A stretch of 64,000 bases of DNA, taken from Nannocystales bacterium. GTDB taxonomy: Bacteria; Myxococcota_A; Polyangia; Nannocystales; Nannocystaceae. The stretch is from contig JBOEGF010000008.1 of assembly GCA_050633305.1 (NCBI GenBank), positions 32,001 to 96,000 on the forward strand. The letters run 5' to 3'. A model generated the notes under the pieces. It ran no database searches. It was not told the DNA's origin and was given only the letters and a program-made list of their open reading frames with translations. A program made the translations under genes and the position numbers. Below are positions 1-64,000 of the stretch, one piece after another (the first letter of the stretch is position 1; each line of letters begins with the position of its first letter).

Positions 1-1812
1 GCACTCGGCGAGACGATCCAGCGAGCGTGGCCGGCCAAGCAACTGCGTGTCCGATCGGGCTCGAGCGGCACGGATACGCTGCAGGTCAAGGTCCGCAAGG
101 CGGAGCAGTGGTTTGCCGCCGATCTCAGCCTCCGCGTCGACGATGTCCTGGTCCTCGGATACGCCCAGCTACTTCGAGGCCGCGAGGGAGGCCAGCGCTA
201 CATCGAGCTGGGCAAGGATGAATACCTCGCGCTCACCCAGGAGATGACACGTCGCTTGGACGCGATGCAGGCGTTCGCTTCGGACCGCGACAACACCATC
301 GTCATGCACCCGGCCGCGGCGGAGTCCCTTGGCTTGACACAGGACACCCCGGGCGTGGAGCTGGACAAGGCGGCAAACGCACGCCTGGCCTCAATCCGCA
401 AAGCCCGAGCGCTACAGCCCAGGCTTCCGCGAACGTTTACCGGCACGCTGCGGGACTATCAGCGCGAGGGATTCCTCTGGCTGGCGCGACTGTGCGCGGC
501 GGGACTGGGCGCATGCCTGGCCGACGACATGGGCCTGGGCAAGACGGTGCAGACGATCGCGCTGCTGTGCTTGCGAAAGAAGGAAGGCCCTGCGCTCGTC
601 GTCTGCCCGACGTCGGTGGTCGCCAACTGGCAGGAGGAGTTCACCCGCTTTGCTCCGAAGCTGCGCGTGTCGACGCTGGGCACCACTGGCCGCCCCGAGA
701 CGATCGAAGGCCTGACTCGCGGCGACGTCCTGCTGATCAGCTATGGCCTGCTGGTGCGAGAGCAGGAGGCGCTCAGCGGGGTGGAGTTTGGCACGGTGGT
801 GTTCGACGAGGCGCATGCGCTCAAAACCCCCACATCCCAGCGGGCGAAGGCAGCATTTCGCCTCGATGCCAGGGCCCGGGTCACGCTCACCGGAACGCCT
901 GTCGAAAACCACCTCGGCGAGCTGTGGTCGGTCATGAATGCGAGCGTTCCGGGGCTGTTGGGATCCAAGCATCGCTTCGACGAGCGCCTGGGCCGCCCCG
1001 TGCTTCGCCACCACGCCGGAGCCCTCGACCGACTTCGTGCGATCCTCGATCCGTTCGTCCTCCGACGTCGGCGCTCGGAGGTCCTCACCGAGCTGCCCGA
1101 ACTCACCGAAGTCACCGTTCGTGTGCCCCCCACCGACGCGCAAGCGGCCTACTACGAGGTCCTGCGGAAGCGCGCGATGGAGACGCTCGAGGAAGCACGC
1201 AAGGACCCCACCAAGGCGCGGATCCGAGTGCTCGCCGAGATCACGCGGCTGCGCCAGGCCGCGATCGATCCACGCCTGCTGGACGAAGACCTCGCGCCCG
1301 CGGGTTCCAAGCTCGATCAAGCCTGCGAACGCGTCGCGGCGCTGCATGCCGACGGCCACCGCTGCCTGGTGTTCACGCAGTTTCTCGGCTGTATCCGCAG
1401 ACTCGACGAGCGGCTCTCCGACCTCGGCTTGGAGGTGCTTACCCTCGACGGCTCAACCCCGGCCCCCATCCGCAAGGCCCGCATCGACGCCTTCCAGCGC
1501 GGCGAAGCGGACGCCTTCGTCATGAGCCTCAAGGCCGGCGGCGTCGGCATCAACCTCACCGCTGCCCAATACGTGATCCACATGGACCCCTGGTGGAACC
1601 CCGCCGTGGAAGAGCAGGCCACCGCCCGCAGCCACCGCATGGGTCAGCGCGACCCGGTCACGGTGTACCGGTTGATCACCGAGGGAAGCATCGAAGAACA
1701 GATCCTCGATCTGCACGAACGCAAACGGGGGCTGGCGCAGGATCTGTTGGGTGGGATGGCGAACGCGAAGGCCCTCGACCTCGAGGCGCTTCGAGGGCTG
1801 CTGGAGGCATGA
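1..1812 (+). CDS. SNF2-family (SF2) helicase/ATPase, 5'-truncated by the window edge
   Basis: Frame is open from base 1. Motifs LRDYQ, LADDMGLGKT, DEAH, TGTP.EN, SLKAGGVGINL, DPWWNP, R.HRMGQ. Confidence 0.95.
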   Translation, partial: ALGETIQRAWPAKQLRVRSGSSGTDTLQVKVRKAEQWFAADLSLRVDDVLVLGYAQLLRGREGGQRYIELGKDEYLALTQEMTRRLDAMQAFASDRDNTIVMHPAAAESLGLTQDTPGVELDKAANARLASIRKARALQPRLPRTFTGTLRDYQREGFLWLARLCAAGLGACLADDMGLGKTVQTIALLCLRKKEGPALVVCPTSVVANWQEEFTRFAPKLRVSTLGTTGRPETIEGLTRGDVLLISYGLLVREQEALSGVEFGTVVFDEAHALKTPTSQRAKAAFRLDARARVTLTGTPVENHLGELWSVMNASVPGLLGSKHRFDERLGRPVLRHHAGALDRLRAILDPFVLRRRRSEVLTELPELTEVTVRVPPTDAQAAYYEVLRKRAMETLEEARKDPTKARIRVLAEITRLRQAAIDPRLLDEDLAPAGSKLDQACERVAALHADGHRCLVFTQFLGCIRRLDERLSDLGLEVLTLDGSTPAPIRKARIDAFQRGEADAFVMSLKAGGVGINLTAAQYVIHMDPWWNPAVEEQATARSHRMGQRDPVTVYRLITEGSIEEQILDLHERKRGLAQDLLGGMANAKALDLEALRGLLEA

Positions 1813-1908
1813 AGACCTCTGGCCGCCCGAACAGTGCAGCAGCCCCGCCGCTCGACCGCTACGGATACGTCGACGTGACCGCGCTCCACGACGGGTCCAA
1901 CTCTTTCG

Positions 1909-3000
1909 TCACAATTCCAGCTCCCCAAGGCGTGGCTCGGCAGCCACAACATCCAACCGGCCCCCACAGCGGCAGCGTTCGGCGCGGCTCTCAGCCCCCC
2001 GCGTCCGCTTCACGGGTGCGAGGTCCACCAGCGACAACTGGGTCCCCTCGCCTCTGCACCGTGTGGACGACCCGGGCGTAAGGGCTCCGTAGAGCGCCAT
2101 CCGAGGAAGGCCCGAGCCCCGACGCATGACCTCCACCCGAGCCTCGAACGTGGACTTGGACAGCTGCACGGCCCGGGCGCCGTCGGACCCGGGATGGCCC
2201 AGGTTCAACTCGACGACATCGTGTGCAACTGCTCGCACCGAGTTGGGGTGCAGGGGCGCCCGCAGGACGTACGCGGTAAGGTTTTCGCTCGCTCGTCGGT
2301 CGTGAGCTTCGATGCGCTCCCCCACGAACACCTCCGCGCCCCGAGCCTGGGCCGTGACTCCGCGAGAGCTGGATGCGCTTCGTCCCCCGACGACCCGAAC
2401 GCCGGCCGCTGCGTGTGGACGAGGGTCCGGGACGGGGATCATTCGACGGGCCTCGCTGCGGACCGCCCGCGCCAGTTCGCGGAGCTCATCGACGCCGAAC
2501 GGTTTGCTCAGCGGGACGAAACGCGCGGGTCCGTGCGTGGCGGGGACGAACACGCCGTCGGTGGCGATGACGTGGATATGGGCCCGGGGGCGGAGGTCGG
2601 ATCCCACGGAGTGCAGGACAGCCATGGCACCTGCCCTGCCGAGCGCGTGCCCCAACTCATGGTTCGCCCGACCCTCGATCGCCGAGATCACGCGCTGCAC
2701 GACAGCGCGCCGAAATGCCCTCGCTCGACGGGGCTCATCCGGCAGCGACTGAGCCCACTGCAGGGGTGGCACCAGCACCCAGTGTCGGAGGGCGACAGGT
2801 GGCAATCGACGATGCGCAGCACTGACGCGCATCGTCCCCCAGGGACACTGCGCGCATGGCCGGGCGCAGGACACGGTCCGAGCTTGGGTCTCTGCGCACG
2901 ATCGACACCGGAGCCAGAGTTTCGCGGCGCACGGCGCCTGGGCGACCGACGGCTGGCTGGCAAACAGACGCAACTGATCCTCATTCTCGACCGGCATCAC
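1909..3000 (-). mobile_element. Divergent IS91-like (HUH/Y2 rolling-circle) transposase
   Basis: N-terminal Cys cluster (CRSC...SCARPCAQC), HUH motif AHIHVIATDG, AYVLRAP and LYGAL Tyr motifs, C-terminal CRCGGRL. Element ends not identified. Confidence 0.7.
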
Positions 3001-3162
3001 GGATCCGGTCGACCACGGGCGGCTGCCATTGCACGTGCCCGGTCACCAGACCCCCCAAAAAGCGAGAGAGCGGTCCGGCAAGCCCGCTCGCGCCGATGTC
3101 GTCACCACTCCCGGACAGGGAAGTGCGGCAATGCCAAGCAGCGTCCATCCTCGTAGAGAACG

Positions 3163-3444
3163 ATGGGCACTCTCGATCTCCTCGCCGGGTTCTTTCTGAT
3201 GAACGCGATGCCGCACTTCGTGCTCGGCATCTGGAAGGGGCGCATGTTGAGCCTGTTCGGGATGAGTCCGACGGCGAACATTGTCTATGGCCTGCTGAAC
3301 TTCGTGGCTTCGATCAGCCTGTTTTCCTGGGCCCACGGGCTCTCTGGCCTGGCCGATCACGGGTTGTACGTGGGCGCGCTGGCGGTCCTGTTGATCTACT
3401 TCGTCACCGGGCGCTTCTGGCAGCGGTTGTTTGCGAAGCCCTGA
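3163..3444 (+). CDS. Small hypothetical membrane protein (about 3 TM)
   Basis: 93 aa, hydrophobic, GC-rich third positions. Confidence 0.75.
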   Translation: MGTLDLLAGFFLMNAMPHFVLGIWKGRMLSLFGMSPTANIVYGLLNFVASISLFSWAHGLSGLADHGLYVGALAVLLIYFVTGRFWQRLFAKP

Positions 3445-3523
3445 GCGGAGTTGGGGCACGGGGTCGACTCAACACCGGAAGAATGTCCGGGAACTTCCTG
3501 GTCTGCGGTATGTCTTTGCTGTC

Positions 3524-4972
3524 GTGCCCGAACGCCGCTCTGCGCCCGTGCTGCTCGCTTGCCTGCTCTGTGCCGCCTGCACGACGCCGGCTCCGCCATC
3601 TGACCCCCTTCACGGGCCCCAGGACACTCCTCCGACCACCCGAGTCCCGGACACGTCGCCACCCCCGGAGACCGACAGTGCGGCAGCGATGGCCATCGAC
3701 GATCTGGCCCAGGCAGGCGCAGAGCTTTGTGCGGCAGACTCGGATGCGCTCTCCGACGCCCGAGCCCAATACGAGGCCCTCGAACTGGCGGCGGAAGGGC
3801 TCGACCCCGCGACCCCCCCAACCGGGTTCGTGGGGCAGCTGCAGGCGCTGTATCAGCACGAGTGCCTCGCGGTCGCCCGAGGTGACCAACCCGGCCTTGC
3901 GTTCGAGCTCGCAACTGGGCTGGAGGCAGAGACCTACTGGGAGGCGGGGCTCGATTTGTGGTTCCGGAGCTATCTCGACTTCTCCGACGGAGCAGACAAC
4001 ACGGTCTGGCTACTCCCGAGTCAGCCCACGGTTGTGACGGCCCTGACCCGCCCGGGCGACCCACTCGCGCGGTGGATGTGCTCGACCAACCCGGACGAAG
4101 GTTGTGCGCGAGGGGTCGCGGCCTGGCGGTCGCGTGCGCAGCGAACGTTCGAACTCTTCAAGTACGGTGGCGGTCCGGACCTCGTCCACTGCGACCCGCC
4201 GGAAGACGAAGGCCTCGACGCAGAGGCCTACGCCCGCTGGCGCTCGTGCGAGGTTCGAGGACTTCGTCGGCACGCGTCGCTTCCACTCGGTGGCCTGGGT
4301 GCGATCGAGGACGGCTGGATGGTCGTGTACGGTCGGCGGGGCCACTACCAGTACTGCGATGAGGTGGCGGCACTGGACCTGGCATCCGGCGCGCACTACC
4401 GATTTGCGGATTGTGACCATCGCGCGGAGCTCGACGGTGTTGTGGGAGCCGCGGGCGGGATTCAGGTGGAGACGGGCGCGGTGGCGGTAGAGCTCCTGCA
4501 GGAGTTTGCCTGGATGGCGCTCTCGGTGCGCTACGTGGAGCGAAACGTGGTCACGGAACGCGCGTTGGGCCGGGACCTCCCCGAAGGGCTCCGGATGGCC
4601 CGACCCGTGACTCCTCTGTCGACGACGGGCTTTGGACTCGCGGGCAGCGGAGGCAGCGGACACACAACGCTCGGTTGGCTGTGGACACGAGGCGCGAACG
4701 CCTCCCCCGCCCACGGCGAGCTGTCCTGGCCCGACGGTCTCAGCGATCCGGCCGATGACCACGCGGTGCGTTTGCTGGATTTCGCGGAACAACGGAGCGC
4801 TCGGGGCTGCGCAGCAAAGAAGCTCCCGGGTTGGCTGGTCGAGAACCTCGCCGCGGACCGACGACCCAAGCACGACAGCGGACTGGTCGATCCACCGAGC
4901 GAAGCCCTTCTCGAGGCGATGCGGCGTCAGGCAAAACGAGGCCGATGCGCCAAGTCGAAGGGGCCGCGATGA
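3524..4972 (+). CDS. Hypothetical Cys-containing lipoprotein
   Basis: GTG start gives VPERRSAPVLLACLLCAAC lipobox, then a Pro/Thr linker. Stop overlaps the next ATG (ATGA). Start uncertain. Confidence 0.7.
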   Translation: MPERRSAPVLLACLLCAACTTPAPPSDPLHGPQDTPPTTRVPDTSPPPETDSAAAMAIDDLAQAGAELCAADSDALSDARAQYEALELAAEGLDPATPPTGFVGQLQALYQHECLAVARGDQPGLAFELATGLEAETYWEAGLDLWFRSYLDFSDGADNTVWLLPSQPTVVTALTRPGDPLARWMCSTNPDEGCARGVAAWRSRAQRTFELFKYGGGPDLVHCDPPEDEGLDAEAYARWRSCEVRGLRRHASLPLGGLGAIEDGWMVVYGRRGHYQYCDEVAALDLASGAHYRFADCDHRAELDGVVGAAGGIQVETGAVAVELLQEFAWMALSVRYVERNVVTERALGRDLPEGLRMARPVTPLSTTGFGLAGSGGSGHTTLGWLWTRGANASPAHGELSWPDGLSDPADDHAVRLLDFAEQRSARGCAAKKLPGWLVENLAADRRPKHDSGLVDPPSEALLEAMRRQAKRGRCAKSKGPR

Positions 4973-5460
4973 GTGCTCTGCTGGCGGTCCGCGAGCTCAC
5001 CGACGCGGACCGGGAGCTCATCGCGACGTGGCGGTACAGCGGCGAGCTCGGCATCTATGACCCTGGCGCGGGCGCGCTCGAGCTCAAACCACCGCACCAC
5101 GTCGCGATCGTGACAGGGGATGGGATGCTGCTGGGATTCGGGACGATGGGCCCGGATGCTCAGGTCGCCGGGGGACGGTACGGGTCAGCGGAGTCGGTCC
5201 TCGACCTCGGTGTAGGGCTATGTCCCGCCCGGGTCGGCCAAGGGTACGGCCCGGCGGCCATCGAAGCTCTCATCGCGTACGCGAGGACGCAAAGCGCGGC
5301 GACCCGGCTGCGAGTCACGATCGCCGCGGTCAACAAGAGGGCCAGTGCTCTGGCGTACAAGCTCGGGTTTCGTCCATCGCATCGATTCACCCGCACCTCG
5401 GATGCTCGAGCGTTCGTGCAACACGAGCGGCCGGTCGGAACGGACCCAGGCTCGTCTTAG
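4969..5460 (+). CDS. GNAT-family N-acetyltransferase
   Basis: ATGA coupling. LGVGLCPARVGQGYG acetyl-CoA motif and N..A..L..KLGF. Confidence 0.85.
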   Translation: MSALLAVRELTDADRELIATWRYSGELGIYDPGAGALELKPPHHVAIVTGDGMLLGFGTMGPDAQVAGGRYGSAESVLDLGVGLCPARVGQGYGPAAIEALIAYARTQSAATRLRVTIAAVNKRASALAYKLGFRPSHRFTRTSDARAFVQHERPVGTDPGSS

Positions 5461-5513
5461 TCTCGTCGCGGCGGTCTGCAGACCGAGGCTTGCTGGTACG
5501 CTCGCTACGCACC

Positions 5514-7190
5514 ATGGGCGCCCAGACGACGACGGATACGCTGTACGACGTTGCGATCGTGGGTGGTGGTCTGGCGGGACTCACCCTCGCGATCCAGATC
5601 AGCCAACGCACATCGTCGCTGCGAATCCTGGTGTTGGAGCGCGCCACATTCCCGATGCCCAGCGCGGCGCACAAGGTCGGAGAATCCTCGGTGGAGGTGG
5701 GCTCGCACTACTACAACGAGGTCCTGGGCCTCTCGCGCGCGCTCACCCACGCGAAGATCCCAAAGCTGGGGCTGAGATACTTCTTTCCTGGCTCCGACAA
5801 CGCCCGCATCGAAACGCGACCCGAGCTCGGTCAGACCCACTACCACGCGGTCGGCAGCACGCAGTTCGACCGCGGCCGACAGGAGAACATCCTTCGCGTC
5901 GAGGCCCAGACCCTCGGTGTGGAGGTCCTCGACGGGGTTCGGGTGGACGACATCGAACTCTCCGAGGACGACGCTCCCCACCAGGTCGTTGCGGAGTCGA
6001 GTCGGTTCCGGGCGCGCTGGGTCGTCGATGCCACAGGACGACGAAGTCTCCTCAAGCGGAAGCTGGACCTCGCCGAGGGCAACGAGCACACCGCCAGCGC
6101 GGCGTGGTTTCGCCTGGGAGAGGCCCTCGCGGTCGACGATATGTCGGGCGACGAAGCGTGGCGGCGCCAGATGCCCTTCGGCATGCGGCGCTTGAGCACC
6201 AACCACTTCATGGGCGCCGGCTACTGGCTGTGGTGGATTCCACTCGCCGACGGTTCGCTCAGCATCGGGTTGGTTGCAGATCCAGAACACCACGCATTCG
6301 AGACCTACAACACGTGGCCTCGTATGCTTGCGTGGCTCGAACGCCACGAGCCTTCCACGGCCGCGATGCTTGCCCCGTACGAGGATGCTCGGCTCGACTT
6401 CCGCACCCAGAAACGGTTTTCGTACGGGGCCAAGCAAGTGTTCTCGAAACACCGATGGGCGCTCACAGGCGAGGCGGGGGTGTTCGTCGACCCCTTCTAC
6501 TCCCCCGGTTCCGACTTCATTGCGTTCAGCAACGACTTCATCACCGAGTTGGTCGAGCAGGAGAGCAACGGTGCGTCGATCGACGCGATGGCAGCGGGCT
6601 TCAACCGTCAGTATCTCTCGCTGTACAAGTCGTTCCTCGCGCTCTACGAGGGTCAGTACACGGTCTTCGGGAACGCTCAAGTCGCGAGTCTGAAGATCGT
6701 CTACGACTACTCCGCATACTGGGCCTCGACCGCGCTGTTGTTCTTTCAGCGCAAGCTGACGGACCCAACCTTTCTGCGGAAGGTCACCATCGACATGGTC
6801 CAGGTCGCCCGGTTGGCAAAGGCCGCGCAGGCCTTCTTTCGCGCATGGAGTCTCCGGGACGAGGGCACCGCGAGTGCGGACGGGATGCTCAACTACCAAG
6901 CCCTCGGGTACCTCTCGCAATGGCAGGCGGACCTGCGCAGGCCCTATTCCGAAGAGCAACTCGCCGTCGCGCTCCGGGAGAACCGCCGGGTCCTGGAGCT
7001 CATCCACATCTGGCTGTACCAGCGCGCGACCGGGCTCGACACGGAGATCAACCCTTACAAGCTGGGGCTCGACGACGACGACCCAGTCGTTCCGACCGCT
7101 CGCCTGGACATGTTGGACGCCCTCGACATGTTCATCACCGCCCGCACCGAGGTGTCCGACGGCATCTGGCGGGTGCGGCCTTCGACGTAG
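5514..7190 (+). CDS. Flavin-dependent halogenase-family protein
   Basis: DVAIVGGGLAG FAD motif, KVGES, VDATGR, WLWWIP (WxWxIP), GEAG.FVDPFYSPG. Confidence 0.85.
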   Translation: MGAQTTTDTLYDVAIVGGGLAGLTLAIQISQRTSSLRILVLERATFPMPSAAHKVGESSVEVGSHYYNEVLGLSRALTHAKIPKLGLRYFFPGSDNARIETRPELGQTHYHAVGSTQFDRGRQENILRVEAQTLGVEVLDGVRVDDIELSEDDAPHQVVAESSRFRARWVVDATGRRSLLKRKLDLAEGNEHTASAAWFRLGEALAVDDMSGDEAWRRQMPFGMRRLSTNHFMGAGYWLWWIPLADGSLSIGLVADPEHHAFETYNTWPRMLAWLERHEPSTAAMLAPYEDARLDFRTQKRFSYGAKQVFSKHRWALTGEAGVFVDPFYSPGSDFIAFSNDFITELVEQESNGASIDAMAAGFNRQYLSLYKSFLALYEGQYTVFGNAQVASLKIVYDYSAYWASTALLFFQRKLTDPTFLRKVTIDMVQVARLAKAAQAFFRAWSLRDEGTASADGMLNYQALGYLSQWQADLRRPYSEEQLAVALRENRRVLELIHIWLYQRATGLDTEINPYKLGLDDDDPVVPTARLDMLDALDMFITARTEVSDGIWRVRPST

Positions 7191-7197
7191 CGCGAAC

Positions 7198-10100
7198 TCA
7201 GACCGACTCGGCTGTACCCGGCGCGAGCATCTCGAACAGCTTCTCGGGTGCCTGAATCTCCTCGCGCTCCGTGTAGGCCGCGGCGGAGACACGCAGGGTG
7301 TCGCCCTCGGAGCCACCGACAGCACCCGCCAGCAGCTGCTGCGTGAGCGCTGCATACAGCTCCATGCCGCCAGCCTCGAATCGCTCCAACGCGATGCGGG
7401 CGTTCGCAACGACGCCGTCTTGGTCGCCGCGAGCGTGGCAGACCAGTGCCGTCCCAAGGTAGCCGAAGCCCTGGGCGTGGCGGAGGCCAAGCTTGGTCAG
7501 GCCGCGGCTGGAGCGTTCGGCGGACGCGAGCAGAGTGCCGGGCTCAGCACTGCGCCGCGCCATCGCGAGCGTATTCTGGGTGAGCGCCCACAGATACGCG
7601 CCCTTGGGGAACGGCGCTCGCATCATGTCGAACGACTCGATTTCTTTGCGGCGCTCGGACTGCAGCGCCCACGCATCATCGATCTTGCCCTCGTATCGCA
7701 ACAGGGCGCTCATCGTGTCGACAAAGTTGAGGATGTGGGCCTGAAACCCGACCGGCAGCTCGTCCCGATAGAGTTCGAGCTGTTCACGGGCCTCTTCGAT
7801 ACGACCGTCGGCCAGATAGATCACGTGGCCCAACATCCCCCGCGCGTACCCTTGGCTGTACGGGTGGGTGCGTTGCGTCGACTCCCGCAGCAGCTTCTGT
7901 GCCCGAGGAGCCAGCACCCGGATGTGTCCCATCAACTGCTCGCACAGTGCCGCATGGATCTCGCAGTACCCGATCTCCTGCGCCGCGCCTGTGCAGCGCT
8001 CTCGGAACGTCTCCACGGCCTCGTCCAGGTGAGTCCGGCTCTGCGCCCAGTCCCCGAACATCAAGTGCACGTGGCCACGGGCCTGCGAGGCCATCCCACG
8101 GGCGTACTCGCTGTCCGCGTCCTCCGCCAACGTACTGGCCTGGTCGACGAGTTCGAAACACCGCATCCGACCCGACTCGGCTTTGAGGGAGGCGAGCAAG
8201 TGCGCCTCGAACCCAAGTGCCCTGGAGATTCGGATGCCATCGCCGGACTTCAGCGCCAGACGAAGGTGCCGGGCGTGGAAGTCCGCGGCAACGAGTCCGT
8301 CGGTGTAGACGAGCCCCCGAGCGGCGGTCCAACATGCGTCGAGCTTCCCGACCGTGGTCGCATCGAGTTCCTCGGGCGGTTTGACGGTCGCATTCAGACC
8401 CCGAACGCCGAGTGCGGCCCGGTTCGCCAGGAGCGAGGCCAGCGCACGGCCGCGCGTCTTGGGCAGTCGCATCGAGAACGCCGCGAGCACGCGCCGCAGG
8501 ACTTCGCGGCCCTCCGTCGAGTGACCGCTGGTGAGCAACAACTCCGCGGCGGACTGCAGCAGCGCGGCGTGTGCTTCGGCCGACGGGTCTTGTGCAGCCT
8601 CGAGAAGAACCTGTGCAGCGTCGTACTGGCGGCCTGCGCTGGCGAGTGCACGTCCGAGTCGCTCCTGAAGCCCCGCGCGTTGCTCGTCGGGGACCCCCAG
8701 CGCCAACGCAGCCTCGTAGAGTTCGGCGGCGCGATCGAACGCGAGCGCTTCGGCGGCCTCGTCTGCAGCACGAACGGTGTGGAGCGCCGCGAGCTCGGTC
8801 TCGCCTGCCTCGCGGAAGTGGTGACTGAGGTCGGCCGCATCCGCGTGGTCGGTCTCGACAAGCGCATGGCCGATCGCCAAGTGCAGGCCGGCACGCTCGC
8901 CAGAGCCCAGGTCCCTCAGGACCGTCTCTCGGATCCGGTCGTGGTTGATCTCGACCGGGTCGTGTTCTGCGTGCCCGTTGGTGCGCACCAAAGACTCGCT
9001 CCGGACCTCCGCCAACACGACGAGGCTGGAAGAGTTGAGTCCGCCGTCGGTCGCGACATGCATCGCGACACCCAAGGGAAGCTTTCCGCCGGAGACCGCG
9101 ATGACCGCCAACAAGCGGCGCGCGGTCGGGGACAACAGGCGCAGCCGGGCCCGAATCACGTCGTCGAGGCTGACGTCGGTGGCCGAATCTCGATCGGCGG
9201 TGGCCTCCCGGCGCATCGCGTGGCGGACGAGCTGCGCGACGAAGAACGGCGAGCCTTCCGACTCCCGAGCCACGGTCTCAGCCAGTGTCTGCGCGTGGGT
9301 CTGCCCCTGCCCCAGCAAGCGAAGCGCCAGCCCGGTCGCATCCTCGATGCTCATCGGACCGACGCGCAACGCTCGAACGTCGAGTGCAGGCTCGACCGCA
9401 TGCAGATCAGCGATGAACTGCCCCAGGATCGACACCTTCTCGGGAGCCCCCTCGCGGAAGCTGCACACCAACATCAAGGGCGGCGCGTCGACGTCTCGCA
9501 GCAAGGTCTCGAGAACGACCAGGCTGTCCAAGTCGGACCACTGCAGATCGTCGATGTACACGATGAGCGGCCGCGCATCAGCGATGCGACCAAGCAGCTC
9601 ACGAAGCGCTTCGATGCCTCGTCGGCGCGCCTCGTGGGGCATCATGTCGACCTGGCGGTGGATCGGCGCGAGCGCGATGGCGGGAACGCTGAGCAGGACG
9701 GGAAACAGCCGCGTGATTGCGCCGACGTTCCGCGGCAGAACGGCCTTCACCTCCGCCGCGGTCTCCATGGACCGCAACACTCCGGTCAGCGTGTCGATGG
9801 CGGAGTCGAGCGCCTTGTACGGGATCGATTCGCGCTCGGAGCACTTTCCACCGAGAACCACCGCGCCCTCGCGGGTCGCCCGGCCGAGAAAGCGTTGCAC
9901 CAACGCACTCTTCCCGATGCCCGAGACCCCCTCGACCATCACGACGACCGGTCGCCCAGCTCGTGTGGCTTCGTACGCCACCTGCAGCTTGGAGAACTCA
10001 TCGTCCCGGCCCAAGAACAGATCGCCGGAGCCATCCTCGACCGGGGGCACGGTGGCATCGGAGCCCAGTCGTTCGAGGATCGCCGGACCGTCGGGGCGCA

Positions 10101-11040
10101 TCTCGGGGTCGCGCACGAGCAAGTCCATGCAAAGCGCCTCCAGATCGTCGGGAACCCCTGGGTTGAGTTCGCTCGGCCTGGGTGGCACGGCGTCCTTCTT
10201 CGCAGCGAGCAACGCGAGGATGCCCATGCCCCCATACGGCGGCCGTCCGGTGAGCGCCTGAAACAGCATCTCGCCGACCGTGTACCAATCGCTCGAACGT
10301 CCGATCGGGTCACCCGCCGCCTGCTCGGGTGACATGAACAGCGGCGTCCCCAACACGGCACCATCGGCAGTCACACCAACACCCAACGAGGAGTCGATGT
10401 CGCGGACGAGGCCAAAGTCCAAGATGACGATCCGGCCGCCCTTCTCGACCATCACGTTGGAGGGCTTGAGATCGCGATGTAGAAACCCAGCATCGTGAAT
10501 CGCTTGCACGCCCTCGGCGAGCTGACGCATCGCGTCTCGGAGCTTGTCGAAATCCCTCGCGGGTTCGTGAATGGTCCGCGCGCCGTCGCGGGCGGGGCCG
10601 CACACGTACTCCACGAAGCTATCGCCACGGATCAGCTCCATCGAGAAGAACAAGCGGTTCCCCTGGAACGTGAGCTCGTGCAGCTGGATGACGTTGCGAT
10701 GACGAACGTCGGCCAGCGCCCGGAACTCCCGCTTGAATCGCACCAGCCCATCGGGGCTCATCCCCAGGACTGCCTTGACCGCGACCGAGGCTGCTCCGGG
10801 TTCGGGCGGCTCTCCCTCGAACACTTCCCCAACCGCACCGCGGCCGAGACGCCCGACGATCGTGTATCGACCCAAGCGCTCGGGCAGCGCGTTCTCGTCT
10901 TCCTCTTCCAGGGGTTTACGATCCTGCAGAACGTTGGTCTCTGTCCTCGTCCCGACGGCGCGGCCCTTCCCACGTTGCGTGCGTTTGTCGCCTGCCAACT
11001 TGCCCCCCCGAAGGTTCGCGCGTTTCCCCGAACCGGGCAA
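7198..11040 (-). CDS. Ser/Thr kinase fused to an AAA/STAND ATPase and a helical TPR-like region
   Basis: GRGAVG, VAVK, HRDLKPSN, DFG, GTP.FMSPE; Walker A GVSGIGKS and Walker B IDDLQW. Start codon uncertain. Confidence 0.93.
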   Translation of the reverse strand: MPGSGKRANLRGGKLAGDKRTQRGKGRAVGTRTETNVLQDRKPLEEEDENALPERLGRYTIVGRLGRGAVGEVFEGEPPEPGAASVAVKAVLGMSPDGLVRFKREFRALADVRHRNVIQLHELTFQGNRLFFSMELIRGDSFVEYVCGPARDGARTIHEPARDFDKLRDAMRQLAEGVQAIHDAGFLHRDLKPSNVMVEKGGRIVILDFGLVRDIDSSLGVGVTADGAVLGTPLFMSPEQAAGDPIGRSSDWYTVGEMLFQALTGRPPYGGMGILALLAAKKDAVPPRPSELNPGVPDDLEALCMDLLVRDPEMRPDGPAILERLGSDATVPPVEDGSGDLFLGRDDEFSKLQVAYEATRAGRPVVVMVEGVSGIGKSALVQRFLGRATREGAVVLGGKCSERESIPYKALDSAIDTLTGVLRSMETAAEVKAVLPRNVGAITRLFPVLLSVPAIALAPIHRQVDMMPHEARRRGIEALRELLGRIADARPLIVYIDDLQWSDLDSLVVLETLLRDVDAPPLMLVCSFREGAPEKVSILGQFIADLHAVEPALDVRALRVGPMSIEDATGLALRLLGQGQTHAQTLAETVARESEGSPFFVAQLVRHAMRREATADRDSATDVSLDDVIRARLRLLSPTARRLLAVIAVSGGKLPLGVAMHVATDGGLNSSSLVVLAEVRSESLVRTNGHAEHDPVEINHDRIRETVLRDLGSGERAGLHLAIGHALVETDHADAADLSHHFREAGETELAALHTVRAADEAAEALAFDRAAELYEAALALGVPDEQRAGLQERLGRALASAGRQYDAAQVLLEAAQDPSAEAHAALLQSAAELLLTSGHSTEGREVLRRVLAAFSMRLPKTRGRALASLLANRAALGVRGLNATVKPPEELDATTVGKLDACWTAARGLVYTDGLVAADFHARHLRLALKSGDGIRISRALGFEAHLLASLKAESGRMRCFELVDQASTLAEDADSEYARGMASQARGHVHLMFGDWAQSRTHLDEAVETFRERCTGAAQEIGYCEIHAALCEQLMGHIRVLAPRAQKLLRESTQRTHPYSQGYARGMLGHVIYLADGRIEEAREQLELYRDELPVGFQAHILNFVDTMSALLRYEGKIDDAWALQSERRKEIESFDMMRAPFPKGAYLWALTQNTLAMARRSAEPGTLLASAERSSRGLTKLGLRHAQGFGYLGTALVCHARGDQDGVVANARIALERFEAGGMELYAALTQQLLAGAVGGSEGDTLRVSAAAYTEREEIQAPEKLFEMLAPGTAESV

Positions 11041-11074
11041 GCTGTGGAGCCGCTTTCACAGGTCCGTTTCGGGT

Positions 11075-12211
11075 TCACTCGGAGATGGCGGTCAGGTAGG
11101 CCGCCACGTCGTGACTGGTCGGCTCCAAGGATTTCTTTCCGTCGAGCCGGTGCCGAAGGGTTGAAATCGCCTCGTAGACCGACTTGCGAACGCGGTTGAT
11201 CCCGCCGATCGGGCGGTGCTCGATTCGCGTCTGCCAGGGGTTGAACGACAGGAACTCGCACATCTGGCGCCGCTCGTCGGTGTCGAAAGACTGCTCGGGA
11301 ATCTCGACCCGGGCGACCGTACGGTACGGAGAAATGCTCGTCGGCCAGGGCACGGTGGGGTCTTCCACGGGCATCTGGTTGGGATCGAGCTGGAGCTGGA
11401 CCTGCAGCTCGAAACACGCGCCTTCCGCCGCCATGTCGCGCACGAGTTGCGTTCGCAAGTAGTTCTTCCCCAGCTTCCGGCGCCTACGCCGGTCCGGCTC
11501 ACACGGCATCGCACCGTACTTCACCGCCATCCCGTCCCCAAAAAGGTACGGGGTCATCGAAAAATAATCCGGCTGCCGGGGCGAGACGACTCGCTGCATC
11601 GCGAGTTTTTCCGCCGAGCTCAGCTCGGGGCGGTAGCTCTTCCCCTCGTGAAAGAAGAACCGCAGGGGGTGGCCGATCGTGCTGTCTCGGGTGAACTCGA
11701 CGTAGTCCGCCGCGTTCTTCACGACGAACTGCGGGTAGTTGATGAGGATGATGTCCTGCGAGGTCTCGTCCTCGTGACCCGGAAGCGCCTTCGTGCCGGG
11801 CACGTTCATCATCTTGATCGCCATGCCGCGCCCGTCGGGAATTCGGTCGCGCTGGAACTTGTCCGACGAGTTCGAAAAACGAATCCAGGCGTCGAAGCTC
11901 GCGGGCGTCGAGAACAATCCCACCGCGAGCTCCGAGGGAAGATCGTCCTCGATGGTCACGGACGCGGTCAGGCAACCGTGGGGCTTCACATGCGCGTCAC
12001 GATGCGCGGTCCCGGTTTTTTCGTACCCCTTCTTCACGAACTCGAGCAACAGAGCCTCGCTGGCGGCGATGTCCTTGCCCTCGTTCGGCGGCACCCACTC
12101 CTCCCCCGCCTTCATGTTCACCGGCCACGGGTTGGGCTCGGCGGGGTCGTGTCTGCCCTTGCAACCGGCCACACTCAGCGCGACCGCCATCGCGACGAAG
12201 AAGCGCTTCAT
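11075..12211 (-). CDS. Catalase-related heme protein, predicted lipoprotein
   Basis: Signal MKRFF...VAGC. RDAHVKPHG distal His, RFSN, DGRGMAIK, FNPW...HRPIG.INR.RK.VY proximal Tyr. Confidence 0.85.
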   Translation of the reverse strand: MKRFFVAMAVALSVAGCKGRHDPAEPNPWPVNMKAGEEWVPPNEGKDIAASEALLLEFVKKGYEKTGTAHRDAHVKPHGCLTASVTIEDDLPSELAVGLFSTPASFDAWIRFSNSSDKFQRDRIPDGRGMAIKMMNVPGTKALPGHEDETSQDIILINYPQFVVKNAADYVEFTRDSTIGHPLRFFFHEGKSYRPELSSAEKLAMQRVVSPRQPDYFSMTPYLFGDGMAVKYGAMPCEPDRRRRRKLGKNYLRTQLVRDMAAEGACFELQVQLQLDPNQMPVEDPTVPWPTSISPYRTVARVEIPEQSFDTDERRQMCEFLSFNPWQTRIEHRPIGGINRVRKSVYEAISTLRHRLDGKKSLEPTSHDVAAYLTAISE

Positions 12212-13575
12212 GCGGGTCCCTGCGCAAGCTCTGCGAGCGAGGACAGGCTCGGCACAAAGAAGTACGCGCCGCCCCGTGTTTCAACGAACCTCGGCAGGTC
12301 CCAGCAGAACGAAGGCTTGCTCGCCCCCTGGATGAGCAGCTTCCCGGTGCCATCGTGGTTGCCCACCAGAGGGTCCTTATCGGCCTCGATGGAGAGCGCT
12401 CGCGACGAGATCGACGCGTTCATCCAGTTGCGCTGGACGTACTCGAACTGGTTTTCGATGTCCGTGTTGATCACCCCGAACATCACCCCGCGGTCGGTGT
12501 CATCGGTCGTGCCCTCGGGAAGCCACGGACCATACGGGAGCGCCCGGCGAATGATCCGGTGGCTCCGGACCTGAATCGCGGTCGGCCCCGTAGGATCGTC
12601 TCGCGGGTTGGCCCGGCGGATGTGCGCACCGAAAGGACACGCGTGCCCCTTGTCATCGCCTGTGTAGTGAAAGTCGTTGTTGCGGCTTGGGTCGCCCGCA
12701 AGACCGGGGTCGTCCTTCGTCTTCGCAAGAACCAAGGGCGCTCCACTGCGCCACCGACCGACCATCTTCGCGGCCAAGAGTTCCTCGGACAGACCGCTGA
12801 CCTCAGCGCTGGAAGCCAGGTACTCCCGAAACGACGCCACGTTCTCGGCCAGCTTGCGAAGCGCAAAGTAGCTGCCGTCCTTCTGGAATGCGTGGACACT
12901 TCGGGGCAGGCTTCCGGGCTCCAGCGGATAGCCGAGCACGAACTCGCCTGCCTGGACCGGTGCCCACTTGCCGTCCTTCTCTGGCACCCCCTCCCCTTTC
13001 CAGGGCTTCAGGCCGCTGCCATCGACGAACGGCTGGCCGATGCCATCGACGTAGCCGAAGTGTTCCGTCCCCGCCGGTTTGTCTGGGAGATGCGCAGCGT
13101 CGTCCCGCCCCACACGAACAAGAGCATCTCCGAGCGAATCCTCGACCTGGCGAATGCCCGCTTCGATGCTCGTGCGATCGGCTCCCGCAATCGACACCAA
13201 GATGTCCACATCGGCTTTGCCCAGTCCTCCGGTCCATCGCGCGGGCGCACTGCGCCCATCGTCGCCGAGACGGTCAGCCCGAGCCCCCATCCCGTCGGAG
13301 AACGGCCTCGGCCACTGCACGTCGTCGGGAACCGCGAGCTTCGCCAGCCCACCATGGGTAAAGGCCACGGCCAGTACGAAGGGTCCTTGCCCCGCGTCGA
13401 ACCGAGCACAACTCGTGACCGAAGGAAGAAGCTTGGCCAGCCACGCCTGTGCACCTGCGACATCCGCGATGCGGAGGTACGCGTAGTGCTGATACGGATG
13501 CGCTTCGAGCACGCGGTAGCCGCGAAGCACGATGCTCTGGACGTTGTCCAACGCGATGGAGGTGGTCATGTTCAT
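12208..13575 (-). CDS. Dye-decolorizing (DyP-type) peroxidase
   Basis: EHFGYVDGIGQP (GxxDG), KMVGRW, AHIRRANPRD proximal His, IIRRALPYG, FE.VQ..W. Confidence 0.92.
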   Translation of the reverse strand: MNMTTSIALDNVQSIVLRGYRVLEAHPYQHYAYLRIADVAGAQAWLAKLLPSVTSCARFDAGQGPFVLAVAFTHGGLAKLAVPDDVQWPRPFSDGMGARADRLGDDGRSAPARWTGGLGKADVDILVSIAGADRTSIEAGIRQVEDSLGDALVRVGRDDAAHLPDKPAGTEHFGYVDGIGQPFVDGSGLKPWKGEGVPEKDGKWAPVQAGEFVLGYPLEPGSLPRSVHAFQKDGSYFALRKLAENVASFREYLASSAEVSGLSEELLAAKMVGRWRSGAPLVLAKTKDDPGLAGDPSRNNDFHYTGDDKGHACPFGAHIRRANPRDDPTGPTAIQVRSHRIIRRALPYGPWLPEGTTDDTDRGVMFGVINTDIENQFEYVQRNWMNASISSRALSIEADKDPLVGNHDGTGKLLIQGASKPSFCWDLPRFVETRGGAYFFVPSLSSLAELAQGPA

Positions 13576-14738
13576 GCCAGCAAGCTCTGGTTGCGGTGAA
13601 TGAATCGTTCGACATGCTTCACGAGTCGCTCACCGCCCGAAGGAGCCTCCCTCGTGAACCAGATGAGCTTCTTGCCCAGCGCGAGAGACTTCTGGATCTC
13701 CTTCACCGTCTGATTCGAGTACGACATGTAGAAGTAGTCCCTGGGCAGTCGGCGGTCCTCGAGGAACTTCGCCAGCGCAGGCGCGTCTGCAGCTCCACCT
13801 GCCGGATACCCGATGGCGCCCCCCCACACGAGATCCAGTTTCTTCGGGATGTGCACCGCGAAGTCGCTGATGTACTGCTCCCACTCGCCGTCGTAGACGG
13901 ACTCGAACAGGATCTTCGTGCGCGTGATCTTGGCGAACCTCGCGTAGTGCACCGTCGGGATCTGGCGCAGCGGGTGGATGTTGAGGTGGTCGAGGAACCA
14001 CTCTCCATCCTTGAGCGTCTTGTCCAACCGCTTCACCCAATCCTCGTGGAGGTCGAACACCATCGTGAACGGGTTCTGTCGGTCGGGCGCACTCAGCTGA
14101 GCGGCCGTGAGTTCGTCCGCGGCGTCCTCGCTGTGCGTGTCGATGCGAGCACGGTTGGTCTCCAGGAACGCGGTGTATGACGCCCCGGCTGTATCCGGAT
14201 GACGTTGGACCGCCTTGACGAACTCGAGAAACTCGAGGCGAAGCGGGGTCGCCTCTCGCACAGCTGGTTCACTCGCGCGGTCGAATGCCGAGTACAGCAT
14301 CAGCGTGGGTGACTCGTGCAACTTCAGGAACGTCCGCATCGCGGCGGTGTCCGCGGCACCGCCGTTGGGGTACCCCTCGGTCAGCCGCAACACTGGGTCG
14401 AGCCGCGTTGCGTTCTCGGCCATGAGATTGAGCAAGGCGTTGAGGTCCGCATCGAACACGGCGGAGACCAGCAACGTCGTGTCATCGAGCGGGAGCATGC
14501 GCAGGTAGTGAACTTCCCCGACGGGGTGTTCGAACACATGCTTCTCGAGCTGGGCATGGAGGGCGGCCTTCTGCCCCGACTTGATCGGCAGCAACACCGC
14601 GATCGTCTCCGGGACGACCTTCTCCCCGATGTCCGGGGGAATGACCGGAGGACGCGGTTTGCAAGCCAGCAGGGCAGACGACGCGGCACCCAGACACAGT
14701 GTGCGTCGCCTCAGATGGAGGCGGTCGGAGGCTCCCAC
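13572..14738 (-). CDS. Hypothetical Tat-type lipoprotein with two repeats of an uncharacterised domain
   Basis: RRRTL...LLAC signal. Two VHY.R...(F/Y)D...GYP.GGAAD units. Stop overlaps the DyP start. Start uncertain. Confidence 0.75.
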   Translation of the reverse strand: MGASDRLHLRRRTLCLGAASSALLACKPRPPVIPPDIGEKVVPETIAVLLPIKSGQKAALHAQLEKHVFEHPVGEVHYLRMLPLDDTTLLVSAVFDADLNALLNLMAENATRLDPVLRLTEGYPNGGAADTAAMRTFLKLHESPTLMLYSAFDRASEPAVREATPLRLEFLEFVKAVQRHPDTAGASYTAFLETNRARIDTHSEDAADELTAAQLSAPDRQNPFTMVFDLHEDWVKRLDKTLKDGEWFLDHLNIHPLRQIPTVHYARFAKITRTKILFESVYDGEWEQYISDFAVHIPKKLDLVWGGAIGYPAGGAADAPALAKFLEDRRLPRDYFYMSYSNQTVKEIQKSLALGKKLIWFTREAPSGGERLVKHVERFIHRNQSLLA

Positions 14739-14866
14739 AGGCGCGCAGCGTATCACCGGCCCGTCGAGAGGTCCCCGACTCCAAAACTGCACTCGGTGTA
14801 TCGAAAATGACCGAGGCATCGCTCTTTGCGTTCCCCCGCACGACCGCGAGACACTGCACACTCGGC

Positions 14867-15619
14867 ATGAAGACGACGCGTAGGACACTTCTCGGCCACG
14901 CCACCGCGGCGCCTCTTGGACTCCTCCTGCCGAGCAGTACCCTCGCCTGCGCAACCGGTTCCGCAGCCAGCACAGCCCCACCGAGGTCGTCCGCCGCCCC
15001 TGCCTCGCCGACGACTCCGGTCGTGCCCACGCCCCTTCCTTTCGATCCCACGCGCTTACCGGGCCTCTCGGAGCGACTCCTGCGCTCGCACCATGAGAAC
15101 AACTACACCGGCGCGGTCAAGAAGCTCAACACGGCCCGGGCCCAGTTGCAGACCCTCCCCGCCGACGCTCCCGGGTTCGTCTTGGGCGGGTTGGCGAAGA
15201 GCGAGTTGGCCTTCAACCACTCCGTCACGCTGCACGAGCTCTACTTCGGGAACTTGACGGGTGGCGGCTCCAAGGGCTCTGCCACCCGCGGGCTCTTGGC
15301 AGATCACTTCGGCGGCGACGCGGCCTGGGAAGCCCGGTTTCGCGCCCTCGGCCAGAGTCTAGGAGGAGGGAGCGGCTGGGCGATCCTAGAGTTCGACCTG
15401 AGGCTGGGAGTCCCACGCATGTACGTCGCGGGCGACCACAGCCAGGGCCTGTCCACAGGCATCCCCCTGCTCGTCCTGGACATGTACGAGCACAGCTACC
15501 ACATGGACTACGGCACAGCAGCCGCCCGCTACATCGACGCTTTCTTCGCGAACGTACACTGGGAAGAAGTCGACCGACGCACCGAACAAGCCCGACAGGT
15601 CGCCACCTTGCTGGGTTGA
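14867..15619 (+). CDS. Fe/Mn superoxide dismutase (ChrC-like) with twin-arginine leader
   Basis: MKTTRRTLLG leader. HHENNY, HELYF and DMYEHSY metal-ligand motifs. Confidence 0.92.
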   Translation: MKTTRRTLLGHATAAPLGLLLPSSTLACATGSAASTAPPRSSAAPASPTTPVVPTPLPFDPTRLPGLSERLLRSHHENNYTGAVKKLNTARAQLQTLPADAPGFVLGGLAKSELAFNHSVTLHELYFGNLTGGGSKGSATRGLLADHFGGDAAWEARFRALGQSLGGGSGWAILEFDLRLGVPRMYVAGDHSQGLSTGIPLLVLDMYEHSYHMDYGTAAARYIDAFFANVHWEEVDRRTEQARQVATLLG

Positions 15620-15631
15620 CCCCTCATCGCC

Positions 15632-16588
15632 ATGTCCGACCCCATCCCCGTCACCGTCGTCACCGGTTTTCTAGGCGCCGGAAAGTCCACCCTGCTCGAC
15701 CAGTGGTTGCGCGAGCTTCCGCCCAAGAGCACCGCCGTCTTGATCAACGAACAGGGCCGCATCGGAATCGACGGGGAGCTCCTCGCGGAGCGGGTCTCCC
15801 GGATCCGCGAGATCACGGGGGGTTGCATCTGCTGCCAAGCCCAAGCCGAGCTCGATGCCGCGCTCGCCGAGTTTGCAGCGTCAACACCTCGCCCGACCCG
15901 CATCCTCGTCGAAACGTCGGGCGCCGCATCTCCGGCCGGAGTCATTCGTGCGCTCACCTGGGGCTCGGCCCGGGAGTCTCTGCGGCTGGACGGCGTCGTG
16001 ACGGTCCTCGATGCATCGACCGCAGACAAGATGCTGGCGTTCGACCTCACCGTCGAGCAGCTTGGGTTCGCGGACGTCGTCGTTCTTTCACACGCCGATG
16101 CGTGTCGCGATGTAGAGCTCGCGGCCCTCGAGAGCACGCTGGGCGGCTACGCGCCGGGGGCCGCATTCGCACGCGGTCGGCACGGACGACTCGAAGGCGA
16201 AGACCACGGCACCCTGCTCGCCCTGCTCGAGACTCGCTCCGGGGTCTTACGCGCTGTCCCCTCGGCATCGGGCACCGCCGACCGCCACGGCATCGATGCC
16301 GTCTCCCTCAGCTTCGACGGCGAACTCGACGGCGAACGATTCTCGGACTGGGTTGAAGCCGCGCTGGGCTCGGTACAGGCGAGAATCCTCCGGGTCAAAG
16401 GCATCCTCGCGGTCGAAGGCCTCGACGAGCGCGTGATCGTGCAGGGTGTGAGCGAGGCCGTCGAGGTCACACTCGGGCCGGTGTGGGAGGATGGTCCCCG
16501 TACCAGCCGCTTGGTCGTCCTCGGCCTCGAACTCGAGGAAGAAACACTCCGCGAGGGGTTCGACGCGTGCACGATTCCGCGGACATGA
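15632..16588 (+). CDS. COG0523/CobW-family GTPase metallochaperone
   Basis: GFLGAGKST, GCICC, VETSG, C-terminal LRVKG...QGV and LVVLG. Confidence 0.92.
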   Translation: MSDPIPVTVVTGFLGAGKSTLLDQWLRELPPKSTAVLINEQGRIGIDGELLAERVSRIREITGGCICCQAQAELDAALAEFAASTPRPTRILVETSGAASPAGVIRALTWGSARESLRLDGVVTVLDASTADKMLAFDLTVEQLGFADVVVLSHADACRDVELAALESTLGGYAPGAAFARGRHGRLEGEDHGTLLALLETRSGVLRAVPSASGTADRHGIDAVSLSFDGELDGERFSDWVEAALGSVQARILRVKGILAVEGLDERVIVQGVSEAVEVTLGPVWEDGPRTSRLVVLGLELEEETLREGFDACTIPRT

Positions 16589-16655
16589 GGGCGAGCGTTC
16601 TCATCGTCGGAGGAGGCGTGTGTGGTCAAACCCAGCGCCCGGACGACCCCGGCCC

Positions 16656-17402
16656 TCAGGCAGAGGCCGGCATCTGAATGATGCCGAACGTCAAGCCTGC
16701 GGGGTCCTGAGCGATTGCCATGCGGCCCACGCCCTCGGCATCCCAGGCGGGCGCGACGACCTTGCCCCCCTGCTTCTCGATCGACGAAGCGATCGAGTCC
16801 ACCGACTCCACATTCACCCACGCGAGCCACATCGAGGGCGCGTGCTCGTTCATCCCCGTCATCGCGCCAGCCCGGGTGCCCGTCTCCGGCGAGAGCATCA
16901 CGTACTTGCCCATGGGCATGTCCCGAGTCTGCTGCGCGAAGCCAAGACCATCCAAAGCCTTGAGGTCGGCATCGAGGTCCTTGGAGTGCAGGTCGACCCA
17001 ACAGATGTGGCCAAGATCGGCCGGGTTGTCCGTATCGTCCGCGTTCGCCTCGCGGTAGAGGCTGAAATGCGCCCCGCTGGGCATTTTCACCGTCGAGAAA
17101 CGTCCGGGCGGAATGTCGGTCGGGGGTACCAGAACCTCCCCGCCGTGCTTGGTCAGCGTGGCGACCGCGGCGTCGACGTCTTCGACCCGCAGGTAGTTGT
17201 TCCACCACGTCGGCTCTCCCTCTTCGGGTTGACGCAGGTGCGCGAACTGCTTGCCCTCGTGCGCAAGCATGGTCATCGGCCCGTCACCCATGTCGACCTC
17301 TTCGCGCGTCCATCCGAAAACGCCGGTCAGGAATCCAGCCGACTTCGATGCGTCGGGGGTTACGAGGCCGTTCCAGCAGAAGGTGTTGTTGCTCAGTGCC
17401 AT
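16656..17402 (-). CDS. VOC/glyoxalase-family protein (two domains)
   Basis: FCW..L.TPD, YLRVEDVD, GR.A...DPAG repeats. ATG at 17402. Confidence 0.9.
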   Translation of the reverse strand: MALSNNTFCWNGLVTPDASKSAGFLTGVFGWTREEVDMGDGPMTMLAHEGKQFAHLRQPEEGEPTWWNNYLRVEDVDAAVATLTKHGGEVLVPPTDIPPGRFSTVKMPSGAHFSLYREANADDTDNPADLGHICWVDLHSKDLDADLKALDGLGFAQQTRDMPMGKYVMLSPETGTRAGAMTGMNEHAPSMWLAWVNVESVDSIASSIEKQGGKVVAPAWDAEGVGRMAIAQDPAGLTFGIIQMPASA

Positions 17403-17413
17403 ATCGACCCCAG

Positions 17414-17440
17414 GACGAACGGGCTCGGGGGGAATCGACA
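17414..17440 (-). promoter_or_regulatory. ECF42-like promoter (TGTCGA-N17-CGTC) upstream of the VOC gene
   Basis: Minus strand reads TGTCGA ttccccccgagcccgtt CGTC, 11 nt before the ATG. Confidence 0.55.
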
Positions 17441-17607
17441 GCGGCCGATTCTTTTTTTTGTAGAAACTCGTCGCGGAGGATGCGGGTTTCACGCTCCGCC
17501 CGAGAATCCCGGCTCTCTCGCTCCATTCACGAACGCATGAGCCTGCCTCGGATCCGGGCGTTTCCGGTCCCGAACGGCGGGGCTACACCCAAAGCGGAGG
17601 TTCACAC

Positions 17608-18306
17608 ATGAAGATCTGCATCATCGGCGCATCCGGGAAACTCGGCCAGTACATGATCCAACACGCGCTCGACCGCGGGGACGAGGTCGTGGGGGTCTGC
17701 CGGACCCAAAGTGTGTCGAAGCTCGACCGGTTTGCCGACCGAATCACCATCGTGCCCGGACAAACCGACGACGCCGAGGTGATCCGCGCGGCGGTGCAGG
17801 GCTGCCAAGGCGTCCTCACCGTGCTGGTGCCCTGGGGCATGAAGGGTTACGCGTCGGGAACCGCACAGGCCGTGCTCGACCATGCGGAGCCCGGGGCTCG
17901 CCTGGTGTTCTCGTGTGGGTGGCACATCACGAAGGACGGCCAGGACGTGTACTCGACCAAGCTCAAGGCCCTGGTGAAAGTGGGCGGATTCTTCGCCCGC
18001 CTCGCACGTGTTGTGGACCTCGATGACCAAGTCCGCGCCTGCGACAGGATTTTCGCGAGCGACGCTCGCTGGACCGTCGTCCGCGGCAGCGACCTCGACG
18101 AAGGTCCTAGCGAGGGCGTTCCGGTGTGGAGTCGCCACGTGGGCGACGACATCCTCGAAAGCAACCGCACCCGACGGACCGACTTCGCGCTCTTCATGGT
18201 CGAGGCGCTGACCAACGACACGCTGATCCGCGAGGCCCCTGCGATCGTCAGTCGAGCCAGCGCTTCTGCACAGCGACACATGAGCGACCGACGCGAGCTC
18301 CGGTGA
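17608..18306 (+). CDS. NAD(P)H-binding Rossmann protein (flavin reductase/epimerase-like)
   Basis: IIGASGKLG, WTVVRG, RRTDFA. SD GGAGG upstream. Confidence 0.88.
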   Translation: MKICIIGASGKLGQYMIQHALDRGDEVVGVCRTQSVSKLDRFADRITIVPGQTDDAEVIRAAVQGCQGVLTVLVPWGMKGYASGTAQAVLDHAEPGARLVFSCGWHITKDGQDVYSTKLKALVKVGGFFARLARVVDLDDQVRACDRIFASDARWTVVRGSDLDEGPSEGVPVWSRHVGDDILESNRTRRTDFALFMVEALTNDTLIREAPAIVSRASASAQRHMSDRRELR

Positions 18307-18550
18307 CGCCACCCAACGACGACAGCCAACGCAGAAAAACACCTCCAAGAGTCAGGGTGTCCCGGGGGAACAGGGAGCGATTTCAGGCACCCGCGCTCGC
18401 GTCGCGGTGAACAACGTGTCCTTTGAAGCCCATTGGCGTGGGCTTCAAAGGAAGCGGGGCAGTCTGCCCCCGAACCAGCTCGCCCGCACCGCAACCGGTT
18501 GCAGCATTTGCGCGACCAGTCTTCCGAAACCGGCCTACGGTGCCATTGGA

Positions 18551-19297
18551 GTGAACGAACGGCAAACACTGTTCTTGGCCCCTGTAGGGGCTCCTGCGCC
18601 CAGGAACGCAGCGTCTACGGTCGCGAAATCGCGCCTGGCCGAGGTGCTGATGCAGTTGCCGGTATCTGTCCTTTTGGTGCACCCCTCGGGCCTCGTCGCA
18701 TTCGCGAACGATACCGCGATCCAGGCGACTGGCCGAACACCGCTTGTCGGTACAAGCATCGAATCTGTTCTGGCACCGCTCGAGACCCTACGCTCCGTCG
18801 AGCGAGCGCAGACGAACGTCGGCTACACAGTGGCTGACATCGCCCCTTCCGAGGACGGAAGTCTCTGTGCCGTGGTCGTGCACGACATGCCGCGCGCGCT
18901 CCAGCGAATCGGAGCGTGCGACGGCACATGTGATGGTTCCAACACCGCTGGGATCTGCACGCTGTGCTGGGAGCAAAACCTCCTGAAGGTCGTCGGACAC
19001 AGTGGCCCCAACCCCAAAGAGGAAGCGCTCGCGTTCTGCAACAGCGCGGTCGGGCAAGCGGATGTAGCGACGGATGCCGAGGCTGCTCCTATCCCACCGC
19101 CGCCCACCTGGCACGACGAGCAACGGGACTTCGACCAGCTGGTGAGCGATGGCGCCGAAGCGCTCCTCACCAAGGAGTACCGCGCCGCGCTGGAAGCTTA
19201 TGAGATGGCCGCCCGCCTGCGGCCCGACGCACCCCGAATCCAGATGATCCGGGGAAACCTTGAACGGCTTCGCGAGCTCGTCGCCGCCTCAGACTGA
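18551..19297 (+). CDS. PAS-like domain, Cys cluster and C-terminal TPR-like helices
   Basis: LMQLPVSVLLVHPSG.V.FAN PAS start; CDGTC...CTLC; GAEALL.KEYRAALEAYE.A..LRPD TPR. Start uncertain (18407-18649). Confidence 0.65.
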   Translation: MNERQTLFLAPVGAPAPRNAASTVAKSRLAEVLMQLPVSVLLVHPSGLVAFANDTAIQATGRTPLVGTSIESVLAPLETLRSVERAQTNVGYTVADIAPSEDGSLCAVVVHDMPRALQRIGACDGTCDGSNTAGICTLCWEQNLLKVVGHSGPNPKEEALAFCNSAVGQADVATDAEAAPIPPPPTWHDEQRDFDQLVSDGAEALLTKEYRAALEAYEMAARLRPDAPRIQMIRGNLERLRELVAASD

Positions 19298-19321
19298 TTC
19301 GAGACAGAAAGCAGGAACGAA

Positions 19322-19687
19322 GTGTCCAGGATCGATAACCTCAACAAAGTACTCCGAGACCTCCAATCTGGCGGTCCCGACGTCGAAGCCAGCGCGTTGA
19401 TCAGTGAAGACGGGCTGATGATCGCCAGCGCCCTGCCCCAACACGTCGAAGAAGCTCGTGTCGCAGGCATGACGGCCACACTGCTGGGGCTAGGAACCCG
19501 CGCGGCAAACGAGCTGGCCCGGGGCGACCTCGAAGAAGTCCTCATCCGTGGCAAGGACGGATACGCGTGCATGATGGCCGCCGGCTCCGGGACGCTGCTG
19601 CTCGCCATGACGACACGCCAGGCGAAGCTCGGACTTCTCTTTCTCGACATGCGCCGCGCCGTCGAAGACATCCGACGCGTTCTGTGA
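19322..19687 (+). CDS. Roadblock/LC7 (MglB-like) protein
   Basis: ASALISEDGLMIAS...ELARGDL..V.I.G..GY...KLGL.FLDM. Confidence 0.92.
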   Translation: MSRIDNLNKVLRDLQSGGPDVEASALISEDGLMIASALPQHVEEARVAGMTATLLGLGTRAANELARGDLEEVLIRGKDGYACMMAAGSGTLLLAMTTRQAKLGLLFLDMRRAVEDIRRVL

Positions 19688-19694
19688 TCCGGTC

Positions 19695-20285
19695 ATGACA
19701 CCCACAGGCATCGCGGGGGAGAACAGCCCGCTCTGGCTGAGTACCGGCCTCGTCACCCTTGGATTGATGGGCTGGCTCGCGGCCGGTGTCGCAGCGCCCA
19801 CCGAACCCGGCGAGACTCGAGGGGTTCGCAAGGCAGCACCCGCACTAGCGGCTGTTGTGTCCGAGCCCGAGCCCCAGCCCCAGCCTATCGCCAAGCTCGA
19901 CACCCCGACGCCACCGAAGCCGGTCCCCGAACCGTGTGCGCCAGTTGTGGAGTTGCAGTTTGCCTCCGGGTCCAGCGACGTCGCCGACGCGACCGCACTG
20001 GAGACGATCCTCGCGGCAGCGGAACGCTTCAGCGACCGGAAGATCGTGGTCGAGGGATACGCCAGCGCAACCGGCTCGCCCCACCGCAACCTCGAACTGA
20101 GTCACCGCCGCGCCGGCCGAGCCAAGGCCAAGCTGGTCGCCGCAGGCATCGCCAACAAGCGTGTGCGTGTGCAGGCGTTCGGTGAGTACCGCCCCAACCT
20201 CGCAGGCGATGCGGACCAAGACCGAAGGGTCCTGATCAGGCTCGAGGGGCTGCCGTCCTGCCCAACGCCACAAGGAGACGAGTGA
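19695..20285 (+). CDS. Membrane-anchored OmpA/MotB-like peptidoglycan-binding protein
   Basis: N-terminal TM, Pro-rich linker, FASGS, VEGYAS..G...NLELS.RRA, FGE..P, DRRV. Confidence 0.9.
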   Translation: MTPTGIAGENSPLWLSTGLVTLGLMGWLAAGVAAPTEPGETRGVRKAAPALAAVVSEPEPQPQPIAKLDTPTPPKPVPEPCAPVVELQFASGSSDVADATALETILAAAERFSDRKIVVEGYASATGSPHRNLELSHRRAGRAKAKLVAAGIANKRVRVQAFGEYRPNLAGDADQDRRVLIRLEGLPSCPTPQGDE

Positions 20286-20289
20286 AGCC

Positions 20290-21174
20290 ATGATGACGAG
20301 TGTTCTACTGGGGCTCTTCGGAGCCATTGCGACCGGGACCGGCGGCTACCTGCTCGGAGCCCGAGCCGGGCGAGACTCCCGCCGCGCGTTGGAGGGACGC
20401 GTCGACGAGGCACGGGTCCAGACCGAAGCGCTCTCGCAGGAGCTCGCCCAGTCTCGTCTCCAGCTCGCGGCGGCGCAAACCCGCGCCGAGCAGCAAGACA
20501 CCAACAGCCAACAGGTGGCGAGTCAGGTCCGTACGTTGCTCGGGCCCATCGTCGGCGCGCAAGAGACCGCCACGGCAAAGCTTCAGGCCCAGATGCAAGC
20601 GCTCGCCGACCGCGTCGTCGGCGGGGACGGCAGTGTTGAACAGCTCGACGCACTCCGCAGAGAGGTCCAACACACGCTCGCTCCCCTTCTCGAGAAAGAC
20701 CGAAAGAGCGAGGGGCTGCACAAGATGATGCTCGACGTCCTGGGTCCGCTGATGGAAAAGGAGCGACGGGCACACGGGCTCACACTCGTCAGCCCCAACC
20801 GACGAAGCCGGCATGAGCTACCCAAGCTCCTCGACACGCTCGCTCAACGCGGGGGGTTCGCGACGGTTCTCCTCAGCGACGAGATGGGCTTGCCGCTCGC
20901 GGCCAGTGCTGCCGCTCGCGATGCGGACGTCCTCGCAGGGGTGTCCTCCCTCGTGTTCTCCCTGACCGACCGCGTCGTACGCTCGGGAGGACCGGCTCCG
21001 TTGGCGGTCCTCCTGCGTGACGCGTCCAACCAGCGGATTCTGCACCGCATCTTCAGTGTCGACGGCGAACGCTACCTGGTGACCGCAGTGTCCAGGGGCG
21101 GAACGCTCACGACCGACGCACTCGACCCCGCTCTGGCCGCACTCGAGGACATCCTCGGAACCCAGGCCGCCTAG
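20290..21174 (+). CDS. TM, coiled-coil and C-terminal roadblock-like domain protein
   Basis: N-terminal hydrophobic helix, Q/E-rich coil, GFATVLLSDEMGLPLAAS. Confidence 0.75.
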   Translation: MMTSVLLGLFGAIATGTGGYLLGARAGRDSRRALEGRVDEARVQTEALSQELAQSRLQLAAAQTRAEQQDTNSQQVASQVRTLLGPIVGAQETATAKLQAQMQALADRVVGGDGSVEQLDALRREVQHTLAPLLEKDRKSEGLHKMMLDVLGPLMEKERRAHGLTLVSPNRRSRHELPKLLDTLAQRGGFATVLLSDEMGLPLAASAAARDADVLAGVSSLVFSLTDRVVRSGGPAPLAVLLRDASNQRILHRIFSVDGERYLVTAVSRGGTLTTDALDPALAALEDILGTQAA

Positions 21175-21182
21175 GAGACGAA

Positions 21183-21959
21183 ATGGACCCTTCAAAGACC
21201 GCAACCCTCTTCGAATCCGCTGACCACAAGAATCTGTTGTTCCCCGAGTTCGGCGGCGACGGGGACCTGGCCGTGCAGGCCAACCAGTACATGATCGTCC
21301 ACGGCTCCGAAGCCATGATCCTCGACCCGGGGGGGCATAAAGTCTACTCCAAGGTCCTAGGCGAGGTGTTCGCACAGCTGGGCCGGGGGAAGCTCGCTTC
21401 GATAGTGCTCTCCCATCAAGACCCCGACATCGTCGCGGCGATCAACGGCTGGCTCACAACCACCGATGCGGTCGCCTACGCGTCGGCGCTTTGGACTCGC
21501 TTCATCCCCCACTTTGGTCTCGACCACCTGATGGCGGAGCGCCTGCTTCCGGTGCCGGACGAGGGCCAGTGGATCGACGTTGGAGGAGCCCCGATCGCGT
21601 TGCTTCCCGCGCACTTTCTCCACTCCTGCGGCAACCTTCAGGTCTTCGACCCCACCGCCAAGATCCTGTACACCGGCGACCTCGGCGCCTCGCTCGGGCA
21701 GGACTACCGCGAGGTGACCGACTTCGATGCCCACATCCAGTACATGGAGGGCTTCCACCGCCGCTACATGGCTGGAAACGCGGTCATGAAGGCCTGGGCC
21801 AACATGGTACGTCCACTCGACCTCGACATCATCGCTCCGCAGCATGGTGCGGTGTTCAAGGGCAAGGAGATGGTCAGTCGCTTCATCGACTGGTGTGCCG
21901 GCCTCGAGTGCGGCGTGGATGTCATCGGTTCGAACTTCGTCGTGCCCCCGCAGGCCTAG
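21183..21959 (+). CDS. MBL-fold oxygen-binding di-iron protein (ODP-like)
   Basis: NQY.I, DPGG, SHQDPD, PAHFLHS.GN, TGD, FHRRYM, APQHG; no flavodoxin domain. Confidence 0.85.
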   Translation: MDPSKTATLFESADHKNLLFPEFGGDGDLAVQANQYMIVHGSEAMILDPGGHKVYSKVLGEVFAQLGRGKLASIVLSHQDPDIVAAINGWLTTTDAVAYASALWTRFIPHFGLDHLMAERLLPVPDEGQWIDVGGAPIALLPAHFLHSCGNLQVFDPTAKILYTGDLGASLGQDYREVTDFDAHIQYMEGFHRRYMAGNAVMKAWANMVRPLDLDIIAPQHGAVFKGKEMVSRFIDWCAGLECGVDVIGSNFVVPPQA

Positions 21960-21976
21960 CGAAGAGTCGGGGTGCC

Positions 21977-22852
21977 TCAGGGCTGGCCTTCGGTGGCCGC
22001 GAGGATGTCGGTCGCGTGCACGTGTGCCATGTCATCCGCCAGCTCGCGCAGCAGAGCCTCGAAGGTCCCGGCGTCCTGGGGCACGGCGGACTCGCGCCAC
22101 TCTTCCGACAAGGCGAGGCGTCCTCGCAACGCCGCGGAAAACACATCGAGCCAGGTCGGTGCGCTGAACGTGAAGTTGAGTGAGACCGCATCGGTGCTCG
22201 CGTGGGTGGCGTGCCAGATGCCCCGCGGGACGAAGAGCACGGAACCCGGCTCGAGGACGATTTCGGTGCAGTCCTCCGGCAGCCCGGCAGGCATTGGAAG
22301 CCGGGCATAGGACGCGAGTTCGGGGTCGAGCGGCTGGCCGAGCCTGTGGCGGGTCATCGGCGCGCTGACGTTGTGGTTGGGCGCGAGAAACCACCGCTTC
22401 GTGCCGTGCAGCTGCAGCACGAAGTTCACGTTCTGGTCGAAGTGTGTCGCCGTGCCCGTGCCCCCCGGTGTCGCGTAGACCAAGCACCGCTCCTGTGTGA
22501 GCGCGGAGAATCCAAGCTCAGCCCGGATCGCCTCGAGCCAGGGGATGAGTCCCGGCACCTGCAACTGCACCTCGCTGAACAGCAGCGTCCTGCCCTGCGC
22601 GAACAGCTCCTGAGCATCGTCGGCACCCACCATGCTCGAGCTGGCTTCATCCGCCACCTCGGGGTCGAACACTTCGACCGGGTCCGGCCACCCTGCAAGC
22701 AGGCTCTCCAGCGAGCCGAGCAGAGGTCGTGCCCGGAGTTCAGAGTTCGACGACTGCGCACCGTGGACCACGAACGGCTCGCCGCCTCGCATGTGCTCGA
22801 GCAGCTCCTCGGCGGAGTGCGGAAAGATCAACGCTTCAATGCCTGGGCTCAT
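21977..22852 (-). CDS. JmjC/cupin Fe(II)-2OG oxygenase
   Basis: HFD...QLHGTKRW...PGSVLFVPRG.WH.T (HxD...H). Confidence 0.88.
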   Translation of the reverse strand: MSPGIEALIFPHSAEELLEHMRGGEPFVVHGAQSSNSELRARPLLGSLESLLAGWPDPVEVFDPEVADEASSSMVGADDAQELFAQGRTLLFSEVQLQVPGLIPWLEAIRAELGFSALTQERCLVYATPGGTGTATHFDQNVNFVLQLHGTKRWFLAPNHNVSAPMTRHRLGQPLDPELASYARLPMPAGLPEDCTEIVLEPGSVLFVPRGIWHATHASTDAVSLNFTFSAPTWLDVFSAALRGRLALSEEWRESAVPQDAGTFEALLRELADDMAHVHATDILAATEGQP

Positions 22853-23035
22853 GGGCCGCTTCGCCTCGCGGCAACATCCCACAGCGCCGTGGTCAAGAAC
22901 ACCGCCGCGTCGGTCCCGAACCGCGGGAACCGAGCGCGAACAACGCCTCGGGGTACGGCCGCACAGCGTCTTTGTGAACATGAATCGACCGTCCCGACCG
23001 TACACTGCGACCGACGAGCCTGAGACAGGAGACAA

Positions 23036-26000
23036 ATGGCCTTTCGCGACTGGTTAGTTCAAGGGGTACTCATCACCGGAGTTGTCGCATGCGGCAACGA
23101 GGGTGCAGTGTCCCCATCCGATGGTGGCACAAGCACGGGGGGCGAAACAGGAGGCCCTCCGCCAACACCGATCGGCTCGACCGGGGGCGAGACCGGGACG
23201 GTCGACGACTCGGAGGACGGGTCGACGACCGCACCCGACGCTGAAACCACAAGTGGCGCCGAAGACACGTCCCAAGGTGGTTCGACGGATGGAGACAGTA
23301 CCGGCCAGCAGTCCCCAGAATGCGGCAACGGTATCCTCGAGGACGGCGAAGAATGCGACGACGGACCCGGCAACGCCAATACCGCGGCGTGCAAAGAAGA
23401 CTGCACAGTCCAGTCTTGCCCGGATGGCTTCGTCGGCCCGGGGGAGGAATGCGACGACGGAGACGGCACCAACTGGAACGAGTGCACCAACACCTGCACG
23501 CTTCCTTTCTGCGGTGACCAGCTGACCTCAATCGGAGAGGAGTGTGACGACGGCAACACCGACGACGACGATGGATGCTTGTCGACGTGCGTCGACGCCA
23601 GTTGCGGTGACGGTTTCATCCACAGCGGGACCGAGGAGTGCGACGACGGCAACCTGATCGACACCGACAGCTGCCGGTCCGACTGCACCCAAGCGTTCTG
23701 TGGCGACAGCGTGATCTGGGAAGGCGTGGAGACCTGCGACGACGGCAACCTCTCCGACACCGACGCGTGCCCGACATCATGCGTCCCGGCATTCTGTGGC
23801 GACGCCTTCGTACAATCGGGCGTCGAGGCCTGTGATGACGGCAACCTGATCGACACGGACGCGTGCCTGGCGAGCTGCCAGACGGCCACCTGCGGAGACG
23901 GCGTGATCTGGGAGGGCACCGAGACCTGCGACGACATGAACCTCGCGGACGACGATGCCTGCCCATCGACGTGCGCCCCCGCGTTCTGCGGAGACGGGTT
24001 CATCTGGGCGGGGGTGGAGACCTGCGACGACGGGAACATCGACGACACCGACAGCTGCCCTACGTCCTGCAGCCCCGCATTTTGCGGCGACGGCTTCGTG
24101 GAGGCTGCCAACGAGGCCTGTGACGACGCGAATGCGGACAACACCGACGACTGCCTCGACGACTGCACGGTCGCCTCGTGTGGAGATGGGTTCGTTCAAC
24201 TCGGGGTCGAGGAGTGCGACGACGGCGGCATCATCGACGGCGACGGTTGCGAGAGCGACTGCACAATCACGCCAGACCCATGCGGTCCTCCCGGGCAAGT
24301 TCTGTTCGTCGACGACGACGCGACTGGGGCCAACGATGGCTCGTCTTGGGACGACGCGTACACCTCGGTGTTCTTCGCGTTGCTGGCCGCCGAGTCCAAC
24401 GACGAGCTCTGGATCGCCCAAGGGAACTACCACCCGATCGCAGCCAACGCGCCTGTGGCAAGCCTGACGACGTGCGTCGATGTGTACGGCGGCTTCCTCG
24501 GAACCGAGGCCGACGTCGACGACCGCCCCACGCCACTGGCACCGACGGTCTTCGACGGCGACTTCAACCTGGACGATGGTGCTGCGATGCTGGACGACAA
24601 CGCGTTCCATGTCATCGCCGCGACGTCGGTCACCAACGTATTGGTCGACGGTGTGATCGTGACCGGCGGACACGCCACCGGAGCAGGCGAGAGCAGCCGC
24701 GGAGGAGGGGCGATCGTCGCGGACTCCGACATCACCCTCGACAACACGACCTTCGTCGCAAACACCGCGACAGGACGTGGCGCCGGACTCTACGCCGACC
24801 AGTCCACCGTTGACGTCACGTTCTCAACGTTCGACTCGAACACCACCGATGCTGACGGAGGAGGCCTCTGTGGCGACACGGCGTCGGTCGTCGCGGTCGA
24901 CAACAGCACGTTCATCGAGAACAACGCTGCTCGCGGCGGTGGCATTGCGCTGAGTTCCGCGACACTCACGGTGACCGACTCGTTGTTCGAGGACAACACC
25001 GCATCGTCTACGAGTTCCTCAGCGGGAGGCGGCGCGCTCTATGCCGATTCAAGCTCCACGACGGTGGACCTCTCGACCTTCGTCGTGAACACGGCGCGCT
25101 ACGGGGGCGCGGTTCGGACCTCGAATGGGACGCTCGATATCTCCGACTCGGTGTTCGACGGGAACACGGCTTCATCGAACGGCGGAGCAATGTACACCCT
25201 CAGTGCCAGCACGACGAGCGCCACGGTCTTCGTCGACAACTCGTCGGAGAGCTTCGGTGGCGCGGTATTCGTCGCAGACGTGTTTGGAAGCTCGCCCTCG
25301 GCGACCTTCGATGCCTGCCAATTCGAGACAAACATCGCCGGGAGTCAGGGCGGCGCTGCCTACCTCGCGGGCGACCACACAACCCTGTTGGACTCCACGT
25401 TCAACGGAAATACAGCGAACACGGGCGGCGCCATCTACGGTGGGTCGGGCGCCGACTTTTTCATCGCGGACTCGAGCTTCAACGACAACGCCGCATCGAG
25501 CGGTGGCGCTCTGTATACAGCCCTGTCGACGGCCAATGCCGAAGTGCTCCACAGCAACTTCACCGGCAACAGTGCCTCCAGCCGCGGCGGTGCGATCTAC
25601 GACGGGATGAGCTCCACCCGCCGACTCACGGTCTCGGATTGTGAGTTCCGAGACAACACAGCCGTGCTCTCCGGCGGCGCGCTCCGCGTCGTCGCAGGAC
25701 GGTTTACGGTGCGCGACTGCGGGTTCTCGCAGAACACGGCCGGGACCGACGGCGGCGCGATCTCGGCGCGCGGGGAGACAAACTCGTTGATCGCCAGCAC
25801 GTCGTTCTACGCCAACAGTGCTTCCGGGACCGGTGGTGGCATCTTCCTGTCGTCCAACGGGGCCGAGCTTCTTCCGATTCGCAATGTTGCGATCTGGGGC
25901 AACGGCACGGACATGGAGGGCGAAGGCAACGCTGCGATCTCTTACACCTGTAGCGAGGAGTTCCTCAGCGTCGGTGCCGGAAACACCTTGTCACTCGCCG

Positions 26001-26191
26001 ACCCCTTCGTGGTCGGTGACGCCGGAGAACTCTTCCTCGACCAAGCTTCGGCTTGTGTCGACGGCGGAAGCAACGTCGCCGCGAACGCGGACTACGGGGC
26101 CGACGGCACGAACTGGATCCTGCTCACAACGGCACAATCCGGCATGCTCGACGCAACACCCGTTGATATGGGCAGGCACTACCTCCCCTGA
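23036..26191 (+). CDS. Surface lipoprotein: Cys-rich DUF4215-type repeats and a PMP-like beta-helix
   Basis: VVAC lipobox, S/T/G linker, 10 C(G/P)(D/N)...E.CDD repeats, many FxxN...GGA(I/L/V) repeats. Confidence 0.9.
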   Translation: MAFRDWLVQGVLITGVVACGNEGAVSPSDGGTSTGGETGGPPPTPIGSTGGETGTVDDSEDGSTTAPDAETTSGAEDTSQGGSTDGDSTGQQSPECGNGILEDGEECDDGPGNANTAACKEDCTVQSCPDGFVGPGEECDDGDGTNWNECTNTCTLPFCGDQLTSIGEECDDGNTDDDDGCLSTCVDASCGDGFIHSGTEECDDGNLIDTDSCRSDCTQAFCGDSVIWEGVETCDDGNLSDTDACPTSCVPAFCGDAFVQSGVEACDDGNLIDTDACLASCQTATCGDGVIWEGTETCDDMNLADDDACPSTCAPAFCGDGFIWAGVETCDDGNIDDTDSCPTSCSPAFCGDGFVEAANEACDDANADNTDDCLDDCTVASCGDGFVQLGVEECDDGGIIDGDGCESDCTITPDPCGPPGQVLFVDDDATGANDGSSWDDAYTSVFFALLAAESNDELWIAQGNYHPIAANAPVASLTTCVDVYGGFLGTEADVDDRPTPLAPTVFDGDFNLDDGAAMLDDNAFHVIAATSVTNVLVDGVIVTGGHATGAGESSRGGGAIVADSDITLDNTTFVANTATGRGAGLYADQSTVDVTFSTFDSNTTDADGGGLCGDTASVVAVDNSTFIENNAARGGGIALSSATLTVTDSLFEDNTASSTSSSAGGGALYADSSSTTVDLSTFVVNTARYGGAVRTSNGTLDISDSVFDGNTASSNGGAMYTLSASTTSATVFVDNSSESFGGAVFVADVFGSSPSATFDACQFETNIAGSQGGAAYLAGDHTTLLDSTFNGNTANTGGAIYGGSGADFFIADSSFNDNAASSGGALYTALSTANAEVLHSNFTGNSASSRGGAIYDGMSSTRRLTVSDCEFRDNTAVLSGGALRVVAGRFTVRDCGFSQNTAGTDGGAISARGETNSLIASTSFYANSASGTGGGIFLSSNGAELLPIRNVAIWGNGTDMEGEGNAAISYTCSEEFLSVGAGNTLSLADPFVVGDAGELFLDQASACVDGGSNVAANADYGADGTNWILLTTAQSGMLDATPVDMGRHYLP
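23321..24263 (+). repeat. Ten intragenic cysteine-rich repeats of about 32 aa
   Basis: Recurring CGDG.....E.CDDGN...D.C...C units. Confidence 0.9.
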
Positions 26192-26270
26192 TCTGTCGCC
26201 CTGCCAAACTGGGTCTCCCAGGCCTACGGGGCGTCTGTAGCCCGCGGCCCGGGAGGCCCCAGCGCCACCG

Positions 26271-29200
26271 CTACGGCGTCAGCGCACCGGCGTCTTCCTC
26301 AGGAGCCATTTCGGCGGGCGCCGCAGGCATCTCCATCAACGGCGAGCGTGTCCCCGCGATGGTGCCGTCCTTGTGCTTCACGGCAAACGCCTTGCCGTCA
26401 AACGTGATCGTGATGCGCGTGTAGGCCACAGGCCGGCTCATCGCCTCGCCCGTCTGTCGTACCGTGAGCTCGGGCAGCCCGGCCGCGGGTGCGGCCAGCG
26501 CGAACAGACCCGTATCACCGGCGATGATCGGGTCCCCCAGATGCCCCGCCGCCGTGGGATCCGCGTGGGTCAGGACGAGGTTTGCCGCCAAGTCCTCCCA
26601 AACCAGCAGCGTCCAGGTGGAAGGACCATCGAAGAGCTGCAGGCGTCGCAACTCTCGGGCGACGCTCTGCGCGGGGATATCGGCTGAATCAGTCGCCTGC
26701 TCGAGGATTCTGGCGAGGTAGGCGACAGCGTGGAGCCGCGCGAAACGCCGCGGATCGTTTGCACCCGGTCGGCCTTCGCCCGCGGCGATCTTCCGAAGCG
26801 TCCGCAAGGCCTCGTCGGTTCGGCCGGTCCCCGCGGCTGCCCGCGCAAGCCGAATGCCCGCCAGGGCATCGTCGGTCTGTAGCTCGACGAGGTCTTCGTA
26901 CTGCCGATACGCACCGTCGTACCAGCCGTGCCGCAGGAAGATGTCTCCGAGCAGTTTGCGGCTCGCCGCGCTGGTTGGGTCGAACTCGACGATCTCGGAG
27001 AACAGTCGCTGCGCTTCGTCGGTTTGTCCGTGCGCAACCATGATCTCCCCCAGCGATTGAGCCAACCCCGGGGTCATCAGCCCCTGCTCGCGCAGGCGAC
27101 GGCCACGCCCGACCGCTTGCTCGAGGCGGCCGCCTGCGACCAGCAACTCCAGCAACCGCAGCTCTCCTGCGGGGTCTCCCGGAGCCCGTGCGAGCGCGGC
27201 ACGGACCACACCGAGCTTATCGTCCAACGTAACCTCCAGGATTACCCGGCGGTCCACATCCGCCCAGTCGACGAGACTCCCAAACATCGCGCTGTCGACG
27301 GATGCGATCAGTGCGGGGTCGACCAAGCGACGCAGCAACGCCCGCGCGACGTAGCGAGCCGCGTCGGACTCGTCGTGGAAGTGGCTCAGCAACAGTTCGA
27401 TGTCGGCTTCACTCGCCGCGCTCGCCTGCAGGAGCCGTAGAAAGGTGCGCTGGTCCTTCCACCCCCGAATCTCGCAGCTTCCCGCCGCCGCTTCGTAGCT
27501 CTGCAGCGACTGCGTCATGGTCACAGCGCTTCCCAGACGTTTGCGCCACAGGATGCGTCGATGGGCGAGTCCCCGAGCCGAAGCGTCGCTGCACGGGAGC
27601 TTCCGGCCGCGCCGGACCGACGAGACGATTCGGCGACGCTCTCGCTGTGCCCTGGGCTGCACTTCGGCGATCTTGTCGATACGGGAGTCCTCCGTCACGC
27701 CTCCCCTCTTGCCACCTCCGGCGCCCCCGCCTCCCATGAGAGGATCGTCGCCGCTGCCAAGGTTGACCTTCTTCTTGCGAGTCTTGGTCGCTGGCGAAGG
27801 CGCCTCGAGCTTCGCCTTCGCCGCAAACTCCCGAGATTCCTCCTCCATCACCTTTCCGTCCGCTGCGCGTTGCGGCTCGGCGTCCACACTCGAAGCATCG
27901 ACACTCGCGACCGCAGCGTCTCCAGGGCTGCTCGCAACGTTCGAGACCTCCTCGTTCTTCGCGCCCTCCACCGCTTTTGCAGCCACGGCCTCGTCAGCGG
28001 ACGATCCGGAATCGCACCCAAACGGTGCACTGAAGAACCCTACAAGGATTCGCTCAGGGAGACTGGCGTCGTCCGCCAATCCTCGCTTGGTCGGGACCCG
28101 GTCGCGCAGGTTTGCGGTCAGCCGAACCCCGCCGATCTGACGCTGCCTTCGGACGATGCCAGCACTTGCGTAAGCCCGCTCGCTCTCCAGGGCCAAGATC
28201 GAAGTGTAAGGACTCATCAGCCCATACTCGAGGCCCAGCGACAACACCTTGCCGCGTACCGCTTCGGGGCCCCGGCTGTCCCCGAGCAGGCGCTCGATGT
28301 ACGCCGCGGCCCACAGTCGGGGCACGACCTGCTCCAGCACGCCCTTCGTTCGCTCGAGCTTGTGCACCTTCTCGAACGGCTCGCCCCCCAGCCGTCCACG
28401 AACTGTGACCTCGTCGGGAAGGTCGTAGTGCGTGCGTGCGAGGAGCACGAGTTCCTGGCCCCGAGAGAGTTTTCCGGTGGTGTTGACGAACACGTCGTCC
28501 AAGCCCTCTCCCAGCTCGACCTCGAGGTCGGTGATCGTGGGGGTCTTGAGAGCACCCGACAGCTCGAGTGCGCGGACGATCGCTTGCTCGGGCGACTGCA
28601 CACGCAGGTGAGTTCCACCGCCGATCCGCGCGAGGGCGTGAAGCAGAGCGTCGTCCACCTCCTGACCCACACCGACGGTGAACAGTCTCGCCCGAGACCC
28701 GGTCATGCTTCGGCGGAGTCGCTCGGCCAACGCATCGCCGGCCCGCTCCCCGCTCGTGGCCATCCCGTCCCCGACATAGACGACCGCGGGTTGATCGAGC
28801 CCGTGCACCCGCTCCAGCGCCTCCTCGAAGATCGCGCCGAGGTCCGTCGCACCGCCGGTCCCGTGCTCCGCAAGCCGCTCTAGAGCCGCCGAAACCGTAT
28901 CGGGGCTAGCCTTGGCAAGCCCCGCCTCGGGGTAGAGCACCTCCGCTCGGACATCCGCGCTGACGACCGCAAACTCGTCCCCTGCACTGAGACTGCGCAA
29001 GAACGCCTCCGCCACCGCAAGCCGGGTTTGATACTCCGCGGGGTCGCCGGCCGCCGACGTATCGACGACCACGACAACTTGCCCTTGCGGGGTCGGGACC
29101 TCGTCGAAGTCGAGTTCGGGGCTGTAACGAACCATCGCGTAGCGAGCTTGGTCGCCTCCGGGCTCGAGCATCGACAGACGCAGCGGTGGACGCTCGGTGC

Positions 29201-30503
29201 CCGGCCGCTTCTTGAGTTCGAGCTGGAAGTCCGCGCGTGGCGTGTATCCGCTTCGCCGCATGGTCACTCGTTTTCCGTCTTCGTCGACACGGGCTTCGGC
29301 GAGCGTCGCGATGTCGTAGTCGTCTGCGAGCTTGCCAAGCTCGACCGAGAGCGCGAAGTCCTCGATGCTTGCGGTCCGCTTCTTGCCCGGCCCTGCCAAC
29401 GGGTAGCTGTATCGAAGCTTGCCATCGGACTCGGTGAGGAGTTGTTGATAGCGCACCACGATGCGTCGGCTGCCCGACGCGGGAACAGGGAAGATGCGGG
29501 CGCGAACCGTGTGCTCGTCGATCCACTCCAACAACGCGGGGTCGTTCGCCTTCTGCACGGTCTCTTCGTAGGTGCGTGCCGCCTTCTTTCGCTCGACCAC
29601 CTCCCCCTCGACGAGCTGTCCATTCGTCTCCAGCGCAAAGCTGACCAGCTGGCTCCCGTGAGGAATGGTGAACCAGTAGTAGCCTTCGACATCTCGGCTC
29701 GAGGGGTTGAAGAAGACTTGCTCAACCTTGGTCTCCGCCAACTCGTCGCGCATCACCACGTTGACCGACTGCCGCTGAATCTGAAGAGGCAGCGCTTCGG
29801 ACCCCGGCGGCGCGGACCGGTCGACGGCATACAAGCTGCCCGACCCTGCCGAGCCGCCAGCCCCCAGACCACTGCCGTCGCCCATTCCCCCGGTCCAGTC
29901 GTCCCAGAACGCGACGGCCTCCACCTGCGGCGCAGCGCTAGCGCTGAGCGTGACCCGCTCACCCGCCGCCGCCTCGGTCCGGCCTCCGGCGTTGCTCACG
30001 ATGGCCAAGCCATCCGCCACGTAGACCCGTGCCTCACCGTCACGAACCTCCAAGCTCGCGCCACCGTCGGAAAGAGCCACCGCAGCGTCCCCTACCTTGT
30101 GGGACACCGGCGCCTGGCCGCGTTCTAGGCCCGGGGCATCCAACCATGCGCGGCCCGCAACGAGGACCAATCCTTCGTGCAGCTCCACGGTCGTGCCCTC
30201 GTCGAGGTACACACGTGCGCCATCGCTGAGTCGGATCAGCGCACGCGCACCACCGGCGGTGCGAAGACGAGCGCCCTGCGGCAGTGGTGTGCCCGACAAC
30301 AGCCGACGAGCCTCGCCGTCAGTCTCGATGACGACCTCGCCAGCCGCGAGTTCGAGATTCGCCGCGAGCTGCTCGGTGGCGAGCGGAGGAGGGGTTTCCC
30401 AGGGTTTGAGGACCGCCAACGCAACGCCTCCGCCGATGAGCGCGACGGCTGCGATGCCCTGAAGGATCTTGTGACGAACGGTAGAGCGGGTCATGGGGTG
30501 CAT
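26271..30503 (-). CDS. FecR-like, VIT, vWA and TPR multidomain protein
   Basis: N-terminal TM, RT..G.RA...L.DG FecR-like region, VEQVFFNP...EG.Y.F..P VIT, VVVVDTS vWA, C-terminal TPRs. Confidence 0.88.
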   Translation of the reverse strand: MHPMTRSTVRHKILQGIAAVALIGGGVALAVLKPWETPPPLATEQLAANLELAAGEVVIETDGEARRLLSGTPLPQGARLRTAGGARALIRLSDGARVYLDEGTTVELHEGLVLVAGRAWLDAPGLERGQAPVSHKVGDAAVALSDGGASLEVRDGEARVYVADGLAIVSNAGGRTEAAAGERVTLSASAAPQVEAVAFWDDWTGGMGDGSGLGAGGSAGSGSLYAVDRSAPPGSEALPLQIQRQSVNVVMRDELAETKVEQVFFNPSSRDVEGYYWFTIPHGSQLVSFALETNGQLVEGEVVERKKAARTYEETVQKANDPALLEWIDEHTVRARIFPVPASGSRRIVVRYQQLLTESDGKLRYSYPLAGPGKKRTASIEDFALSVELGKLADDYDIATLAEARVDEDGKRVTMRRSGYTPRADFQLELKKRPGTERPPLRLSMLEPGGDQARYAMVRYSPELDFDEVPTPQGQVVVVVDTSAAGDPAEYQTRLAVAEAFLRSLSAGDEFAVVSADVRAEVLYPEAGLAKASPDTVSAALERLAEHGTGGATDLGAIFEEALERVHGLDQPAVVYVGDGMATSGERAGDALAERLRRSMTGSRARLFTVGVGQEVDDALLHALARIGGGTHLRVQSPEQAIVRALELSGALKTPTITDLEVELGEGLDDVFVNTTGKLSRGQELVLLARTHYDLPDEVTVRGRLGGEPFEKVHKLERTKGVLEQVVPRLWAAAYIERLLGDSRGPEAVRGKVLSLGLEYGLMSPYTSILALESERAYASAGIVRRQRQIGGVRLTANLRDRVPTKRGLADDASLPERILVGFFSAPFGCDSGSSADEAVAAKAVEGAKNEEVSNVASSPGDAAVASVDASSVDAEPQRAADGKVMEEESREFAAKAKLEAPSPATKTRKKKVNLGSGDDPLMGGGGAGGGKRGGVTEDSRIDKIAEVQPRAQRERRRIVSSVRRGRKLPCSDASARGLAHRRILWRKRLGSAVTMTQSLQSYEAAAGSCEIRGWKDQRTFLRLLQASAASEADIELLLSHFHDESDAARYVARALLRRLVDPALIASVDSAMFGSLVDWADVDRRVILEVTLDDKLGVVRAALARAPGDPAGELRLLELLVAGGRLEQAVGRGRRLREQGLMTPGLAQSLGEIMVAHGQTDEAQRLFSEIVEFDPTSAASRKLLGDIFLRHGWYDGAYRQYEDLVELQTDDALAGIRLARAAAGTGRTDEALRTLRKIAAGEGRPGANDPRRFARLHAVAYLARILEQATDSADIPAQSVARELRRLQLFDGPSTWTLLVWEDLAANLVLTHADPTAAGHLGDPIIAGDTGLFALAAPAAGLPELTVRQTGEAMSRPVAYTRITITFDGKAFAVKHKDGTIAGTRSPLMEMPAAPAEMAPEEDAGALTP

Positions 30504-30549
30504 TCCTCGGGAAGCGGCGAGGTCTCAACGTGTCGAGGAGGGCGAAGGT

Positions 30550-30582
30550 CTGTCATCAAGCAGTCATCAAGTCGCCATCAAG
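30550..30582. promoter_or_regulatory. Three 11-bp direct repeats, OmpR/PhoB-family-type binding site
   Basis: CTGTCATCAAG-CAGTCATCAAG-TCGCCATCAAG, about 50-80 bp upstream of the VIT gene. Confidence 0.6.
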
Positions 30583-30735
30583 CAGCGCCACGTGGACCGG
30601 TTGAAAGCCCCCCGTGCGATTGGAGCAGTTTTTTTCGTGGTTGCGGGTGCACAAGTGCACGGGATGGGGAAACGAGAGTTCCCGAACCCGGGCCCTTGCG
30701 GTAGGGCCCCCGGGCCGGGACTCTCATCCACGCGT

Positions 30736-31482
30736 TCACGGCCTTCGCTGCTCCGCGCTCAACACCGTGCGCTCCAACGTCTTGCGGTGGGCCTTGCCGC
30801 GAACGCTCCAGTACGGCTTGATGCGCAGCCGGTCCCGAGACACCCCACGCGCGAGCCACACCTCCCGAAGGGCCACGACCGCCGTCGCTTCCCCCGAAAG
30901 CCACACCACCCCGGGCCCATCGGGGACCGAAGCCGTTCGGGCGTGCTCGACCAACGCTTCGCCAGACGCTCTTCGGCGCGAAACGGCGACCAGGTCGAGG
31001 TGTTTGACGGCGTCTGTCTCATCCTCGTGAGTCTCGATTGCACCGAACGTGGGGGCGTTGGGCGGGAGCGCGGACAAGAGTGCTTCCGCCAGTCCAATCG
31101 CGGTTTCGTCCCCGTAGAACGCGGCCCAAGGCTCAGATCCTCGTGGGGCAGGAACACTGGACCCGGGGCCCAAGAAGTGAACGGCATTCCCGGGCTGAAG
31201 TCCGTTCACCCACCGGGATGCGGCGCTGTCGCCCTGCGCGAACACGACGATGTCCATCTCGCCGACCGAGGCATCAATGCGCGCAGGCGTGTAGCTGCGC
31301 ATCTCGCCCTCCCCGACATGCACCTTGATCTTGCAACCCGGAGTGAACGGCACCCCCGCGCAGCGTTCAGAATGCAGCTCGACCCGGAGGACCGACGGCG
31401 AGAGCCTCCGAACGCCAGTGACTTGGGCTTCGTGTCCAAGTGCCCGCACTCCGAGGCTCTGGATGCTCTTTGAAAATGCCAT
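30736..31482 (-). CDS. Siderophore-interacting protein (FAD-binding, ViuB-like)
   Basis: RSYT, GP, GDETA, WLSGE, KPYW..G. Confidence 0.88.
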   Translation of the reverse strand: MAFSKSIQSLGVRALGHEAQVTGVRRLSPSVLRVELHSERCAGVPFTPGCKIKVHVGEGEMRSYTPARIDASVGEMDIVVFAQGDSAASRWVNGLQPGNAVHFLGPGSSVPAPRGSEPWAAFYGDETAIGLAEALLSALPPNAPTFGAIETHEDETDAVKHLDLVAVSRRRASGEALVEHARTASVPDGPGVVWLSGEATAVVALREVWLARGVSRDRLRIKPYWSVRGKAHRKTLERTVLSAEQRRP

Positions 31483-31602
31483 TCAACTTCACATGTGACC
31501 CGCCGAAGGCTGATCCGCAACCCCAGTGCACAAAACTTCACGTGCGCGCGCGGCGAAACCTCCAGTCGCTCCGGGCGCCGCTTCGTGACAAGCTCCGCCG
31601 TC

Positions 31603-32616
31603 ATGCGACACGTTCTCAGCATGGCGGTTCTCGGCGTCGTCGGACTCATCGCGACCCCAGCGTGGGCTGGTTGACCCGGCTGAACGAACCCCAACCTCCC
31701 GGGCGGAGGTGCCACGCTCAATCAGAAACCCCTCGACACCGGTCGGCTGCGCCTCGGCGCGGTCATGCTGGGCTCGTGGGCGCGTTCCACCCACGACGGT
31801 CGTAGCGGCGACGGCCTCCCAAACTCAGAACACCGTATCGGCGCGGGGTGGGCCCAGTGGAATCTCTCGGCCCAGCTAGGGATCGCAGAACGGTTTGCAT
31901 TCGACGTCATGCTTCCTCTGCGACTGACCACTCTCAACGTGGCCTCGCTCGGTCCTGGAAACCGCTCGTTGGACGTTGGCGACACCATCCATCGCGACCA
32001 AACCGTGTTCTCCGCCGGCGACATGCTGCTCTCCACCCGATGGGGGCTGGTCCGCAACGAGGATGTCCGAGGCTGGACGCTCGACCTCAACCTCGGTGTC
32101 AACCTCCCGACCGGTCGCGTTCGTCCAGACCCTTTTCATCCCGACAACGAGCGCGGCGTTGAGCAGCTCTCTCACGGATCGGGCTCCGTCGACCCCTCCT
32201 ACGGGCTGGAGTCCTACTACAACGCCGGGAAGTGGGGTCTGACGACCTTCTCCACAGCCCGGGTCCCCGTGGCAACCAATCGGTACGGCAACCGGGCTGC
32301 GCGGGTCCTGCAAGGGGGCGTCGGGGTTGCCTCCGGGTTCGGACTGGTGCGGTGGCGCTTCCTGTTCCAGCAGGAGGTGTTCGCTGCTGGGCCCGTTCGG
32401 TGGGGAGAGACCGAGGCACCCAGCACGGGCCGAGTCTCGCTCATCGCCTCCGCGGGAGCGTTCTTTCAGCCCCGGCCCCGCCTCGGTCTGCACACCAAGG
32501 TGTCCGCGCCCTACTACACGTTTGCGCGTGATGGGGAATTCCTCTGGCCCTTCGTCGTCTCGGTCGGCATCAACTACACGTTCCACTTGGTGCCCGAAGA
32601 AAAGCACCACCACTGA
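31603..32616 (+). CDS. Putative selenoprotein (UPGU): outer-membrane beta-barrel transporter-like protein, 337 aa
   Basis: ATG 31603 is in frame with ORF 31765. Signal peptide ends in AWA. In-frame TGA at 31672 and 31681. Barrel motifs GD, LPTG, GSGSVD, C-terminal GINYTF and HHH. Confidence 0.8.
31694..31710 (+). promoter_or_regulatory. Candidate bacterial SECIS hairpin
   Basis: ACCTCC-CGGGC-GGAGGT, 6-bp stem with G-rich loop, after a 10-nt spacer from the second TGA. Confidence 0.6.
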
Positions 32617-32743
32617 CGGAGGGTGAGTTCATTCCGGGATCGGCGAGGCCGCACCGTTGCACTGTCTGCAACAGTCATGTCCGTAGAAGCGGAACATCGG
32701 GTGCTCTTGCCAAGACAAGCCTGGTGACTAGCTTTCCTCCGTC

Positions 32744-33199
32744 ATGCGACAGATCAAGCGCGAAGACTGGGAGAGCCACAAAAACTACCCGCACCAAGTC
32801 CTGCTGCTCGGTTCGCACGAGAACTTCCGCCGGATCAGCAGCCTTCTCGTTCACCGAGCCCAACACTCGGGCGAGGTCTCAGGGATCGAGTCCCTGTACC
32901 GGCGCTGGAAGTCTGCGATGCGCGGCCACGAGTACTACGAGGAACACAAGCTCTACCCGTACCTCGCAGAGCGTTGGGGCGTGTCGTTTCGCGACGCAGA
33001 GGCCGGCCATGAGGCCCTACGAGAGCGAGACCGCGATGTGCACTCGGCATTCCGCGACACCACCTCCTCAACCGCACTAACCGATGCGATGCACGGCCAT
33101 CACAACGTCCTCATCGAGCACCTTCAGTACGAGGAAGACTTGGTCATCCCGCTTCTTCTCGAACTCCCCGCAGAGGAGTTTCGTCGCACGTTCGGCTAG
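32744..33199 (+). CDS. Hemerythrin-like (HHE) domain protein
   Basis: H...H.YYEE..LYP...H...HL.YEE..V.P pattern. Confidence 0.85.
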   Translation: MRQIKREDWESHKNYPHQVLLLGSHENFRRISSLLVHRAQHSGEVSGIESLYRRWKSAMRGHEYYEEHKLYPYLAERWGVSFRDAEAGHEALRERDRDVHSAFRDTTSSTALTDAMHGHHNVLIEHLQYEEDLVIPLLLELPAEEFRRTFG

Positions 33200-33374
33200 C
33201 CGCCCACGCGACCTCGGTGTCGAGTCCGCAGACCGACACCGAGGGGCACGCGAACGGGCCAGCCTGCCCAGACTGCGGCCGGGCCGCGCCATCGATCGGC
33301 GCGCGCCGTCCCGCTTCGGGCAGATGCCGCGCACCGACGTGGTGACCGACGCGTGCTAGGCTCTTGACGCAGGC

Positions 33375-33986
33375 GTGAGCAACGAGGCGAAGTTTCCGGC
33401 GTTGACGGAATACCTGGCGAGCGTCCCTCACGGACTCGACAGCTACCCGGATTATTGGGCAAAGGCCTCACTGTACCGGGGAATGCTCGAGGGCCGCCCG
33501 CTGGTCGAGCCCATGCTCACCGACCTGCCCTTGGAGCTCCAAGCTCTGGTCGAACACCCGGTTCCGGTCTCCAGTTGGATGCCGGAGGTCCACAGCCACG
33601 CACTCATGCTGGCCATCTACGACACCCACTTCGGAGATCTCGACCGCTTCGTCGCGTGGGCCTACGACCAGCAGCGCGCGCTGTTCACCGGGCCTCTGTA
33701 CTCGGTCGCCATGCGCCTCGTTTCTCCAGGTCTGTTGTTCAAGACCGCCGCGGTTCGCTTCCGCATGTTCCACCGAGGGGCAAGCCTGGCGGTCGTGGAG
33801 CGCCGCGGCAACGGAGGGATCGCGAAGTTGGAGTATCCCCCCTGTCTGTATGACTCGATCTCGCGAGCCGGTCTGTGTGCAGGTCTACGTGCCGCCTTGG
33901 ACCTGACGGTCTCGGGACAATCCTCGATCGAGGTCATCGAGGCCGGAGACGACTACGCCCTTCTCAGCGCACGCTGGGACCGTTGA
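33375..33986 (+). CDS. Hypothetical myxobacterial protein (DUF2378-like)
   Basis: KAS...P.PVSSWMP...F..FH.G pattern. Family call from memory. Confidence 0.65.
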   Translation: MSNEAKFPALTEYLASVPHGLDSYPDYWAKASLYRGMLEGRPLVEPMLTDLPLELQALVEHPVPVSSWMPEVHSHALMLAIYDTHFGDLDRFVAWAYDQQRALFTGPLYSVAMRLVSPGLLFKTAAVRFRMFHRGASLAVVERRGNGGIAKLEYPPCLYDSISRAGLCAGLRAALDLTVSGQSSIEVIEAGDDYALLSARWDR

Positions 33987-34009
33987 GCGCCCCCCTGCGC
34001 CCGGAGCCT

Positions 34010-34885
34010 CTACGACCGTACGACCACACCGGGTCGCTCAAACGTCTCACGCAGCAGCTTCGGCGGGTTGAGCATCGAGCGGTGCCGATGTACGTCGTAG
34101 ACCTGCAAGCCGGCAAGCCCGTCGATGCGGGCCTGAAGGTCGGCCGGCTCCAAGTCGTGGGGACGAGGCGAGGCGAGCAAGAATCCCCAGGTCGCCTGGA
34201 ACGAAGGCACGAACGAATAGACCAGCTGGACCCACGGGAACACCTCGGCCAGCGTCGAACGAGTCGAGCGGATACCCGAGGGGTCGGTCAGGCTCAGCTC
34301 TCCCGCCTGGAGTACGACCACCCCATCTTCGGTGAGGACGCGAGCGATCTCCTCGAAGAACGGTACGGTCAGCACGCCCACCGAGGGCCCACCGGTTACG
34401 GGCTCGGTGAGGTCGAGGACCGCAGCATCAAAGCTGTTCGGCGCCTCGCTCACGAGGCCCTCGCGGATGTCCTGCAGTCGAATCTCGACCTTCGGATCAT
34501 CGAATGCCCCTTCGTGCCATGGCTCGAGATGGACCCTGCAGGCGTCAATGACGTCCCCGTCGAGGTCGAAGCCGACAATGCTCTCCACGCTGCGGTGACG
34601 CAAAATTTCCCGCAACGTCGCGCCCTCTCCCGCACCGCCGACCAGCACACGCCGCGGGTTTCCGTGGACCACCAACGCAGGATGGATCAGGGGCTCGTGG
34701 TAGAGCATCTCGTCGCTCACCGCGGACTGAATCATTCCGTCCAAGAACAAGGCCCGCCCGTAGGCGGCGGTCTCGGCGATGACGAGGTCTTGATAGCGCG
34801 TCCGCTGTTCGAGGATGACTTCGTCCAGCTCGAAGTCGATCCAGACTCCGGCCGACTCTTCGCGAATGGTTCTTGATGGGCTCAT
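34010..34885 (-). CDS. speE: Polyamine aminopropyltransferase (spermidine synthase family)
   Basis: T.YQ, GRALFLDG.IQS, YHE.L.HP, VLVGGAGEG..LRE, DLTEP. Confidence 0.9.
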   Translation of the reverse strand: MSPSRTIREESAGVWIDFELDEVILEQRTRYQDLVIAETAAYGRALFLDGMIQSAVSDEMLYHEPLIHPALVVHGNPRRVLVGGAGEGATLREILRHRSVESIVGFDLDGDVIDACRVHLEPWHEGAFDDPKVEIRLQDIREGLVSEAPNSFDAAVLDLTEPVTGGPSVGVLTVPFFEEIARVLTEDGVVVLQAGELSLTDPSGIRSTRSTLAEVFPWVQLVYSFVPSFQATWGFLLASPRPHDLEPADLQARIDGLAGLQVYDVHRHRSMLNPPKLLRETFERPGVVVRS

Positions 34886-35002
34886 GGCAGCTCGACCTTC
34901 GTGATGTGCCCGAGTCACAACACCCGAGCAGCACCGGGGCGCATATCATGTCGCCGAGCCCCAGACGAATCCCGTTGCGCCGAGCCCGGATGGGCGCATG
35001 CC

Positions 35003-35599
35003 CTAGAAGTCCGCGAGGATCGCGGCCTTCTTCGCCTCGAATTCTTCGTCGTTGAGCAAGCCCTCTCGCTTCGCCTCCTTGAGCTGCTCGAGCTTCTCTT
35101 TGAGGGTCTTGTTGCCCTTGTGCTGAGCCGCCTTCTCTTCCTTCTTCTCCTTGTAGACCTCTTGGAAGATCGTCTTCAGCTCATCCTCTCCGAGCGTCCG
35201 GCCGCTGGCGAAGTAACGGTTCGACGCCTCACCGATGGCCCAGGTCAGCGCGTAGGCCATCGAGATGGTGACGACCCAGCCGAAGAACGGGATGAACTTC
35301 GCGGCCGCCATGATCACGTTCTGCGCCACGATGCTGGCGCCGAACGTGCTCAACATCTCCAGAATCGACTTCCGGTTCATCTCGTAGCCGTGGATCTTTC
35401 CGATCCCTTGGACCATCGCGATCTGCACGGGAGCGATGAGCGCTGAGTCGAGGAAGGGCACTGGCTGAACCGTCAGCGCGCCGGCAGCAACGCTGCAGAC
35501 CTGCACCAGCTCCTTGATGGCAGTCCGCTTCTCGGCGTCGGTCGCGTTGTCGTAGTTGCCGTCGAGGACGCGCTTGATCGTGTCGAGATGACCGGACAT
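35003..35599 (-). CDS. DUF697-like protein with C-terminal SHOCT domain
   Basis: P.PF.D...IAPVQ..MV..IG, KFIP..G, T.AIG; L.QLKE...EGLLNDEEFEAKKA.IL. Confidence 0.85.
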   Translation of the reverse strand: MSGHLDTIKRVLDGNYDNATDAEKRTAIKELVQVCSVAAGALTVQPVPFLDSALIAPVQIAMVQGIGKIHGYEMNRKSILEMLSTFGASIVAQNVIMAAAKFIPFFGWVVTISMAYALTWAIGEASNRYFASGRTLGEDELKTIFQEVYKEKKEEKAAQHKGNKTLKEKLEQLKEAKREGLLNDEEFEAKKAAILADF

Positions 35600-35789
35600 C
35601 GGGCGGCATCGTATCTGCGAAGGGCCGAACCGACCAGCGCTGCGAGCAGCGCCAACACATCACAGTGGCGGTGGACAGACCCAATCCTCGCGCTCGCCAG
35701 GGCCCGCCAGCCCGCCTACAACGTGGGCAGCTGCCCACCACAATCGTGACCGGTCAAATATGCGGGGGACTCCCATCGTCGAACGATGA

Positions 35790-36848
35790 GTGCGACGTCG
35801 AAGTCTCATTGGACTCAGTCTCGGGGTCGCCGTGACTGTGGGCTGCGAAAAGGATCGTAGCGCCACCACGAGCCCCCAGCAGAATCCTGGCCTGCGCTGC
35901 CGCAGCCGGGTCGAGCCCGAGCAACTGCTCCCCGGAGACGCGCGGTTCGTCGCCTACTACAACATGGACCGCGAGCGACGATTCGCGCCGCGAGTCTCCA
36001 CCGAACCCAGCGGGGGGCCGAGGAATCTCCTCCCCATCGAGGTCGAAGCTGTCCGCGTGGCATGGATAGGAGTCTCCGCCGCCTGCGAACTGGACGATCG
36101 TTTTTTCGGCGAAGCGTGGTTGGCGGTCGATGCCGAAGAGGAGGCCGTGGTCGTTCTGTCGGGCCAAGGCATCGGCAATGAAAAGAACTTGCGATGCATC
36201 TCGAACCGGCTCTCGGCGATCGACCCAAGCTTCGTCGATGGCACGGTCATCCGCTCCGCAGAATGCGGTTTGGAGATCGACGCCGAATATGACGACGTCT
36301 CGGGCTTCGCCCCCTCGGACGATGTGCTCGTCTTGGGCACGATCCCTGCCGTCGAGCGGGCCCGTGCGGTGTGGAACGGCCGTTTCCCAGATCCACCGGC
36401 GGACCTGCTCCCGCCCAAGCGCACCAAAGCTTGGCTCTGGGGGGCGGTGGACGTGGACGCGTTGCTCTCCCCGAGCGAGGTCGCGGACGTTTTTGCGGAC
36501 GGTGGCCACGGCGAGTTCGGTGCGCTCTCCACCGTCAAGACCATAGAATTCCAGGCCGCGATGACCCGGCGATTCTCACTCGAGGCGGGCGCAACCTTCC
36601 CCAGCGATGCGGATGTTCGCGCAGTCAGGGCCGTCCTCGACGCCATGGTCGCCGCGCCACCGCCTGCGCTCCCGACTTGGGCAAAATCCTTGTTCTCGAA
36701 GAGTCGAGTGAGCAGCCACGGCCCTCGCGTCACAGTCTCTCTCCCCCTGGACCGGCGGACCGCGTACGACATGGGTCTGATCCCCAGCCACACGGAGGCC
36801 AATCAGATGCCGGCGTTCGCTTGGCTGTCCGCGATCATCGTCCTGTAG
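35790..36848 (+). CDS. Hypothetical lipoprotein
   Basis: RRRS...AVTVGC lipobox, 352 aa. Confidence 0.7.
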   Translation: MRRRSLIGLSLGVAVTVGCEKDRSATTSPQQNPGLRCRSRVEPEQLLPGDARFVAYYNMDRERRFAPRVSTEPSGGPRNLLPIEVEAVRVAWIGVSAACELDDRFFGEAWLAVDAEEEAVVVLSGQGIGNEKNLRCISNRLSAIDPSFVDGTVIRSAECGLEIDAEYDDVSGFAPSDDVLVLGTIPAVERARAVWNGRFPDPPADLLPPKRTKAWLWGAVDVDALLSPSEVADVFADGGHGEFGALSTVKTIEFQAAMTRRFSLEAGATFPSDADVRAVRAVLDAMVAAPPPALPTWAKSLFSKSRVSSHGPRVTVSLPLDRRTAYDMGLIPSHTEANQMPAFAWLSAIIVL

Positions 36849-37076
36849 TCCGTGTCCGTGGCGCGAACAGGACAAGGCCCAAGAACAGGCGCGTCCCCAC
36901 GGCCCACGGTCGCGCTCACCACTGAGAAGGCTCCGTGTTTCCACGACCCGGACTGGGCCGGCGCTTCGTTCAGCGCAGCCACTTCGACACTCAGAGAAGC
37001 CGAGGAACGGACGATTCGGATCGGGTCCACGTTGGAAGTTTTGCGCAGCTTCGTCTACGCTGGACCAGGCCTCTCT

Positions 37077-37700
37077 GTGGCATTCCGTCCCAAGTCCGGC
37101 ATCAAGGGCTCCATGCTTCGAGAGTTCGTGGTTTGGTACAGCGAGGCGAACCCAGGCAAGTTGCAGCAGGTCATCGAGGGGCTGTCAGAGGAGCTCCAAG
37201 CCCCGTTTGATCCAGCGCACCCGACCCTCGGAATGCTCCCATCACGATGGTACCCCGCCCCGGCGGTTCACGCGGTGATCGACAGCATGCTCGACGGGAT
37301 GCTCGCCCGCGACGTCAACCAGCTCGCGCAAATGGCCGGCGCGACAACGGTGGCGCGAATGAAGGACAACGGCGTTTACAACCTGTTCTTCCGCTGGGTG
37401 CTACGCCCGTCGAACTACAGCAAGATCATCCAGGCGATGTGGACGCTCAACTACGACTCCGGACGCTTGGAGACCATCGACCATGGTCCTTGTCGGCAAG
37501 AAGGCCGCGTCCACGACTGGAACTCGCACCACCCGTTCTTGTGCCGAACCAACATCGCGGTGAAGCGCAGCGTGTGGGAAGCGATGGGGTGCATCGGTGC
37601 ACGGATCGAAGAGCAGTTCTGCATCTCCGATGGTGCTCCGTACTGCGGGTCGGTGATTTCGTGGCAGCCAGGCACGCCGCGAGACGAACCCGAAGGCTGA
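37077..37700 (+). CDS. Hypothetical protein, DUF2378-like N-terminus and V4R-like C-terminus
   Basis: IKGS...LPSRWYP...W..NYDSG...C...C...G..YC...ISW. Start uncertain. Confidence 0.65.
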   Translation: MAFRPKSGIKGSMLREFVVWYSEANPGKLQQVIEGLSEELQAPFDPAHPTLGMLPSRWYPAPAVHAVIDSMLDGMLARDVNQLAQMAGATTVARMKDNGVYNLFFRWVLRPSNYSKIIQAMWTLNYDSGRLETIDHGPCRQEGRVHDWNSHHPFLCRTNIAVKRSVWEAMGCIGARIEEQFCISDGAPYCGSVISWQPGTPRDEPEG

Positions 37701-37747
37701 GTTTCGGGGCGACCTGTCACCCAACGCGCGGAGCCCAAACTGCGGGG

Positions 37748-38428
37748 TCATGCCAAGCGAACAGACCCGGCCTCTTCGTCGCTCGACCCACGTCCACCGC
37801 CCGCGGAGAGCAGAGAGACAGCCTCAGGAGACAACGCAGCCCGACGACGTCCTGCGGCTCTCATTTTCGCGGAGACGGCGTAGCCATTGGCGCCAAGCGT
37901 TCGCTCGAGGAGGACTCCCACAGGGAGGTCGAACTGGAACACGAAGTTGCGGAGCAGCCAGATGTCGAGCGCGATCAGCTCGCGGAGTAGACCCGTCGAC
38001 GATTCAAGGGCGCTCTGGCGTCTCCCGCGGAGATCGGCCTGTGCCCGGCGAAGCGCCAACTGTTCCGCGGAGCCCAAGGACAACCGAACATGCATGCTGA
38101 CGCCCGCGGCAAAGAGTCGCCGAAACAACCGCAGCTGAGCCGCGCAGAGCCGTTGCGCGACAACCTCAAGACGGGAGGGGTCGAGGTCAGGCGGGAATCC
38201 CCAAGTTCCGCCTCCGTCGGGACCGTTGCACACGAGGACGCTGATCCGCGTGGTCCCTGGCGACGCGGTGGCGGCCGTGACCAGCGCCTGATCGACCCGC
38301 ATCGCAGCTCCGCCGGCCGTATCCAGCGCAGCCTCGGCGAGTCCGACCTCCACCTGGGGAGTCACCACGAGCACGTGTTCGTCGGCCTCGAGGTCGGCCA
38401 AAGGCCGGCGTTCAACGACCACGCTCAC
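37748..38428 (-). CDS. Hypothetical protein
   Basis: GTG start overlaps the stop of the upstream SBP-like gene (GTGA). Confidence 0.6.
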   Translation of the reverse strand: MSVVVERRPLADLEADEHVLVVTPQVEVGLAEAALDTAGGAAMRVDQALVTAATASPGTTRISVLVCNGPDGGGTWGFPPDLDPSRLEVVAQRLCAAQLRLFRRLFAAGVSMHVRLSLGSAEQLALRRAQADLRGRRQSALESSTGLLRELIALDIWLLRNFVFQFDLPVGVLLERTLGANGYAVSAKMRAAGRRRAALSPEAVSLLSAGGGRGSSDEEAGSVRLA

Positions 38429-39519
38429 GACAGCACCTCGGCGTCGGAGACATCGACGATGCCGCCTGCAAGGAGCCGCAGCGCTCGGACTCGGGGGCCG
38501 GTCACCATGACCGATGGCCCGTGGCACAGCGGAACAACCGAGGCGTAGCGGGCCGCGAGCGCTTCGATCTCAGCCGACGCCGATCCGCCACCGCGAGCGC
38601 GAACCTCGGCGAGTACACGGTCGATCTCCGGCTCGCGTATCCGGCCGAGATTGAAACTCGCCGCGAGGTCGCGGGGCCCCCCGGGGATCGACTCCGAATG
38701 CAGGAGTGCCTCGTAGAAGGAAATCGGGTCGAGATCGTCGGCGGACCAACCAACGAGAAACAGGTCGTAGTCTCCCGAGCACGCCCGCGAGAGGGCCTCG
38801 GCTGGCGTTGCTGCGGGTTTGATGGTGACTGCGACTCCGACCAGGGCCAGCGCCTCCGCGACCGCCTCACCCGCGCGCCACGGATCGGCGAGGTACGGAC
38901 GGGGAGCCCACGGGGTCAGCATCACGAGATCTCGACCCGCGAGTCGCTCGGGTGCAAACGCATCTTTGGCCTGGACCGGGTCAAAGGGCCACCAAGCTTC
39001 TGAAGGCCTCGATGATTGAAGAGACGGAGGCAGCAGTCCGAGCGCGGCGAACTCGGGGTCATCCGCGTGCGCTGCCGCGGCGATGTCGGCGTGGTTCAAG
39101 GCAGCGGCCAGAGACCTGCGAGCGCCCGCCGACGCGAGGCCTTCCGACTCCGTATTGAGGAACAACAGACCGGTATTGTCGCCAGGTCCGTGACGAACCG
39201 ACGCGTGCTCGAGACCACCGACAGCTTCCGCAGGCACATCTACGGAGACGTCAATTTCGCCCCGGTTGAAGGCAGCGATCAGCGCCTGCAACCCGCCCGC
39301 GTCACTCGGGAACGCGACGATGTGAACCTCTGGGATCGCAGGAAAGGCGCCGGCGGCCGGAACCAGTCGCACATGCTTTGGCTCGCTATCCTCCGAGAGG
39401 CGGTAGGGCCCCTTCGTGAGGGCAACCACTTGTGCCGCGGCTGTCGACATCGCCTCGCTTGCGACGAAGCTGGGCACGGGTGTGAGCGTGCCGATCGTCA
39501 GCGAGTTCCCGCGGGTCAC
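38425..39519 (-). CDS. Family 5 solute-binding-protein-like, shortened, no signal peptide
   Basis: LTIG, GPY.L, GEID, L.LN, R..LA.A.N, RPY, GDYD....GW.AD..DP. Confidence 0.75.
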   Translation of the reverse strand: MTRGNSLTIGTLTPVPSFVASEAMSTAAAQVVALTKGPYRLSEDSEPKHVRLVPAAGAFPAIPEVHIVAFPSDAGGLQALIAAFNRGEIDVSVDVPAEAVGGLEHASVRHGPGDNTGLLFLNTESEGLASAGARRSLAAALNHADIAAAAHADDPEFAALGLLPPSLQSSRPSEAWWPFDPVQAKDAFAPERLAGRDLVMLTPWAPRPYLADPWRAGEAVAEALALVGVAVTIKPAATPAEALSRACSGDYDLFLVGWSADDLDPISFYEALLHSESIPGGPRDLAASFNLGRIREPEIDRVLAEVRARGGGSASAEIEALAARYASVVPLCHGPSVMVTGPRVRALRLLAGGIVDVSDAEVLS

Positions 39520-39806
39520 ATCGCGCCCTGTGCGACGCTCCGCTCGCACAGGCAACGCCCTCGCCCAAGATGCCCGAGACGGGACCCCGAGACCGCGACC
39601 GTCCGCGATTGGAACCTCGGCCCGGGCACGACATGGCGCTCGTCTCTGAAGCCAAGGCCACGAGGGAGACGAGCAGCCGCGTTGCGGCGGGCCCATTGCC
39701 GCGGAGCCCAATGTGGGGCTCGACGGTCCGTAGAGTTGCCGCGTCGGCCGCGCGCGTTAGATCAACAGAAGGCAGCGCGAAACGGCGGGCCGAGGCGAGC
39801 GAGGCG

Positions 39807-40208
39807 ATGCCTACCATCCTGATTGTCGACGACGACCCATTCATTCTCCGAGCGCTCTCGCGCATGCTCAAGGCGGGCGGGTACGGAGTGGTGACGCACG
39901 ACTCGGGGTTCGGCCTCAGCGGGGTGGTCCGCAAGCACGACCCAGATCTCCTGTTGCTGGACGTCAACATGCCAGGCTTGAGCGGGGACGGGGCACTGTC
40001 CGCGTTGCACGCCTTGGCCAGCCGCTTCGGGACACTCCCGGTTCCAGTGGTCTTCCACAGCGGCCTGTCCGACGTCGAACTCACCGCGCTCGCGCGCTCG
40101 TGCGGTGCCAAGGGACACCTGTGCAAGCCTGCTCGAAGTGCTGAGGTCCTCGAAATGGTCCGACACGTGTTGCTCGAACGCCAGGGTGCAACCGGAACCG
40201 ACGACTGA
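39807..40208 (+). CDS. Single-domain response regulator (REC)
   Basis: ILIVDDD, PDLLLLDVNMP, S, KP. Confidence 0.92.
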   Translation: MPTILIVDDDPFILRALSRMLKAGGYGVVTHDSGFGLSGVVRKHDPDLLLLDVNMPGLSGDGALSALHALASRFGTLPVPVVFHSGLSDVELTALARSCGAKGHLCKPARSAEVLEMVRHVLLERQGATGTDD

Positions 40209-40244
40209 CCCAGTACGGTGCCGTTGTACTGCTGCCGGACGCCG

Positions 40245-40919
40245 TCATAGCGTTCTCAAGTAGTCGCGAAGTTCCCGGCCCGGTCGGCGGGGGAAGGTAT
40301 CGAGGGTCCGCAACGACTTGATGCGGTCTGCTCGGAAGTTGCGAAACCCGTCACGCTCCTCGCACCAGGCCGTGAGGACCCAGGCCATGTCGAACACGGT
40401 CAGACCCAGGACACACACGGTCCTGAGGCTCTCCTCCCCTTCGAGCGACTCGTACGAGATTCGAACCCGACGACGCTCGCGTACAGCAACGCGCAGCCGG
40501 CCTAGGTAACGTAGCGGACCTTTGGCCTGAGCCTTCTTCTTGGAATGGACCAGCAACGGGGCCTCGAGGTAGTGGCCCCGTTCATCCGCTGGCAGCACCG
40601 CTCGAATCTTGGACGCCGCGCGCTTCGCTGCACTCGCCAGGGCGTGGTCTCCCTGCGCCTCGGTCAGCCGCATCCCTAGGACGATCGCATCGAGTTCGTC
40701 ACGATCGAACTTCAACGGGGGCAGGAAGTAGCCCTCGTGGAGCATGTACCCGACGCCGCCCTCTCCGTGAATCGGAGCGCCGGCCTCGCGAAGCGTGTCC
40801 ATGTCCCGGTAGATCGTCCGGACAGACACCCCAAGTTCCTGCGCCAAGCTTGCCGCCGAGATCGGCTGCCTACGCACCCGGAGGTGGTCGAGGATCGCCA
40901 ACAAGCGAATAGCACGCAC
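40245..40919 (-). CDS. YafY-type HTH-WYL transcriptional regulator
   Basis: LAQELGVSVRTIYRD, GEGGVGY, W.L.AWCE.R..FRNFR.DRI. Confidence 0.93.
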   Translation of the reverse strand: MRAIRLLAILDHLRVRRQPISAASLAQELGVSVRTIYRDMDTLREAGAPIHGEGGVGYMLHEGYFLPPLKFDRDELDAIVLGMRLTEAQGDHALASAAKRAASKIRAVLPADERGHYLEAPLLVHSKKKAQAKGPLRYLGRLRVAVRERRRVRISYESLEGEESLRTVCVLGLTVFDMAWVLTAWCEERDGFRNFRADRIKSLRTLDTFPRRPGRELRDYLRTL

Positions 40920-40924
40920 CCTTC

Positions 40925-40949
40925 CACACTGACACTATCTGTCAGGGTG
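40925..40949. promoter_or_regulatory. Palindromic operator between the WYL regulator and the divergent gene
   Basis: CACaCTGACA-ctatc-TGTCAGgGTG. Confidence 0.65.
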
Positions 40950-40971
40950 CGTCCAGTAGGTTGGGCCCACG

Positions 40972-41601
40972 ATGACAGCACAGAGCGTTCGCACGATTGG
41001 ATTCGCCCGCTACCGCAAACACCCCGATGCCAACACAGAGGCCCTCGTGGATGCTTGCCGGACTTGGCGGCATGACTTCCTCGACCAGCAGCCTGGCATC
41101 CTCGCGCACCGCCTCCTGGGCAACCTGCATGGTCACTTCGCGGACGTGATCATGGCGGAGAGCCGCGAGAGCTTCGAGTCCATGGCCAAGGCACATCCCG
41201 AGGCGCCAAGCAGCAAGACCATGTTCGCTCTTCTGGACCCAAGTAGCATCGTCCTGCGAACCAACGACATCCTCGGTGGCGAACTACCGGTCCCGACCGA
41301 CTTCTCCTGTGTGGAGTACGGGACGTTCTCCCCCAAGGCCGACCGAGCACTCACAGACACAGAAGTCATCGAAGCGTCCGCCGAGGTCGAGCGCGACTAC
41401 CTCTCGAGGCACGCAGATGGGCGCGGGCATGTCGTGGCGCGGGTCGACACACAGACCTACGCCGAGATCGCATTTGTGCGCACGCTCGGCTCCGCCCGGG
41501 CGATCTGCGGCGGCTACGTCGACGACCCCGCCTGCGCAAACCTGCTTGGCCTCTTCGACCCGGACAGTGTGGACCTGGATTTTTGGTACGTGCTCGCGTG
41601 A
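40972..41601 (+). CDS. Hypothetical protein, two tandem ABM/dimeric alpha-beta-barrel-like units
   Basis: Repeated ...DFL.QQPG / DYL..H.DG segments. Divergent from the WYL regulator. Confidence 0.7.
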   Translation: MTAQSVRTIGFARYRKHPDANTEALVDACRTWRHDFLDQQPGILAHRLLGNLHGHFADVIMAESRESFESMAKAHPEAPSSKTMFALLDPSSIVLRTNDILGGELPVPTDFSCVEYGTFSPKADRALTDTEVIEASAEVERDYLSRHADGRGHVVARVDTQTYAEIAFVRTLGSARAICGGYVDDPACANLLGLFDPDSVDLDFWYVLA

Positions 41602-41810
41602 CCGTCGCAGCCCGGGTGCGATCTCGTGGAAGGCCGCGAGATCGCCGTCCGAGCGCCCAGGTCGAAGTCGGTGGACGCACCGCAGAGGCCGCTGAACAGA
41701 CCCATGTCGTTGCCCGGAGGACAACGACTCGTGCAGGCCACCTCGCAGTTCCCTGCAGCCGTGCAGGATGAGCCGACGAACTCAGGGCCGCAGCGGCGCT
41801 GCAGGAGCGG

Positions 41811-43151
41811 CTAGACCAAGCCGGGGATTGCACCCGTGGTGCTGTCGGCCCAGCCAAACGTCTCGCCGGGAAAGCCAAACATCTCGAGCAACGACGCGCA
41901 CAAGTCCCCGAAGGTTTGCTGGTTGCCAAACGCGAGGTGCCGGCCGCCCTCAAGACCCATGTTGCCGCCACCGAACATCACCAGCGGAAGGTCGTTGGAG
42001 TCATGGGCGGCGCCGTCGCCGAACTCACTGCCCCAAAGGACCACCGTGTTGTCGAGCAGGGTTCCGTCCCCTTCGTCGACCGCGGCAAGCTTGCTCACGA
42101 ACTCGGCGACCGCCGACGCGTACCACTGAAACACCGAGATCATCGCGGGACGACCCTCTGGCGTGTCTCGGGCGCCGTGGATCATCTCGTGCCAAAGGCC
42201 CCACTCGCCGGGGATGTTCTCTCCCAACCAGGGGAATCGAGGGGTATGGCCCGACGAGAAGGTCAGGGTCGCAACCCGCGTCAGTCCGCACGCGAGCGAC
42301 ATCGCCGCCAGCTCAGACATGAGCGGCGCGGTGATGTTGTCGTAGTCGTGATTCGTCTCGTAGTCCTCCGGCGTCGTGACGTCCGGCGCGTCACACTCGA
42401 GCGGAGCAAGGTCGAGCATCTTTTCGAGTTCCCGAATCTTCTCAGCGTGGGCTTCGAGGCGTTGCTTGTCCTGCGTCGAGACCCGCCCGGACAGACCGTC
42501 GAAGTCCTCGATGACCGCGTCGAGCACACTCGCCCGCGTGCTTCGAATTCTCTGAATTGTCGTGGGGGCCTCGGTTTTCTCGAAGTCCGAGAAGAGCCGC
42601 TCAAACGCCGCTTGTGGGCTTCGTTCGAGCGTCACCGGGTCGGCGGGGCCGGCGAAGTGGAGCGAGGATTGGGTTCCGCCGCCGATCGAGAGGTCGACCG
42701 ACGTGTGCGGTGTGCCCTCTCCGATTCGCTGTGCGAGTTCCTGGTCGATCGACGGCCCGGCCGCACTCGTCTGCGAGCTGTGCGAGAACGCCAAGGAGCC
42801 GTCCTTCTGGATGTTCCCCAGCATCGGCATGGCCGTCAGCAGCGTCTTTCCAGAGACACCATGCCCGGCCCCCAAGAGGTTGGTGATCCCGTTGTCGATT
42901 CCCGACAACACATTGATCTGGTCTTGCAAGGGCGCGAGGGGTTCGAGCACAGTCGGCAGCGTGAAGTTGTTGCCGGTCTGCGCGGGCAGCCACGCGTCCG
43001 GGATTGTGCCTTGCGGGTGCATGATCGTGACGAACCGCTTGGGAGAGCCCATCGCCCCCCCTGCCTTGACACGCTGAGACTCGAGAAAGGGCAGGCCCAC
43101 CAGGACCCCACCAGCACCACGGAGAAACGTTCTACGTTGCATTCGATTCAC
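41811..43151 (-). CDS. DUF1552 protein (Tat signal)
   Basis: RRTFLRGAG...LPFLES, PSIDQ, P..AF.RLF, TRVATL, GTLLDNT. Confidence 0.92.
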   Translation of the reverse strand: MNRMQRRTFLRGAGGVLVGLPFLESQRVKAGGAMGSPKRFVTIMHPQGTIPDAWLPAQTGNNFTLPTVLEPLAPLQDQINVLSGIDNGITNLLGAGHGVSGKTLLTAMPMLGNIQKDGSLAFSHSSQTSAAGPSIDQELAQRIGEGTPHTSVDLSIGGGTQSSLHFAGPADPVTLERSPQAAFERLFSDFEKTEAPTTIQRIRSTRASVLDAVIEDFDGLSGRVSTQDKQRLEAHAEKIRELEKMLDLAPLECDAPDVTTPEDYETNHDYDNITAPLMSELAAMSLACGLTRVATLTFSSGHTPRFPWLGENIPGEWGLWHEMIHGARDTPEGRPAMISVFQWYASAVAEFVSKLAAVDEGDGTLLDNTVVLWGSEFGDGAAHDSNDLPLVMFGGGNMGLEGGRHLAFGNQQTFGDLCASLLEMFGFPGETFGWADSTTGAIPGLV

Positions 43152-44887
43152 TCTTTCTCAGCGGTGACGCGGTAGAGGAAGGCGTCGCTGGTCAACAAGG
43201 CGAGGAGGGCTTCGTCGAGGGTGGAGTCGGCGTCGACGAACTGCGCGGTCACATCCTGGACCACACACTCGTCCTCGGACTCGGCGTGCCTGCCCCAGCT
43301 GTACTGAATCCACTGACTCACGTAGCAGTCGCGGGTCGCGTCGCGCTCCGCGAGCGCGGTTCCGAGTTCCTGCGCGCCGACGAACTCCACACGGTCAGAG
43401 CCCTCCACCACGCCTGAGGCATCGACAGGGTCTCCATTCTCGTCCAGTGCTCGCCACGCACCCACAGCGTCGTAGTGCTCCAGACCGAGGCCGATCGGGT
43501 TCATCAAGACGTGGCAACTCGCGCAGGTCGGCTCCGCAGACAACAACGCCCACTTCTCTCGCTCGGTCGAACCCGCGGGAAACTCGACCGAAGCCTCGGC
43601 GTCCGGCGGCGGCGGCGGGAGCACGTTGCACAGGAACTGCTCACGAACCAGGAGGCCGCGCTCGATGGCGTTGGTTGTCCGTTCCGCCGAGTTCGAGGCG
43701 AGAACCAGCGGCAGCGTCAACACGCCCGCGCGCTCTTGGTCTGCGAGGTCGATGTCCCACCACGAATCCTCGGCGGCGGGATCGACGTCTACGCCGTAGT
43801 GCGCCGCCAACGTAGAGTCGACCTCGGTCGTGGTGCTGGTGAGCAGATCGCGGAGCGTGCCGCCATCGTGCAGCCGTCCCACGGTTCGAGACAGCTCTTC
43901 GCGCATCGACGCGATCAGGGCATCGCTGAAGTCGGGGAACTGCTCGGGGTCCTTTGCGCTCTCGTCGAGTTGCCCAGCGTGCAGCCACTCGGTGTAGAAC
44001 CGAGACAGCCCCTGGCTAGCCTCTGGGGACGCGAGCATGCGCTCGATCTCCTCGCGGATCTCCTCGGGATCCTGGAGCCTCCCCGCATCCGCAGCCTCGC
44101 GTAGCGCCGTGTCCGGTGGTCCGTCCCACAGGAGGTAGGACAGCCGTGCCGCGACCTCGTGATCGGTCAGCCGAACCAGTCCCGGCTCGTCCGGAACCGG
44201 GACGCCCTCCTCCACGAGGTACAAGAACTGCGGCATCTGAAGCGCAGCCGCAACGACCGCTGCAACGCCGACAGGATGGTCTTCGTTCGCGGAGACCTCG
44301 TCATAGACCAACTTCAAGAGCTGGTGCTCGTCATCGCGGAGAGGTCGCCGAAATGCCCGCGCACCGAAGTCCTCGATAAAGATGTCGGCACACGTAGACG
44401 CCTCTTCAGCACACGGGGCAAGCGTGTCGAGTTGGTCGGCAACACTCGCAGCAACCGACTCAGCGGACATCTGGATCTGCTCGGCCGAGAGCTGCGAGAC
44501 GACGTTCTTGTTGGGGTCGTTGCTGTAGCCGCCCAACGCAGGGTCGGTCTGGGGAAACGTTTCGCCGGGGTCCACTGCCCCGCCGAAGAGTGCTTCGATG
44601 GTGTTTCGATACTGCACCGCGGTCAGTCGACGCATCGGCGCGCTACCTAGGCTCGTGGCACCACAAGCAGCCGGAGCGTCGGGCTCGTTGTCGCCGTCGT
44701 CACCGCTCGATCCGTCGCCGGGCCCAGTCGTCCCCGGGTCACCCGAGTCCGCGCCGTCGGTCGCGTCCGGCATCTCGGCGTCGACCATCTCGACGCCCTC
44801 GTAGCATCCGAGAATCCCCGAAGACGCGGTCGCAACCAGTGCGAGCCGAAGCCTGCTTCGGATTCGTGTTCTCTGCCCCACGTGCAC
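43148..44887 (-). CDS. DUF1587/1595/1592/1588/1585 lipoprotein
   Basis: ILGC lipobox, RRLT..QY.NT, RAFRRP, RLSYLLW..PPD, RG..V...LC..LP.PP, CASCH..MNP.G..LE.YD.VG. Confidence 0.92.
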   Translation of the reverse strand: MHVGQRTRIRSRLRLALVATASSGILGCYEGVEMVDAEMPDATDGADSGDPGTTGPGDGSSGDDGDNEPDAPAACGATSLGSAPMRRLTAVQYRNTIEALFGGAVDPGETFPQTDPALGGYSNDPNKNVVSQLSAEQIQMSAESVAASVADQLDTLAPCAEEASTCADIFIEDFGARAFRRPLRDDEHQLLKLVYDEVSANEDHPVGVAAVVAAALQMPQFLYLVEEGVPVPDEPGLVRLTDHEVAARLSYLLWDGPPDTALREAADAGRLQDPEEIREEIERMLASPEASQGLSRFYTEWLHAGQLDESAKDPEQFPDFSDALIASMREELSRTVGRLHDGGTLRDLLTSTTTEVDSTLAAHYGVDVDPAAEDSWWDIDLADQERAGVLTLPLVLASNSAERTTNAIERGLLVREQFLCNVLPPPPPDAEASVEFPAGSTEREKWALLSAEPTCASCHVLMNPIGLGLEHYDAVGAWRALDENGDPVDASGVVEGSDRVEFVGAQELGTALAERDATRDCYVSQWIQYSWGRHAESEDECVVQDVTAQFVDADSTLDEALLALLTSDAFLYRVTAEKE

Positions 44888-44934
44888 GAGGGCCCAGTTG
44901 CGCGAGCCCCAAGGATGTCACGCGGTTTTTTCGA

Positions 44935-45807
44935 TTACCGCTCTCGGCGCCCGCGGGCCACGTAGTGAACGATTCCCGCGACGACAAGCGCTCCCCCCAC
45001 ACACAGCGTCGCGATCCCCGCGATGTCGAGTCGGCGCGCGAGCTCGATATCGTCCGAGAATCGGGCTTCGTCGTCGTTTGCCGCGTTACGAAAGCGAAGC
45101 CGAGAGGCGAGGAGAACTCCACCGCCCGCGAGCGCCACACCCAATCCCGCGCCACCGAGGCCCGCGGACAGGGGGTCGATACGACGTGGCGATTGGGGTT
45201 CAGTCACAACAGTGGGGGCAGGCGGCACCATCACCGCTGCCGTGGGAGGCGGGACGACGGGAGGCGGAGGAGCCCCACACGACTCGAGCTCGCGACGTGC
45301 GGACTCCAGTCGCGGCGAGAACGGGGCCTGCAGTGCGAACGCATCGATGAGCGCCGCGGCGGAGTCGCAGTCTTCGTCCGCGATCTCCACCGAAGCTCGA
45401 GCGAGGAGCAGCTCGGGCGAAGCCGGTGTCGCGCCGAGTTCCATCAGTCGGCGGCGGGCGTCGTCGTAGTCCCCAGCCTTTACATCGGCATGCGCTGCGC
45501 CGATCGCTTGCAACATCACACGACATTCTCCGGCCCATGCCCGGGCGTCTTCTCGGGCCTTAGGAGCCTCGTTGAGGGCGATAAACCGCTCGTAGAGCTC
45601 TTCCGCGCGTGCACAGTCCCCGCCTGCCCGTGCCGCTTGAGCCTGCCCATAGATGTAACGCGGCGCGGGATCGAGAGCGTGCGCCCGTCGCAGAGCCTCG
45701 GCGGCGGCCTCGTAGTCACGCTTCTCGAAGGCCGCACTCGCGGCTTCAGTGTGCTCGCCCGCAGTGGGGGCGGCGAGCGTCAGCGACATCACCAAGCGCA
45801 GCAGCAC
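44935..45807 (-). CDS. TPR protein with Pro-rich linker and C-terminal hydrophobic segments
   Basis: Signal-like N-terminus, TPR helices, two Gly-rich hydrophobic helices. Confidence 0.75.
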   Translation of the reverse strand: MLLRLVMSLTLAAPTAGEHTEAASAAFEKRDYEAAAEALRRAHALDPAPRYIYGQAQAARAGGDCARAEELYERFIALNEAPKAREDARAWAGECRVMLQAIGAAHADVKAGDYDDARRRLMELGATPASPELLLARASVEIADEDCDSAAALIDAFALQAPFSPRLESARRELESCGAPPPPVVPPPTAAVMVPPAPTVVTEPQSPRRIDPLSAGLGGAGLGVALAGGGVLLASRLRFRNAANDDEARFSDDIELARRLDIAGIATLCVGGALVVAGIVHYVARGRRER

Positions 45808-45831
45808 GGCGGGGACGATACAAGATCCGGC

Positions 45832-47244
45832 TCATTCGGGCTCGGGGAAGAGTCCATCTCTACTCCGCGGCGACTCACTACGGCGGCGTTTCTTCCCCGA
45901 TGCCTTCTTTCTGCGACGGCGCTTCGGGGTCCGCGGAGCCAACTCGACAGACGCGTCATCAGAGCCAACGGTCGGCGTCCCGCCAGGGGCTTCAGGCACC
46001 GGCTCCTCCACCACCGCACCCAGGTCCGGAGGAGCACTCGGCGGAGGGTCCTGCGGACCGGGGACGTCACCATCGACCGTGGCGGACGTCTCGGGAGGCA
46101 CCGAGGGTGCCCCGCCTGCGATAGCCTCAGAGCCGTCCAGCCGGGCCACAGCCCAGCCCCCGCCGAGGGCACCAGCGATGGCGAGCGCTGCGAGGCCGAC
46201 GCGCAGGGGCGTGCGGGAACGAACCCTCTCAGACACGGTCGGATTCGACGCAGCCATGTCGAGTTGGGTCCAGTCGGTGGCTGTCGGCGGCGGCGGCGTC
46301 TCGAAGAGCGTTCCCAGCAGACTCTTGAGGGTGAGCGCCGAGGTATCCAGCCGGGCTTCTCGTGCGAACTCTTCAAGCTCGCGCAGCATCACCGATGCGC
46401 TCTCGTACCGGTCTTCGACCTTGCGATGAAGCGCCTTCTCGATGATCCGCTCCAGTGCAGGAGGGTAGTCCGGAACGGCTTCGGAGGGCGGCACGTACTC
46501 CACCCGCGAGATCCGGTTCATCACGGACAAGTCGTTGTTTCCCGCGAACATACGGAACCCCGTGGTGACCTCGTACAAGAGAATCCCAAGGGCGAACACG
46601 TCGCTGCGGTGGTCGACGGGGAGCCCGTTGCACTGTTCTGGGGACATATACCCCCGTTTCCCCTTGATCGTGCCCGACTCGGTCACTGCCGGGATTTCGG
46701 ACGCTTTCGCGATTCCGAAGTCGACCACCTTCACGACGCCGTCGAATCGCAACAGCACGTTGGATGGCGAGATGTCGCGGTGAACGATCCCGAGCCGACG
46801 CCCCTGTGCATCGACACTCTCGTGGGCGTAGAGCGCTGCCGCGCAAACCTCGATGGCGATCCCGACCGCGCACCCCAGCGGCAGAGGCCTGCTCTCCTGG
46901 GCCGCGCGGCGGAGAACCTGACGAAGGTCACGGCCGTGCACGTACTCCATCTCGATGAAGTACCGCTCATCAACTTTGCCAACGCTGAAGACCTGAGCGA
47001 TGCTCGGGTGGTGCAGGTTGCTCGCGATCCGGGCCTCACGCAGAAACATCTCCGCGAACGTGGGGTCGTCTGCGAGATGAGGGAGGACCAACTTCAGTGC
47101 GACGAGTCGCTCGACACCGAGCTTCTCGATCCGCGCGAGGAAGAGCTCTGCCATGCCTCCACGCCCCACACGCTCAAGCAACGTGTAGGACCCGAAGCGG
47201 CGCAGCGGCACCTCGACGTCCGGTTCAACCAACGGGCTCAGCAT
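45832..47244 (-). CDS. Membrane Ser/Thr protein kinase
   Basis: GRGGMA, VALK, HRDISPSN, DFG, GK.GYMSPE, TM helix, Pro/Lys-rich tail. Confidence 0.95.
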   Translation of the reverse strand: MLSPLVEPDVEVPLRRFGSYTLLERVGRGGMAELFLARIEKLGVERLVALKLVLPHLADDPTFAEMFLREARIASNLHHPSIAQVFSVGKVDERYFIEMEYVHGRDLRQVLRRAAQESRPLPLGCAVGIAIEVCAAALYAHESVDAQGRRLGIVHRDISPSNVLLRFDGVVKVVDFGIAKASEIPAVTESGTIKGKRGYMSPEQCNGLPVDHRSDVFALGILLYEVTTGFRMFAGNNDLSVMNRISRVEYVPPSEAVPDYPPALERIIEKALHRKVEDRYESASVMLRELEEFAREARLDTSALTLKSLLGTLFETPPPPTATDWTQLDMAASNPTVSERVRSRTPLRVGLAALAIAGALGGGWAVARLDGSEAIAGGAPSVPPETSATVDGDVPGPQDPPPSAPPDLGAVVEEPVPEAPGGTPTVGSDDASVELAPRTPKRRRRKKASGKKRRRSESPRSRDGLFPEPE

Positions 47245-47247
47245 AGC

Positions 47248-48666
47248 GTGGCTTCCCCAGAACGTCGTCCCGCGCGAAGGTCATGGTTTCGCGGGCTGAG
47301 CGCGTTGGGCGTGACGGCGCTGTGGTGGTCGCAGCTCGCATGCTTGCCCACAGCCAAGTTTCAGTGCTCGAACGATTCGGAATGCACAGGCGGAGTCCAG
47401 GGTCGCTGCGAGTCGACGCTCTACTGCAGCTACGAAGACACGTCCTGTGACGGACAACGTAGGTACAGCAACTGGGCAAGCGCCGCGCTGGCGGGAGCGT
47501 GTGTACAGCCTGAGGGTTCGAACACCAGCGAGACGACATCGTCGTCGACCGGGGTCGAGACGTCCGTGGCAACGCTCGAAGGTACGCAGACCTCCAGTTC
47601 ATCGTCGCGCTCGTCATCCTCGACCGGCTCGCCCGCTCCAGAGGGCTGGTGGAACTGCGAGTGGACCAGGCGCCGCGTACTCACCGTGGACGCCAAGCTC
47701 CCCGCAGACGTGTCGGACTTCACGGCGTTGGTCCGACTCGACGATGCCGCATCGCTCGACCTCGCAGACGATGGGTCCGACCTGCGGTTCGTCGACGCGG
47801 AAAGCGGCGAACTCCTGCCTCACGAAGTGGAGTCGTGGTCACCCGAGGGCACCTCCACGCTGTGGGTTCGACTGCCGCAGCTGCGCGACACCACAGCCGT
47901 GCACGTGTACGGCGGTGCCGGACAAGTCGACTCTGCGGAGGATGCTGCCGCGACATGGCCGGCTTCCCACGTCGCCGTGTGGCACATGGATGGCAGCGAG
48001 GACTCGACGAGCTTCGGCCACGAACTCAGCGTCAACGGACCGACCGATACCCAAGGCATCGTCGGGACGGCGTTCGCGTTCGATGGTGCCAGCGACAACA
48101 TCAACGCCGGCTCGCCCCAGAACCTGCAAAACCTATTCGCAGATTCGGCCACAGTCATGGCTTGGGTCCGCCTCGACGCCTTCCCCGAATCCTTCGGTCG
48201 GGTCATCAGCAAGTCGCAGACCGACGTCGGCCATGCGGGATGGTATTTCGGAACAGCCGCCTCCACGGGGGACGGTCAACCCGAACGAACACTGGTCTTC
48301 TACCGAGGTCTCGGCGACGGATTCAGCGGCCGCTGGGCGGCCCCCACGGATTCGGTCACCGCCGGGGAGTGGGCGTTCATCGCCGTCGCCTTGGACTACA
48401 CGAAGGACGGGGTCCCGCAGTTCCATGTCGATGGCGAACCGCGCTTCGGGACATCGGTCAACGGCGGGTTCAGCGGTGTCAACGACGCCCCCTACCCACT
48501 TCTGTTCGGCAACAGTCCAACGGGGGGGCAGACCGTCGACGGGGACATCGACGAGGTCCGAATCCTCAACGTCGCCCTGTCCACCGAGCGGATCGCCCTC
48601 GAACACCTCTCGATGCGAGACGGCCTATGGAACATAGGCCCCCTCCAGGAAAGCCCTTGCCCGTGA
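47248..48666 (+). CDS. Lipoprotein with Cys-rich N-terminus, DUF2341 and LamG-like domains
   Basis: QLAC lipobox, WW...W..RR, DGSDLRF.D, L.HEVE.W, WV, G.IDEVRI. Start uncertain (47248-47311). Confidence 0.85.
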   Translation: MASPERRPARRSWFRGLSALGVTALWWSQLACLPTAKFQCSNDSECTGGVQGRCESTLYCSYEDTSCDGQRRYSNWASAALAGACVQPEGSNTSETTSSSTGVETSVATLEGTQTSSSSSRSSSSTGSPAPEGWWNCEWTRRRVLTVDAKLPADVSDFTALVRLDDAASLDLADDGSDLRFVDAESGELLPHEVESWSPEGTSTLWVRLPQLRDTTAVHVYGGAGQVDSAEDAAATWPASHVAVWHMDGSEDSTSFGHELSVNGPTDTQGIVGTAFAFDGASDNINAGSPQNLQNLFADSATVMAWVRLDAFPESFGRVISKSQTDVGHAGWYFGTAASTGDGQPERTLVFYRGLGDGFSGRWAAPTDSVTAGEWAFIAVALDYTKDGVPQFHVDGEPRFGTSVNGGFSGVNDAPYPLLFGNSPTGGQTVDGDIDEVRILNVALSTERIALEHLSMRDGLWNIGPLQESPCP

Positions 48667-49268
48667 CGGACGAGCCCTCTTGGGTGCGCGCCTGGGCATC
48701 CGGCGACGCAACGGCCGGCGAGCGACTGACCGCACGGCACTACGCCAGCATGCGCAGGTTCTTCGACCTACGCGTTCCATCCGCCTCCGAAGACCTGACC
48801 CAGCGGACGTTCCTGGCGTGTGCCGAGCGGATCTCCTCGTTCCGAGGCGACGCGCCCTTCGTCGGTTTCCTCTTCGGCATCGCCCGCAACCAGCTGGCGA
48901 TGTACCTGCGCCGCCGTGGCACCAGTGACCGGCTCGTCTCGTTCGCATCGTCGGGCGGGAGCGACACCGTCACCACGCCCACCGGATTGATTGCCCGCCG
49001 CGAAGAACAAGGCCTGATCCTTCGCGCGTTCGAGCAGCTGAGCGACGAACAGAAGATGGTCATCGAGCTGTTCTACTGGGAGGGGATGGCCGTCGCGGAG
49101 ATCGGCCAGGTGCTGCGCCTGTCGGTCTCGGCGGTGACCAGCCGCCTCTCGCGGGCACGTGGCGCGATGCGGTCATTTCTGGAGTCGCTTCAACTCCGCG
49201 AGAGTGCGCGGCACAGTGTCCTGAGCGACATGGATCGCTGGGCGAGAAGCCTGCGCGAGGACGGGTGA
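48663..49268 (+). CDS. ECF sigma-70 factor
   Basis: GTGA coupling. GD..A, EDLTQ.TF, F.IARN, L.Y.EG...EI...L......V.SRLSRAR. Confidence 0.9.
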   Translation: MTDEPSWVRAWASGDATAGERLTARHYASMRRFFDLRVPSASEDLTQRTFLACAERISSFRGDAPFVGFLFGIARNQLAMYLRRRGTSDRLVSFASSGGSDTVTTPTGLIARREEQGLILRAFEQLSDEQKMVIELFYWEGMAVAEIGQVLRLSVSAVTSRLSRARGAMRSFLESLQLRESARHSVLSDMDRWARSLREDG

Positions 49269-49290
49269 CCCCCGCTGGACAGACGATTTT

Positions 49291-50169
49291 CTACGATTCG
49301 AACCTCGTCAGTTTCTCCGGGTTTCGCACCGCGAAGATACGGTCGATGAGCCCATCCTCGACGGCGAGGCCGATCGCGGCGATGACCCGGCCTCGCTGTC
49401 GGATAAGGATCCCCGGGGTGCCGTTGAACCACTCCTCGTCGAGCTGCACGCTACGTCGACTGGGAACCTGTTGACGCCAGATCCTCGCGAAGAATGCTGA
49501 GACCGCTTCGGGACCCCGCAGGACATCAGGCGCGGTCGGGACTCGCCCTCCCCCATCGGAGTGCAGCTCGACCGACTCGGAGAGCAGCATCTCCAGACGC
49601 TCGAACTCCCCGGCGTGCGCGGCCTCGAAGAAAGCCCCCAGCAGTCTCCGATGTTGCTGTGGATCCGCGTCCCGGCGCGGACGTTCACGACGCACTCGTG
49701 TTCTCGCCCGAGAGGCCAGTTTTCGGCACGTAGGCTCGGACTTCCCAAGCATGTTCGACACCTCGCCAAACGCATAGCCGAACACATCATGCAGCAAGAA
49801 TGCCGCACGCTCCGCGGGCGTCAGCGTCTCCATCGCAACCATCAAGGCGATGGAGACAGACTCGTCGAGTTGCGCCTTCGCCGACGGGTCTCCTTCCGCC
49901 GACTCGACGAACGGTTCGGGCAGCCAGATCCCGACGTATTCCTCGCGACGAGCGCGAGCAGACTTCATTGCATCGACCGCCAAACGACTACAGACCGTCA
50001 TCAACCACGAGCGAGGCTCGCGAATCACCGCTCGGTCGGCAGCACACCAGCGCACGTGAGTCTCTTGAACGATGTCTTGAGCGTCGGCGAGTACGCCACA
50101 CATCCGGTACGCCAAGCCTTCCAGCGTTCTGCGATGGGCTTCAAACTCGCCCGCATCTTCCGCTCGCAT
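49291..50169 (-). CDS. sigJ: ECF41 (SigJ-like) sigma factor with SnoaL-like C-terminus
   Basis: AYRM.G...DA.DIVQE, YVG.WLPEP, SDGGG, RNPEKL. Confidence 0.92.
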   Translation of the reverse strand: MRAEDAGEFEAHRRTLEGLAYRMCGVLADAQDIVQETHVRWCAADRAVIREPRSWLMTVCSRLAVDAMKSARARREEYVGIWLPEPFVESAEGDPSAKAQLDESVSIALMVAMETLTPAERAAFLLHDVFGYAFGEVSNMLGKSEPTCRKLASRARTRVRRERPRRDADPQQHRRLLGAFFEAAHAGEFERLEMLLSESVELHSDGGGRVPTAPDVLRGPEAVSAFFARIWRQQVPSRRSVQLDEEWFNGTPGILIRQRGRVIAAIGLAVEDGLIDRIFAVRNPEKLTRFES

Positions 50170-50170
50170 C

Positions 50171-50785
50171 TCAGCGAGGATCGCCGCCGTGAAAGAGGCT
50201 GTCGACATCATCACGGGCTTTCTCGACCCGGGCCTCGAGCGCACCGTCGGGGGTCTTCGTACCTTCGAGATGGACAGTCTGGATGTCCGTCACACCGATG
50301 TAGGCAAACACCGCGCGCAGCGTCGGCCGTTGGAAATCCGGACTGGAGTCCGCCGTTCCACCTCTTGCGGTGATGAGGGTGACTCGCTTCCCGCACAGCA
50401 GCCCTTGCGGGCCGTTTATGCCGTACGCGACCGTGCGACCCAGCCGCACGATGTGGTCCACCCAGGCCTTGAGCGCGGAGGGCATCGCGAAGTTGTACAG
50501 GGCACTGCTGACAAGGATGTCGTCGGCTTCCTCGAGTTCCGCGACGAGTTGGTCCGACATCGCGACGCCCGCTGGCACGGGCTCGATCTCGGGCTCGTCA
50601 CCTGCGTAGAAGACAGCGACCGTCGCCGCGTCCAGATGAGGCACGGGGTCCTGAACCAGATCCCGGGTCACAACCGCCCCTTGAGGGTTTCGTTCACGCC
50701 ACAACTGCTCGTAGTGGGACGCCAAGCGGCGGGAGTGGGATTGAGGTCCCTGCCCGCTCGCATCGAGTCGTAGAAGTCTTCGCAT
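50171..50785 (-). CDS. azoR: FMN-dependent NADH azoreductase
   Basis: L.LDAS....S.SR.L, RDL, LYNF.MPS.LKAW.D, TARGG. Confidence 0.9.
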   Translation of the reverse strand: MRRLLRLDASGQGPQSHSRRLASHYEQLWRERNPQGAVVTRDLVQDPVPHLDAATVAVFYAGDEPEIEPVPAGVAMSDQLVAELEEADDILVSSALYNFAMPSALKAWVDHIVRLGRTVAYGINGPQGLLCGKRVTLITARGGTADSSPDFQRPTLRAVFAYIGVTDIQTVHLEGTKTPDGALEARVEKARDDVDSLFHGGDPR

Positions 50786-50796
50786 CTCACAGGGAA

Positions 50797-50823
50797 GACG
50801 AATCCCCCGGCTCAAACGTGACC
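50797..50823 (-). promoter_or_regulatory. ECF41-type promoter (GGTCACG-N16-CGTC)
   Basis: Matches the ECF41 consensus TGTCACA-N16-CGTC in spacing and -10 box; 11 nt before the azoR ATG. Confidence 0.7.
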
Positions 50824-50852
50824 GCCGCCGTCGTATTTCTCTGCCCTCGGGC

Positions 50853-52478
50853 TCAGACCCGCATTCCGGGGGCCTCGCACTGCGTGCTCCGGGTGTACTC
50901 GGCGTACCCCCCGTCGTAGAAGCGTGGGCCATCCTCGCCGCCCAGCTCCAAGACGCGGTTGGAGACCTCGGTCAAGAACCGGCGGTCGTGGGAGACGAAC
51001 AGCATCGTCCCGGTGTAGCCAGCGAGCGCCTTGACCAGCATGTCCTTGGTATCGAGGTCCAGGTGGTTGGTGGGCTCGTCGAGCACCAGGAAGTTCGGCG
51101 GCTCGTAGAGCATGCTCGCGAGCACGAGCCGAACCTTCTCTCCACCCGACAACACGCGGACATACTTCTCCGCGTCGTCGCCTCGGAACCCAAACGCGCC
51201 CAACAAGCTGCGCAACGACCCTTGGGAAGCCCGCGGGAACTGCCCCTCGAGTTGGCCGATGACGGTCGCTCCAGCATCGAGAACCTCCATCGAGTGCTGG
51301 GCGAAGTAGCCCATCTTCACACTGGGGCCCACCTTCACGCTTCCGGAGTCGGGCTCGCTACGACCGGCGATCAACTTGAGCAAGGTGGACTTTCCCGCAC
51401 CGTTGATCCCCATCACACACCAGCGCTCGAGTCTGCGGATGGTGAGGTCGACGCCATCGTGGACCACGTGGTCGCCGTAGGCTTTGCGTACGCCTTGGAG
51501 GACCGCCACGTCCTCCCCTGAGCGCGGCGGCTTCGCAAAATCGAACTCGACCACCTCACGCCTCCGCGGTGGCGCCACCTTGTCGATCTTCTCGACCTTC
51601 TTGACCCGTGACTGCACCTGAGCCGCATGGCTGGCTCTGGCTTTGAACCGTGCGATGAACTCCCGCTCCTTGGCAAGCATGGCCTGCTGACGCGCGTAGT
51701 GGGCCTCGTGTTGGGCCGACAGCATCGCGCGCTGCTGTTCGTAGAAGTCGTAATTTCCACCGTGGGTGACAAGGTCTCCGCCGTCGACCTCCACGACCTT
51801 CGTGACCAGTCGGTTAAGAAGCTCCTTGTCGTGAGAGGTCATCATCACTGCCCCGCGGAACTCCATCAGCCACTTCTCCAGCCAGAGGATCGACTCGATG
51901 TCGAGGTGGTTGGTGGGCTCGTCCAGCAACAACACGTCCGGCTGCATGAGCAAGATGCGTGCGAGGGCCACTCGCATTTTCCACCCACCCGAGAGCTTCG
52001 CAACATCGTCGCCCACCACGGCCGCTGCAAAGCCCAGACCGGCGAGAATCTCCTGCGCCCGAGGTTCGAGTTCGAATCCTCCAAGCTCGGCATACCGGGA
52101 CTGCACTTCGCCATACCGCTCGATGATCTTGTCGAGTTCGTCCGCGCGCTCGGGGTCCGCCATCGCGGCTTCGAGTTCCGTCACCTCCACCGCGAGCGTC
52201 GACACTTCCCCGGCCCCCGCCATCACCTCCGCCAAAACCGACCGCCCGGACATCTCCCCGACATCCTGGTCGAAGTAGCCGATCGTGACCCCGCGCTCCA
52301 CCGCGACGCGCCCCTCGTCGGGCTGCTCTTCCCCGACGATCATGCGGAAGATCGTGGACTTGCCGGCTCCGTTCGGGCCCACCAAGCCCACCTTCTCACC
52401 CGCGTACAGGTTCATTGACGCGCCGGTGTAGAGGATCTGCGACCCGTGGCTGAGAGCGATGTTGTCGACCGTGATCAT
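50853..52478 (-). CDS. ABC-F family ATPase
   Basis: Two ABC domains (GPNGAGKST and GINGAGKST, LSGG, LDEPTNHLD), no TM. Confidence 0.95.
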   Translation of the reverse strand: MITVDNIALSHGSQILYTGASMNLYAGEKVGLVGPNGAGKSTIFRMIVGEEQPDEGRVAVERGVTIGYFDQDVGEMSGRSVLAEVMAGAGEVSTLAVEVTELEAAMADPERADELDKIIERYGEVQSRYAELGGFELEPRAQEILAGLGFAAAVVGDDVAKLSGGWKMRVALARILLMQPDVLLLDEPTNHLDIESILWLEKWLMEFRGAVMMTSHDKELLNRLVTKVVEVDGGDLVTHGGNYDFYEQQRAMLSAQHEAHYARQQAMLAKEREFIARFKARASHAAQVQSRVKKVEKIDKVAPPRRREVVEFDFAKPPRSGEDVAVLQGVRKAYGDHVVHDGVDLTIRRLERWCVMGINGAGKSTLLKLIAGRSEPDSGSVKVGPSVKMGYFAQHSMEVLDAGATVIGQLEGQFPRASQGSLRSLLGAFGFRGDDAEKYVRVLSGGEKVRLVLASMLYEPPNFLVLDEPTNHLDLDTKDMLVKALAGYTGTMLFVSHDRRFLTEVSNRVLELGGEDGPRFYDGGYAEYTRSTQCEAPGMRV

Positions 52479-52544
52479 CGGAGCGCGGAGGGTATCAGCG
52501 AGGGCAGCAAATGGCGCGCCGCCGCCGGTTCCGCAGCGGCACGG

Positions 52545-53546
52545 TCATCGACCCAGCACTCGGAGCCCCACGTGGCCGAACAGGAGCAGCGTAAACGCGA
52601 TGTTGCGCGGAATCGCGGCCAGCCATCGCTGCGCAGGTGGAGGTGTTCCGTCGGCGAGGGCTTGGCCAAGGCGGCGCAACTGCAGGACCGTCAAGGGCCA
52701 ATCCGAGAGCCCGTCGATCCACGCGGAGGGCAACGCTGCTGCCCCATGGCGGGCGCCCACAATCGCCCCGACGATCGCCCCGGTCGTATCGGTGTCACCG
52801 CCCAGCCGTACCGCCGCCTCGATCGCCCCGCGAGCATCATCGTGTTTCCGAATGCAATACACGACAGCAGGGAGGGTGTGCACGATGAACCCTGAGACCC
52901 CGCGTTCGAATCCGGCCTCGATTCGAAACCCGTCCAAGTCCGCTTCGCTGCTCCACGCGGATGCGACCCGCCCGCGAAAGACCTCATCCCGAATCTCCTC
53001 GATGACTCCCGCATCGACGCGTCCGTTCGCCTCCTGCCGCGCCACCCGGGCAACGAACACGGCGCCATCCAGCGCGCGAGGGTCGGTGTGGGTCATGCAT
53101 GTCGAGGCCTGAACGAGCTCGACCAAATGCCCGTCATCTCGAGCGCAGATTCCGAGTAGCGCTGAGCGCATCGCCGGACCGTTTCCCGCGGAGAAGACGC
53201 CACTGCGTCGTGGTGATACGCCCAACAGAAGCCGCAGCGCGCCACGGGCGGTCGCAAACCCGACACCGGGCGGGGCCGAGAGCATCCAGCGTCGGAGTTG
53301 TCCGGCCATCGAGGCCCGAAACCGTTCGAGCTCGCCATCCGACTCCCCCAGCGCCCGCGCGACGATGCACGTGTGCTCCGTGTCGTCGCTCAGCAGACCT
53401 CGGCGAAATGCCATCTGGTGCTCGAGCCCGGTCGAGCGAAGCCGCCGGGCGATACGGTCCGGTCCCAGTCCTTCGTGTGGCAGCCCAATCGCATCTCCGA
53501 CGGCGGTCCCCAACAGCACACCCATGATCGTGTCCAACTCCGGCAT
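52545..53546 (-). CDS. ADP-ribosylglycohydrolase
   Basis: G.AVGDA.G, SDDT, SAGNG.AMR, TH, GGDTDT. Confidence 0.93.
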   Translation of the reverse strand: MPELDTIMGVLLGTAVGDAIGLPHEGLGPDRIARRLRSTGLEHQMAFRRGLLSDDTEHTCIVARALGESDGELERFRASMAGQLRRWMLSAPPGVGFATARGALRLLLGVSPRRSGVFSAGNGPAMRSALLGICARDDGHLVELVQASTCMTHTDPRALDGAVFVARVARQEANGRVDAGVIEEIRDEVFRGRVASAWSSEADLDGFRIEAGFERGVSGFIVHTLPAVVYCIRKHDDARGAIEAAVRLGGDTDTTGAIVGAIVGARHGAAALPSAWIDGLSDWPLTVLQLRRLGQALADGTPPPAQRWLAAIPRNIAFTLLLFGHVGLRVLGR

Positions 53547-53804
53547 CGACGCGGGACGGAGCAACCGGTGTGCCAAGTCTGGATTCCGCCGTGTTGCGGT
53601 CCGGACGCAGGGGCATTGTGTCGGTCGCGCCGTTCGATGCCGACGAATCAGCATTCGTCGCGACGGGGTCATCAGGCCCCGAATCCCATCGGCCGAGGGA
53701 ACGCACGACACTGATGTCAGTCCTGGGCGAGGTGTCGCACGAATACGCGCAACTTTGGAATCGCCCGACCCGTACAACGCACGGTTTTTTGCGCGAACTC
53801 GACC

Positions 53805-53820
53805 TGGCACCGGCTTCGCA
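53805..53820 (+). promoter_or_regulatory. Sigma54 (-24/-12) promoter
   Basis: TGGCAC-cggct-TCGCA with exact GG-N10-GC spacing. SD GAGGTG and ATG 53845 follow. Confidence 0.6.
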
Positions 53821-53844
53821 TCCCTCCAACACTTAGAGGTGAAC

Positions 53845-56817
53845 ATGATTGGCTTGAATACGACGACTCGATGGGCTGCCTTGGTGCTCGCAGCCGCTGC
53901 GCTGGCAGGGTGCGCCCAAGAGGCGGGGCCCGCCGCCGCGGAGGACTTCGTTTCGGACAACCCCTACGGCGGGGAAAACGGGGGCAGTGGGACTGGGGAC
54001 CCGACCGACGGCGGTGATGACGGGGGCGGGGACTCCGGGGGCGATGACGGCTCACGCGATGTGGCCGAGGCCGACATCGTGCATATCGAGGGCGACCGCT
54101 TGTACGCCCTCTCTCGTTATGGCGGCCTGACGATCGTCGACGTCTCCACACCCGACGAACTCCCCGTCTTGGGACGTTTCCGGGCCCACGCCGAACCGTT
54201 CGAGATGTACGTCGAGCAGGGACAGGTCTTCGTCATGTACCAGGGCTGGGGCGAGTACGCCGAGGACCCCGAGAGCGGTGAGTACACCTGGCAAGCCGAC
54301 AGCCGGCTGCTCGCGCTCGACGCTTCGAACCCGGCGAGCATCAGCGTCGAGGGAGACTTTTCGATGCCCGGATACCTCTCCGACTCCCGTCGTGTTGGGG
54401 ATGTGCTGTACATCGTGAGCAAGGAGGACAGTTGGTGCTGGTCCTGCGCCGAGGGAACCAACGACACGGTCGTCACCTCACTCGACGTCTCGGACGAGAC
54501 CGACGTGCAGATGGTCGACCAGCTTCGGTTGGAAGACGAGCACAGCTGGGGCGGCCTGCGCAGCGTGAGCGCCAACGACCAGCGGCTGTACATCGGTGGA
54601 CCCGACTGGAACGCGGGACCCGACGATTTTTCCACGATCGAGGTCATCGACATCAGTGACCCTTCGGGCTCCTTGAGCGCCGGAGCCAGCATCGCGGTGG
54701 CCGGACGCATCGAGAGCCGCTGGCAGATGGATGAGCACGAGGGCGTCCTGCGCGTGATCAGCCAACCGGGCTGGTCGAGCACGACTCCGCCCCGCGTCGA
54801 AACCTTCGAGGTCACCACCGCCACGGACATCACCCCTGTGGGCAACCTCGCCATGACCCTGCCTCGGCCCGAAACGCTGCAGAGCGTACGCTTCGACGGC
54901 GAACGCGCGTACGCGATCACCTTCGAGCAAACCGACCCGCTGTTCACACTCGACCTCTCCGACCCTGCCGTGCCCGTACAAGTCGGAGAACTCGAAATCC
55001 CCGGCTTCGTCTACCACATGGAGACTCGGGGCGACCGCGTGCTCGGGATCGGATTCGACCGCGACAACCCCAACGGCTCCCTCAACGCCAGCCTGTTCGA
55101 CGTCTCTGATTTCGCCAACCCGACGATGCTCGAGCGGGTGAACTTTGGCGGAGACTGGGCCTCCTTCGCCGAGGACCAAGACCGCCTCCACAAGAGCTTC
55201 CAGGTGCTCGACGAGCACGGACTGCTCCTCGTTCCATTCAGCGGATGGTCCGACAACGGAGATGGCGACAGCTGCGGCGAGTACCTCAGCGGTATCCAAC
55301 TCGTGGACTGGGCAGACGACACGCTCGCCCTGCGCGGGGTCGCTCCCATGTCCGGCAACGCCCGTCGGTCCCTCCTCCACGACGAGCGCCTGCTGGCGGT
55401 CTCCGACAGCTCGGTCGAGGTGTTCGACGTCAGCGACCGAGACACCCCCGAGCGGACAACCCAGCTCACCACCGCCAACATCGCAGACCACCTCGCGATG
55501 AGCGACGACGGGGCGGTGATGGTCCGGATGGCGACCGACTGGTGGAGTGGCGAGACCCGGCTCGAAACGGTCGACCCTGCAACCCCACAGAGCCCACTGG
55601 CCCTGGGCTCGCTGTCCCTCGACCCGCTCACGCCTCCTCCTCCCGCAGGACCCGAAGGCGCCGAGTGGGGCTGCGCCCACTACGGATACCTGCAAAGCGA
55701 GATGTTCGTGCACGATGGGTTCGTGTACCTGGTCCGCGAAGATTCCCTCGGGGGTGGCTGGGGTCCGGATGCGAACACGGTGATCGACGTTGTTGATGTG
55801 ACGGACCCGTCCGCGCCTACGTACCTCGAATCGCTGGAGATCCCCGGCACTCGCAGCCGGTCCGCCGGGCAAAGCGTCAGCAGCGACGAGGAAGCCGTTC
55901 GTATCGTGGGCGACACGATGGTGATTGTCACGGGATTCCAGGATTGGCAGGAGGACGGCCCGGGCTCTTCGGCGAGCTCATTCGAGCTCGTCGACCTCTC
56001 CGTCCCCGGAGCACCAACCCACGCCCAGTCGATCGCACGGCCCGAAGCCCTCGCCCACGGCGGTCTCCAGCTCCACGATGGGGTCGGTGTCTCGTGGCAC
56101 ATGGCGGCCGTCTCCGCCGATACGAGCAAGGTCCGGTTCTTCCTCGAACGGTTGGACCTCACCTCGGCGGCCGAGGCTTCGACCGCACCTCCGGTCAACG
56201 TGCCGGGTACTGTGATCGCCTGGGACAACGCTGCGAGCCGAGCCGTGGTGGTCGACTTCCAGCTCGAGTCCACATCGGACCAGGAGACGTGCTGGTCCCA
56301 CGCAGCGTCTTGGTACTCTTACGAGGACGATGCTTGTGCGCTCGTGCAACGTCCGCTTCACCTGCTGCAGGTCCATGCAGACGGCGCGACGCTGCTGGAC
56401 ACCGTAGACATCCAAGGTACGGACGGCGGGATTCGGCAGGCAACCGCCTCGGACGAACGCCTCTTCGTGAGTCTCCAGCACGGCAGCTACGCGTGGACGG
56501 AGGACGGTGGCTACATCGGCTCGCCGCAGTCCCAGGTCGCCATCGTGGCCGACTGGTCGGCAGACAGCTTGGCGGTCGCGGGCACACAGGTCGTTGGCCA
56601 CGGCGGCGGGTGGCTCGGCGAACTCACCGCGCTGGGCACCCAGCTCCTGTTCCAAGCCAGCTCAGGGCTCGGCCAGCTCGACGCCTCGAACCCCGCGGCA
56701 CCCAGCCTGACGCTCCACGAGCTGTGGGGCTCGTATTGCGCGGACCTCCACACCCGCGACGGCATCGCTTACTGCGCGGCGGGAGCGTGGGGTGTGCAAG
56801 CACTCCCGCTCGACTAG
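53845..56817 (+). CDS. Secreted beta-propeller lipoprotein
   Basis: LAGC lipobox, EADIV, MDE..G.LRV, E...SVRF.G.RAY..TF...DPLF..DLS.P, GEL.IPGF. Confidence 0.9.
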   Translation: MIGLNTTTRWAALVLAAAALAGCAQEAGPAAAEDFVSDNPYGGENGGSGTGDPTDGGDDGGGDSGGDDGSRDVAEADIVHIEGDRLYALSRYGGLTIVDVSTPDELPVLGRFRAHAEPFEMYVEQGQVFVMYQGWGEYAEDPESGEYTWQADSRLLALDASNPASISVEGDFSMPGYLSDSRRVGDVLYIVSKEDSWCWSCAEGTNDTVVTSLDVSDETDVQMVDQLRLEDEHSWGGLRSVSANDQRLYIGGPDWNAGPDDFSTIEVIDISDPSGSLSAGASIAVAGRIESRWQMDEHEGVLRVISQPGWSSTTPPRVETFEVTTATDITPVGNLAMTLPRPETLQSVRFDGERAYAITFEQTDPLFTLDLSDPAVPVQVGELEIPGFVYHMETRGDRVLGIGFDRDNPNGSLNASLFDVSDFANPTMLERVNFGGDWASFAEDQDRLHKSFQVLDEHGLLLVPFSGWSDNGDGDSCGEYLSGIQLVDWADDTLALRGVAPMSGNARRSLLHDERLLAVSDSSVEVFDVSDRDTPERTTQLTTANIADHLAMSDDGAVMVRMATDWWSGETRLETVDPATPQSPLALGSLSLDPLTPPPPAGPEGAEWGCAHYGYLQSEMFVHDGFVYLVREDSLGGGWGPDANTVIDVVDVTDPSAPTYLESLEIPGTRSRSAGQSVSSDEEAVRIVGDTMVIVTGFQDWQEDGPGSSASSFELVDLSVPGAPTHAQSIARPEALAHGGLQLHDGVGVSWHMAAVSADTSKVRFFLERLDLTSAAEASTAPPVNVPGTVIAWDNAASRAVVVDFQLESTSDQETCWSHAASWYSYEDDACALVQRPLHLLQVHADGATLLDTVDIQGTDGGIRQATASDERLFVSLQHGSYAWTEDGGYIGSPQSQVAIVADWSADSLAVAGTQVVGHGGGWLGELTALGTQLLFQASSGLGQLDASNPAAPSLTLHELWGSYCADLHTRDGIAYCAAGAWGVQALPLD

Positions 56818-56830
56818 CCGCCTCGCCGCT

Positions 56831-57946
56831 CTAGGCTCCGCGTTCGCGGAAGTACTCGATGGTCTCCGACCAGCCTTGCTGGAACGAGAGCAGCGGCACG
56901 TACTCCAGGTCGCGCTCCGCTCTGGAGATGTCGAACCATCGATCGATGAGCAGCATCTTGACCGCAAAGGTGTTGAGCTTGAGCTTGCGCATCACGTGGG
57001 GGTACGGCTTCCCGGTCGCCTTGGACATCACCTGCCCCACGCCCATCGTCGCCCGAGCCGCGCCCATCATCAGCCATGGGGGCAGCGAGCGCTTGGCCTT
57101 GAGTGATGGAAGCCCGACCCCTGTGACCGCTTGTTCCAACGCATCCCACAGCAGCTGTGGCTCTTTGTCGGTGCAAACGTAGAACTTCGCGAGGGCCGCG
57201 GATCCTTCGTGTAGAGCCTCGGCGCCGAGGATCAGCCCGTGGCAGTAGTTGTCCACGTGTGTGAACGAGATCTTGTTTTTTCCATCTCCGAACACACGAA
57301 GCTTCCCGCCACGCGCGGCTTCGAGGATGCTCGGCAAGAACAGTGGGTCCCGGGGTCCGTAGACCTGGTGGGGCGCGACCGCGATCGTCATCAGCGTGTC
57401 GGAACACGCCTCGAGCACCGCCTGCTCGCCCATCGCTTTCGTACGGGCGTAAGTCGCGTGGAACTGCGGAGAGTAGGTGCCACCGTTGTCCGCCTCGAGC
57501 TCGTCTTCCCGTTTGCCGCGGACGTTGGGGTCGGGGTACGGAAACCGAGTGCTCGGGCTGCTGCTCAAGACAAGCTTGCGGATCCCGTGGGTGCGGCAGG
57601 CTTCAAGCACGTTGAGGCAGCCTCCGTAGTTGACCGCCTCGTACGTGTGCTCCTCGTGATAGGGGCCGACCAACGCGGCCAGGTGGAACACGCACTCCAC
57701 GCCTTCGCAGGCATTCTTGACCGCCTCGGCGTCGGTGATATCACCACGAACAACTTCGACTTCGGGCTGCGTGAACGGTTCGGGCGGCTCACCGATATCG
57801 AAGGCTACGACACGCTCTGCACCGCGCTCGATCAACATCTCGACCAAGCGTTGGCCAACGAAGCCACTGGATCCCGTCACCACGGCGGTGCGGGGAACGT
57901 CACGGAAGCCGGGCTGATCGGAGGCCTGCGTCATCGGTCGCAGCAT
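56831..57946 (-). CDS. 3-beta-hydroxysteroid dehydrogenase/NSDHL-like extended SDR
   Basis: TGSSGFVG, GDIT, FHLAA, YARTK (YxxxK), PHQVYGPRD, FTHVDN. Confidence 0.85.
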   Translation of the reverse strand: MLRPMTQASDQPGFRDVPRTAVVTGSSGFVGQRLVEMLIERGAERVVAFDIGEPPEPFTQPEVEVVRGDITDAEAVKNACEGVECVFHLAALVGPYHEEHTYEAVNYGGCLNVLEACRTHGIRKLVLSSSPSTRFPYPDPNVRGKREDELEADNGGTYSPQFHATYARTKAMGEQAVLEACSDTLMTIAVAPHQVYGPRDPLFLPSILEAARGGKLRVFGDGKNKISFTHVDNYCHGLILGAEALHEGSAALAKFYVCTDKEPQLLWDALEQAVTGVGLPSLKAKRSLPPWLMMGAARATMGVGQVMSKATGKPYPHVMRKLKLNTFAVKMLLIDRWFDISRAERDLEYVPLLSFQQGWSETIEYFRERGA

Positions 57947-58074
57947 GGACCGACGAGCGGTCGAGACTCAAGGGCGAGAGCGTGCGACGGAGCACGCATC
58001 GGAGCGAGCCCCAGAACCACGAAAAAGAGGGCCGCGGGCCGAACATCGACCGCGGCCCCCGAATCGAACGTCGG

Positions 58075-58473
58075 TCATGCTCCGGCGTCGGCCGCCTTGG
58101 CCTCTTTCTTCTCCGCCTCGATTTGTGCTCGGACCTCGTCCATGTCGAGTTCGCGAACCTTCGTGATCATCTCCTCGAGCGCCGAAGGCGGAAGTGCGCC
58201 TGCTTCTTGTGCAAGCAGGATGTTGTCCCGAAACACCATCAGTGTCGGAATCGAGCGAATCTGGAACGCTTGCGCCAACGCCTGCTGAGCCTCGGTGTCG
58301 ATCTTTCCGAACTTGATGTCGGGGTGCTTTGCCGCCGCCGCTTCGAACGTCGGAGCGAATGCGCGACACGGTCCGCACCAGGCAGCCCAGAAATCGAGCA
58401 GCACGATGCCCTCTTTGACGGTGTCGGGAAAGTTGCTCTCCGTAATCTCGAGCGTGGATCCTTGCGTTGCCAT
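58075..58473 (-). CDS. trxA: Thioredoxin
   Basis: DFWAAWCGPC, IRSIPT. Confidence 0.95.
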   Translation of the reverse strand: MATQGSTLEITESNFPDTVKEGIVLLDFWAAWCGPCRAFAPTFEAAAAKHPDIKFGKIDTEAQQALAQAFQIRSIPTLMVFRDNILLAQEAGALPPSALEEMITKVRELDMDEVRAQIEAEKKEAKAADAGA

Positions 58474-58683
58474 ATCAGCCTCCACCCCTACAACGAGTTG
58501 GGGTGGAGGCAGGTTACGGCACGTCCGCCGCCCCGGGGGAGCAGCCGGCTACGCGTTGGCACACGCCGGAAACCGGTGCGTGGATTGGCTCCCGCCACCG
58601 CGGTGTACGAAGCCGTGCGCCCAGACACGCGCCCGCCCAGGTCTTCCTTGCGAGCAGACCAACCGCTACGGTCTCGTTGAACG

Positions 58684-59376
58684 ATGGCCTCCCCCACTGA
58701 CCCCATCACCGAGTTGCCGACCCGAGACGGGTACGACCGCTGGTCTTCGAGCTACGACAGCTACGACAATCCGCTGATTGCACTCGAGGAGCCGGTGGTT
58801 CGGGAGCGCATTGGATCGCCGAAGGGCTTGGACGTCCTCGACGTCGGATGCGGGACGGGTCGGCACGCGCACTGGATGGCCCGGAATGGCGCCCATGTGA
58901 CCGGCGTCGATTTCTCGCTGGGCATGCTCGAACAGCTGCGCAGCAAGGACGCGCCCGAGCTCCGTCTCATCGAACACGACCTCACACAGGGGCTGCCGCA
59001 GACGGATGACAGCGCGGACCTTGTCACCTGCTGTCTCGTGCTTGAGCACCTGCCAAAGCTTGAGCTCATCTTCGCGGAGATGGCCCGGGTCTGCCGACCC
59101 GGAGGGCGTGTTCTCATCAGCGATTTTCACCCCGAGATGCTCCGGCGGGGCTACCACGCACGCTTCCGCGAGGCTCCGGGCGGACCGAAGTTTCAGATGC
59201 AGGGAGAGGCGCACACGATCTCGGACTACGTGATGGCTGCAACCCAAGCCGGGTTCGCCATCACCCACGCCTCCGAGCACACCATGACGTCGACACTTGC
59301 CGAGTCCTCTCGAAGTGCGAAGAAGTGGATCGGGCTCCCCCTGTTGTTCGTGCTCGAGTGCACCCAGGCGCGGTGA
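58684..59376 (+). CDS. Class I SAM-dependent methyltransferase
   Basis: VLDVGCGTG, GVDFS..ML, RV.RPGG. Confidence 0.92.
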   Translation: MASPTDPITELPTRDGYDRWSSSYDSYDNPLIALEEPVVRERIGSPKGLDVLDVGCGTGRHAHWMARNGAHVTGVDFSLGMLEQLRSKDAPELRLIEHDLTQGLPQTDDSADLVTCCLVLEHLPKLELIFAEMARVCRPGGRVLISDFHPEMLRRGYHARFREAPGGPKFQMQGEAHTISDYVMAATQAGFAITHASEHTMTSTLAESSRSAKKWIGLPLLFVLECTQAR

Positions 59377-59494
59377 CGGCCCCGTAGCGCCCGCCGCGAC
59401 GCAGGTCCGTCAGCGGGGCCACGAGCCGGACTCCGGGCGGATGCTGCGTGTCTCGACGCGCCGGGGTGCTTCTCGATGCGTTCCGCGGTGGCAC

Positions 59495-59524
59495 TTGACG
59501 CTGCACGCACACATCACCGATGCT
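59495..59524 (+). promoter_or_regulatory. Possible sigma70 promoter (TTGACG-N18-GATGCT)
   Basis: Good -35 box, weak -10 box, directly before a structured leader. Confidence 0.4.
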
Positions 59525-59530
59525 TGCGTC

Positions 59531-59705
59531 AGGGCGATGACTCGCGCCCAACCCCAAGGTCGGACCCCCAGCGCCGGCATCCAACGTGGGACCCAACGAG
59601 GGAACAGGGGCAAAGGAGGGCAAACCTCCGAGTCGGGATCCGAACACCTTTGAGCGTCGTCGGTGCGCATGGCTGGGGCATGGCTCGTGACGGCAGCACG
59701 AAGGA
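59531..59705 (+). ncRNA. Candidate structured RNA / 5' leader
   Basis: Nested helices CCCCAGC/GCTGGGG and GCCGGC/GTCGGT; hairpins GGGCG/CGCCC, GGAGG/CCTCC, TCGTG/CACGA. Confidence 0.4.
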
Positions 59706-59712
59706 AATCGGA

Positions 59713-60399
59713 ATGCCCACGCAAAAAGACTTCAAACGCATTGTTCGCGCTCGCATGGAGAAGACCGGTGAGTCCTACACCGCCGCGCGCTCGGCCCTGC
59801 TCACCAAAGCTGCCTCCGCCGCCGCCCCCAAACCCGCCGCCCCCAAATCTCGATGGCCAGAGCTCGCCGGGATGAGCGATGCAGCCGTTCGAACCAAGAC
59901 AGGCCGCACCTGGGCGCAGTGGGTGACCACGCTCGACAAGGAACGCGCGTGGGAGTGGAGCCACCGCGACATCGCCACGCATCTAGTCGAGCACCACCAG
60001 GGCGTGAGCTTCTGGTGGGGTCAGACGATCACCGTCGGATACGAGCGTATTCGTGGACTGCGCGACGTCGGCCAACGTCGAGGCGGAACCTACGACGCCA
60101 ACAAGACACGAACCTTCGCGGTCGATCTCGAGACGCTCTACCGGATGTTCGCGGACGCGAGGCGCCGACGGCGGTGGCTCTCCGAGGGTCTCACCAAGAT
60201 TCGAACCTCGAGGGTCAACACCTCGATGCGGCTAGACTGGGACGACGGGACGCGGGTGATGCTGCACTTCACCGGCAAGGGCCCCACCAAGAGCTCGGTC
60301 TCGATCCAGCACTCGATGCTGCCGGACAAAGCATCCGCGGAGGCTGCCAAGGCGGCATGGCATGAGCGGCTCAACAACCTTCGCGACGTGCTTCGCTGA
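59713..60399 (+). CDS. Hypothetical protein: basic KRIVRARMEKTGESYTAAR N-terminus, DUF4287-like middle, SRPBCC-like C-terminus
   Basis: SD AAGGA and ATG 59713. KTGR.W..W, H..IA..L, WW.Q.ITV.YE, V.IQH. Confidence 0.8.
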   Translation: MPTQKDFKRIVRARMEKTGESYTAARSALLTKAASAAAPKPAAPKSRWPELAGMSDAAVRTKTGRTWAQWVTTLDKERAWEWSHRDIATHLVEHHQGVSFWWGQTITVGYERIRGLRDVGQRRGGTYDANKTRTFAVDLETLYRMFADARRRRRWLSEGLTKIRTSRVNTSMRLDWDDGTRVMLHFTGKGPTKSSVSIQHSMLPDKASAEAAKAAWHERLNNLRDVLR

Positions 60400-60413
60400 C
60401 GTCCCAACGCGAA

Positions 60414-60444
60414 GACGGACGCCTCCCGCGCGGCGGCGTCCGTC
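60414..60444 (+). terminator. GC-rich hairpin after the gene, no U-tract
   Basis: GACGGACGCC-N11-GGCGTCCGTC perfect 10-bp stem. Confidence 0.4.
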
Positions 60445-60519
60445 GTCGGCCCGGCGCGAACCTCGTAGAACAGGAGCCCACAGGTGATGTGGTAGGATGT
60501 GCGCAGGGTGTTGGAAGCG

Positions 60520-61689
60520 ATGGAACTGCGGCGGGTTGGTTGGGTGGTCTTCGCGGCTTGGACCGTGGCGTGCGGCGGCGAAGATGGTCGGCAAGAAGAA
60601 CAAGGGCTGACGCAAGGTGCATCGATCACCTTGTCGGGAGGATCCGCGGTCGGCACGGACGGCGAAGACGAGTCGAGTGAGGGGGAGTCCGGGCTTGGCA
60701 ACACGAGCAACCCCACGACGGCATCCGCGGGCGAGGAAGGCGGCGTCAACGGTTGCGAAGAACTCATCGACGAAGCCGACCTCGGCCCCAGACCCCAGGA
60801 CATCATCTTCGCGGTCGACACTTCGGCATCGATGATCCAGGAGGCCGGGTTCGTTCAGCAGCAGATGAACTCGTTCTCGATTCAGATCGATGCGGCCCAG
60901 GTCGACGCCCGCATCATCCTGCTGTCGGACTACTCGTTTCTGATCAGCCCCGGTGTGTGCATCGATCCTCCGCTCGGCTCCGGCGGCTGCCCGACGATGG
61001 ACTCGAACCCACCGGACTTTCTGCATGTACCCGACAGCGGTGTGGGCAGCAGTGATGCGTTGCTGCGTCTGATCGAGCTGTACCCAGGGTACGCTCCGCT
61101 GCTGCGCCCCAACGCGCTGACCCACGTCGTTGTGGTCACCGATGACAACTCTTCACTGAGCGCGGACGACTTCACCGACCAGTTTTCCGGCTTGGCCGAG
61201 CATCTGGGCAACTTCGTCTTTCACGGCATCGTCAGCTCGCTCGACCCCGACGGCCCCGCATGTGGGTCATGCTGCGCGCTGGGAGCGAGCCAAGGCACGG
61301 TGTACCAAGAGCTCATCTCCGTCACGGGCGGTGTCGAAGGCAACCTCTGCGACCAAGAATTCCAGCCTGTGTTCGGCGCCGTCGCCCAGCAGGTCATCGG
61401 CGGCGCCTCGCTTGCGTGCAACTACCAGATCCCCGACCCACCGGACGGCGAAGTCTTCGACCAGGACGAGGTCAACGTCGAGTTCGAGGACTCCGACGGA
61501 GTCCCCCTACCCATCGGACGGGTCGACTCCGAGGCCGCCTGCGCGGGTGTGACGCACGGCTGGTACTACGACGATCCGGTCGACCCCACGCGCATCATTG
61601 TCTGCCCGCAGACCTGCGACACGATTCGCGACTTCGAGGCCGGCAAGGTTGCGATCAAGTTCGGCTGCGAGACGATTCCTGCGGCCTGA
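60520..61689 (+). CDS. vWA-domain Cys-rich lipoprotein
   Basis: TVAC lipobox, S/T/E linker, DIIFAVDTSASM MIDAS, VVVTDD, GWYYD...I..CP..C. Confidence 0.85.
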   Translation: MELRRVGWVVFAAWTVACGGEDGRQEEQGLTQGASITLSGGSAVGTDGEDESSEGESGLGNTSNPTTASAGEEGGVNGCEELIDEADLGPRPQDIIFAVDTSASMIQEAGFVQQQMNSFSIQIDAAQVDARIILLSDYSFLISPGVCIDPPLGSGGCPTMDSNPPDFLHVPDSGVGSSDALLRLIELYPGYAPLLRPNALTHVVVVTDDNSSLSADDFTDQFSGLAEHLGNFVFHGIVSSLDPDGPACGSCCALGASQGTVYQELISVTGGVEGNLCDQEFQPVFGAVAQQVIGGASLACNYQIPDPPDGEVFDQDEVNVEFEDSDGVPLPIGRVDSEAACAGVTHGWYYDDPVDPTRIIVCPQTCDTIRDFEAGKVAIKFGCETIPAA

Positions 61690-61734
61690 GCCGACCGCGC
61701 CGAGTCTGTGGGCAACGCGGTAACCTCGGGGCCC

Positions 61735-62211
61735 GTGGCGAAACCTCAGGACCCAACAGTCGCGATGCGAGAGCGCGCCGCCGCCTACCCCGATGTCGAT
61801 GCGGGCACGGCCTGCACCCAGAGTTCCTTCAAGGTCCACAAGAAGTCGTTCTTCTTTGTCGGCGAGCAAGGCGGGCGCTTCAAGGCGATGTTCAAGCTGG
61901 ACAGTTCCCGTGACGAGGCGTTCGCACGCGCGGCCGCAGACCCGCAAGAGGTTCAGATCGGCGCGGGGGTGTGGGTCACGGCCCGCTTCAGCGCGACCAA
62001 GCCGCTGCCCAAACGCGTTTGGGTCAAATGGCTCGACGAGAGCTACGCGCTGACCGCCTCCAAGAAGAAGACCGCCTCCAAGAAGAAGACCGCCTCCAAG
62101 AAGAAGACCGCCTCCAAGAAGAAGACCGCCTCCAAGAAGAAGACCGCCTCCAAGAAGAAGACCGCCTCCAAGAAGAAGACCGCCTCCAAGAAGAAGACTT
62201 CGCGGGGCTAG
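61735..62211 (+). CDS. MmcQ/YjbR-like protein with Lys-rich repeat tail
   Basis: FKV..K.F, FKL, G..VW, W..ESY then (TASKKK)x8. Start uncertain. Confidence 0.75.
   Translation: MAKPQDPTVAMRERAAAYPDVDAGTACTQSSFKVHKKSFFFVGEQGGRFKAMFKLDSSRDEAFARAAADPQEVQIGAGVWVTARFSATKPLPKRVWVKWLDESYALTASKKKTASKKKTASKKKTASKKKTASKKKTASKKKTASKKKTASKKKTSRG
62053..62196 (+). repeat. Perfect tandem repeat, 8 x 18 bp (ACCGCCTCCAAGAAGAAG)
   Basis: Counted directly; all copies identical. Confidence 0.97.
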
Positions 62212-62220
62212 GCGGCGTTC

Positions 62221-63081
62221 CTAGGCTGGCCGCTCTGGCTGCACGGTCAATACGGCCGCGCGCACCTTGTCGGCCAAGATCTGGTCGCTGGCGAACATGA
62301 CCCCGCAGTCGGCGAGGAATGGCGTGTCTGGCCGGTTCAACGGAAGAGGCTCGCCGGCGAATGTCGTTGCGACGCCGCCCGCTTCCCGAAAGAAACAAGC
62401 CGTCGCCGCGTAGTCCCACAGGCATCCTCCGCCCCGCCCGGCGCGCGGAAGCTTGAAATACACCGCGGGCGGAAACGTGAGCGCGCACCATGCATTGAGC
62501 ACCGCGGCCTGTCCGACGTTGATCGCGACCGAGCCGAGCTGCTCCGCAATGCGGCGATTGGTGGGCACATCGTCGAAGCTCCAGTCCCCGAACACCTGCA
62601 TGACGCCGGAGCGAGTCCACGGCCACCACTCATCGCCGTCGACCACGAGCCCGCCGTCGAGGACAGCCTGGGCTCGCTGTCCGGAGAACACGTCATGCAT
62701 GACCCCGACCAGCGGGACCCCATCTTGGCGCACGAGGGAGATCGACACCGCCGGACCTCGCCGTCCCCGGATGTACGCGAGCGTGCCATCCAAAGGATCG
62801 ATGCACCAAAACGCGGGGGCCCTCAGACGCGAGCCGTCGTCGTCTCTCTCCTCGGTGAGCAGTCCAAAGTCCCCGAGCGCAGGCTGAAGGGTTTCGAGAA
62901 TGATCGCCTCGCTCCCGCGGTCGACCTCCGTCACGACCTGCGACGCGGCCCCGTCTCCCCCATCTTTGTGCTCGACGACGGCGGGTCGACGACCCTTGAT
63001 GTACGCGGCCGCCTTTGCAGCCGCCTCTTCAGCGAGTTTGGCCAGCCGCCACAGTTCATCGGGGTTCTTGTTCATCGTCAT
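62221..63081 (-). CDS. Inositol monophosphatase/CysQ-family phosphatase
   Basis: [24 protein letters not shown]....REAGG. Start 63081 or 63075. Confidence 0.9.
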
Positions 63082-64000
63082 CCAACACCTGGCGGGCCAG
63101 GCCCTCGCTGTAGCCGTGAATCTTGGGGTGGCCCGGGCTCCACCCCTGCAAGAACCGGTAGAAGTCGGTCCAAGCGACGGGGTAGAGGGTACGCCAACTC
63201 TCCTCCAACGCGTCGATGTCGACATCCTGGGCGACTTCGCCGAGGACCGCAAAGTAGTGGTCCAGCAGGCCAGGAACGACGTCCTTCGCATCGGACTCCC
63301 CCACACAGCTGCTGATGAAATACGCCACGTCCTTCATGCCGCAACCACCACCGACATACTGGAAATCGACTGCCGCGACCTCCCCGGGCGCTCCGAAACA
63401 GAAGTTCGCCAGCTTGGCGTCACCGTGCACCAGCGTCTGGAACGGCGTCTCGCGGAGTCGCGCGGCAATCCGGCCCGCCGCGTCTTTCAGCCGACCGGAC
63501 GGAAGCGAATCCCACTCATCGGGCCGGGTCTCGAGATGCCAGTACGTCCCCTCGGACCACAGGCCCTGGGGCACACAACCGAGGAAGGTCGCATGGAAGC
63601 TGGCAAGCCACGACAGACAGCCCCGGACATCCTGCCCCGTCACACTCGAGGAGCGGCGTGGAAATCCCGAGATATCGAGGTCCTCGAGAACGAGGAGGAC
63701 ACCGTCCTTCGTGGCCTGCGTGCCGAGGCACTGCGGAACCCGGCAGGACGCATCGCAGCGAGAGGCATAGTCCTCATACCAAGTCGACTCGACCGCGTAC
63801 GACTTGACCTTGCGAGCATGCCCGCGATCGGTCGCCCACCCGCGAGGGTGTTGCTGCTCGCCGGGCCACTGGACATGTTTGACGATCACACTCGACGTCG
63901 AGCCGCCTGCCAAGCGGCAACGAAGGATCTTCCCGTACCCGCTCCACAGGGTCTGCAGCGGCTGGGTCTGCGAGACCGCATCCGCGCCCGTGGTTTTACA
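63056..64000 (-). CDS. APH/ecdysteroid-kinase-like phosphotransferase, 5'-truncated by the window edge
   Basis: Frame is open to 64000. LWSGYG, VIVK, LEDL, HGDAK.AN, VDFQY.G.G.G..D. Confidence 0.88.

Follow-up and report, generated by a model that had tools for sequence, protein, structure and literature searches.

Gene and neighbourhood at the locus

The window analysed here is the whole stretch of 64,000 nucleotides from a Nannocystales bacterium. On its forward strand, ATG 31603 opens a frame of 337 codons that runs into the table-11 ORF 31765-32616 and contains exactly two internal stops, both TGA, at 31672-31674 (codon 24) and 31681-31683 (codon 27). The start, the frame and the spacing of the two TGAs, which equals that of a CxxC motif, had been pointed out in a preliminary description and were confirmed from the sequence. 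The following features are relevant to the analysis.

31603..32616, + strand: complete coding sequence of the probable selenoprotein, 337 codons plus stop TGA 32614-32616, with two internal UGA codons read as Sec
31603..31668, + strand: signal-peptide-like leader of 22 aa (MRHVLSMAVLGVVGLIATPAWA), which signal peptidase I would be expected to cut between AWA and G
31672..31674, + strand: UGA-1, the probable Sec24, residue 2 of the predicted mature protein
31681..31683, + strand: UGA-2, the probable Sec27, residue 5 of the predicted mature protein and a universally kept U/C position
31694..31710, + strand: bSECIS-type hairpin ACCUCC-CGGGC-GGAGGU, coded inside N-L-P-G-G-G
31744..32586, + strand: 12-strand outer-membrane beta-barrel domain, residues 48-328 (AF2 model and structure alignment)
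32605..32613, + strand: C-terminal His3 tail (HHH), past the last barrel strand

The read-through product, MRHVLSMAVLGVVGLIATPAWA-G-U-P-G-U-TNPNLPGGG..., comprises 337 residues and ends in HHH directly before the stop; as described earlier, it contains no Cys (0), while 11 His are present. Orthologs are colinear with it across residues 1-337. Because one ortholog (L013/L026) carries TAG at the column of the terminal TGA 32614-32616, this codon is taken as the true stop; unlike the two UGAs ascribed to Sec, it is followed by no hairpin.

The leader was judged by eye from its n-region, hydrophobic core and AWA/G end, and this agrees with the AxA-type signal peptide proposed previously. A comparable hydrophobic leader with an A-x-A-type end 1-2 residues before the first U/C was present in all aligned relatives, and the AF2 model predicted a helix at residues 2-15. 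The HHH tail would lie on the periplasmic side, since it follows the last barrel strand. His-rich C-terminal tails are common in relatives, for example HEHGHEHEDEHDHHH and HGHEDEDEHGHGHGH.

Over 31565-31715, contigs from one public DNA run matched the window at every letter. This run may represent the source sample itself, and therefore provides no independent support for the TGAs; its contigs left about 32024-32351 of the gene uncovered and agreed with the window over the covered parts. The gene is flanked by a SIP-type ferric reductase (30736-31482, minus strand) and a hemerythrin (32744-33199), neither of which is conserved beside relatives. A promoter and terminator scan at the locus returned nothing useful.

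Conservation of the UGA pair, its hairpin and the Sec machinery

The relatives span 23-87% identity, and their full-length matches carry two TGAs. The leader, the TGA pair and the following NP.LP motif stay in frame down to 23% identity. As both TGAs, their spacing and the hydrophobic leader recur in related loci, the pair is beyond chance. The motif was UxxU in 10 of the first 12 related loci and CxxU in the other 2; in a collection scan of 59 loci the corresponding numbers were 58 and 1, and CxxU forms amounted overall to 2 distinct loci. An unbiased sample of the phylum revealed the family in 60 of 401 genomes. The loci fetched from it (n=28) comprised UxxU (20), CxxU (1) and CxxC (7), so that the Sec form is commoner than the Cys form in this sample; among its matches covering the N-terminus (n=56), two TGAs were found in 42, three in 1, one in 3 and none in 10. 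Fourteen database representatives covering the N-terminus showed CxxC (12) or the second Cys only (2). These are exactly the columns at which the preliminary description had proposed to check homologs for UxxU, CxxU or CxxC.

The two positions differ in strictness. The UGA-1 column holds U in most relatives and C in the CxxU and CxxC forms, and is not Cys in two 'QATC' forms, while at the UGA-2 column all full-length members seen carry either U or C. In alignment A5, mature columns 2 and 5 are invariantly U/C. Cys was the sole substitute for TGA at these columns among relatives. In-frame UGA conserved in orthologs and Cys homologs aligned at the Sec columns, both used as criteria for a selenoprotein, were thus found.

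A short hairpin follows the pair. It has a 6-bp stem, the loop CGGGC and an MFE of -9.3 kcal/mol, and starts about 10-11 nt past UGA-2, which places its loop 16 nt past UGA-2 and 25 nt past UGA-1. The published bSECIS criteria concern loop, stem, a G in the loop, a spacing of 16-37 nt and the MFE (PMC13188914, section 5), and the window hairpin lies within the constraints given in that section, with a G among the first two nucleotides of its loop. It was kept across 73 distinct Sec-form loci with a median of -11.7, and 43 of the 73 carry a GGUC loop. In a set of 46 sequences, 258 of 258 cells were paired. One pair joins the third positions of Leu CUN and Gly GGN and covaries as GC (20), CG (17), AU (3) and UA (3) with 0 mismatches; a second covaries as CG (39) and UA (4). 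The covariation score was reached by 0 of 500 shuffles. Stable but different hairpins fold in the same region in 2 of 7 Cys forms. The window's own hairpin class reads CUC-CCG-GGY-GGA in 15 of 15 rows, and hairpin conservation within this class is partly confounded with that of the NLPGGG peptide.

Only the local hairpin matters at 31660-31770, as that whole segment folded no more stably than shuffled sequences (z -0.14). A separate conserved hairpin for UGA-1 was not found when the alignment was checked by eye, and an Rfam scan of 31500-31900 yielded four chance matches (E 4-8), with no match to the bacterial SECIS family seen. The distance from UGA-1 to the hairpin base is 19 nt. In E. coli fdhF the optimal spacing is about 11 nt; because UGA-1 lies farther from the hairpin than this optimum, it is uncertain how efficiently the first Sec is inserted.

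Consistent with decoding as Sec, the source genome harbours tRNA-Sec (selC), selB (265 bits), selA (397 bits) and selD, the complete set which the preliminary description had proposed to look for and whose presence is itself a selenoprotein criterion. The selD gene contains an in-frame TGA of its own, followed by a hairpin with a GGUCU loop. Among genomes carrying the family, selA scored over its cut-off in 5/5 with UxxU forms versus 0/5 with CxxC forms.

Two readings dispense with Sec. Gene callers prefer the 283-aa ORF starting at ATG 31765: 13 of 13 database homologs begin past the TGAs, and most fetched database representatives likewise begin at query positions of about 45-90. If this ORF were the real gene, the TGAs would be plain stops and the upstream part a leader ORF or an untranslated region. 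Yet the 283-aa form would lack an export signal despite its outer-membrane barrel fold, and neither the in-frame conservation of leader, TGAs and NP.LP, nor the Cys standing for TGA where selA was not found, nor the covarying hairpin fits such an arrangement, which we consider extremely improbable. Only marginally better is read-through by other means, namely near-cognate suppression with Trp, Cys or Arg or a local recoding signal. A hairpin could in principle stimulate generic read-through, but the one here fits the bSECIS model, selD shows its own UGA-hairpin arrangement, Cys alone replaces TGA, and the distribution of selA and the full Sec machinery likewise argue against this possibility, making it highly improbable. 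The protein is instead very probably an exported outer-membrane barrel selenoprotein with two UGA-encoded Sec residues at its mature N-terminus. The truncation by annotation pipelines that had been anticipated is indeed general: all retrieved database entries (283-310 aa, "hypothetical protein") are without the signal peptide and the active-site motif.

The barrel and its linked modules

The AF2 model of the protein reached pLDDT 89.2 and pTM 0.87. By VIA-align its best match was 4rl8_C (Z 24.4, rmsd 2.7 A, 251 of 268 residues aligned), followed closely by FapF 5o65_B (Z 23.9), and Foldseek concurred on the fold with FapF among the top matches (E 3e-12). The suggestion of a COG4313-like barrel was thereby borne out. 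Model range 12..305 aligns to 4RL8 chain 1..268. The first 20 mature residues have pLDDT 61-64, so that placing the N-terminus in the barrel lumen is tentative; in the available text of PMC4493636, the first ~14 residues of 4RL8 are located in the lumen. The invariant His residues H64, H77 and H130 were placed at barrel strand ends.

PF13557 was reached at E<=0.01 by 12 of 46 family members, with relative P0065 scoring 26.4 bits against a cut-off of 22. The window's own protein gave no match to PF13557. Since some relatives match this model and the window's protein does not, the latter is regarded as a divergent branch of the superfamily rather than a model-level member. A profile of the 46 members against PDB sequences retrieved just a chance histone match (E 0.79) and none to 4RL8.

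Thioredoxin-like modules are the most frequent companions of the barrel. Long forms (n=30) contain a C-terminal Thioredoxin domain in 27 cases, plus Cupredoxin_1 in 7 and plus HMA in 1. A thioredoxin gene lies directly upstream on the same strand in 11 of 30 loci, 3 of which also encode HMA. Overall, at least 52 of 85 distinct loci have a thioredoxin motif next to the barrel or fused with it, and all 7 CxxC forms are among them. The partner proteins, lipoproteins such as the one encoded at 3210-3902 of locus L034, combine WCxPC with DCxxCG or Cys/His-rich motifs, and the attached HMA parts score best against CopZ models, and also against NF041115 and MerP, all below the cut-offs. In relatives, periplasmic thioredoxin, HMA and cupredoxin modules occur as fusions or as translationally coupled neighbours, and these arrangements favour a reducible Sec site associated with metal binding.

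The window's clade (the window, L026 and L027) has no thioredoxin neighbour and no longer has the HxH and HH motifs found almost invariably in other members; a mechanism based on the partner may therefore not fully transfer to it. A search of the source genome for the HMA-thioredoxin partner gave no close homolog, only generic thioredoxin-level matches (best E 4.5e-6). Prediction of a complex between the Cys-form barrel of locus L109 and its upstream thioredoxin lipoprotein scored 0.00. Class-V aminotransferase genes (cysteine desulfurase/selenocysteine lyase-like) adjoin the gene in 2 of 30 loci. Among the same 30 loci, TerB, ArsB and chromate transporters were also seen nearby, in single loci each.

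Proposed mechanism and relation to known systems

Based on these observations, the following course of events is proposed. Translation would start at ATG 31603, and SelB with tRNA-Sec would decode codons 24 and 27 as Sec, both insertions being directed by the single SECIS hairpin at 31694-31710 within the NLPGGG coding. After export and cleavage of the leader, the protein would form a 12-strand barrel of the COG4313 / Phenol_MetA_deg / FapF fold with the N-terminus G-U-P-G-U, and the ~25-residue segment ahead of strand 1 may enter the barrel lumen from the periplasm, as in the solved COG4313 channel. There the Sec pair might act as a reducible diselenide/diselenol which binds a soft (copper-type) metal or gates the channel. 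Reduction of the pair could be maintained, in most relatives, by a thioredoxin domain fused to the barrel or by a thioredoxin-like lipoprotein in the periplasm, and this reducing partner often occurs alongside HMA, cupredoxin-like or His-rich modules. A metal role of the Sec pair has in our estimate slightly less than even chances. The analysis shows the structure of the gene, the correspondence of Sec and Cys, the covariation of the hairpin, the Sec machinery, the fold and the linked domains and genes; the substrate, like the lumenal position of the N-terminus and the metal or redox role, is inferred.

Alternatively, the protein may be a real selenoprotein whose Sec pair is purely redox-active. 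The pair could then form a diselenide gate on a channel for hydrophobic or other small molecules, of the kind proposed for COG4313 channels, or the last, outer-membrane step of a thioredoxin relay acting on external oxidants or chalcogen oxyanions, which it would reduce. Both the CxxC/UxxU spacing and the constancy of the thioredoxin partner are typical of redox sites, the closest fold family has been linked to the uptake of hydrophobic molecules in the available part of PMC4493636, and the aminotransferase, TerB, ArsB and chromate-transporter neighbours described above also point in this direction. Three independent types of metal-binding module (HMA, cupredoxin-like, His-rich tails) are attached, however; the HMA parts are nearest to CopZ models, albeit below cut-offs, and the invariant H64, H77 and H130 sit at strand ends. 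A pure redox role is judged rather unlikely. Far less probable is a FapF-like secretion channel for an unfolded peptide with the N-terminal segment as plug. The structure is as close to FapF as to the COG4313 channel (Z 23.9 vs 24.4) and FapF ranks among the top Foldseek matches, but neither the window neighbours nor the 116 neighbour ORFs of the 30 related loci included fap-like or other substrate genes. The PF13557 matches of 12 of the 46 members, and the PF13557 clusters obtained as leads when a protein atlas was searched with a natural Cys-form member, also disfavour it.

The protein shares features with several known systems. Pput2725 of Pseudomonas putida F1 (PDB 4RL8; COG4313/PF13557) has the same 12-strand barrel and an N-terminal segment before strand 1. 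The COG4313 channels differ in that the available text of PMC4493636 describes no Sec/Cys pair and proposes the uptake of hydrophobic substrates; in the present family, unlike in these channels, the barrel is linked to thioredoxin, HMA and cupredoxin modules. FapF (PDB 5O65) has the barrel fold of the window protein, yet lacks Sec. It is part of the fap operon and possesses a periplasmic coiled coil and a helical plug. In NF041115 (UxxU HMA-type) and the MerT-like C/SxxU selenoproteins of the 2026 catalogue, UxxU or xxU likewise replaces a metal-binding CxxC, although the folds are unrelated, with Sec located in a helix of the inner membrane or in a soluble HMA domain of ferredoxin-like fold. 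NF049945 (TonB-dependent receptor FCYXU) and NF041027 (GSU2204 MtrB/PioB-family) are Sec-containing outer-membrane beta-barrels too (PMC13188914, Table 1), but with a single Sec, far larger barrels and other motif positions, and their models did not match the window protein or four further members. ExtI of Geobacter is a putative outer-membrane porin tied to selenite/tellurite reduction. It had been cited in the preliminary description as a porin-like selenoprotein, which is incorrect: in the available part of PMC5877670, the selenoprotein proposed for its cluster is the cytochrome ExtKL.

Searches of Pfam and NCBIfam with the window protein gave nothing meaningful (NCBIfam release 20, none at E<=1), nor did the barrel part of four further members match NCBIfam release 20. 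The 2026 catalogue of 119 prokaryotic selenoprotein families lists no COG4313/FapF-like barrel (PMC13188914, full Table 1), and the literature searches retrieved no paper on this family; among the papers listed, none joined COG4313 with selenocysteine. Hence, this is a widespread myxobacterial selenoprotein family which no Pfam or NCBIfam model names, and Sec in a COG4313-type outer-membrane channel is a combination absent from the family libraries, catalogue and literature searched. It also provides a SECIS case in which a single short hairpin, covarying at synonymous sites, would act on two UGAs spaced 9 nt from each other while limiting which peptide can be encoded there (NLPGGG / NLPVGG).

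Cultured carriers exist in Polyangium (P. fumosum DSM 14668 and P. jinanense SDU13) and Paraliomyxa (P. miuraensis SMH-27-4). The link to thioredoxin, HMA, cupredoxin-like and His-rich modules leads to a hypothesis on how soft metals or redox equivalents may be handled at the outer membrane. Speculatively, the family might represent an unrecognised myxobacterial device, consisting of a small 12-strand channel, an N-terminal Sec-pair plug in its lumen and a dedicated periplasmic metal-binding thioredoxin lipoprotein. Copper-type soft metals, or alternatively chalcogen species, would then cross the outer membrane by way of a selenium-based valve or hand-over site.

Read-through gene and its recoding signals

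Direct reading of the window showed that ATG 31603 shares its frame with the table-11 ORF at 31765-32616, and that two in-frame TGAs lie where the preliminary description had placed them.

31672-31674 and 31681-31683, + strand: in-frame TGA codons (UGA-1 and UGA-2), the sole stops before TGA 32614-32616
31694-31710, + strand: SECIS hairpin ACCUCC-CGGGC-GGAGGU, ten nt past UGA-2, MFE -9.3 kcal/mol

Reading TGA as U gives a 337-residue product, MRHVLSMAVLGVVGLIATPAWA-GUPGU-TNPNLPGGG...EEKHHH, with exactly two internal stops; it contains 11 His and 0 Cys, in keeping with the earlier account of a cysteine-free barrel protein ending in HHH. The genes neighbouring the barrel gene read normally under table 11. 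Thus, TGA is not a general sense codon in this genome (11.0 Mb, 65.9% G+C, 90 contigs). The final stop of the barrel gene is also TGA, and an 87%-identical ortholog ends in TAG.

The hairpin loop begins 16 nt past UGA-2 and 25 nt past UGA-1, both spacings being within the published bSECIS criterion (PMC13188914), and the alignment from UGA-1 onward is gap-free in all relatives. Two hairpin registers were observed: that of the window's class, encoding NLPGGG, and that of a larger class, which encodes NLPVGG and has GGUC as its loop. A set of 46 sequences from this larger class had 258/258 cells paired. One stem pair occurred in all four Watson-Crick forms (GC 20, CG 17, AU 3, UA 3) and a second one varied as well (CG 39, UA 4); none of 500 column shuffles reached the observed covariation score, and pairing fell to 48-66% in slid registers. 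Because the variable pair links the third bases of a Leu and a Gly codon, it is not explicable by selection on the protein. In the window's class, CUC-CCG-GGY-GGA was kept in 15/15 rows and GGU in 14/15, while other register variants in a phylum-wide sample retained a hairpin of 5-7 bp. The hairpin region of 73 distinct Sec-form loci folded with a median of -11.7 kcal/mol, versus -6.5 kcal/mol (range -2.4 to -14.6) for 7 Cys forms, a small sample; one row of this comparison, in L055, was taken at the wrong site. No Rfam family matched the hairpin.

The search for selA, selB, selC and selD suggested earlier was productive for the whole set in the window's own genome. Family searches gave selA at 397 bits, selB at 265 bits (over cut-off) and selD at 366 bits with one in-frame TGA of its own, and ARAGORN detected the tRNA.

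Contig C28: tRNA-SeC, anticodon tca, single copy
Contig C4:133193-134122, - strand: selD (locus L010), outside the window

This selD is itself a selenoprotein gene; its TGA lies within the expected ...AQAAGU-ASKL... context; two hairpins follow downstream, the second with a GGUCU loop. In a small comparison of related genomes, selA was over cut-off in 5/5 with UxxU forms and not found in 5/5 with CxxC forms (completeness 84-95%). We conclude that the window's gene very probably encodes a real, exported, double-Sec outer-membrane barrel.

Distribution and novelty of the Sec and Cys forms

A stop-tolerant, whole-genome search of 60 relatives detected the barrel gene in 11 genomes, the window's own included, with two TGAs in full-length matches. 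As translated, 10 loci (33-87% identity) placed UxxU right behind a hydrophobic leader, and two further, more distant loci had CxxU. Scanning 185,579 species genomes gave 59 distinct loci, 58 UxxU and 1 CxxU, with a seed peptide (NP[NT]LP[GV]GG) that leans to Sec forms. Their record titles named Myxococcota (Polyangia, Nannocystaceae, Kofleriaceae, Archangium, Polyangium, Byssovorax), apart from one locus from a MAG labelled Bdellovibrionales; cultured carriers include Polyangium fumosum DSM 14668 and Paraliomyxa miuraensis SMH-27-4. In an unbiased, phylum-wide sample, a profile search found the family in 60/401 genomes. The 56 matches covering the N-terminus contained two TGAs in 42 cases, three in 1, one in 3 and none in 10, and the 28 loci read comprised 20 UxxU, 1 CxxU and 7 CxxC; counts across relatives are not independent.

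Truncation by annotation pipelines had been predicted, and all 13 of 13 near relatives in protein databases (198-310 aa, unnamed or 'hypothetical protein') indeed lack the N-terminus. An exhaustive phmmer search yielded 213 clusters at E<=0.001, starting mostly at query positions ~45-90; among the 14 reaching the N-terminus, 12 had CxxC and 2 the second Cys alone. The columns singled out for comparison in the preliminary description therefore hold UxxU, CxxU or CxxC in homologs. No family member examined had UxxC, which makes the second position the universal one; at the first, either U or C occurs or the residue is lacking. In the copy L020/L024 (G012:C523, in one relative's genome), masked or unknown sequence and a shift of frame interrupt the gene midway, and either a gap in the assembly or a broken gene may account for this. 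The 442-aa database protein P0122 is a Lys/Asn/Ile-rich Cys form with an HMA domain at its C-terminus in place of thioredoxin, which suggests that the family reaches beyond high-GC myxobacteria.

Among the 119 families of prokaryotic selenoproteins in Table 1 of a 2026 catalogue, none is a barrel of this kind; the outer-membrane entries there are of the TonB-dependent receptor and MtrB/PioB types, and UxxU is given for only three families (PMC13188914). NCBIfam models of those two barrel types did not match the present barrel. No paper on the family was found in open-access papers and bioRxiv, and a description elsewhere is possible. ExtI had been cited as a porin-like selenoprotein; the ExtI paper does not state this and proposes ExtKL as the selenoprotein (PMC5877670).

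Barrel fold, partner proteins and the role of the Sec pair

AlphaFold2 predicted a 12-strand barrel from 46 aligned mature sequences (pLDDT 89.2, pTM 0.87; an earlier model from 11 sequences gave pLDDT 75.5). The proposed likeness to COG4313 channels was borne out, the nearest structure being Pput2725 (4rl8_C; Z 24.4, rmsd 2.7 A, 251/268 residues), ahead of FapF (5o65_B; Z 23.9) and autotransporter barrels (Z ~19); Foldseek agreed. No PDB entry matched the family at the sequence level. The window's protein matched no Pfam model, while 12/46 members and the database protein P0065 matched PF13557 (Phenol_MetA_deg), so the family is a divergent branch of that superfamily. Pput2725 folds its first ~14 residues into the lumen on the periplasmic side (PMC4493636). 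Model residue 12 aligned to residue 1 of that chain, and the Sec pair lies ten residues N-terminal of this start, within the first 20 residues of only pLDDT 61-64.

Besides the U/C pair and N-P, the invariant features include D140, three histidines (H64, H77 and H130 of the precursor) and a long loop rich in Gly and Pro; by the model's strand order, the histidines would sit where strands 1, 2 and 4 end on the outer side. Many NLPVGG-class members (L054, L058-L063, L069-L084 and others) have an additional pair of conserved Cys residues within external loop 1, e.g. HLAECPDLGPAC, together with an N-terminal Sec pair; the window's protein has no loop pair.

A C-terminal thioredoxin domain was found in 27/30 long forms scanned; 7 also had a cupredoxin-like domain (PF13473), and one had an HMA domain. 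For stand-alone barrels, a thioredoxin-domain gene lies directly upstream on the same strand in 11/30 loci, often overlapping the barrel start and including HMA in 3 of the 11; cupredoxin genes stand downstream in 2 loci. Overall, at least 52/85 distinct loci have a strict thioredoxin motif next to the barrel or fused to it, 7/7 CxxC forms included. The partners are lipoproteins that combine WCxPC with an HMA-like DCxxCG site or, alternatively, with a pair of Cys/His-rich motifs. Their HMA parts scored best against CopZ models, below cut-offs, and Pfam and NCBIfam scans named nothing in them beyond thioredoxin and HMA parts. Partner genes directly upstream were seen at L029, L034, L036, L043, L056, L068 and L099-L112; the duplicated motif, approximately C-x-H-x-V-P-x-x-V-C-x-x-C-x-P ... 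W-C-x-x-H-x-V-P-E-S-Q-C-x-x-C-H-P-D-L, precedes the thioredoxin domain. Many barrels end in His-rich tails, and single loci have a further gene related to metals or metalloids nearby (P-type ATPase, ArsB, chromate transporter or MopE-like protein). At L037, the gene that follows the barrel gene (5241-8924, +) encodes 1228 aa with seven putative copper-binding motifs of the MopE type.

The window's clade (window, L026, L027) has no thioredoxin neighbour at these loci, and a genome search of the window's own genome found no close homolog of the partner. The clade has lost the otherwise near-invariant HxH and the first His of HH, and retains the U pair, H64, H77, H130 and the His3 tail. Two genes flank the window's barrel gene, neither adjoining the barrel in relatives checked, and two very large genes lie nearby.

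30736-31482, - strand: siderophore-interacting (SIP/FAD) reductase, divergent
32744-33199, + strand: hemerythrin-domain protein
23036-26191, + strand: 1051-aa protein with DUF4215 and Chlamydia-PMP repeats
26271-30503, - strand: 1410-aa protein with FecR, VIT, VWA and TPR domains

Both ends of the 12-strand barrel would lie on the periplasmic side, so that the Sec pair at the N-terminus could meet there with the lipoprotein partner and with whatever stands at the C-terminus (thioredoxin, cupredoxin or His tail). The Sec pair would be carried on a lumen-inserted N-terminus and, with the above caveats for the window's clade, be kept reduced by the thioredoxin module in the oxidising periplasm. 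The main rival explanation, which we regard as somewhat less likely, is that the pair is purely redox and acts as a gate or relay. Our tentative preference is for metal handling: the reduced Sec pair might bind soft metals (copper-type) or hand them over, and would also control the channel.
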